Part shown: positions 1-60,007 of the stretch, in pieces | Numbering within the stretch: position 1 is the stretch's first letter | How the letters are laid out: each line of letters starts with the position of its first letter | Assembly (NCBI RefSeq): GCF_000002075.1 | Contig: NW_004797707.1 | Span: 424,928 to 484,934 of the forward strand | DNA: 60,007 bases | From: Aplysia californica | Lineage: Eukaryota | Direction: 5' to 3' | Made by a program: the position numbers and the translations under genes | Notes under the pieces: model-generated | The model's input: only the letters and a program-made list of their open reading frames with translations | Told to the model about the DNA's origin: nothing | The model's database searches: none

Positions 1-1199
1 TGTGTGTGTGTGTGTGTGTGTGTGTGAATGAAAGTGGGTGTGAGTGTGAGTGTGAGTGTGAGAGTCTGAGAGTGTGAGAGTGTGAGAGAGAGTGAGAGTG
101 TATGTGTGTATGTGTGCGCGNNNNNNNNNNNNNNNNNNNNNNNNNNNNNNNNNNNNNNNNNNNNNNNNNNNNNNNNNNNNNNNNNNNNNNNNNNNNNNNN
201 NNNNNNNNNNNNNNNNNNNNNNNNNNNNNNNNNNNNNNNNNNNNNNNNNNNNNNNNNNNNNNNNNNNNNNNNNNNNNNNNNNNNNNNNNNNNNNNNNNNN
301 NGCTCTGTTGGAAGCTCAAGCTGTGCTGGCCGGTGTTCTGTTTTGATTAATGCTGTTGTTTGTTTTATTTTTGTTTTTGTTTTAGCTTTCTCCTTGGACT
401 CTCCGTCGGCGAAGTGTTGTTGTTGATCACAAAGGGGAGAGGCGGTACAAAGCGTTTCCTGTGAGGGGTTGAGAGAGAGAGGAATGTTTCGTGTGCCGGC
501 GAGAGGTACATTTTGGGAATCCCCATACAATGTTATCTTTGAGGAACGCTTCACGTAACCCAGAGAACAGGCTTATCATTCATCGCACAAATTATAATTA
601 TGTTGACGGGAGAGAATTCACGATGTGTGGGTGTGTGGTGGAATGTCGTCTTTCCCGTTTTCTGATATATTTTGTAAGGTACGACAATGCCATTCGTTAA
701 TGTCTTTATAATTACAGCGAGGCTGTTAAAAAGGAAGGATNNNNNNNNNNNNNNNNNNNNNNNNNNNNNNNNNNNNNNNNNNNNNNNNNNNNNNNNNNNN
801 NNNNNNNNNNNNNNNNNNNNNNNNNNNNNNNNNNNNNNNNNNNNNNNNNNNNNNNNNNNNNNNNNNNNNNNNNNNNNNNNNNNNNNNNNNNNNNNNNNNN
901 NNNNNNNNNNNNNNNNNNNNNNNNNNNNNNNNNNNGTAAAAAAAAGAAGAACGACTCGTTGATTTATATTTCTAGGAGAATATGAACAACAACAACAACG
1001 CGCGCTATGCTTAACGTAGAAGGATTAAGACATTACGCCAAATCTCAGGTTAAATTAACTAGTATAACACCAATGAAGACCGTAGTACAAAATGTGGCGT
1101 TCGTCGATGGTGGCCAGCTCTCCCCTTCTTGACAGCGTCCGTCCGTACTTCGTACGTCCAAATAATTGTGTGTCAAGACGTCGTCCTCTCGTACAATCT

Positions 1200-1470
1200 C
1201 ACTTACTTACTTTACTTTACTTCATCCGTCCTCTTGTACCCCTAGGGCGTCGAGTGGAGAAAGAGCCACCTGTCTCTAGCAAGTTTGATGACCTGGCTGG
1301 GTGGGATATTGTCGTATGTTCTCAGGGTATCCTTCACACCCTGGATCCAGGTCTTTCTTGGTCTTCCTCTTGCCTTGTACCCTGATACTTTCCTGTAGTA
1401 GGTTTTACTGGCAAGCTGGTTAGGTGCCATACGTGTCAGATGTCCAAACCACCTGATTTTTTCCTTCGAA
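1200..1470 (-). mobile_element. RTE-type LINE 3' end fragment
   Basis: Minus-strand peptide KVSGYKARGRPRKTWIQGVKDTL...LARDRWLF (RTE ORF C-terminal motif) followed by a (AAGT/AAAGT)n tail. Confidence 0.7.
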
Positions 1471-1546
1471 TGTAGTGGTCCCGTACAATGTACGTCCTAA
1501 AATTAGCCGAATACGGCAATCGCGTGAACTTACCTGGCTTATTATT

Positions 1547-1945
1547 TGTGAGGCAGCGTGGTGGAATCAGGCTCTCGTCAAAATAATGAAATCGAAGAAA
1601 ACAGCAGTTTTCTCCCTGCTTAGCAATTTTTATCAAATTTTTGTTTTTTTGGCTCAACACCTTCATTTACAAACACTTTCCTTTGAGGATTTCACCGAAT
1701 ACGTTGATTAAAGGCACAAAAATATAATTCTTTACCAAGATTTGGCGGCTATTTTCTCGCTAATTTTACCTCTTAAAACAGGTGACTCCCTCCTCCTTCA
1801 ATTCAAAATGTCTCCACTTCTGTTGAAGATGGATGGGTGATTTGTTCATTGAAAGCAAGACAAATGAACAAGCTTTAAGATGATACCAATAACTCAATAT
1901 GCCCAAAAAATTGACGAGAGCCTGATTCCACCATGCTGCCTCACA
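1547..1945. mobile_element. MITE family A (TGTG...CACA ends, ~35-bp TIR)
   Basis: TGTGAGGCAGCGTGGTGGAATCAGGCTCTCGTCAA and its reverse complement at 1911-1945; further copies at 22752-23169, 27107-27437, ~27530-27865 (partial), 36610-37044. Confidence 0.85.
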
Positions 1946-2912
1946 TTGATTGCTACTTGTCCTGGGCAACTACGTCATTGCACACCGGACAGGTCCATAA
2001 GGGTTCAGTTCCTCTCAGCACTAAAGGCCGCAATTTTAAGGCATCCATACTGATTGTTCCTGTGGCTGTTTGATTATATATGTCGACGTCTTTCCTTTCC
2101 AGATAATCGTTCCTTTCTTCCTTCTCCTCTCAACGAAAAGCGACATAACGTCGCAAAAACATCAACAGAACCCAACAAAATTGTCGACATTAACAGGAGC
2201 AAAAATATTGACACAAACATCAACAAAAATATTGACACAAACATCAAGAGAAACACCGTTACAAACTTTTTTAAAAATACAGACAAAAACATCAACAAAA
2301 ACATTGACCCAAAAAACAAAAACAACAACAACAAAAAACTGCCAAGTGTGAACAACCAGCACACTCACTCTCAGCCTCAAAACCGTCAACAAATACATTA
2401 ACAAATACATCAACAAACACATCAACAAAAACAAAAAACAACAACAAAAACAACAACAAAAACTGCCAAGTGTGAACAACCAACACTCACTCTCACTTAT
2501 ACTCTCAGCCACAGAACCCACACCGCTTTCCCCGATGTTATCATCAGTTCGTGCAAGTGGTTTCGAACCCCCTCCCCCACCCTTACTCCCCCTAACCCNN
2601 NNNNNNNNNNNNNNNNNNNNNNNNNNNNNNNNNNNNNNNNNNNNNNNNNNNNNNNNNNNNNNNNNNNNNNNNNNNNNNNNNNNNNNNNNNNNNNNNNNNN
2701 NNNNNNNNNNNNNNNNNNNNNNNNNNNNNNNNNNNNNNNNNNNNNNNNNNNNNNNNNNNNNNNNNNNNNNNNNNNNNNNNNNNNNNNNNNNNNNNNNNNN
2801 NNNNNNNNNNNNNNNNNNNNNNNNNNNNNNNNNNNCCACCGCCCCCTTGAACCCCTCCTGCCTCCTGCCACATCCTAATCATTACGAGCTGCCTACCTGA
2901 CCCCTTCTGTAC

Positions 2913-3189
2913 TAGGGCTGGGCAATGAGTCGTTTTAGCAAAAATACGGATAACATGTTAGTGCACCTCTTCGGGAAAATAATATGTTATGATGAACCGC
3001 TTCGACAAACGGGTTAGAACCACTCCAACAAATATTATAATGGCTGCACCCACTTCTGCAAACGGGTTTGGATTAGGAAAGAGAGTTAAGAGTCTGGATT
3101 CGGATAATATAAATAATGTCACAAAGAGAAGTATCCGGTTGTCCGTATAGGTTATCCGGATTTTGCAAAACCACTACCCACCAACACTG
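2913..3189. mobile_element. hAT-like non-autonomous element; second interrupted copy ~3318-3960
   Basis: TAGGGCTGGGC.../...CCAACACTG ends with imperfect subterminal inverted repeats (TTTTGCAAAATCCGGATAAC); no clear TSD. Confidence 0.45.
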
Positions 3190-3401
3190 GCGCCCTCTGA
3201 CGTAGGCGCGTCAAGATGGCCGCCGCTCACTCACTTCCTGGATTCCAGACCACGCTAATTTATTTGAACGTTGAGCTCTCCTTGGCTTCGGCCTTCAGCC
3301 TTCAGGTCTTCCCGGCCGGGCTGGGCAATGAGTCGCTTTACAAAATATCCGGATAACAATACGCTAGTGCACCTCTTCGGCAAATACGTAATGAACCACT
3401 T

Positions 3402-3802
3402 ACCCCCTGGGCAGTGCCACTGACTGAAGTGTCTTTAGGCCATTCCCAAAGGGGGGACATATCTCGTTCAAGCACAGTAGAATTGTAAATGGGCAGACTC
3501 ATGTCACACTCATAACTATGCCTGATCTACAACAGGGAACTGCTGCTTTTTCTTTCCTGATCCTTGCTATTGTCATTTTCCTCTACTTCTTTTGTATGTT
3601 TGTCACTCCCTTGTGACCTGCTATTTTGGGGTGCCTTGATAGTCGAAGCAGACCTTGTGCTGCTGTTGAAGCTAGAGAGGTGAGCAGTCTAAGTCTGATT
3701 CCCCGTAAAGACTTCTCTGTTGACACCCACCCCTTGGCGCTCATATGACCTTTATGCAGTTGCGAGCGCCGTAAAACCCTCTACTGTTATTTTTTTTTTT
3801 TT
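3402..3802 (+). mobile_element. 5'-truncated LINE 3' end (I/Nimb-like tail)
   Basis: 11-bp TSD ATGAACCACTT (3391-3401, 3803-3813); tail GGCGCTCATATGACC...GTTGCGAGCGCCGTAAAAC shared with the SINEs. Confidence 0.6.
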
Positions 3803-5327
3803 ATGAACCACTTCCGCGAATTAATGGGTTAGAACCACTTCGGCACACGGGCTAGAATCACTTTAACAAATGGGTGCACCCACTTCCGCAAATGGGTTAG
3901 GAAAGAGACCTAAGAATCTGAATTCGGATAACATTTCATTGAAAATTATCCGGTTCTTCGAATTGATTATCTTGATTCAGCCTTCAGGTCTGCGCGGCCG
4001 GCCAAGGATTGTGGTAATGTGGTGGCCTGTACAAGGGGAGTTAATAGAGNNNNNNNNNNNNNNNNNNNNNNNNNNNNNNNNNNNNNNNNNNNNNNNNNNN
4101 NNNNNNNNNNNNNNNNNNNNNNNNNNNNNNNNNNNNNNNNNNNNNNNNNNNNNNNNNNNNNNNNNNNNNNNNNNNNNNNNNNNNNNNNNNNCGAGAACTC
4201 AGAACTTATGGTATTTTAATTCTAACAAGCTCCTTTGCCTATTTCAACGTAAGTCGTGTCCTCACTTCACCTTTCAAAGGACCACCTTCCAGAGATAATC
4301 TTATCATTACCTAAACCCCCTTCCCCCCTCAACCTCAACCTCCCCCCCCCCGCTCCTCCTCCCCATGCCCCCTCCCCCACAACCAGTAAATTAAGATGGA
4401 GAGCACACTTGAATTATATTAACTATTTGACCTTATTTGACCGAGTCGGATCGAATAAGTACGGCTAGCCAATGTGCGAATATCAAGCGGAAATCGGCTT
4501 GTATCAAGTGCAGACTGCCAATCGAATGCATTCAATTCGATCTATTCGGAGCCAGCTACAATTTCCTTCTTGGATGACGGACAAAAACTACCATTTTACT
4601 ACAGTTCGACCGACCGAATTCGACTAAATTCGATTGTGACCTTGCAAACCAAACACATTTGTTTTTCAAGTTTGGGAATTGAATTGGTTGTATTGAGTTA
4701 AAAATGGTATAGCTTTTTTCCCTCCATGTTGGGAAATCTGGCTGAACCCGACTCAGTTTCACTGACTCCATTTGACCGACTCAGTTTGACCGACTCAATT
4801 TGACCGACTCAATTTGACCGACTCAATTCGACTGGTAGAACACACTGGTTAGACTACTATATATTATATAAGATATCTTTGACCTCAGTAGGTGGTATGG
4901 TAGTCCTCGAGGCTATTGCCCAACTCTAATCAAGTGCCAAGGAGCCGATGTGGTGTATCGAGTGCTTGCTCATATTCACACTAACTAATCTTAACGTTCC
5001 TGTAATGAAGGAAGAGCTACTTAAGGGCGAAGGACCCACGTACATAAATAATATANNNNNNNNNNNNNNNNNNNNNNNNNNNNNNNNNNNNNNNNNNNNN
5101 NNNNNNNNNNNNNNNNNNNNNNNNNNNNNNNNNNNNNNNNNNNNNNNNNNNNNNNNNNNNNNNNNNNNNNNNNNNNNNNNNNNNNNNNNNNNNNNNNNNN
5201 NNNNNNNNNNNNNNNNNNNNNNNNNNNNNNNNNNNNNNNNNNNNNNNNNNNNNNNAGGAGGGAGAGTCTTATTTGAATTTCAGACAAAATAACATAACAA
5301 TATAAAACGTTTAAAATATGTTTAATA

Positions 5328-5362
5328 GCTCAACGTTTCGCCTCTTGGGCTTCCTCAGGAGC
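5328..5362 (-). ncRNA. Minimal type I hammerhead ribozyme (Penelope-like element terminal repeat)
   Basis: Minus strand GCTC-CTGAGGA-AGCCCAAGAGGC-GAAACGTT-GAGC: intact CUGANGA/GAAA core, stem I GCUC/GAGC, stem II GCC/GGC, palindromic ACGU stem III. Confidence 0.75.
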
Positions 5363-6157
5363 AACATCAAAACAGGAAATGGGAAAGAAAAACGACAACT
5401 ATTCATTAAGTATGTATCTGGGACATGATAATAATATTGAATATTGATATTTTGTCCGATGAACAGCATAATAAGGACGATATTTCGGCCCACGTTGAAC
5501 CATCATATCGTATTATATAAATAGACAAGCTGGGCCCCCTTTCGATGGAAGGGATGATCGGTTCTTTAATATCAACTAAAAGTCATTGGCCTACTATTTA
5601 CACACTACTGGAATGGGGAAATAAATCTTGAGAGATGCAAAAAATTAGAAGGTCTAGATCTATACTCTCAAAACAAAATGCGCCTCGCGAAATATCACAT
5701 CTATATTTTCTAAAATTACAGAGACAGAAGCGTCGGCCTACTAAAGCGATCGGCGAAATAAGGAAATTTAGCTTTTTGCAGCACAATTGTCTCAAAACTG
5801 AAAAAACCAAGGGCGCCATGATCTGGAGAATATTTTAAAGAATTTTTTGGCGAAAACCGCATGTCGATCGATGCAGCCATTAAAAATCCTTTTGAATAGC
5901 AAAATTCGGCCACCACAAATAGATAATAGATACATGATTTTGCAGATTTCGTAGTATAGGTGTTGTTACGTGTCATTTAAAGTTTCAGATAAGGAAAGCA
6001 AAATCGGGAAAATCTGTTTGAACAAAGAAGTTATGTCTCAGAGAATGGCAGATTTTCAAGTCTTGAGGAACAGCCAGAAAGTAAGCGCGTCACAATGGAT
6101 TCATGTTCTCTTACCTGTTTCGTAGTTCATAGAGATATGTGAGGCGGTCTACCTCTG

Positions 6158-6204
<47 letters not shown>

Positions 6205-6584
6205 NNNNNNNNNNNNNNNNNNNNNNNNNNNNNNNNNNNNNNNNNNNNNNNNNNNNNNNNNNNNNNNNNNNNNNNNNNNNNNNNNNNNNNNNNNNNNNNN
6301 NNNNGAAAAGAAGCTGCCCCCCCCAGTGGCATCCCCCACCCGCCAATGTCCCAATTTACCAACTGGGGTCCGATCGAGTTACTCTCTCTGAAGGCCCTCT
6401 TACTAAAGCTTGCCTTCGCAAAGAGCTACATGCACATTTATACCATGTGTCTTGTTTGTTTACGCTATGGAGATCTTGGAGATCAAGCTTTCTGATATAA
6501 ATGTTTGTTTTATAGTGCAAGGGGCACTTGAAATAGCCTTCGTTATTAAATGTTTACAATGAACATGAGACTCAAATCCAAACT

Positions 6585-7131
6585 GGGGGCTCTCGTGGCC
6601 TAGAGGTTAAGGTGTTCACCTCCAATTCAAAGGTCCCGGGTTCGAATCCGGGTAGCGACCTAAAAATTTTCTTCTCTAAAATTGTCTCCTTTCACCTCAT
6701 TTCTTGCTCTTTAGCAATTTTCTATCGTCTGCTTTCGTCTCCACTTTCTGCTCCCCACCCCCTCACCTCCTTTGCCCCTTCCTCTGGGCTTCTGACTCTT
6801 TCTGCAGCCTTTCTACTGCTACTCCTTGGCTCCTTCTTACTGCTGTCTTTCAGCGACACCCTTGATCTTCTGGTAGGAACGATCTACACCTAGCCTTCTC
6901 GGACAAGGGCAAAAACTCTCGGAGGTCCCATGTGCAAGTTGCGCCCGTTAAAGATCCTTTGGTGGTGTAAAATCGGTAAAAGTAGGCTTCGGCCGCCATC
7001 CGGGCAAATTTCCAAATTTGCTACCAGCTGAAAATGTTTAACGTGTCCCGCAAACTCATATGACCTTATTTTGCAGTTGCGAGCGCCGTAAAACACTTAC
7101 CACCAAAAAACAAACAAAAAAAACAAACAAA
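6585..7131 (+). mobile_element. tRNA-derived SINE family 1, full length
   Basis: A box TGGCCTAGAGG, B box GGTTCGAATCC, pyrimidine-rich body, Deu/Nin-like central motif GGAGGTCCC...GTTAAAGATCC, LINE-like tail, A-rich end. Confidence 0.85.
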
Positions 7132-7965
7132 ATCTGCGAGAGAAGCTGGCGACCGACTAGATTCCGCCCCGCTATTTCAGTCTACTGTGTTCTCTCATTA
7201 TCTCATGTTTCGCTAATTATATCGCGTTTACAAAGACAACCCCCCTCCCCCCAAACAAAAGACCAAACAACAAACCCTGGGTCAGTGTGACACAGGGGGC
7301 CATTAGCCGAACAAACAAACACCTCGCGGAAGGTCGGAGTTCAGACCCGAAAGGGGGAACAACCGGTGTGTCAGTGAGACTCCTGCAGGAGCAGGGACGC
7401 TTTAACTACCGGCCAGGTACCAGGGCAGCCTGCAGGGGGCCACACCTTGGATGTGACCTTCTCCTTGTCTAGTAGGGCGTTCTGCTTGCCCCCCCCCCCC
7501 ACCCGCAATAAAAAAGAAGGGGAAAAAAGCTCCTGTATCTTCCTTGTTCTTTTCCTTTTCTTTGGCATAGCCTACTTGTAATGCTGTCGAGCAAGCTATT
7601 GGGAAGCACATTGACAGAATAACAATAATCTACGGGTGAGAAAAAAAGCAAAGGCAGACAAAGCGAAACTACTAACGGCAAAAAGTAGGACCCCCCCCCC
7701 CCCCCAGTGGCATCCTCCAACCGCCAATGTCCCAATTTACCAACTGGGGTCCGATCGAGTTACTCTCTCTGAAGGCCCTCTTACTAAAGCTTGCCTTCGC
7801 AAAGAGCTACATGCACATTTATACCATGTGTCTTGTTTGTTTACGCTATGGAGATCTTGGAGATCAAGCTTTCTGATATAAATGTTTGTTTTATAGTGCA
7901 AGGGGCACTTGAAATAGCCTTCGTTATTAAATGTTTACAATGAACATGAGACTCAAATCCAAACT

Positions 7966-8494
7966 GGGGGCTCTCGTGGCCTAGAGGTTAAGGTGTTCGC
8001 CTCTCATTCAAAGGTCCCGGGTTCGAATCCGGGTAGCGACCAAAAAATTATCTTATCTAAATTTGTCTCCTTTCACCTCCTTTCCTACTCTCTAGCAATG
8101 TTCTGTCGTCTGCTTTCGTCTCCTCTTTCTGCCCCCCCACCCCTTCACTTCCTTTGCCCCCTCCTCTGGGCTCCTGATTCTTTCTGCAGCCTTTCTACTG
8201 CTACTCATTGGCTTCTTCTTACTGCTGTCTTTCAGCCACACCCCTGATCTTCTGGTAGGAAAGATCTACACCTAGCCTTCTCGGACAAGGGCGAAAAATC
8301 TCGGAGGTCCCGTATGCAAGTTGTGCACGTTAAAGATCCCTTGGTGGTCTAAAATCGATAAGAGTAGGCTTCGGCTGCCACCCGGGCAAAATTCAAAATT
8401 TCCTACCAACTGAAAAAGTTTAGTGTGTCCCGCGCGCTCATATGACCTTATGCAGTTGCGAGCGCCGTAAAACACTTACAAAAACAAAGAAAAA
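7966..8494 (+). mobile_element. tRNA-derived SINE family 1, full length with TSD
   Basis: Same structure; TSD CAAATCCAAACTG at 7954-7966 and 8495-8507. Confidence 0.9.
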
Positions 8495-8607
8495 CAAATC
8501 CAAACTGTATGTGTGTATCATCTACAGGCACATACAAAAAACTGGGCAGCATGGATGTGGGTGATGGCATAACAAGAATACTTTGAATTATTGCCTTCGT
8601 TATTTTG

Positions 8608-8794
8608 CAATAGACGTGACTCTCCAATAGCCGTGACTCTCCAATAGACGTGTCTCTCCAATAGACGTGACTCTCCAATAGACGTGTCTCTCCAATAGAC
8701 GTGACTCTCCAATAGACGTGACTCTCCAATAGACGTGACTCTCCAATAGACGTGACTCTCCAATAGACGTGTCTCTCCAATAGACGTGACTCTC
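8608..8794. repeat. 17-bp minisatellite CAATAGACGTGACTCTC, ~11 copies
   Basis: Direct reading. Confidence 0.95.
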
Positions 8795-8995
8795 AAACCC
8801 AAACTCTCTGTGTGTATCTTCCGCAGGTAGATAACCAAATCCGGGCATCATGGGTGTGGGTGATGGCATAGCACGAATACTTTAAATTATTGCCTTCGTT
8901 ACATCACAATAGACGTGACTCTCCAATAGACGTGAGACTCAAACCCAAACTCTCTGTGTGTATCTTCTGCAGGTAGATAACCAAATCCGGGCATC

Positions 8996-9308
8996 ATGGG
9001 TGTGGGTGATGACGTAGCACCCAGGTTCACCCAGAAGCCGGCTCTGAGACAGGAGGACAATGGTCAGCGATTGGTCTTCCACTGTGTCCTGGAGGCGTCG
9101 CCCAAGCCGGACATCGCTTGGTTCATGGGCACCACCCCGATACAGACGTCTGACAGAACGCGCATGCGCGTGGAGCCGGCGGGAGGGTCAGCCTTCAACG
9201 TGATCCTGGAGATTCTGGGAGTGGCCCAGAGCGACGCGGGAACCTACAAGGTGGTGGCCAAGAACAGACTCGGCGAGGTGTCTGCTTCCATCAACTTGAA
9301 CTTTAGTG
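8996..9308 (+). CDS. unc-22: Twitchin first coding exon, Ig1 (acceptor AG at 8971-8972, so 8973-8995 is 5' UTR)
   Basis: gcatcATGG Kozak; APRFTQKP...DIAWF...DAGTYKVVAKNRLGEVSASINLNFS; donor G|gtgagt, phase 1. Confidence 0.93.
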
Positions 9309-9497
9309 GTGAGTGGCAGTTGTGTGTTTGTTGTTGAACACCTTTCTCTGTGTGTTGTTCTTGGTGGAAAGTGACAGTTGTGTGTTTGTTGTTGAACACC
9401 TTTCTCTGTGTGTTGTTCTTGGTGGAAAGTGACAGTTGTGTGTAGTAGGTTTGCGTTTGTTATTCATCTTTCTCTGTCTGTTGCTCTCAGTGGAAGG

Positions 9498-9566
<69 letters not shown>

Positions 9567-12500
9567 TTATTCATCTTTCTCTGTCTGTTGTTCTTGATGG
9601 CAAGTTGTGCGTTTGTTGTTAATCTTTCTCTGTCTATGTGTTGTCCGTCTACTGCAGGATGTAGCCATCCAACAACGACCTCGACTACTCAGATTTACCA
9701 GATGTTCTCCGTCTACATGTTGTACCCATCCACTCTCTGTCGTCACCTTGCTACTTAATGAAAAACAATAATTGCATTTATATAGAACTTAACCGTGCTC
9801 TGCAGCATGATCTATGCACTTTACAATCGTTAATAATACCACAGAATACTCCAGAACACTCAGAAATTCTCTCTCGGCTTCCTGGAAGGCATACAGTGCA
9901 AACAGCTCTCAAAAACTATCAAACTGACACGTTCTTTTCTTGTTGCTGGAGTATTAATTGTACAATCGACGTGGTCTGTCCTATTTTACAACAGAGGTTG
10001 CGCTATCTTTGACTGAAGCAAAGTTTGTACGTTGTAATAATTTAATTTTAGAAGATAATTGATGAATATTATGTTTTGTGGTTCGTGATTCATGATTGTT
10101 GTATGTCAAAATACAAGGTACTTAGTAGAAGCAAAAATATTAATTTTATTGATTCCTGCAGAATATTATCTTACTGCGAAAAGTTTAATTCTTCTAAATT
10201 TTGATTCGCTACTAATTTTGACAAAATGGACAAGATTAGGACAAATTGACGTGTCTCATCAACCTCTGCAACATTTTTGAATTTAATTTATTTATCTATT
10301 TATTTTTTAAAGTTTTGACACACTACAATGTTGAATAGTGGTGACGAATAAATTATTATCATGGCCCTCATCTTAACGAAATACTTGTTGCGTCCCTTTT
10401 CTCGTCACCTCGTCACTTGTTTGGCCTGGTCCATTTTTGTTCGAGTGCTGTCCCCTTGTGGTGACTGTGAGTAAATTTAGAGATGTACTGTATACCGGAT
10501 TTTTTTCGCGCGTTACTTAAATTTACAATTTTCGCGATTTCGAAAGGAACTTGTGAGTTCAAGTGGTTCGAGAAAATAATGTCAATGGGGGTGATGCTAC
10601 ATTGTACATAATATTGGAGAATCCAACCGTCTAAGAAGTTTTTCTTTGTTCTTATAGTCATTCGNNNNNNNNNNNNNNNNNNNNNNNNNNNNNNNNNNNN
10701 NNNNNNNNNNNNNNNNNNNNNNNNNNNNNNNNNNNNNNNNNNNNNNNNNNNNNNNNNNNNNNNNNNNNNNNNNNNNNNNNNNNNNNNNNNNNNNNNTTTT
10801 GTATTTGTGTGTATGTATTTTGTCTGCCTGTGTGTGCGTGTCTGTGTAGTTGTCTTGTTTATGTGCACGCGTAATATGTATGTCTGTGTGTTATCTTATA
10901 TAGGGCCTATGTGTCTGACACATCTGTATACATGCCACTGGGCGACTCAAATTAATTGCACCGAAATCGAAACGTTCGGGGAAAACAATATTCTGGTCAA
11001 AACGCGGAAAATAAGAGCGCGCGAACAACCCCAGGTATACAGTACTCACTCGCGTTGGGTCTGTGTAATCTTAAAGTCTCCGAGGGGCAAGCGTGAAAAG
11101 TCAGCCCCCTCTCTCTGTGGTGCACGTACGTTTCTCTGTGGGGATATGGTGTCCTGAAAACTAGATCTGTGAACAATATACATTCTACATGATGGTACGG
11201 TGTTTTCCTTTTTTGTGTCCTGGAAAGTGCAGGTTGTCTTCAGTAACTTATTCATTTTGTTTTATTACCGTGATCTTATATTTTGTGGGGGGGGGGTTGA
11301 CTAAGTTATTGACATGCCCACATAATCATTCCACTTTGAGATAAAGCATGTTGATGACGTGAACTTTTTTTTCTTTTCTTTTTTTCAGCTGGAGGACAGA
11401 AACAGTGAGTATTAACCTCTACCTTCTAGATCTAGTAGCGGGACTGTGTGAAGACTTAAAACGTCTCTGCTGGTTCTCTTATTGAGTTCTAACCTGCTAC
11501 ATTTTTGGTCTATCATTTCTGATTGCTCAGTGCATCATCATGTGTATTTTGTGGACACCAGAGTAACACCAGATGGGTGACGGCGATCGGGAGACATTAG
11601 CCTAGGATAATAATAGGACTTTTGAGAGCATTTGAGCGGAGAAATGAGAGGAAAACCATACATGTCAATTCAGATCTGACACTTTTCATGGCGACGAGTG
11701 AAAGAGAAGGAAAGATCGAGAGTGTGACGTCCTAAATTTTGTGTACCGTTCACGGGTACCGTTACAAGATTGGTTTGTCGGCCTACGTGTATGGGTGCTT
11801 GTGTACGTGGGTAGAGGTAGGGGTGAGGGATACGGGAATGGCACAAGTGGATGGACATGACCTGCAAGCGGGGTCAGGCGGATTGAGTTGTAGGGGATTG
11901 ACACCATTATTTTATGTTTTTTAAAGTTTTAGTAGAGGTTTTACGGCGCTCGCAACAGAGTAAGGTCTTATGAGCGCCAGAAGATTACATGTGTTACAAG
12001 AGAGTAACAAACATAAAAAAGAAGAAGGGGAGATAAGGACGATAGATGTTTGATAGGAAAGAAGGAGCAAACCACACCAGAGCACCCGCCAACCACCCAC
12101 TTATGTTTCCTGTTATAAGTTTTAGTTGCAAAGTAATCTTTAGTAGTCTTTTGGTATTTTGCTAACAACTGTATCTTCAGTGCTGTGTTCACTTTCACAG
12201 CTAAGCTTGACTAATTTCTGCCTGACCTTCACACTTCTTTCAGTGCTACCATTGTTTGTTCAGTCGATCTGGGCCATCACTTGATGTCATCTGAGAATAT
12301 AGGAGTGGTTTACTCTGAATTGTTGTATCAGGTTGTCTTAGAAATTGCCATCAAAATTGTTTTAAAAGTTGGATTTTGATTTCCATTGGGTACTGTCGAT
12401 ATACAAAATGAATTAACATATACTGGTTGCCATTCTTCTCTATATTATTGTATGTTGACAAGCAAAAAGCTGAGTGGTAAGGAGAGAGAGAGAGANNNNN

Positions 12501-26400: not shown

Positions 26401-29400
26401 GTATCCTTCTCATCCCAGGTCAGCCCAGACAGGCAGAGTCAGAGCCCACCTCCTAAATGAACTTTATTGTGTTGATTGGACCGTAAAAATGCCTTCATTT
26501 AAATGTTCAAATTTTTTACCAAGTGTGCAAGTCGCGCGTGTTAAAGATTCCTTGCTGGTCTAAAATCGATAAGAGTAGGCTTTAGCCGCCACCCAGGCAA
26601 AATTCAAAATTTCCTACCAGCTGAAAAAGTTTAATGTGTCCCATGCGCCCATATGACCTTATACAGTTTTGAGTGCCGTAAAACATTTACCAAAACAAAA
26701 AAAAACCAAAATTTTTTTCCAGCTCTGAAGCCCAAGCCCAAGGGAGAAGCGCCCAAGTTCACGCAGAAGCTGATGCCCAAAGTGGTCAACGACGGAGACC
26801 AGGTGGAGTTTGTGGCCAAGCTGACCGGCACGGAGCCCGTGGAGACCCAGTGGACGAAGGACAAGAAGCCCATCAAGCCTGGCGATGTCTACGCTGTCTC
26901 TTACGACAAGGGCGTGGCCAAACTCAACATCTCCGAGGTGTTTCCGGAAGATTCCGGCGAGTATGGCGTGATGATCAAGAACCAGTGGGGCTCCGCAACT
27001 TCCATGGCCAGCCTTCAGGTCAAAGGTAAAACTTTAAAAAGTATTTTAGTAAGAGTTTACTTTTGATTAGACTATTGTCATGATGATTTCAAAGCATAAA
27101 TACATTTGTGTCACGACGCGGTGAAATCAGTCGCTCGTAAATTTTTGGGCATATGGAGTTATTTGAATTATCTTATAGCTTGGTCCTTTGTCTTGCTTTC
27201 AATGAAAAAATTAACCATCTATCTTCAATAGAAATGGAGATATTCTTGATTAAAGTAGCTGAAAGTTACCTGAAAGTTTTTCAGTAAAATCGTTTCAGGA
27301 ATATGATTTTACATAGACATAAAAGATGTTGAGCCAAAAAAAATAATTTTTTAAAAAATGGTCAAATGGAAGAAAAACGCCGTTTTCTCTGATTTCATTA
27401 TTATGACGAGCGCCTGATTTCTCTACGATGGGTCACATTTGCCTTTCATTGTTTTGTTCTTTTCTAACTTTGGATCTGAACTTCATGAAGAGAAGCACTT
27501 GCAACACAAGTAAGCTCTAGAGGTGGCATAGATTCGAGGGTTTATCTATCTCAAAATTGAAGTCTAGATATTTGCGGTTGAAGAGGGGGGGTCACCAGGT
27601 TTCAGTGGTAAAATTAATGAGAAAATGGCCGCCAAAGTATGGTGACTTCATAGCTTGAGAGATCTTGAAAGTTAAAATTTTACATATTTTGAGTCTTTAA
27701 TCAAAGTTTTTCAGTAAAATTCACATGGAACGTGTTGTTAAAAGGACAAAAAGATGTTGAGCCAAAAAACAAACATTCGACAAAAATGACGGAATTGACA
27801 GAGCAATGCCCGTTTCTAGGATTTCATTATCTTGACGAGCGCCCGATTTCACCACGATGCCTCACGCTAATCTTTCATGACATTGTTCTTTTTTTTTCTC
27901 TGAATCAGAGCTTCCTGAAGAGAAACAGCAACAGCAAATTGAAGAAAGCAAGATGGAAATTAGAACAATGTCCAAAAAAGTANNNNNNNNNNNNNNNNNN
28001 NNNNNNNNNNNNNNNNNNNNNNNNNNNNNNNNNNNNNNNNNNNNNNNNNNNNNNNNNNNNNNNNNNNNNNNNNNNNNNNNNNNNNNNNNNNNNNNNNNNN
28101 NNNNNNNNNNNNNNTATTTGGACGAGTGGAGGTGCCGCTAAGCATATTGACAATGGAGCCGAAAAAGAGCCTCGCTCTCGCTCGAAGATTTCTTCGTGAA
28201 GTCCGTCAGGCCCATTAAGGAAACGAAAAAAAAAAATAATCATCATCATCATTGTATAAACCAGATATTAAAACGATTAAGACCAGGCAGCATTTCCAAA
28301 AATGTTATCACAAGTTCAACGTTTCGCCCTCAACGGGCTTCATCAGGAACATTCAAAATATTTTTTTTTATAAATTTAAAAAAAAAATCATTTTTTGGAA
28401 AGCAAAGTAGGAGGGAGAGTCTTGTTTGAATTTCACACAAAATAACATAACAATATAAAATGTTAAAAATTTGTTTAATAGACACAGCTCAACGTTTCGC
28501 CTCTTGAGCTTCCTTAGGAGCAACTGAGAGAAAAACTAAATGAGCGCTGTATACTAGCATCATCACGATCATGATGATGATCATCATCATCCATCATCAT
28601 CATCATTGTTTGGAAAGCAGAGTAGGAGGGAGAATCTTGTATGAATTTCAGACAAAATAACATAACAATATAAAATGTCATCATCATCATGATCGTGATC
28701 ATCATCATCATCATCCATCATCATCATCATCATCTTTCTGGACGTACATTGCCATATTTCTTCAGAAGAGACAATTACAGCAGCATCAGCAGCAACCTCC
28801 TAGTGATTGTCCACACAAAAAATGTCGAACAATAACAATCTTACCCAATATTAAGGACGTGTCACATTATGCTTAACTAACGTCTAGCACCCATGAAAGT
28901 AAGACATGGAGCCAAAAATACAAAAGTAAGTTGTCGAGAGTCAATGGTATGTAGATGTAGCCAGTGGAGTCAGCAGACAGTTCGTTATGTATAAGTCATG
29001 TATTTGTTTGATATTATTTCACAAATTAAATACGAAATAGCTAAAAAAAAAAAAAAAAAAAGATATTGTGGCTTTATAAATTTGTGTAGAAAATCTGGTT
29101 TTAAAAAATGTCTAAAAAAAGATATTGTGACTTTGTTTATTTGTGTAGAGAACCTGATTAAAAATGATTTTTTAAAAAGATATTGTGACTTTTTATTTGA
29201 GTAAAGAACCTGGTTTTTAAAAAAAAGATATTAAATAAAGATATTGTAACTGTTTATATGTGTAAAAAACCAGGTTAAATTTTTTTTTAAAAAGGTATTG
29301 TAACTGTTTATATGTGTAAAGAACCTAGATAAAAAAAGATATTTAATAAAAGATATTTTGACTATTTATTTGTGTAGAGAACCTGGTTAAAAAAAATATT

Positions 29401-32400
29401 TTAAAAAGATTTGTGACTGTTTATTTGTGTAGAGACCTGATAAATAGTATCTTTGTCTATATGCATCCTGGGAAACGGAAAATGTTACTGGGTATTCTGG
29501 GGTCTGTTGAGATAATAATCTAGATTGTAAAACTCGTAGTGTTTGCTGTTGAATGGGAGTATGTGCTAGAGAAATGCTATTTATCATTTTTCATCATTAA
29601 TAGTTTTCAATTCATAATGGCATAACAAGTTCTGTCCACTTTTTGCAAACAGACACCTCTCATTCAGCTCTGTGTTGGTCAATGTGTCTTTTTTGTAGGA
29701 CACACCCCAACATCATCTATCTTCATTAATTTTATCATCTTTTGTTGCTGAGTGAGTTTCTTATGAACTCAACAAGAGAAATGACCCTGGTTGTTTTGTG
29801 TGAAGCACAAGTTAAAAAAAAAAATATTTAAAAGCATGACAGAAACCAGGAGTTAATATTTTTCAAAATGGTTTCCCCTAGATATGTCTTTCATGATTTT
29901 TTATACAGTTTTCTCTTTCATCGTAAAAAAAATCAGGTCACTTTGTCACTCTTCAGGTGTGTAAGGCTGAAATATTGAAAAATATCATTCTTATTTTGTA
30001 GTACTTTTACTTGCTTTTGGAAATCTAAATTGGTTTATATTTGAGATGTTTCACACTAACATGTGTTTACTTTGTTCTTTGTATTGCAGAAAGAAGATGC
30101 ACGTAAGTACTCCAACTTTGAAATAAATGTGTGATGATTTTGTGTGAAAATATTATGTCTGAATTGTCTTAGCACCCCTCTGTCTCGATAAAACTGTTTT
30201 GAGAATGACTGAGGAGAGGGAAGGTGCAGGTGTTGGAGAAAGTTGCTTGTAGCTAGCATATTTCAAAATTCCTCTTTTGAAAAGTGTGTGTAAGCTGATC
30301 ATAGCTGTGAGGCAAACAAACACCTTGGGTCATTGCCAGTGGTGACACATTTTGGTCGTTTCAGCCAAGTCCATTCAGATGTTGCACAAATTGTGACCAG
30401 TTGTTTTATTCAAATAAGAGTTGCCTCTTCTTTAGATATTTACAGAATTCAGTAAAAATTTTGGTCATGCGAAAACATGAATTATATTCATGACAATTCA
30501 TGTTGTTAATTTTTTTTCTTTCTTCCTCTGGATACAAATTTTTAGGAGAATATTTTCTGATAGTCGAATATAATTCAGGTCACTTTGCTAGTTCAAGCTG
30601 GCAGTGCAGCATAACTTTTTCTTTTTGATGGACTTGGCTGAAGATTGCTTCTGGGTGTCAAGCATGAGTTGTATGTGAAAGATTATTATATTAGAGAATC
30701 CCATAGTCTTTTTCGCACAATTGACGTGGTGCCTGTATGTGAGATGTCCCCAGCTGCAGGGGAAGAGATGATGTTTGCCTGTAGAACCGTACGGGGAAGA
30801 AATGATGTTTGCCTGTAGAACAGTACGTGGAAGAAATGATGTTTGCCTGTAGAACAGTACGAGAAGTGTTCCGGTGTCTCGTGTGTTTGTTTTAGAGTCT
30901 TGCTGGGTGGCAGACATCTGTGTTTGCATTGCAGTAGGATAGAGATATGTACACTTTCTCTGCTGTGAGTGAATGAAGCTATTCCATTGCAACTAGATTT
31001 GATCAGAACCAATTGAAATGTCCTTAGATTTTTGGGAATGGAGTATGTGAAAGCAATTTGTATTTGTATGCATTGCAATTTGAAATTCCACACACAAATG
31101 AGCACTTAGTTTATTTTGAATATGCTGTGGTTTGCGGAAAGCATAATGAAATGTCGGAGTTTCGTTTTTGGAATGACGTGGAAATGTGCCCCCCTTTTCT
31201 TCAGAAACAGTATTTGAACCCCACAGTTAATGAAGACAGCTGTCAGAGATTGTCTTGTCTTTGTGCTGACTCAGCTGTTCAAGCTTAGATAATCTCTGTC
31301 TCAGATGTCATGCCATGTAGTCGTCTTTTGTATGCACAGACATATGATATTGCACTGTCTGTCTTTCNNNNNNNNNNNNNNNNNNNNNNNNNNNNNNNNN
31401 NNNNNNNNNNNNNNNNNNNNNNNNNNNNNNNNNNNNNNNNNNNNNNNNNNNNNNNNNNNNNNNNNNNNNNNNNNNNNNNNNNNNNNNNNNNNNNNNATGC
31501 TTGCAAAAATTTCTTCTATTTGCTTTTCTGATGAACTTGCTGGTGGCTTCAAGTCTTTCTCCCTAGCTAGAGTTGACTGAGTTTTTTGGAGACCAGATTT
31601 TAATGCTGCTGTCACAAACTGTGTTGAGTGCTTTTCAGGACTAGCAGCGACTTCTATAGAAGTGATGAACTTTGCCCTGTGCTGGGATTTTCGTGATTTA
31701 TTGTCTGCGTTTTTTCTCCCAGTAGTACAGTTTTGTTCTCGGTGATCCCGATATGAGTATGAGATTTTGGCGATCCCGATATGAGTATGAGATTTTGGTG
31801 ATCCTGATATGAGTATGAGATTTTGGTGATCCTGATATGAGTATGAGATTTTGGCGATCCTGATATGAGTATGAGATTTTGGTGATCCTGATATGAGTAT
31901 GAGATTTTGGCGATCCTGATATGAGTATGAGATTTTGGCGATCCTGATATGAGTATGAGATTTTGTGATCCTGATATGAGTATGAGACATTTTCCACTAG
32001 TGCCCTTTAGCTGTGCAGCAAAGTCTTGCTCTTTGCCTTAGTGATTGTGCAGGATTTTCATCTCTTTTTTGCTGTGACCACCAGTGTCTTTTTCGTAGAG
32101 TTAGAATTTTGCTTGATTTTTCTCCTCCCCTCCCCCCATCTGTCCTTGACCCTGGCTTGCCACTTGTAGCTGAAGAGGTGAAGCAAGTGGAGGTGAAGCC
32201 GAAGGAAGAACCACCTAAAATCGAGGAGCCACCTCCGAAAAAGGTTGAAGAACCCAAGAAAAAACCAGAAGAACCCAAAAAGGTGGAAGAACCCAAGAAG
32301 GTTGAAGAACCCAAGAAGGTTGAAGAACCCAAGAAGGTTGAAGAACCCAAGAAGGTTGAAGAACCCAAGAAAAAACCAGAAGAACCCAAAAAGGTGGAAG

Positions 32401-35400
32401 AACCGAAGAAGAAACCAGAAGAGCCGAAAAAAGTTGAAGAGCCAAAGAAGGTGGAAGAACCTCCAGTGCAGAAGAAAGACGATGCGAAGAAAAACGCCAC
32501 TCCTTCGATTGTGGTCGACGGAGAGGATGACGCAGGTAGAGTGGGAAAAAACAACAAGGGAGGTAAAAATGTGAAAAAAGGGAAACCTGCTAAGGATGAC
32601 GCAGACTCTGACGAAGAGAATTCATCAAACAAGAGAGCGCCGAAAGGCAAAGGTGGGAAGGCGTATACCAAAAAACCCACGACTATTTTGGAAGAGCTGG
32701 AAGAAGGTATGGGGCTTGCCGTTGACAATTGCATCGTGTTTTTGAATTGTGAACTAACATGGCTTACGGTAAGGGATTTTTGCATCTGCTTGTCTTTATT
32801 TCGCTTTTTTTCTTGCTTGACAATCTTTGATTATGACCAAGTCGTTTCATGCAAATGACAATCTCCTTTTGTCTCCGTGTTTGTCATTATGCTAAGAGAA
32901 ATAGGAAAAATATACCAGATGTTCCGATTGGAATGCTATAAGGTATTGCTCAGTGGACTACTTTAAAATAGATGACAGAAGACAATTTTCTCCTCATGGC
33001 GTCAACTATGTGTGGTTCTTATGGGGAAATATAGACTGAAACAACTTGAGTACTGTAGCCAGTAAAAATGGAACCCTGTCTGGGGAAACATTCAGGAGTG
33101 TTTGCTTTTCTGGTCTGCTTTTGCACTTGCCCATCTTCTGTTTTTGATATTCTGTTTCGCGAAAAAGTCTTGCACAACTGCGTCTCTGTGTAAGCACTTT
33201 GGAAATGGTCTTTTCAGCGCTGCTATCATTAACTGTCAGTTGTTAGCTCAAAAGCTCTTTGTTTCAGCTTTTCTTTGTCCCCTGTGAGAAGTTGGTAATT
33301 TCTCACGCAGGAATATTTATGCTATATGCTGCTTCTGTAGCTGAACTTAACCAGCAGCTTCAGCGGTTCTGCTTTTGCCACTGTAGGAGAAAGTTGTTGT
33401 TTGAAATAGGACAAAATAGGGATCATGTTATTTGGGTGTAAAAACATCTTACTGAAATCGTGGATGTGAGCAGTTGGAAAATGTTGAGCTTATATGCTTA
33501 CATCTGCTGCCTTACAAAAGAAGGTTAACCAAAGTTAGACAAGTTGCTTTCTGCAGTCTGATCAAATTCAACTTACAGCTTTACATCTGTTTACTGTAAG
33601 GAGTCAACCCATGTTTTGCACTTCCCACTTCTATGCTTGAATTTGGCTTTGCTTTTCACACAATTTTCAAACTCCTCTTTTCTCTTTGTCAAAAATGAAA
33701 CTGCAAAGAATCTGATACCAGATTAAAGATCATGTGAATTAGATAGATTTTTGTATTACTTACTGTAATAATAACAATAATAATAATAATGATGATAATA
33801 ATAATAATAGTTCACCCATCAATGTCTGACAATATGACTAATGCATTTGCAGAGGAGAATACTCTCATTAACTTATTGTAATACATTAATACCAACATTT
33901 TAGACAAACTAATAACAGGCTTAATAAAGACGTGTATATTGTGTTCAGGCAAATAACCTTACTACTAGTTGTAGCTTTGTCTGTTGATAATTATTATAAT
34001 CACATCATTGTCTTCACATCAGCTCTATAAGAATAAGTCAGCTGTTTTTTCACATTAACACACGGTAACTTGTGTGTACGGTAGATGACATGCTCCGGTA
34101 TTTGTTGTGCTGCAAATCAAAGCGGAGCTGAATAGCTTTAAGTTTTTCTATATATATTTTCATAGAATAGCACTAATCACTAACCGTGATAACACTCACT
34201 AAAATTAGATTACTATTTTGACTTGATAAAGACTTAAGTGAAAGTTTGAGAATAATTTTATTGCCTTTGTCATAAATATGCAGATTAGATTTTATTAGAG
34301 TTAGTAAGTCTTGATTCTTTTTAAAATTCAAAATTTGTACTTTAATAGATTTATCACTAGGTATAAAATATTAGGCAAATTTGTTTTTATTAATTTAGAC
34401 TCATACTACATACAAATGTCAAGAGTTTTATGGGTTTGGTTGGCTGGATCAATAACAACAACATGGGTTTGGTTGGAGAACTATAGTTCTGAACTTTTCT
34501 CTCTGCAAGAATATGCTGGATCTGTGCATGGTTCAAGGCCATCAACTTTGCTCTTTGACTTTTAACTTTCGTATTCCCTAATAATTAGGCCTTTTTGGAT
34601 TCATTGCCGCCAAATGAAAGGCTTTTGGAAAAAAAAAAACAACTCCAGACACCCAATCTGGAAGTTGGAGCATGGGATGAAATAGTGTCCTGGGACTGTT
34701 TATGCTTGGCTGAGTCACTGTTCCTTTCTGCCAAGAAGGAAGATGACTTTCTCCAACAGCCGTTTCTTTTTCCCTGTCACATCACACCTTCGGTAGAAAA
34801 TATAAGAGCAAAGTTATGGTTCTTTCGTGCTTGTTCAGCTCAGAAATTAGAAAGGGTGATCTTTCTGTCTGAGATTTAGGACTGTAAGTCACAGTTCATC
34901 AAGCCTGGCATGGTGATGGTCTAACTAACATAAAGTCTTAATATCCGAAGGCTTCAAATTTATTGAGGCCTGAGCAGGCTGTGTGTCAAAAAATTAAGGC
35001 ACCCTTCCTTACTTATCCAGATGAAAGAATGAGAAAACTTGGTGAAAGGCCAGTTTTTTCATCCTCATGCCATACTTATCAGATTAAGATAAAAGATCCA
35101 GGTAGCCATTTCTGCCCTTTAGTGTATGTTTTAAGGGGGTGTCATACTCTCATGTTGTAGGCCTGATTGATGCATTTACGATATTTACTCTCGTTTCTCT
35201 TGCTTAGTGGAAAAGCAGTCTTGATAGACATTAGGGAATGATCATGTGTAATCATCTAGACAGCTTTTAAGCATAATGCTGAAGTGCAGTATTTCTTTGT
35301 CCTAGTCTTCCTTGAGAGTGCTGTTCTATGTACTGTGTCATGTATGTAGAAGATGCTGTGTGTATTTCTTGCCAGCATACAGTCATGTATTTGCCGTTTG

Positions 35401-38400
35401 TTGATTTGACCCCACCCTGCCCCTGGTTGCTTGCCCCTCCCTTCTGAGTCTGGAGTTTTGTGTTGACTTTTGCTAAGATAACCTCAAGGATCAGGATGAT
35501 GAAGATGCGGGTTATGAGGCGGACGAAGACCGCACCGGACCCTACGACTTGGATGACGCGGATGAAGGTGAGCAGAGACGCCGAGGCTGGAAAATAGCCC
35601 TGAGCTGGGTGCGAGCGGTTATTTGTGACAAGGACAGACTCCTAAACGTTTGATTGAGACTTTTTTTGGGGAGAGCCACGTTGTCAACTCTGGAATGTGC
35701 ATTCCAGTTGGCAGAAAGTCCATGTATTTTTTTTACTCCAGATTTTTACAAAGTGGACCATGTATAATATACAGTTTGGCTATGACGACTAAACAGTAGG
35801 CTACTTGTTAAGTACATTAATTTTAAGTCTATTGTGACTTTTGTGTAATAAATATACATATAGCACAGCTTGTGAATAATTTGTCTCTTTCAGCATTAAC
35901 ACGGGATATGTATTGTTTAATTATCCTTCTCCTAAATGCATGGTCCATCTCTGTTTTAGAATTTCAAGTACCGTATTATCAAAAGTAGCTTTCCACTTAA
36001 AGCTATCGGTCAGTAAAAGTGACAATCTCAGTTCTGTGCTTTCAAGCACATTTTACATTAAAATCGTTTTGGGGAAAACAATCTTGGAAGAGATTATATT
36101 CCTTGAAAAGGGTCTGTTCTCAATGCATTTTGTTCTGTATCCGATCTTGCTGTATGTGTCTCATCATGCAAGCATGTCGCCCTCTAGGAGTTTGGAAGTT
36201 CTCTCTGTTCTGTTTGATGTTTGCCCAAGCATGTTGGTGCTTTATCTGCACACCCTCCCTTGGGCATGCCTCCTCGTTCTCCTCCTCCTCCCCCTCCTCC
36301 TTCTCCTCCTCCTCCCCCCTCCTCCTTCTCCTCCTCCTCTGTCTTTGTCTTTCTCTGGCGGCATGCCGTACTCAGCAGGTACTGCACTGATTCGTTTGTG
36401 TCTGCCAGGAGGATGTCGTGAGTGTCTGGAGACTTTGCCTCATTGGGCATCCTGCCTTTGGCCTGTCTTTTTGGGCATGAATCTACATAAAGGTTGCGCT
36501 CCTCTCGTGGGAGTTCCTGGGTATACCTACTTTGTGTCGAGTAGGGTGTGTACTGTAAACTAGACAAGACATGGCATAGGCCTGCCATACTGGATTGGGC
36601 ATAAGCAATTGTGAGGCAGCGTGGTGGAATCAGGCTCTCGTCAATTTTTGTGCTGTAGAGTTATTGGTATCATCTTAAAACTTGTTTACTTATCTTTAGT
36701 TGGATGAAAAAAATGTCCATTTATCTTGAATACAAGTCGAGATATTTGCGAAAGAAGGAGGTGGGGGTCACCTGTTTTCAGAGGTAAAATTAGTGAGAAA
36801 ATGTCCGCCAAAGATAAGTTATTTCCTTAGTTTAAGAGTCCGTGGTAACTGAAAATTTACATTTTTTGTGCCTTTAATTAACGTTTTGCAGAAAAATCCA
36901 CACAGAAATGAGTTCTTTAAAGGACGTGAAAGGTGTTGGGCCAAAAACATAAATTTGATAAAAATGTACAAACCTGCGGAAAAATGCAAGTTTCTTCACT
37001 TTGATTATTTTGACGAGAGCCTGATTCCACCACGCTGCCTCACAATTCTATTTGGGATCTTATAACTCTTATACAAGTTGAAGATAGGATAAAGTGGGAG
37101 ATGGTTTCTATGAGATGAGTTGAGAGCAAAATGGAGGATTTTGATCGGAATCGAAGTGTTTTCAAATACAAAAATGTACATGAAGTGGCGTAAGTAATTA
37201 ATTAGTTGTTTTTTTATTCTTAATGCTCCTTGTCTGAACTGATTCCATGGGTTTAAAAAAAAAACCCTTTAGAAAAGATATCATTAGGGTTAGAATTCTG
37301 CTCATTTATTTAAGAATGTAGATTCTTTTGTCATTTAGTCACTAGGAGAAGAAACATACTTTTTTGTTCCGTTTTCATGAAGATTAATGTTCAATAGTAT
37401 CACACCCTACTCCTGACACCAGGTGTAGAAAAAGATGTAAAATTATAGTGGAACCTGCTCAAACCAAAATCAGCAGGAGTCGCTTGATTTTCTTTAATTT
37501 AGCCAGTTTTTTTTTGTTTAGACAGGTTCCTCAAATGTAAGGGGAAAAAAAGCCAGGAATTTTATTTTGTTTCTGTTTACCACTGTTTTTTAAAATTAAG
37601 TGTGTTTGGTTTATGCAGACTCCACTGTACATTTACTTGTAAAAAGATTTTTCCTGTATCTATACCAAAAATCAAACTGCTGCAACCTTTATGTTTGCTG
37701 TGATTTTTGACTAGTTTATTTGAACTGTTACTGTAAGCTGCTGTGTCTTCAGAGGGGGGCAAAGTTACTGGAGGTAAGTGTGTTTGTTTAATTACAATAC
37801 AAGACATGGTAGGCCTACTGGTAGCAAGCCTAAAGTGGCTAAGGTTCTATTCGTGAGAAGTGGTCCCGGACGAACTCATAGAAATTTCTACTTTATGTAC
37901 ACAATCGGAAACAAAAACGGAAGTCGCTTTAAAAAATATGGAAGGTGGGAGGGGGTGCAGGGGGGTCTCCCCCTTGCTAAATTCACAAAAAATAACGGTT
38001 TGTGACAGTTTTTAGTACCAAAATTGTTCTCAACACACTAAAAAACGTTAACATAGTGCCAAAAGAACACACTAAAAAACGTTAACATAGTGCCAAAAAA
38101 TAGTCTAAAATGGGTTTGGACCTTTTCTACAAATTTACCGGTGGCCTTTTCATCCTGGCAAATCAGTCAGCTTTTTAACTCGACTTCCGTGTTTGTTTCT
38201 GATTTTGTGAATAAATTTCTATGGAGTTAGGCCGGGACCACTTTTCCGGAAGAGTGCCGTGGCTAATTGCACAGGCTATGTTGTCTGGTAAGTATTTCCC
38301 TCCTTGTTGTCAGAAGGAAGTGAAATCTTCAGCGCTGCTCTGTGAGGGTAAAAAAATGTTTCCAAGTGTTTTTGGGTGTTACCCATCCCAAAAGGGGTTA

Positions 38401-41400
38401 TAATTAGTAATTCCCTTTTTGAACCAGATCGCTGAGTAGCTTTGTAGTTGCTGTTCCCACACTGTTTTGTTTTGTCGTATACATATATTCACCATGTTGT
38501 ACTGAGCAGTCAGCTTTAGTAAACATGTGGTCCGTATTGACGTTTAACTCACTGCAGTTTGCCTAATTGGCCTCTGTATCGTTTATGTATCGTCTTATTT
38601 TCGTACCACCCGTAGCTTGCCTAATTGGCCACTGTATCGTTTATCGTCTTATTTTTGTACCACCTGTAGCTTCACTGACTGTAGCCGTTCACATGTCTTT
38701 GTGCTAAATATGTCGCCCGTATCCATCTGTTGTCTTTGTCTGTCTGTTCGTTGTACACAGTGTAACATTCAGTATAGATGTTATTGTAACATTCAGTGGA
38801 AATGTTATTTTAACATTCAGTGGAAATGTTATTTTAACATTCTGTACAAATGTTATCGTAACATTCAGTCTAAATGTTATTTTAACATTCAGTCTGTACA
38901 AATGTTATTGTAACATTTAGTGTAAATGTTATTGTAACATTCAGTGGAAATGTTATTTTAACATTCTGTACAAATGTTAATGTAACATTTAGTGTAAATG
39001 TTATTGTAACATTCAGTGTAATTGTTATTTTAACATTCTGTACAGATGTTACAGTAACATTCAATGTAAATGTTTTTGTAACATTCTGCGTAATTGTTAA
39101 TTTAACGTTCTGTACAAATGTTATTGTAACAGTCTGTGGGAATATTATTGTAACGTTTTGTTTGAATGTTATTATAACATTCTGTGGAAGCTCTGTTCAT
39201 TGTCGTTTATTTCTCATTGTGGTTAATGTTATTTGGATTAGCAGCAATTGAGAAATCCCTTTTTTTTTTCACAGCTCTTTGTATTATATCTCTCTGCAAC
39301 TGAGTTTGTGAAATGATGAAACACAAATGGAGCTATGATACACACTCCCTATTGCAGATATCTTTGAAGCTTTGTCGTTGGGTTTCTGAATCGGATATTT
39401 TCTGCTTTTGGTTCTGAATCGGAACAAAAATTTACATCTGAGGACAATTTAACCCAGTGTGGATTTATGGGGAGGGTGGTTGCAAATTTCAGTAATCTGC
39501 AAGAGAGGAAAAGAGAATTTCTCTTGTGAATAGCAAAAGAAATGTTTATTTTATTTTAAATTTTAAAAATTTATTTCAACATTTCTTTTGCGTGAGAATT
39601 AGGATATGTGCCCAACACAGTCTAATTCTTAATGGCTTATGATTTATTGGTCCCGTGCTTTTTCTGAAACGTTGGCCAAACTACACGCGGCCTTTTTTTT
39701 AAATGGAGGAGTTAACTGAGGTGAAATGAACTGCAGAGTTATGATTCTTGAAATCTTTTTACTCTCGCTGAACTGATGAGGAGTAAATGGAGATGATTCA
39801 ATAGCGTAATCCTCTTGATGAGTTGGGTACTTCTAGGCTTGTTGAAGTTAGGTTGATTTACTTTTATTTTTCCAGTTTTCATTGTTATGTTTTGATGAAC
39901 TGTTTCAGAAACTGACTGTGTCATTTGTTTTCTCTTTCAGGTAAAGGCAGCATGGACTTTTCCAAGGTAAGGCTTTTGTAGGACCATTTTGTCCTATTTT
40001 GTAGGACCATTTTGTCCTATTTTGTATCCTCTCTGACATTGTCCTATTTTGTATTGTCCTATTTTGTATTCTCTCTCTAAAATTGTCCTATTTTGTATTG
40101 TCCTATTTTGTATTCTCTCTCCAAAATTGTCCTATTTTGAATTGTCCTATTTTGTATTCTCTCTCTAAAATTGTCCTATTTTGTATTGTCCTATTTTGTA
40201 TTCTCTCTCTAACATTGTCCTATTTTGTATTTTCTCTCTAACATTGTCCTATTTTGTATTCTCTCTAACATTGACCTATTTTGTATTCTCTCTAACATTG
40301 ACCTATTTTGTATTCTCTCTAACATTGTCCTATTTTGTATTCTCTCTAACATTGTCCTATTTTGTATTCTCTCTAACATTGACCTATTTTGTATTCTCTC
40401 TAACATTGACCTATTTTGTATTCTCTCTAACATTGACCTATTTTGTATTCTCTCTAACATTGTCCTATTTTGTATTCTCTCTCTAACATTGTCCTATTTT
40501 GTATTTTCTCTCTAACATTGTCCTATTTTGTATTGTCTCTCTGACATTGTCCTATTTAGTATTCTCTCTCTGACATTGTCCTATTTTGTATTCTCTCTAA
40601 CATTTGTATTGTCCTATTTTGTATTCCCTTTGACATTGTCCAATTTTTTATTCTGTTTGACATTGTCCTATTTGTATTGTCCTATTTGGTATTCTCTCTT
40701 ACATTGTCCTATTTTGTAATCTCTTTAACATTGGCCAACTTTGTATTGGCAGGACAAGAAACCAATCATGGCCATCGGCGAGGGTCCAGCCCTGAAGGAC
40801 AAGCCACAGAACCAGGTGGTCATGGAAGGTACGTGTGCTCACATCGCTTTCCTTCTGATCAAATGCAGACTGTAAAAAGAGATTCAAATTTTTCCTTCAT
40901 TTTTGACTTGATATTAATTACTATTTGGTTGATTGCTTAATGCCTCTATATACATCTTTTATGTTATTCAGAACAGTGCTTGTCAATCTTTTTATAGCTA
41001 GCGGCCACTTTTGTCACATTTAAGAGGCTTAAATTCTCATACTACCAACCAACATGTATATGTATTTCCAAGCGGGGCATTACATAAAACCTTCACCATC
41101 TCGATGATCCCCACCACCCACCAAACTCTCCAAAAAGCCCTCTTGTGGGTGCTGTTGCCCAGTTTGGCACACACTGATGTAGAAGACAGGTCGCTTTGAC
41201 AGTGTCAGTCAGAACCTGAGTGGGTTCAGTGGAACTTGGCGTCAAAATGGAAATACAGAATTAATCGATAGAATAAGCTTCCTTGTGTGGGAATCAAACT
41301 CATTTCCTATGTATGAGGAGAGGAGCCTAACCATTACTCCACAGACAGAGGTTTTGTTGTGCAGGGAGATGACTTGGTAAATAAAGAAAATATTTTGGAA

Positions 41401-44400
41401 GTAGCTTTTTTTTTCTTTTTTACCTTTCTATTGGTGGTGCATCACACAATCCTTCTACAATAATTAATGATCTCTGATTGGTGAAGCTTCTACAATAATG
41501 ATCTCTGATTGGTGAAGCTTCAACAATAATGATCTCTGATTGGTGAAGGTTGTAAGTTTTTTAAAGTTTAGATTTTCAGTAAAAGATCTTTTTCTGGATT
41601 TTAAAAAAGTTGTCAAGATAATTCAAGAAATTATATATTTTTTGTGTCAGTTTTCCATGTATAGGGCACAGTGTCATATCATTTTTACTCTATTTGTGAG
41701 CCGTGCTTACAGAATGAGTTGCTTCTTGCAATCCACAAATGAAGATATTGGCCAAAAATCGACACTAGGGTTAAATTTGCAAGTTTTCTTTTGATGCCTT
41801 ATTCTTTAAGTGTAACATACCTTTTATTATTTCATGCTTATAATTTATAAAAACTTCACCTATAATTCTTGAATCCGAGAAGTAACTCATTTTGTAAGCA
41901 CACTTTACATTTTGTGTAGATCTTTGACACAGGCTTTGTTTGCACACTTGTTCTGAATATTAAAAAATGAAGCTTTGATACATAAGGTAAGCTTATGGGT
42001 GATTGGCGGGTGCTCTGGTGTGGTTTGCGCCTTCTTTCCTATCAATCAACTATCGTCCTTATCTCCCCTCTTTCTTTTTTATGTTTGTTACTCTCTTGTA
42101 ACACCTCTAAATCTTTGGCGCTTATATGACTTTATTGTGTTGCAAGTGCCGTAAAACTCTTACAAAAACTAAATAAGATAAGTTTTTGCGTTAATGTATT
42201 TGTTTGTTTCCCCTCCCTTAAGGTGATGACCTCAAAGTGACCGTGTCCGTTGACCCCAAGGGCAAGCCCACGCCTGCCATCAAGTTTTACCGCGGACCTC
42301 GTGAGCTCAAGGACGACTCACGTGTGACCATCAGGACTTCGGGCAACTCGTCCACTCTGTCCATCAAGAGGTCACGTCTGACAGACGAGGCCAAGTACAC
42401 GGTCATCGTGGAGTCTGAGGGGGCCATCACCGACACAGCCACCTTCAGTGTGTTCATCAAAGGTGAGTCGATCGGAGAAAAAGATTGTGGAGCTATTATC
42501 GTCATCCTTTCTCTCCGTCTCTAAGGAGAGTGTCGTTTGGGTTTTTTGTATCCCACTTTGCTACAATTCTCCTTTCCTCACTCCCGTAACTTTTGTCTAA
42601 GTTGTCGGAGCGCCATTTTACAGTCTGTGGTCCGGTCTGCTGCGACAGTTCTCAGTGTGTGCCAGTGTCTGGGTCTTCATGAGTAATTTCCTTGTCCTTC
42701 CTCAGTGGGTTTTTTTTTGTACTTGGGCTTTTTGTGTCGTCTGCCTCCCTGACCTCTCCCCTTCTGTGATCCTCCGCCATTCCTCCTTTGTCCCTCAGCC
42801 ATTCCTCCTCTGTCCCTCAGCCATTCCTCCTCTGTCCCTCAGCCATTGCTCCTCTGTCCCTCCACCATTCCTCCTTTGTCCCTCAGCCATTCCTCCCTTG
42901 TCCCTCTGTCGTTCCTCCTTTGTTCCTCCATCATGCCTCCTCTTTCCTTCCATTGTTCCCTCGCTGTTCCTCCTCCATTCATCAACTGCTCCTTGGAGTT
43001 TGGTTCCTCAAGGCCTGCAAATCTCAAGATTTGGCTGTGTCGTATTCCTCCTATTCTTGTATATTGTGAGATCTCTTTTCCATTCGCATGAAATTATCAA
43101 TGTCAGTGTGAGAATATAAGTTATGTCCTTCAGAACAAACTTCAGATCTTATTAAGTATCTATACATTTTAAGAATTTCACAGCTTTCTAATTTTGTAGT
43201 ATTGATCTGTTTTCATAAGTTTACATTTAGTGTAGCTCGGTATCTGATATGTAATTACCTTCAGTGGAATGTAGATTTCAGGAGGACTGTAATTATTCAT
43301 TAAATCTATTTTTTTTAAATTACATGCCTTGATTTTGTTCAGCATTTCTGCTATATTGATGAGAGGTCAGTCGTGTCCTTGGTTTTGTATGCTGTTTGGG
43401 AGGAGCAGCTATCTCACTGGGACATACTACAATGGTTGCATTGATCGAAAAACTAGAAACATAAAAGAGAACATTACCTTTATTTGCCCATAGATTTTTG
43501 ACACAATTAGTCTTTGTATGCATGCATGCTGCATTTTGATCTTAATAACACTTAATTTGATTCCTTTTTTCAACAATGCCATCTCAAGTTTTGATGCTTG
43601 TCCTCTTTTTTCTAAAACCCTATTTAGTTATTATTTTAGGGGTCCCACTTTCTTGGATCCTGGACATTGCAAGTGAACTGGCTTTTAAAATATTTTGTTT
43701 GATAACTGTATATATGTGCAGTAGCCCTGTGGATGTAACTTCAACAGGTTTTTAATTTCCAGAAAATGTTTTAGATCTTGATGAAACCCATAATTTAGAT
43801 AACCATCTAGAGCTTTTTTCAAAAACATTTTGTTGAAGTGTTTGTGTTTATGATACATAAGGTTTTGTTCTGAGCAAAAGAACTGCATTCAGACTTTTTT
43901 GCGGTGGATTCTAATGTTCAGAAAAGCTGCAGAAATGTGGCCTGTCATCTAAACAGCTGTTTCCCTGCAATTTATTTGATGATTCAAGACGGTACTCAAT
44001 GGCACGAATGCGGCTTAAGACAACTAGGTGTCGGTTACTGTGATGGACACTTTACATTTATTTTCATTTTGCGTTTTTATTTTGTTGTGGAAGTCTTTCG
44101 GGAAAATGATCAAATTAACGAGTTGCACCTCAACAAGATTTTTCTTCAAGTTGGACAAGCGCTCCGCGCGTAGTGCTATCTTTGGTAAAGCTCCTCATCA
44201 ATCTGTCCGTAGAATTTGGTAAGTTCAGTTTGTCTGTCATTTGGATATCTTGCCAACCAGAAGTACTACTCTCACAACTGCTGTTGTAACAGGAGTATTT
44301 CTGTATGGCAATGTCACTATCATATTCAGTCAAAACATGTCTGTGCTTTGTTCACAGTACAATGCTTGATTGAAATATTTGTTAAAAGATTCCGTAAAGA

Positions 44401-46201
44401 GGAAGACATCTTTTTTATCTTTTTCTTGCTTGTTTTACACATAATCAGTCCAGAATGTTTGCCTGGAAAGTTTGACTGAATATGATGTAACACCTCTCTT
44501 TTAGAATGCACTTTACTCTATAATGAACCTAACTTTCTGTAACCTTTTTCTGTTTTCATTCTTTCTTTTTTTGTTTTGTTTTCTTTTGTTTTATTATGTT
44601 ACTACTTGGTTGCCATGTTTTTTATTTGCACATTACTTGCCTGTCCACAACAGAGCTAGCAACTAGCACTATTTGTATTCTTACTTTCTCTAGTTTTTGC
44701 ACGTTCATTAGTTTGTGAAGAGAGAGCAAGTTGATTCATCTGTATTTCTCATCAGCTGCTTAATGTCTTCCGAGTTTTTCATCTTTTCAATTCACAAAAG
44801 GCTATGTGAAGTTCAGAAAGACACTATAATTTGTACCCACATCCCCTTTCTATTTTCAAACTTGCTATGGCATCATAAAATTGATCATGAATTTTGGAAA
44901 GCAAATGGAAACTATTTTCCACAGAGCTTTTATATTCTGAATTATAAGAATTGAGAAATACAGCTGGAGCAGTGTTAATCTCAGCTCACATCTTGAATGA
45001 TTTTGTATTCAAAGATTTTAATTATATGCACGAAGAATGATTTTGTATAAGTTATTCCAATAGACATTTTGTTGGTTAAGAGTAGGCTAGACGCTTTTGT
45101 TCCTCTCATATTCTTTTACTTGAATGTTATTATTTGTAAAGTGTGCTGACAAAATGAGTTACTTCTCGGATTCAAGCCTGATGGAAATAGATACATCGCA
45201 TTAACAGGTGAATTTTTTACAATTTATAAGTATGAAATAATGAAAGGCATGTTATACTTAAAGAATACACAGCATCAAAAGAAATCTTGCAAATTTCACC
45301 CTAGTGTTGATTTCTGGCCAATATCTTCATTTGTGGATTGCAAGAAATAACTAATTTTGTCAGCACGTTTCACATCTACTCCGCACCTAGGGAATGTAGT
45401 GTAGGCAGCTTGTTTAACGCCTCGCGACCTCAATGCTTTCTTGTCGTATCTCCATATTTTAAAACAGTGAAAATGTGATATCTTCTAAAGCTCACTCTTT
45501 GTAATGAGCTGTTTTCACTGTTATTAAAAATGGAGATACGACAAGAAAGCACTGGGGTTGCGATATAGTGCATTTAGCTAGGCAGGCTGGATGATGTTTC
45601 AGTGCAACCATTGTACCAGGACGGTACATGACTTATAGCTGTCGGTGGGGGGGGGGGGGGGGGGGGGGGGGAGATATGTCCACCGCGTGGTGTTGTAACG
45701 TGACATTTGTGATGTGTTTGTTTAGATCCCAAGGACTCGCAGTTGGACTACAGGGCCCTGCTCAAGCACAGGTCAGTCGCTTGTTCTTTAAATATGTGTT
45801 TTTACGTCCTCATCAACACAATTTAGGGCTGAACCAGCATCTGGACATGGATGGCGGGTTCCTGTATAAATAAATTATTGATGGTCTACACAATTTAGAT
45901 TATTTAGGATGCGGGCTTTGAGATCTGACCCTGCCTGTTAGGGGCAAATCTGGACTGAGAGGAATTAGTAGGTCAGTGATTGTGGTTGATTAATCACAAT
46001 CCCAGTGGAAGGGAGATAAAGGAAAAAGAAGAGGGACTCAAAGAAGACGATAAACATTTTTTTATCTGTATGTCAGAGCAAAAATGATAAATTACAATAT
46101 ATTTTATAGTGTATTTCTACTAGGAAAGTGGTTGATGCATTTAATATCCAGATATTGAACATGGTTCCAATAATGATTCTTTCGCTCCTGCCCATCCTCC
46201 C

Positions 46202-46267
<66 letters not shown>

Positions 46268-46506
46268 TCCTCTCTCTCCATCACTCCATAGTTTTTATTT
46301 AATATGGGTTTTTTTATCGTCCCATTTGAAACAGGTAAAGTTTTTAAAGCAGAGCACTATACCCAGTGGAAGGGATATAAAGAATAAAGAATAGGAACTG
46401 AAAGAAAAATGATAAAGCATTTTTTTCCATGCATATCAGAGCATAGGTCTTCTTTTGTGTGGTTCTACCCTCATTCACTCACACATCCACACACATCCAC
46501 ACACGT

Positions 46507-46554
<48 letters not shown>

Positions 46555-49500
46555 ATTCACATGTATACACACGGATGAACTTTTACATTCATATTTTTAA
46601 AAAATCTTGACTCCACTGTTTTCCCTGTGTGGGTAGTTGGCGGGTGCTTTGATGTGGTTTGCTCCTTCTTTCCTATCAAACATCTATTGTCCTCATTACT
46701 CCTTTTCTTTCTGCATTACTCTCAAGTTACACCTCTAATCTTCAGCGACTGTGTGATCAATTTTTCTTGCAAGTGCCGTAAAACTCTCACTAACAAAAGA
46801 ACTATTTACTCTGTGCCTGTTGTAGGGAAGTTGCCCAGAAGAAGGAAGACGAGGAAGATCCAGACTGGGGTAACCTGAAGCCAGGTAACATCCACCAGGA
46901 GGCGCTGTGCACAGACCACTCTGACCTAGTGCTCTCTCCACTTGCTACAGTTTCTTACTTCGTCTGTGGAGTTATGACATAATTAGGGCCGGGTTTTCTA
47001 AGGGCCTGAGATTGGGTTTGAGAGGCCTGTTTGAGATCCTTCTGGGACTCCAAATACGGTCAAATGTAGGTCTCTGGGACCAGTTGGTCGCCGTAAACTG
47101 CTGATTCATTTAGCAGTAGTAAAATACAGTCGAACCTGTTTAAGACAACCACCCTTTGCTGAGGAGAAACATGATCTTCTTAGACAGGTGGTCCTCACGG
47201 ACACTGCCATAAGAATATTTTAAAAAACACACACAAAGTAGGAAGTGGTTGTCTTAGCTGTCCCCGTCGTTTTATGCGAGAAAAATTCTGAAATTATGCA
47301 AAATGAGCCCAAAAATGTGAAATTATGCGATTCTGTTAATTTTAAAAAGAATAGCCTACTAAAGGAAAATATTAAGAAATTATGCAAAAAATGATCAAAT
47401 TTTGCTAACTTATGCGGGGTGCATAAAACCACGGGGACAGTCTTAGACAGGTCAAGGGGCTGTTTGAACAGGTTTAGCTGTAGGTTCCACAGCCAAGCTC
47501 TGCTGTTCAATTATATTATTCAGCCTTGCCTTAAGTGAGGCCCTGCCTTTCCAAACGATACAAATAAATGATTGTGTTTGAATGTTCCTATTGTCGAGAG
47601 CTGAGGTCAGCTGACCCAGGCGATGTTGTGGTTGTTCGTCAAACGCAGTTTTTCATCCTGGTCACGATGAATGTGTTACGTGCCGCTGTCTCCTTGGCTT
47701 TTCTCATTTTTGCTAGTGAGCTCAGTACAACTTTTGTTATAACAGCTGTGAAGTTGAAGATAGTTTGTTTTTTGATGGTTTGAGATCTATTGTTTTGTTT
47801 TAATAGTAGAATTTTATATATATATATATATATATATAAATATATACATCCCTGTTGTGGTATAATGCAGATACTGTCAACAGGCATTCGGTAGCATTTT
47901 GCTCTGATACCCACAGCCTGTTTTGTTGGGTTTTTTCATACGTTGTGAAGCGGCTAAACTTTAAAATCTAAAGCTCATGCAAAAAAAAAAAAATCATGGA
48001 TTTGGATATCGTGCCTAAGTGTAGGAAAATTTATTGTAAAAAATATTGCAGAGTAGAATGAAGAATGGATGTGGTGTTTTCAGAATGACTATAATAATAT
48101 GTTATGTTGTGTAAATAAATGGCACTTGTGTTCTTCGTTTTGCCTCCTGTGTTTAGCGAGGCTTGTGTGTTCTTGTGTTTTTTTCACTGACCACGTGATA
48201 TGAAAACTGCCCGTCTTTTTCTTTGTTTCAGAGACAGGTATTGTTGTCTGTTGTCTGTTGTGTGTTGCCCACCTTGTAGGGAGGCCCACCTGTTTCATGC
48301 TTGGCCCCTTCTTACCTGTCCGTTTTATGTGCTCAATGTTTTGGCGGAATGCCCTAAAACATATTATCTATATCTAAACGGATTTGTATGTCTGTGTCTT
48401 AAAATTGTTCTTGCATCTGTTTAGAAATATCCTGCTTCAATATTAGAATTTAAATGTTGCTTTACTAAAAATAAAAGAAAAAAAATACAGTTATATGATA
48501 ATTGAGATTCCTGTCAGTCTACTTTTGGAGCCTTAAATTTTTGTTCCAAATAAATTTAAAAAACAGTTTTCTTTACTGCTTGACATCAAAACTGTCTTGA
48601 GATTTATCTTAGAGGGAAATGAAAGTCTTTTCTTTAAGTTTTGTTGGTGACAATTGTTGACCCCGACCAAACTTTTGTCTCTGCGCTGGCTTTTGTCAAA
48701 AGTTTCAGGCTCCGAAAAACTAATTGCATAGTTCCTAGTTTTAATTTTAGTGCTTTTATTGTCTGTTTTAACTTTAGTGGTACTGATATCAGTCAGGTAG
48801 TGTTAGTCTCAAATCTGTCATCATTGACCAACAATAATTTCTTCGAAGGGAATTGAATGTGTTTCATTTTAAAAGAAAAAATTATTATTCGTATCAAACC
48901 GTAGATCATTACTCTCAAAAGCCGTGTGCAAGTTGCGCACGTTAAAGATCCCTTGGTGGTCTAAAATCGATAAAAGTAGGCTTCGGCCGCCACCCGGGCA
49001 AAATTCAAAATTTTCTACCAACTAAAAATATTAGGTGTGTCCCGCGCACTCATATGACCTATGCAGTTGCGAGCGCAGTAAAACACTTTACAAAAACAAA
49101 AACAAACTCTCAAAAGTTGCTGTGCAACAAGAAGAAAATGTTTTGAGGTTGGCAAGAAGGTTTCCAAAAAGAATGTTTTCTTCTGTGAACTTCTTTGCTT
49201 CTGTTAGCGAACCATTATGGTCCAAAAATGGAAGTATAATATTTACTCTGTTTTCCTTCTGTGTCGTAGGTATTTTCCATCTTGAGTTTATTTGGGACTA
49301 GTTTGAAGTCAGTAGACTTAATTCAAAATGCAGGATATCAGACTGTGCGAGTGGAGGGAGGAGGTGGGGGGGGGGGGGGGGAAGATCTGTATTTCTGTAT
49401 ATATGTAATCTGTAGATTTAATCCAAAGATAGTACATAACAAGAGGGGCCACTTCTCTCTTTGAGCCAATTAAAAAGTGTCCTCAAAATTTGGTGGCGCC

Positions 49501-52500
49501 CTCTTCACAAAAGCGCACTCTTTGCGAACAGAGTTACCCTACTTGAGTTTTAAAAAATCAAAGTGAAACTAACAAGTTTTGGGATAAATTTCGGAAGAAC
49601 GCTTTTTTAAAATGGTTACGCTGACAAAAAACCTCTTCCGGAGGAAAGGGTGATGGTTTTTCTTCGTTTAATTTGACTTTAGAATGAAAGGCGAGAGGTC
49701 ATTAAAATTTTAAAAACCTAAAACTCCGCACTGAACGTACCCGAACTGCTGATGAACAGCAGTCGATCTGCGCACGCAAGGAGGTGCTATTCCTATTCTT
49801 CTTCTGGAAAAACGAAAGAGAGCTTCAAAACAGACTGCAGCGCCATCTGAAGCAAAGAGCATACTTCCTGCGGACACTTTTTTGGCTGAGTGGCCCATCT
49901 TGTTATTTACTATCTTTGTTTAATCCTAGTGGTCCAGTTCCTCAGTGCATGAGTGCTTTAAGTGTCAGGTACTAGCCGTCATCAAAGTCTTGAATGTTTG
50001 ATCGTTAGCTCTGTAGATGTTTCAGTGTTTGTCACGTGCCAAGTTGTGGCGCGTTGTGGTTGTCAAGGTAGAGCGTCACTCGTCATGGGCGCCAACAAAC
50101 TACCTTCCAGTCCACATGGCAATACCTGTCCATGTGTCATTGTCCTCCTTCATGTCGTAGCTGTCCATGTGTCAAAATTTTTCTTTCATGTCGTAGCTGC
50201 TCTACAACTCAATGTTTACTCGTTCTTTCATTGTTTCTTTTTTTTTTTTTTTTTTTTCTCTATAACATAGAGCTTCTTCACTCTTTCATTAAACAACGTA
50301 GTGACAAGGAATTTATCTCTAACTACTTTGTCAATTACTTATTTTTGCTGCACAACAAATTAGCCAGCTGCTATACTCATTTTGAACACTATTGCATAAC
50401 CTTCATTATTTAGAGAAAAACCCCATAGTAATGATTTCCCCTCCACTTCAGTTGAGATGAGGGTTGACTTTCTTTAAACCAGTTTAACTGAGGCTGTTTT
50501 CAGCACGGATGTGTTCAATTTTTTAATATTGAGAGAGAAATGTAAGAGTTCAAGTAAATTAATTTCAAGTTTTCATTCACTTGTGCTTCTGATTTTAAAC
50601 CGTAAGCTGAATTGTTCCATGTTTTTTAAAGCAATTATTTAAGTAATTGTTATTAGGTTACTAATTTTTCTTTAAAAAATCTCTTTGTGAATTTTGTGGC
50701 CAAGTTTGATATCGTATTAATTGTAATGTTGACAACGCTGACCTTTTCGTATGCACCACTTGCAGTGGACAAAAAAGGACGCAGGCTTTCTCAGATTGAG
50801 GTCATGAAGATGAGTCTGAAGAAGGTGGAGAAAGCAGAAGGCAGCGATTCTGAGGATGAGAAGGTAATATTTGAGGCTTATGTCGTTTGTTTTTTAACCA
50901 TCAATTTTTCTTTACTTTTCCATATGAATTTCATTACCTCTCTAATGCCTGAAGAAATCTACATATTGCTTTGGGTTTTTTTCATGTCTATTCCAGGTGT
51001 AAATCTACAGTATTTTTGTTACCTTCACCATTCATGCCTTTTGAATTTCTGAAATTTATAATATTTTCTTATGAATGTTCCAATAATTCTTATGATTGTT
51101 TCAATATTTTTTATGACTGTTCCAATATTTCTTTGACATGCAAGTTTTTACTGTTTTGCCAATGCCCATTTGCCTCTCCCCATGGTCACTCATTCATGAT
51201 TGTAACATTTTGTATGACTTTTTCCCATAATGCAATAACTGTTCTATTCCACTAATGGAATTTCTACCAGCCAATGCTTAATTAGTTCATAAACACCCTT
51301 AAAGTTTTTTCTCTCAAAATCGTCTGAAAATGTCAAGAATTGTATTAAGACAATTTGATATGAGTCATGCTTTTCTCCCTGTAATTTCTGGAATTCTGGA
51401 ACCTTTCGATGATGCTATCCCTTGTTTAACCATTCATGTTAATCTTTTTGTTTGAGATGTTAACATTTCCCCCTTAATTACACCCCAGTAAATTGTAGAA
51501 ATGGTGTTGGAGGAACTTTGCTGTCAGCCCTGCACATGACAGTAACTAGTTCTTGTGGGTGTGTTCACTCCTCTCTGTTTACACTTCACCAGCGCACTGG
51601 TAAAAGCACGGAGGGCTACAGGAGAGGCTCGCGTGCCGAGCATGAACGCGACCAGAAAGAGATGGTTTATAACAGAGAAGAAGAAAAGGTCCCTTATGAA
51701 ATGCTCGTAACTCCCGGCTCATAGCTTTATACTCCTAGATGTAGACGGTTTCAGTTCTTTTACCATTTCTTTATTGGTGGATAGCTAAGAAGGAACCAGG
51801 ACTTTGTACAAACAGAGGGTCTGGAACATTCTGTAACATCTATGAAAAGACATTTGGGCTTTGTTTGAGTTGGCTCCAGACAGAGATGACTTCTCGAAAG
51901 TTGTTGGAAATGATAGGCCTACTTTTGTAACAATACTGGGGGTAAAGATTAGGAGTAGGTCCCTGGCATCTCACTTTTCAAACCTTTAGCATAATAAATA
52001 TTGCTCAGAAAGGACAATGGGTCGGAGGGTTTTCACATTTCAATGCTGTTTTCTTCTAGCTTATCCACCAAATGCTCTGGATTTTTTTACACTTTATTTA
52101 TTTTTTATTTTTTTAGACCCCAAAAAAATGATGTATGGGTTGCTGTATACAATATCTTTGCAAGATTGAAACCTGCTTTTTTTGTTTCTCTGAATTTTAG
52201 TTGCCTTGATGATTTTGTGTAAACCTTCACCCTCATTTTGTCGATGGCCTCTCATATCTTTGGCCGATTTACTCTTGAAAATAGTCTGCTGTGAGATGGA
52301 ATAAAGCAGATTGTTTTCTGGAAGTTTTGACAAATTGAGGGTGAAGATTGCATGTGTTATCAGACTGTTCTCTCTGTCTCCTATGTCTGTTGCTATCATA
52401 TATTCTATGTTACATACCAGTACTTCTAGGATCTGCAATCCAGTTATTTTTATGAGACAACAAGTGGAAAGATCAGCAGTTAAATACTTATGTAGAATCT

Positions 52501-55500
52501 CTTTGAATCTTATGAAGATGTCAAACATAATTAAGTAACAAAGCATCAGACAGCTAACTTACGTTGGATTTTCCTGAAATAGATGTTCTGCTGATTTGGT
52601 CAGAATAAAAACNNNNNNNNNNNNNNNNNNNNNNNNNNNNNNNNNNNNNNNNNNNNNNNNNNNNNNNNNNNNNNNNNNNNNNNNNNNNNNNNNNNNNNNN
52701 NNNNNNNNNNNNNNNNNNNNNNNNNNNNNNNNNNNNNNNNNNNNNNNNNNNNNNNNNNNNNNNNNGAGAGAGAGTGAAAGAGAGAGAATATAATTGCTTC
52801 AAAAGACTATAGAATTTATAAATGAAATATCTTTGGTTTCAGTGGTGTACCGTAATGCAGTTTCTGTTGGCAAAGACAATAAAACAAATCTATTTGTACA
52901 TAATATTTTTGGGTATGCTAAAGCAACGGGTGATACGAGGGTAGCATAATAAGGGGATAGTTGTAAAGTGACAGGAAAAGCTAAAAGAGCAGTTGAGCCT
53001 GCTTGTAAGACAATTCTTGACTTCTTTTCCCTGCGCTCATCTCTCATAACTTCTTGTCCTGCGTGTGTGGGAGAGTTCGAGTTTTGTAGCTGGAGTGAGC
53101 AAAACAATATCAGGCTAGCTACTTGTCTGCTAGCCCTGTTTTTTTTTGTTCTCTCTCTGTGTTCATTAGCTGCTCGTGGCTTCCTCTCTCTGACGCAGGC
53201 TCATGCTGAGTAGATTGAAAGCACCGCATGATACTTGCTGCACTGTGCACACTGTGCGACCTGTCGGAAGTTGGAGAATAATTGGTCGCTTTTAAGTGGG
53301 CTGACCCAGATTTCGGGGGTTTCCAGAAATCTTGACCTAAACCGAAAGTGGGCATTGCTCCACCTATAGGAGGAGTTTGGTTTCATTGATGATTATATTT
53401 GTTTGGTTGTAGAGAAAACTCTCCTTGTCCTTTAAAAAAAATGAACAAGGGGCAAAAACGCTATCTTCGATTTTCTCAAAACAGCATTTTTTAGGAAAGC
53501 CCCCTTGTGCTTAAATGCGACCAATGACTGGGGTTTTTTTTTCCTATTCATGAGGTTGTTTTGTAATGTGATAGAGTGGGTTGTTTTTTTAAATTTGTTT
53601 TGGGTTTTTTAGAGTTTTTTTTGTGGGGGCAGGGGTAAAAAATGTTAACAATAGATTGAGGATCTTTGGATATTACTGTGATGTTTTTGTGGAGAAGGTA
53701 ACAGATGTAGCTTGCATGATACTGACATCAGATGTCAAACTTTTTCCATCTCCGACAGAGTCGCATCGTGTGTACACCGATGACATCGTCATTGTTCTCG
53801 TTTTGAGTCCCAAGCAGCCATTGTGAAGTTTTTGTTCCGTATGTGTGGGAGGGTGTGTCCACGGCACCCATGTTTCCGTCTCTTCGAGATGTCAATGGAC
53901 AGACTCTATTTTTGTGTTGCGTTGCGCAACATATGTGCGTAGATTTGAAAACTGGACCTCTGTGTCTGTCTCCTGGACAGGCCAGATTCTCGTGTTGTGC
54001 AGCGTATGTGCGTATGTGCGTATGTGCATAGGTGTGTACACAGGAAATCTGTGTCTGTCTCCTGCAAAATATGTTCATGGACAGACCAGATTCGTGTGTT
54101 GTGCAGCGTATGAGCATATATGCGTAGGTGTGTACACTGGAAATTTGTGTCTGTCTCCTGCAAAATATGTTCATGGACAGACAAGATTCTTGTGTCCTGC
54201 AGCATATTATGTGCATATGTACGTCTCTGTCTGTCTCCTTTCAAAATATGTTCATGGACAGACCAGATTCTTGTGTCGTGCAGCGTATGAGCATATGTGC
54301 GTATATGCGTAGGTGTGTACACTGGAAATCTGTGTCTGTCTCCCGCAAAATATTATGTTCTTAGACAGATTTGTGTGTCGTGCAGCGTATGTCTGTCGTT
54401 GGTGTGTCCACTGCACACATATGTGTCTGTCTCCTCCAGATGTCGATGTCCTGACCAGAGTCTGGTGTCGTGCTACGTGGAAGTGAGGGCTGCTGTGTTC
54501 ACAATTGATTTGTTGATCAATTTGTTTCTGTTTCAGGGTGAAAACCGATGTGTGTCCTTTTGTTCGGAGCGGGCGCCTCTGGCGTGTCAGAGAGCCGGCC
54601 TGAGTGTTTTCATGTTCATTTATTTCTTTATTCATGTTAATTTTTCTTTTTACATTTTTTTATGTTGATTATGTCTGTACCCACTGAATATATTATCATT
54701 ATTCTAAAATATTTATATGGATGATTTTGAATAATACTAATTCTGAAGAACCTGAGGGAAATTATACCTGGACATTTGGAAAGTGTTTGATCAACTTGAC
54801 TACTTACTAAATGGAGAAAATTCCATTTTTGATTATGTCAAAAGGAGGAAGAATAACGATCTAAGAGTAACATTTGCTGAAATTTATTCTCCTACTTATT
54901 TGGTGTCTATAGTTTTACTTGTCAAGTGAAAACATTTCTACTGAATTTCTTCTTTTTTTAATAGTTGTATTGAATCACACGCTTTAGAAAAGTACTTCAT
55001 AAAAATTGGTTAAAGTAAATTTTAAACGTTTCCTGTGGTTCTAGTTCTCACTTTACTATAAGTCGTTTCTTTCTTAAGATATGTATAATTTCTCATGTTG
55101 TGGTTTTAGGAGTTCAAGTTAAGATGCTGATACTTTACCTCACTTAGTCCTGTCTCGTATACTTTGATCATTTCCTGAATTTCTCACATTTCCTTACCTG
55201 TCATGATCGCTGACAAGTTGATCTCATGACCCAGTTTATACTCCCGCCATTTACAATGCAGTGTTTATCTCTCATGCTTATGTCTCCCTATGTCTCATGT
55301 TCAGTGTTTTGTGTCCAACCACTGCGTATTCTCTCCGAGTTGTCCCCCATGAACATGCTAGAACTGTAGACTGAGGCCTAGTTCTCCCATCTATTCCACC
55401 CTGTGCCCACATCTAGCAAAAGGGTAGTGGCAGTCGCCGGCAATCTGTAGAAATTGAAACCCCAGTGAAGAAACCGTCGGCCGACAAACTGGAGGCGCTG

Positions 55501-58500
55501 GAGCAGCAGAGAAGGTCGTCCATGCAGCAACGTCGCGCCTCCCTGGCCGAGGTCATCCCTGATTGGCCCACGCTGCAGAAGAGAAAAGTGATCAAGGAGG
55601 TGAAGACGCGGCGGCAGACGTCCAAGTCAATGATCTTTTTTTCCACTCACTTACCTTACCTCCCTCTGGAACGTCAATCCTCTTACCGGGGGCTCGTTAT
55701 TTTCACAATCCACCATGTTTGACATGCTGAGAAGGTAACTAGACTCAAATCAAACTTTCTTATTTTAAAAAAACCTTGATGAGTCGTTCATGGAGGCTTC
55801 TCCTGCTTTGACTTGAAAAGACGGAAGCCTCTGTGAAGAATGAAAGAAGGATAATATAAAATAAGAAATGTTTGTTTTCCTCCAGTTACAAGTTACATTG
55901 TCATTGCATCAAACTAGGTTGGTTGTGAACTGGGCTCCAGTCTATTCCCTAACAGCTGATATGTAACCAGTAATCAAGACGCAGACTAAACCTGCCCTTG
56001 TTTTCTTGTTTCCCTTTATCTCAGAATGCTAACATTGTGCTGCGGAATAACAAAACATTGGCTTTTGTTAACCCTGTCCGTACATCGTGTTTTACTATCG
56101 TATCCATACGACGTGGGAAACTCTGTGCTACCACTTTCCCTTTACTTGTTAATCCGATCCGTGCGCTTTGCGTAGCAGTCTGTCAAAATGATGTTTTGTG
56201 AAATACTGAACATTTCAAAGAGATCTTCTTATTAGAAGTATTCTAAAATGTGAAGAATATAACCATAGGGGTACAAAATGACCCCAGGGCGTACGGATAG
56301 GGTTAACACAGTGATCTGTTGCTAGGAAAATAGTCTTGAAGATTCTCAATTTATTTTGTCAAGTTTAAGCACTTGGAATTGGAAGAGTTCTACTCTTTAC
56401 GAAAAGTCTCAGAGTTTCGTTGTGTAAAACTGTATCAATCTTTTTTGACGTTTAATTTCTGTATATTGATTCTCAAGTGTTTACATTTACTCTTCTGTTT
56501 TTTTTGGGTTTTTTTGGTAAGTGTTTTATGGTGCTCGCAACTGCATAAGGTTAAATGGGCATGCGGGACTCCTTAAACTTTTTCACTTGGTAGGAAATTT
56601 TGAATTTTGCTCGGGTGGCGGCCGAAGCCTACTCTTAACGATTTTAAACAACCAAGGGGTCTTTAACGTGTGCAGCTAGCACACGGGACCTCCGAGATTT
56701 TTCGCCCTTTTCCGAGAAGGCTAGGTGTAGATCTTTTCTACTTTGCATGTACTCCCAGTTTGGGTAGTAAGTTTCCTGTCTTCTGTCCCAAAAGACAATG
56801 TTACAAAAACCTTCAAGTTCCTTGTACTATTTATTGTCTTTATAAAGAACTCTCGAGAACTGGGCCAATACTAAGACTACAGGGGGAAAATGACGGTAGT
56901 CACAAACTGAAAATCGGGAGTGTACCAATTTTGAACGCCTGTTGACTCATAACTGTATTTCTGTTCAACTGTTGGTTGATTATTGTTGTAAGATTTCCCA
57001 TTCAACAACACTTAACAATAAACCACCCGTCAGACAAATATGAAGTTATGAGTCCAAAAGCTTTTAAAATTGGCACCCTCACAATTTCCAGTTTGTGACT
57101 ACTGTTGTTTTTCCCCTGTAGTCTTCACTGACTTCTGTATACTGTACCCTGGGTACAAATCTCGCCAAGGTTTTGAAATCTTAGAATTTTAATGAATTAG
57201 GGGATAACAATTAAAGCCTGAGTCAAAGATACAGTTTTTTACTGCAGACTTGTTCCTTTGATGGTTAACATTCCTCCCTCCTGCATCTTTGGGGTACCCT
57301 CATTCTCTGTTCGTCTACGTGTTTCAAAGTGATTCTGTCTCCTTTGTATGTTGGACGAAGCAAGGGCAGGTTTACTCTATATGTCTTTGTTGTTGTCAAG
57401 CCAAAACGCATTCCTTCCATAACATTCAACCTAAATAATCATATTATTATATCCAATGTACCCTTTGTTTGGAATGTTGCTAATGTATTTATTTACAATT
57501 TGTGAGGCTTGGTCAAATGGTTGTTTTTGGTTTTTTTTCTTAACTATGTCCTAAGTGTGCCATCAAGATCCAGCATGGTTTGCCTGGTCAGACAATATAT
57601 ATGAAAAATATATATATTCAATGATAACTCTTCTTTGTGTTAACATTTATGTAATGGCTCTCAGGAAATCCTCATAACACAGATTGAGGCATCGACATCT
57701 GTGGTGAAGAATGTAGCCACTGATGCCTTTATCTGTCCCCGTGGTTTTATGCACCCCGCATAATTTAGCAAAATTTGATCATTTTTTGCATAATTCTGAT
57801 TATTTTCCTTTTTCATTCTTTGCTAAAAAATAACAGAATCGCGTAATTTCATTCTTTTTGGGCTCAGTTTGCATAATTTCAGAATTTTTTTTGCTTAAAA
57901 CCGCGGTGACGGCTTTTTTCAAATGAGATACTGCTGCTCAAGGATTTATGAAGAACAATAAAAGAACATGAAAATATTCTTATTATAGCCCCATGATTTT
58001 GGCAAGTGGGCCATTAACACATTTTATGTGTCAAAGGTTGAAACAGATATTGGGGGGGGGGGGGGGGGGGTGGGAGGAGTGTTGTCTGTCTTTTATAAAG
58101 ATACACAACCTCTGCAGTTACTCAAAGTATATAGCAGCTCTTCAGATGGAATCTACCAGAGGGACATTGTGAAAGCAGAAGAAACAAAAATTAATTGTTC
58201 TGTCCCAAAAGTTGATAAATTCACTCCGTGCAAAACGTAAGCATTAATCCTTGAGGTGTTGAATTCTTTACCTCTTTTGTATCACCACTCTTATCAGAAA
58301 ATGTGCAGGCAATGTATGTGGTGACTTTCTACAATGTTGTAGTTCTTGTTGCTAAAAACAAATCTGAGATAAGATAAGATAATACTTTATTATCCCAGAG
58401 GGAAATTTTCCTTGGCTGTACAGGACCGTAAAACGTATGCAGGTATACATAAAATATTTAAATTATATATATTACTCTCATTAAAATTCAGTATGAAAGG

Positions 58501-59770
58501 AGAAATAAAGCTGACAAAATGTACATTTACATCAAATGCATCATTCAACCGCATGCAGGAATTTAAATACTATAATAGACCTTTGGGGTTATATACAGAT
58601 ACATACTCTAAGAGCAACACACATCTATGCTCATTCTGAAAAAAGCCTTGTGCTAGATGGTAAAAAACTTCTTTTATATCTTTCTTTCTTTGTTTCTATT
58701 TCCCATCCCCAAACTAAACAGATTATACTTTGCCGAGTGTATTTTGTTATTTATGTTACATGTTCATAATAATAAGTGTCTTCTCCCCCCCCCCCTGTTT
58801 TAATTTATGTATCTGTGCCATACCCTTGATAATCCATGTTGTATGTCGTGTATCTGTTCGTTTTTACCTGACGTATGTTTTACCGCACATCACACGACTT
58901 GCATGAAGTTATTTCTGTTGATGTCGTTAACAATTTCTCTGGCTTTGGCTTCTAGTCTCATAGTTGTGCCGTTGAGAGATGATGCCTGATGCCCTCTCAC
59001 TTCTACTCACAGGTCGTTTCTTTCTTCAGTTTGACACTGAAGTCTTGCGTGTTCAGTGGCTGAGGGTGTGACTTTTTGACCTGTTCTGTTCTTTTTACTC
59101 ATTGGATGGTTTCATTTTGTCACATCGTGTTAACATGGCAGAAGTCACGATATTACAGTTTCTGTACACACTAATGACTTTATAATTATTTGTTCTCTCA
59201 GTAAGGAATGAATCGCTGTATGAAGTGCAATTGAACATCAGCTTTTCAAAAATCCCAAAATTGCTTTAAGTAAAAAGAAGTGTCTCTCCTTTCAATTTAA
59301 AAGGTTACCTAGTAATCTTTTGACGTACAGAATTATTTTCCTATGTTGCAAGCTCTGAAATAAAGTACCCTTTACATACATTTTCAAGTTCTTTATCAGT
59401 TAAGAATTATGATTCCATTTGTCTTGCAGTTGGAACATAGTTGTCTATCATCACCGACATAGCTCTTAATAATACATAATGATAATAAAGATGTAATAAT
59501 AATATTTCAATGGCATTGTCTACCACAAGAAACAACATTCTTAACCTTAAGAGATGAGATGCTCTTATTTGGGCTGTCACAAAAAAGCTATAAAAGAAGA
59601 GTGTGTCTGGTTCCCGACCCTGTAAAGCCATGGTGTTGACTTGGTTATGCTACATGAACGTTTCAGGAGCCCGACAAGTTCAACATTGAACTGGAGGACA
59701 TCAAGTGCATGGAGGGAGAGCCCAAGGTGGAGTTTGAGGTGGACTTCTGCAAGCCCAATGCCACCATGAA
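8996..59770 (+). CDS. unc-22: Twitchin (unc-22/projectin family), 5' portion; spliced gene span, 25 visible coding exons, continues beyond window
   Basis: N-terminus MGVGDDVAPRFTQKPALRQEDNGQRLVFHC...GEVSASINLNF resembles the projectin/twitchin Ig1 as I recall it; tandem I-set Ig domains, PEVK-like segment and D1-type motif RRASLAEVIPDWPTLQ; all GT-AG junctions phase-compatible except one gap-hidden exon. Confidence 0.93.
11389..11404 (+). CDS. unc-22: 16-nt microexon, Ig1-Ig2 linker (A-G-G-Q-K-Q/H)
   Basis: Long poly-pyrimidine tract ending tttcag, exon CTGGAGGACAGAAACA, donor gtgagt; phase 1 to 2. Confidence 0.8.
11920..12100 (-). mobile_element. Retroelement family 2 (short, same 3' tail as SINE family 1)
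   Basis: Begins GTGGGTGGTTGGCGGGTGCTCTGG; other copies 13094-13180 (-), 14065-14145, 22285-22366, 41996-42173, 46628-46799 (+). Confidence 0.75.
13174..13370. repeat. 7-bp tandem repeat ACAGAC(C/T)
   Basis: Direct reading. Confidence 0.95.
13702..13857 (+). CDS. unc-22: Twitchin exon, second half of Ig2
   Basis: caacag| RFKIRSEPRDAKTYFLVLEIDNVAAQDAGNYKVTAKNQLGESNATIRLNFD A|gtgcgt; phase 1-1. Confidence 0.9.
14968..15207. mobile_element. MITE family B (~240 bp, TGT...ACA ends, ~33-bp TIR)
   Basis: TGTGAGGTGTGCTGACAGAATGAGTTACTTCTC / GAGAAGTAACTCATTTTGTTAGCATGCCTCACA; copies 24169-24409, 41695-41909, 45135-45374. Confidence 0.85.
15669..16001 (+). CDS. unc-22: Twitchin exon, Ig3 (5' boundary less certain)
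   Basis: RPVFVQKPAIRQAGGKIILECQLTADPAPTVMW...DGGEYRAVAKNALGEATATITLNFE G|gtgagg; ttctag at 15667-68 is the phase-compatible acceptor; tgcag at 15690-91 is phase 0. Confidence 0.85.
16447..16704 (+). mobile_element. tRNA-derived SINE family 3
   Basis: Degenerate A/B boxes, CCACCCAGC..AATGGGTACC central motif, ACTTT tail; 13-bp TSD TATTTGGTTAATG (16434-16446, 16705-16717). Confidence 0.8.
18301..18316 (+). CDS. unc-22: 16-nt microexon, Ig3-Ig4 linker (G-S-K-K-P-Q)
   Basis: atccag|GCAGTAAAAAACCACA|gtaagt; converts phase 1 (16001) to phase 2 needed at 19656. Confidence 0.8.
19208..19517 (+). mobile_element. 5'-truncated SINE family 1 carrying a nested TTAA MITE (19324-19429)
   Basis: TSD CAGATAGGTG (19198-19207, 19518-19527); insert flanked by TTAA with CACTTTGT/ACAAAGTG TIRs; related insert at 21136 onward. 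Confidence 0.85.
19533..19678 (+). repeat. 49-bp x3 tandem duplication of the Ig4 splice acceptor
   Basis: TGTCTTGATCTATTTCTCCCCACAG|GAGTGACGGCAAAGCCCCTCACT repeated at 19533, 19582, 19631. Confidence 0.95.
19656..19869 (+). CDS. unc-22: Twitchin exon, first part of Ig4
   Basis: SDGKAPHFTQKPTIKQQQNLLLMTCLLEAKPAPQIRWFRD...DLYTVILQIR|gtacgg; phase 2-0; not in the ORF track. Confidence 0.9.
20311..20648. repeat. 37-bp minisatellite, ~9 copies
   Basis: CTCTCTGAAC(A/G)GAAT(G/A)CTCAGTTCATTCGAAGAAAA(C/T). Confidence 0.95.
21382..21472 (+). CDS. unc-22: Twitchin exon, end of Ig4
   Basis: cccag|DPKTEDAGTYKCTAANDLGESNANITLNFQ G|gtgagt; phase 0-1. Confidence 0.92.
21452..22035 (+). repeat. 32-bp x18 tandem array of the Ig4 splice donor
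   Basis: CATCACTCTCAACTTCCAAG|GTGAGTCAGTCA; first unit is the real exon end. Confidence 0.95.
22150..22285 (-). mobile_element. RTE-type LINE fragment
   Basis: Minus strand translates GKRSRGRPRETWRR...KTWNNIKRLA*DREMWK. Confidence 0.65.
22400..22632 (+). CDS. unc-22: Twitchin exon, first part of Ig5
   Basis: tgcag|GGEKPGKPPGGIAPTFKEKPKVAQDPSGKNIVIECRCTANPKPDITWFKG...YLIKLEIL|gtgagt; phase 1-0. Confidence 0.92.
23239..23330 (+). CDS. unc-22: Twitchin exon, end of Ig5
   Basis: ttcag|NFTKDDGGQYKVIAKNDMGEGSANITINLE GG|gtaaga; phase 0-2. Confidence 0.92.
24444..24657 (+). CDS. unc-22: Twitchin exon, first part of Ig6
   Basis: cacag|A PKVPPPILQGNPEVKLDESGKNIIIRQGVKSPDMPEISWFLND...FYPSLKLGN|gtgagt; phase 2-0. 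Confidence 0.9.
24677..25198 (+). mobile_element. tRNA-derived SINE family 1, full length, ~20 nt downstream of a donor
   Basis: GGGGCTCTCGTGGCC head, GTTCGAATCC B box, same body and tail. Confidence 0.85.
25697..25784 (+). CDS. unc-22: Twitchin exon, end of Ig6
   Basis: tttag|FTEKDSGVYKIVMKNASGEAMATATVNVD G|gtgagt; phase 0-1. Confidence 0.92.
26523..26706 (+). mobile_element. 5'-truncated SINE family 1 abutting the Ig7 acceptor
   Basis: 3' half of SINE; imperfect TSD CAAATTTTTTACCAAG (26508-26523) vs CAAAATTTTTTTCCAG (26707-26722). Confidence 0.8.
26723..27025 (+). CDS. unc-22: Twitchin exon, Ig7
   Basis: tccag|ALKPKPKGEAPKFTQKL...VETQWTKD...EVFPEDSGEYGVMIKNQWGSATSMASLQVK G|gtaaaa; phase 1-1. 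Confidence 0.93.
27909..27979 (+). CDS. unc-22: Twitchin linker exon (ELPEEKQQQQIEESKMEIRTMSKK)
   Basis: Strong poly-T tract + aatcag acceptor; purine-rich open frame; donor gta immediately before an N-gap; phase 1-0 fits the 13-nt microexon downstream. Confidence 0.7.
28314..28350 (-). ncRNA. Minimal type I hammerhead ribozyme
   Basis: Minus strand GTTC-CTGATGA-AGCCCGTTGAGGGC-GAAACGTT-GAAC: stem I GUUC/GAAC, stem II GCCC/GGGC. Confidence 0.78.
28487..28521 (-). ncRNA. Degenerate hammerhead ribozyme (core G5-to-A)
   Basis: Minus strand GCTC-CTAAGGA-AGCTCAAGAGGC-GAAACGTT-GAGC; same flanking unit as the 5328 copy. Confidence 0.65.
29055..29440. repeat. Degenerate AT-rich ~55-60 bp tandem repeat
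   Basis: Recurring AAAAAGATATTGTGACT..TTTATTTGTGTAGAGAACCTG. Confidence 0.8.
30090..30102 (+). CDS. unc-22: 13-nt microexon (K-E-D-A-P)
   Basis: ctaac branch point, tttgttctttgtattgcag|AAAGAAGATGCAC|gtaagt; phase 0-1 bridges 27979 and 32170. Confidence 0.75.
31742..31988. repeat. 28-bp minisatellite, ~9 copies
   Basis: GATCCTGATATGAGTATGAGATTTTGG(C/T). Confidence 0.95.
32170..32706 (+). CDS. unc-22: PEVK-like exon (KKVEEP/KKKPEEP repeats); in-phase alternative donors at 32535 and 32562
   Basis: ttgtag acceptor; open frame rich in P,E,V,K; donors G|gtagag (32535), G|gtaaaa (32562), G|gtatgg (32706), all phase 1. Confidence 0.85.
35478..35567 (+). CDS. unc-22: Acidic 90-nt symmetric (probable cassette) exon DNLKDQDDEDAGYEADEDRTGPYDLDDADE
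   Basis: ttttgctaag acceptor, G|gtgagc donor, phase 1-1, coding-like GC composition. Confidence 0.7.
37843..38258. mobile_element. MITE with long imperfect TIRs
   Basis: AAGTGGTCCCGGACGAACTCATAGAAATTT vs AAATTTCTATGGAGTTAGGCCGGGACCACTT; exact ends uncertain. Confidence 0.6.
38760..39190. repeat. 24-bp minisatellite TGTTATT(G/T)TAACATTCAGTGGAAA
   Basis: Direct reading. Confidence 0.9.
39941..39966 (+). CDS. unc-22: 26-nt microexon (G-K-G-S-M-D-F-S-K)
   Basis: actgac branch point, ttttctctttcag acceptor, AAG|gtaagg donor; phase 1-0 required for frame. Confidence 0.85.
39976..40748 (+). repeat. 27-bp minisatellite ATTGTCCTATTTTGTATTCTCTCTAAC filling a whole intron
   Basis: Runs from ~10 nt after the 39966 donor into the 40752 acceptor. 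Confidence 0.93.
40753..40828 (+). CDS. unc-22: Twitchin exon, start of Ig8 (DKKPIMAIGEGPALKDKPQNQVVME)
   Basis: ggcag acceptor, G|gtacgt donor; phase 0-1. Confidence 0.85.
42223..42462 (+). CDS. unc-22: Twitchin exon, Ig8
   Basis: cttaag|GDDLKVTVSVDPKGKPTPAIKFYRG...DEAKYTVIVESEGAITDTATFSVFIK G|gtgagt; phase 1-1. Confidence 0.92.
45726..45771 (+). CDS. unc-22: Twitchin linker exon (DPKDSQLDYRALLKHR)
   Basis: ttttag acceptor, AG|gtcagt donor; phase 1-2; D(F/Y)RxxLKHR motif typical after this Ig in twitchin/projectin. Confidence 0.88.
46826..46884 (+). CDS. unc-22: Twitchin linker exon (EVAQKKEDEEDPDWGNLKP)
   Basis: ttgtag acceptor, G|gtaaca donor; phase 2-1; PDWGxLK motif. Confidence 0.88.
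47127..47480. mobile_element. Tc1/mariner (pogo/Tigger-like) MITE with nested element 47258-47440
   Basis: TA|CAGTCGAACCTG...CAGGTTTAGCTG|TA; nested CTGTCCCCGT...ACGGGGACAG with 6-bp TSD TCTTAG; second copy of nested family ~57733-57912. Confidence 0.75.
48232..48237 (+). CDS. Candidate 6-nt microexon (E-T)
   Basis: cactgac branch point, TGC, long pyrimidine tract tctttttctttgtttcag|AGACAG|gtattg; phase 1-1; not required for frame. Confidence 0.4.
48922..49105 (+). mobile_element. 5'-truncated SINE family 1
   Basis: 11-bp TSD ACTCTCAAAAG (48911-48921, 49106-49116). Confidence 0.88.
50766..50863 (+). CDS. unc-22: Twitchin linker exon with RRLS PKA site (VDKKGRRLSQIEVMKMSLKKVEKAEGSDSEDEK)
   Basis: ttgcag acceptor, AAG|gtaata donor; phase 1-0. 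Confidence 0.88.
51593..51688 (+). CDS. unc-22: Probable cassette exon with RRGS PKA site (RTGKSTEGYRRGSRAEHERDQKEMVYNREEEK)
   Basis: cttcaccag acceptor; 96 nt, phase 0-0; weak donor AAG|gtccct so 3' end uncertain. Confidence 0.62.
53759..53767 (+). CDS. Candidate 9-nt microexon (S-R-I)
   Basis: actgac branch point, tttttccatctccgacag|AGTCGCATC|gtgtgt; phase 0-0; not required for frame. Confidence 0.3.
53890..54470. repeat. Degenerate ~75-95 bp tandem repeat
   Basis: Recurring TGTGTCTGTCTCCTGCAAAATATGTTCATGGACAGACCAGATTC...GCAGCGTATG. Confidence 0.85.
55417..55599 (+). CDS. unc-22: Twitchin exon with D1-type PKA phosphorylation site
   Basis: QKGSGSRRQSVEIE...QQRRSSMQQRRASLAEVIPDWPTLQKRKVIKE; matches the mussel twitchin D1 motif RRPSLVDVIPDW as I recall it; tctag acceptor, GAG|gtgaag donor; phase 0-0. 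Confidence 0.88.
56072..56302. mobile_element. piggyBac-type MITE
   Basis: TTAA|CCCTGTCCGTAC...GTACGGATAGGG|TTAA; related copies ~19908-20120 and ~26114-26315. Confidence 0.85.
56497..56738 (-). mobile_element. 5'-truncated SINE family 1, antisense
   Basis: Reverse complement of SINE 3' half with T-rich (antisense A-tail) start. Confidence 0.85.
56874..57124. mobile_element. MITE with ~80-bp imperfect TIRs
   Basis: AGACTACAGGGGGAAAA..GTAGTCACAAACTG / CAGTTTGTGACTAC..TTTTCCCCTGTAGTCT. Confidence 0.75.
59667..59770 (+). CDS. unc-22: Twitchin exon, start of Ig9
   Basis: tttcag|EPDKFNIELEDIKCMEGEPKVEFEVDFCKPNATM AA|gtgagt; phase 0-2. Confidence 0.88.
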
Positions 59771-59828
59771 GTGAGTGGTTTAGGGTCCCATCCTTTAATA
59801 ATAATAATAAATGACATTTATATTTTGT

Positions 59829-60000
59829 GGCGTCTGTGGCCAAGTGGTTAGGATCTCGGACTCGCAATCGTAAGGTCGTGGGTTTGAATCCCGTCAGGGG
59901 CCCGACGTTGTGTTCTTGGGAAAGGCACTTTACACGAATTTTCCTCACTTCACCCAGGTGGGAATGGGTACCCGGCTATAGACAGCGAAAGATCTTGTCA
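59829..60000 (+). mobile_element. tRNA-derived CORE-like SINE (may extend past window)
   Basis: A box TGGCCAAGTGG, B box GGTTTGAATCC, then GTGTTCTTGGGAAAGGCACTTTAC...CACCCAGGTG..AATGGGTACC. Confidence 0.8.
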
Positions 60001-60007
60001 GTTTGTT

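Follow-up and report, generated by a model that had tools for sequence, protein, structure and literature searches.

The window analysed here is a stretch of 60,007 nt of Aplysia californica (NW_004797707.1) whose tandem arrays are located in the 5' third of the twitchin gene; all features given below are on the plus strand. The host gene was identified by Ig/Fn3 repeats and a twitchin kinase in one reading frame. It comprises N-terminal Ig repeats, a PEVK-like exon, Fn3/Ig repeats and a kinase exon that shares 62 of 63 residues with the twitchin of PDB 1KOB, and its exon blocks of 28 and 39 exons contain no stop codon. This domain layout matches that of twitchin/projectin/UNC-22, and the arrays leave the predicted protein unchanged. 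The first coding exon (8973..9308, ATG at 8996) encodes the first Ig domain and displays 85% identity to a Batillaria protein and 76% to an oyster protein annotated as 'titin'. A micro-exon of 16 nt is predicted at 18301..18316 and the frame between 16001 and 19656 depends on it: the joined exons from 13702 to 59770 (1072 codons) have no stop with the micro-exon and 30 without it.

The earlier note on this DNA had described four arrays built from exon-intron boundaries. Three of them (A, B and C) hold a real splice site together with exon bases, while the fourth (D) merely abuts the splice sites. Array A (8495..9020) consists of three copies of the intron end, the acceptor, the 5' UTR and the ATG of the first coding exon, with the AG located before 8528, 8827 and 8973 (spacings of 299 and 146, scores of 5.2, 7.3 and 7.2). 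Copies 1 and 2 are 83% identical, and copy 1 includes a nested array of 17 bp x11 at 8608-8794. The acceptor at 8973 is probably the one in use, given that the homologues begin at the same Met. Array B (19533..19678) is composed of 3.0 copies of a 49-bp unit (26 intron and 23 exon bases), and its acceptors at 19558, 19607 and 19656 have the same score (9.9 each); the third one opens the exon 19656..19869. In array C (21452..22035), a unit of 32 bp, made of 21 exon and 11 intron bases, is repeated 18.2 times. The final 21 nt of the exon 21382..21472 form the start of this array, which contains 16 intact GTGAGT donors, the authentic one at 21472. The 7-nt word CATCACT is present at both ends of array C, which suggests that slippage between short direct repeats gave rise to the array. 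The units of A, B and C thus contain exon bases, a splice dinucleotide and intron bases, and their copies carry cryptic AG or GT. They are ordinary mirages, a known repeat type.

Array D (39974..40748) fills a 786-bp intron between a 26-nt micro-exon predicted from frame continuity (39941..39966) and the exon 40753..40828, starting 7 nt past the donor and ending 4 nt short of the acceptor. Its units of 27-44 bp derive from the polypyrimidine/branch region and include 16 CTRAY words, and AG occurs in this intron solely at 39970, 39980, 40003 and 40558 besides the acceptor. The unit has neither a GT/AG splice dinucleotide nor exon bases, and D was consequently rejected as a splice-site array. 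The shorter duplications that had been reported near splice sites were recovered. The first (9312..9443, 58 bp x2.3) starts 3 nt past the donor 9308; its copies show, in register, GAAAGT in place of the donor's GTGAGT, and with the GT missing its status as a mirage is ambiguous. The second (25530..25645) is a degenerate array of 31 bp x3.7 that ends about 51 nt before the acceptor 25697. The third (25790..25877) is a two-copy duplication with a unit of about 38 nt that starts 6 nt past the donor 25784 and continues into N. As the units of array D and of the second and third of these duplications are wholly intronic, they are edge-adjacent minisatellites and not mirages.

The use of the splice sites was examined in assembled RNA contigs of four runs from three studies, which cover the splice sites of arrays B and C. 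For array C, contigs of all four runs (three studies) join 21472 to 22400, i.e. the first donor is used. For array B, contigs of two of the four runs (X13 and X20, two studies) enter at 19656, the exon-proximal acceptor; in the two others, one contig begins within the exon and one is unspliced. No joint at an extra splice site was found among the joints listed for the four runs, which reflect steady-state RNA and in which contig assembly drops rare isoforms. The raw polyA runs X21-X23 contain no reads on twitchin exons and are therefore uninformative on splice-site use. In run X5 the introns are covered, and this run behaves as DNA. Among the runs listed as containing this sequence none is recorded as RNA, and the DNA runs listed are represented by short-read contigs, which break at repeats. 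It had also been claimed that, where the frame can be tested, only the exon-proximal copy is productive. This holds for B, where entry at either upstream acceptor leads to a stop at codon 133, and for C, where splicing from any of the 15 downstream donors shifts the frame or meets a stop. The upstream copies of A would yield upstream ORFs of 11 codons and no frameshift. The second acceptor of array B was also considered as a frame restorer on skipping of the 16-nt micro-exon and was rejected, this path running into a stop.

As one of two possibilities, the earlier note had proposed decoy arrays that tune the ratio of productive to NMD-targeted transcript; such arrays would be selected, and their extra splice sites would be in competition with the authentic ones. 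In favour of this, full site scores are kept (9.9 for all the acceptors of B, the intact donors of C), a premature stop would follow from the use of any extra site of B or C, and steady-state RNA would hide NMD targets. Against this, all listed joints are authentic (with the limit on rare forms given above), the array periods show no preference modulo 3 (11/32 are in frame, P=1.0 versus one third), and an open in-frame alternative exists in 6 of 32 cases. Mismatches in the GT amount to 3/64 versus 55/576 in the flanks (P=0.25, at low power), and the nearest copy scores lower than the authentic site in 15/32 and higher in 5/32. These counts show no sign that the copied signal or the frame is under selection. 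In addition, the enrichment described below extends to arrays beside, and not over, splice sites, unrelated families show a similar rate, and splicing is undisturbed by the published mirages in the parts of PMC3087553 and PMC3902484 that describe them. The decoy proposal is improbable and was not upheld. Rather than a control switch, the arrays are probably a harmless side effect of the duplication of DNA close to exon edges.

The rate of exon-edge duplications was determined in a held-out sample of the same genome, composed of further twitchin introns and of myosin, kinesin, dynein and SNF genes. Outside twitchin, the sample represents four conserved families and not random genes, with predicted exon ends (17/23 exact in a test on the window). 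The kinase and AMP-binding searches gave mostly long single-exon matches and were excluded from every count. Among the held-out twitchin sites, 7/71 donors are spanned by a duplication, versus a first-copy rate of 1.8% in twitchin introns, and 0/71 acceptors versus 2.2%. The other families gave raw counts of 28/584 donors and 7/589 acceptors; after omission of four copies mis-called as exons and one duplicated gene, these become 25/581 (P=1.4e-7) and 5/587, with a rate of 1.2-1.8% at the matched intron positions to which the donors were compared (donor versus acceptor, P=1.5e-4). Donor-spanning duplications were found in each family (myosin 4/106, kinesin 5/128, SNF 4/91, dynein 12/256). Compared with mid-intron, the enrichment is 5.5-fold at donors (95% bootstrap by contig 3.5-8.3), 3.2-fold (2.1-4.5) in the first 80 nt of introns and 2.5-fold (1.3-3.8) in the last 80 nt, but there is no acceptor-spanning enrichment (0.8-fold, 0-1.9); the acceptor rate equals the interior rate and is not significantly lower (P=0.23). 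The first-copy profile falls from 4.8% at the donor to 3.2% at +15..+50 and about 1.1-1.5% past +200, and the last-copy profile is 3.3-3.9% at -80..-15 and 0.8% over the AG. With TRF as a second method, array ends amount to 0.40 and 0.54 per kb at the two intron ends versus 0.13 in the interior (P=0.003 and 2e-5), and the arrays of 346 introns include 10 over donors and 2 over acceptors.

The expectation that arrays at splice sites exceed the background is therefore borne out against intron interiors in held-out genes, while the window itself is not unusual (3/46 sites versus 30/1168 elsewhere in the genome sample, P=0.11). The suggestion that such a density in a single gene had not been described is also weak, since a name for this repeat type already exists (mirages, PMC3087553) and twitchin donors (8/94) show no difference from those of other genes (25/581, P=0.12).

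The enrichment persists with stricter windows, is also present in non-repetitive sequence, and survives both the removal of all masking of unsupported predicted exons and the omission of twitchin. GC matching leaves 19 duplications seen versus 3.6 expected, and GC steps and dispersed-repeat edges within introns show only 0.9-1.6%; as tested, the excess is accounted for neither by GC or GC steps nor by repeat edges or dilution by dispersed repeats. The size of the enrichment varies with the choice of null. With the null 'inside any repeat unit', the 28/584 donors compare with 3.7% (P=0.10, not significant), and the bootstrap analysis versus mid-intron gives 1.9-fold (1.2-2.8). This unbeaten null, the 83 TRF rows of the window and the ordinary rate of the window alone are what could be expected from chance overlap in a minisatellite-rich genome or from assembly artefacts. 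Such an origin is very improbable, since the held-out enrichment was found by two methods, the copies contain substitutions and indels, and a contig from another sample (X17) crosses the junction of copies 1 and 2 of array B with 0 mismatches. Gap edges are also alike at 5' intron ends and mid-intron (0.137 versus 0.146 per kb). Of the mid-intron bases, 13.7% read N.

A process favouring exon borders, one of the two origins first considered, is supported as a pattern of this genome by the donors and the intron ends. Acceptor-spanning copies show no enrichment, and both mutational birth and longer survival would fit the pattern. If survival alone were involved, birth would be even, large deletions and insertions would be kept out of exon-adjacent DNA, where arrays would last longer, and selection on the exon would hold one copy of each donor mirage; the outcome would be silent too, with no mutational bias. 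Dispersed repeats are indeed scarcer within 80 nt of exons (20% versus 30-37%), and the exact-match share is lower in end copies (0.10) than in interior copies (0.19, CI 0.06-0.34). The youngest class, i.e. nearly exact two-copy duplications, shows an end/mid ratio of 1.8 that is not significant (CI 0.75-4.3). These slightly older end copies and the wide interval leave room for longer survival. However, interior copies are not skewed to the young: survival alone predicts an interior spectrum of 0.38/0.28/0.20/0.14, and 0.20/0.15/0.26/0.39 was seen (window-edge effects inflate the mismatch classes), the exact share being 0.19 in place of 0.38. TRF identities are the same in end and interior arrays (84.3 versus 84.9%, P=0.69), indicating the same divergence, and exact 20-mer copies are about 2-fold enriched at intron ends, with 5/344 at donors. 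Survival without any bias in birth is thus rather unlikely, though it is the most serious of the alternatives. The best reading is that the duplications originate close to exon edges or are retained there, birth and persistence both being compatible with the data.

Our preferred explanation, to which we assign a probability of about 0.6, is that the arrays are mirage minisatellites, likely silent, likely born at a higher rate close to exon edges (within about 100 nt) than in the intron interior, and likely filtered by splicing, which would tolerate donor copies better. An exon-edge segment of 20-400 bp is duplicated in tandem and sometimes amplified; for B and C, assembled RNA shows use of the exon-proximal site; and in five gene families the density of such duplications at intron ends and over donors exceeds the mid-intron density 3-5-fold. 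The two ends of introns show a similar excess, and this suggests a cause at the DNA level, for C possibly slippage between short repeats. A symmetric process is expected to cover acceptors as often as donors, and the 5-fold acceptor shortfall may thus reflect the removal of acceptor copies that cause mis-splicing: a surplus donor downstream of the authentic one would be better tolerated than a surplus acceptor upstream of the authentic one. Such a filter would be leaky, since arrays A and B retain full-strength AG copies.

In amphioxus, mirages are described in Adh3, the globins BflGb6 and BflGb9, troponin C and PGBD5; their units range from tens of bp to about 160 bp, and it was proposed that they supply material from which introns are gained (PMC3087553, PMC3902484). 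According to the passages concerned, they share with the present arrays tandem copies over the exon-intron boundary, on the donor or the acceptor side, many with intact AG/GT and normal splicing. The amphioxus globin paper considers their origin unclear, and the passages on amphioxus mirages in the two papers give no rate. By comparison, the count in the mollusc is based on about 650 splice sites of each kind (4-6% donor-spanning, about 1% acceptor-spanning), and it adds a symmetric excess of arrays stopping short of splice sites. The layout of array C is shared with the 37-bp VNTR in intron 7 of human F7, whose first unit spans the exon-intron junction and whose identical downstream pseudo-donors are silent. 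In the portion of PMC1557585 available, the most upstream of the identical donors wins, and mutation showed the pseudo-sites to be functional but outcompeted. The first donor is used in both cases; array C has 32 bp x18 whereas F7 has 5-9 units, and the mutational test concerns F7 alone. Intron gain by tandem duplication, as presented in the accessible parts of PMC3265369 and PMC4974935, starts from the same raw event, a local duplication of splice-signal sequence, but the copies described here lie within existing introns and no new intron was seen.

No count of mirages was found in a search of full-text literature, which leaves most subscription papers outside. Of use here are the rate and the shape, namely array ends that are 3-fold in excess at either end of introns and a 5-fold gap of donors over acceptors, and these make the question of mirage origin answerable with annotation and population data. 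Tentatively, and with somewhat less than even confidence, exon edges could be hotspots at which the tandem duplications of this genome are born. Mirages would in that case not be peculiar to lancelets but the tip of a general process affecting about 5% of donors. The imbalance between donors and acceptors would then measure, at the scale of the genome, how the spliceosome selects one of several identical sites and how much raw material is available for intron gain and for shifts of exon boundaries. On the practical side, in-frame copies (6/32) could move exon ends, and the gene model mis-called copies as exons in three genes.

A twitchin gene lies on the + strand with its 5' third inside the window, where 23 exons were located by tblastn and splice signals. 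Its first coding exon shares 85% identity with a protein from Batillaria and 76% with one from oyster. The gene continues for ~105 kb past the window end (genome contig G000 C437), and a kinase exon found there matches twitchin of PDB 1KOB at 62 of 63 residues. Once a 16-nt micro-exon is placed at 18301, the exons between 13702 and 59770 read through 1072 codons with 0 stops. Predicted micro-exons 11389-11404, 18301-18316, 37753-37773 and 39941-39966 are required for the frame, and a possible micro-exon of 9 or 13 nt (30090/30094-30102) and a possible in-frame exon of 96 nt with a weak donor (51593-51688) may be alternative exons. Between 11405 and 13701 the second Ig domain lacks some 50 codons that homologues have, and the exon concerned may lie beneath the N run 12496-13093. 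A PEVK-like exon of 537 nt (32170-32706) contains in-frame coding repeats of 18, 36 and 57 bp. Beyond the window (stretch L011, ~4838, or 84845 from the window start), one exon has an apparent GC donor, which its open frame needs.

All the tandem arrays described in the earlier note were recovered, and their construction from exon-intron boundaries is confirmed for arrays A, B and C but not for D. Array A (8495-9020, + strand) comprises three copies of an intron end, acceptor, 5' UTR and ATG; by eye, the 5' side of copy 1 is cut off near 8490 by a dispersed element. Array B (19533-19678, + strand) consists of 49 bp repeated three times, with three acceptors of equal score, and array C (21452-22035, + strand) of 32 bp repeated 18 times, with GTGAGT intact in 16 copies. 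The motif CATCACT flanks array C at both ends, which suggests a birth by slippage between short repeats. Array D (39974-40748, + strand) occupies an intron and its unit includes neither a splice dinucleotide nor an exon base, and the duplications at 9312, 25530 and 25790 adjoin splice sites and copy no working one; true duplication is thus present at 3 of the 46 splice sites of the window. The proposal that only the exon-proximal copy is productive holds for array B, where either upstream acceptor leads to a stop, and for array C, where 15/15 extra donors give a frameshift or a stop; the upstream copies of array A would instead give uORFs of 11 codons. Long minisatellites also lie far from splice sites (20314-20648, 29055-29439, 31744-31987, 38761-39186 and 42771-42947), so the background of arrays is high. 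Highly repeated dispersed elements (14093-14323, 14786-15247, 16403-16864, 19175-19500 and 19868-20110) are plentiful in polyA reads and DNA contigs.

Three raw polyA runs contained zero twitchin reads. Contigs from four further runs, belonging to three studies, contain the joins 19869-21382, 21472-22400 and 22632-23239, and two of these runs have contigs entering acceptor 19656. The coverage extended to arrays B and C, and no alternative splice joint occurs among the 15 joints listed of 37. One contig (run X17) spans the junction between copies 1 and 2 of array B with 0 mismatches, making a misassembly at this point less likely. The suggestion that the extra sites are selected decoys tuning productive versus NMD splicing is not supported: the authentic sites are used in the contigs (RNA without NMD block), the repeat frame is random and the copied GT is not specially kept. 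The arrays are probably silent.

The arrays are real and of an already known kind. In PMC3087553 and PMC3902484, amphioxus tandem repeats spanning exon-intron boundaries are called "mirages", leave splicing undisturbed and are proposed as an intron-gain route.

A splice site was called duplicated when the 20-mer across it had a further match of >=17/20 at most 600 nt away in the intron direction. Because the real site is always in a terminal copy, the null was the fraction of intron positions inside the first (donor side) or last (acceptor side) copy of a duplication. In a held-out set of 71 further twitchin exons, with the frame open across blocks of 3, 28 and 39 exons, 7/71 donors (null 1.8%) and 0/71 acceptors (null 2.2%) are duplicated. 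The other-gene set (myosin, kinesin, SNF and dynein; 100 segments) contained 605 exons with Pfam match or paralogue support, and phase breaks affect 2 of 377 adjacent pairs, although phase is favoured by the exon model itself. Duplicated sites amount here to 28/584 donors (null 1.24%) and 7/589 acceptors (null 1.30%). Excluding one duplicated gene, together with four rows in which a copy had been taken for an exon (two on the donor and two on the acceptor side), leaves 25/581 (P=1.4e-7) and 5/587. Against a looser null of 3.7% (any unit, any array), 28/584 is not significant (P=0.10). Triplications of 410-480 bp in dynein (G000 C752 179000-180400) and myosin (C600 467000-467900), respectively, copy most of one exon with its flanks, and their copies were mis-called as exons.

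The 15 donor cases realigned with gaps, of 32, are aged tandem or near-tandem duplications. The median period of donor duplications is 90 nt, half are two-copy, and they include a median of 16 exon bases (ungapped extension). The seven further twitchin donor mirages lie at G000 C437 499059, 505206, 533944, 541618, 557999, 569796 and 590412; three (138, 51 and 36 nt) offer an in-frame open alternative donor, and the one at 590412 follows the last coding exon found. Mirages are not special to twitchin: its totals (donors 8/94, acceptors 2/94) do not differ from those of other genes (P=0.12 and P=0.25). The supposed novelty of their density in one gene is therefore weak, the repeat kind having been named already.

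Along introns, first copies cover 4.8% of positions at the donor, 3.2% out to +50 and ~1.1-1.5% past +200, whereas last copies cover 3.3-3.9% at -80 to -15 and 0.8% over the AG. By bootstrap (introns >=700 nt, no masking, 75 contigs resampled), ratios to mid-intron are 5.5 (3.5-8.3) for donors, 0.8 (0-1.9) for acceptors, and 3.2 (2.1-4.5) and 2.5 (1.3-3.8) for the two intron ends. TRF agrees with the copy profile, total repeat coverage at donors is still 1.9-fold that of mid-intron, and the excess survives stricter windows, GC matching, repeat masking, and GC-step and repeat-edge controls. N makes up 13.7% of mid-intron bases, and gap edges per kb are alike in 5' ends and mid-intron; in the worst case (an array in every interior gap, none in end gaps), arithmetic gives TRF ratios of ~1.4 and ~1.9. 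A process favouring exon borders, as previously proposed, is supported as a genomic pattern by the excess at intron ends and donors; acceptors are not enriched, and a mutational cause and survival are both candidates.

Most deserving of follow-up are this exon-edge excess and the gap between donors and acceptors; the literature searched, which covered few subscription papers, yielded no genome-level mirage count or donor/acceptor comparison. The symmetry of both intron ends would suggest a cause at the DNA level. Donor rates are similar across muscle, motor and transporter genes, a weak hint that the transcription of one tissue is not involved. A birth bias is favoured by the equal divergence of end and interior arrays and by the absence of a young skew among interior copies; the slightly older end copies and the wide interval for young copies, 1.8 (0.75-4.3), keep longer survival of arrays near exon edges a candidate. 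A tolerance filter would account for the donor/acceptor gap. According to PMC1557585, human F7, a mirage-type case tested experimentally, uses the most upstream one among identical donors, and first-acceptor scanning is widely accepted; a copied acceptor would therefore be harmful more often. Arrays A and B are examples of acceptor copies that passed such a filter.

Other coding-like stretches were observed in or near twitchin. On the minus strand, within a twitchin intron (L009, ~64-70 kb from the window start), lie an ORF of 1248 nt and shorter pieces of coding-like character. Farther on (L020-L024, 174-181 kb and 202-211 kb), a multi-exon minus-strand gene, a putative RsmH/METTL15-like methyltransferase, is accompanied by an ORF of 1386 nt and a stretch resembling a decayed retrotransposon.
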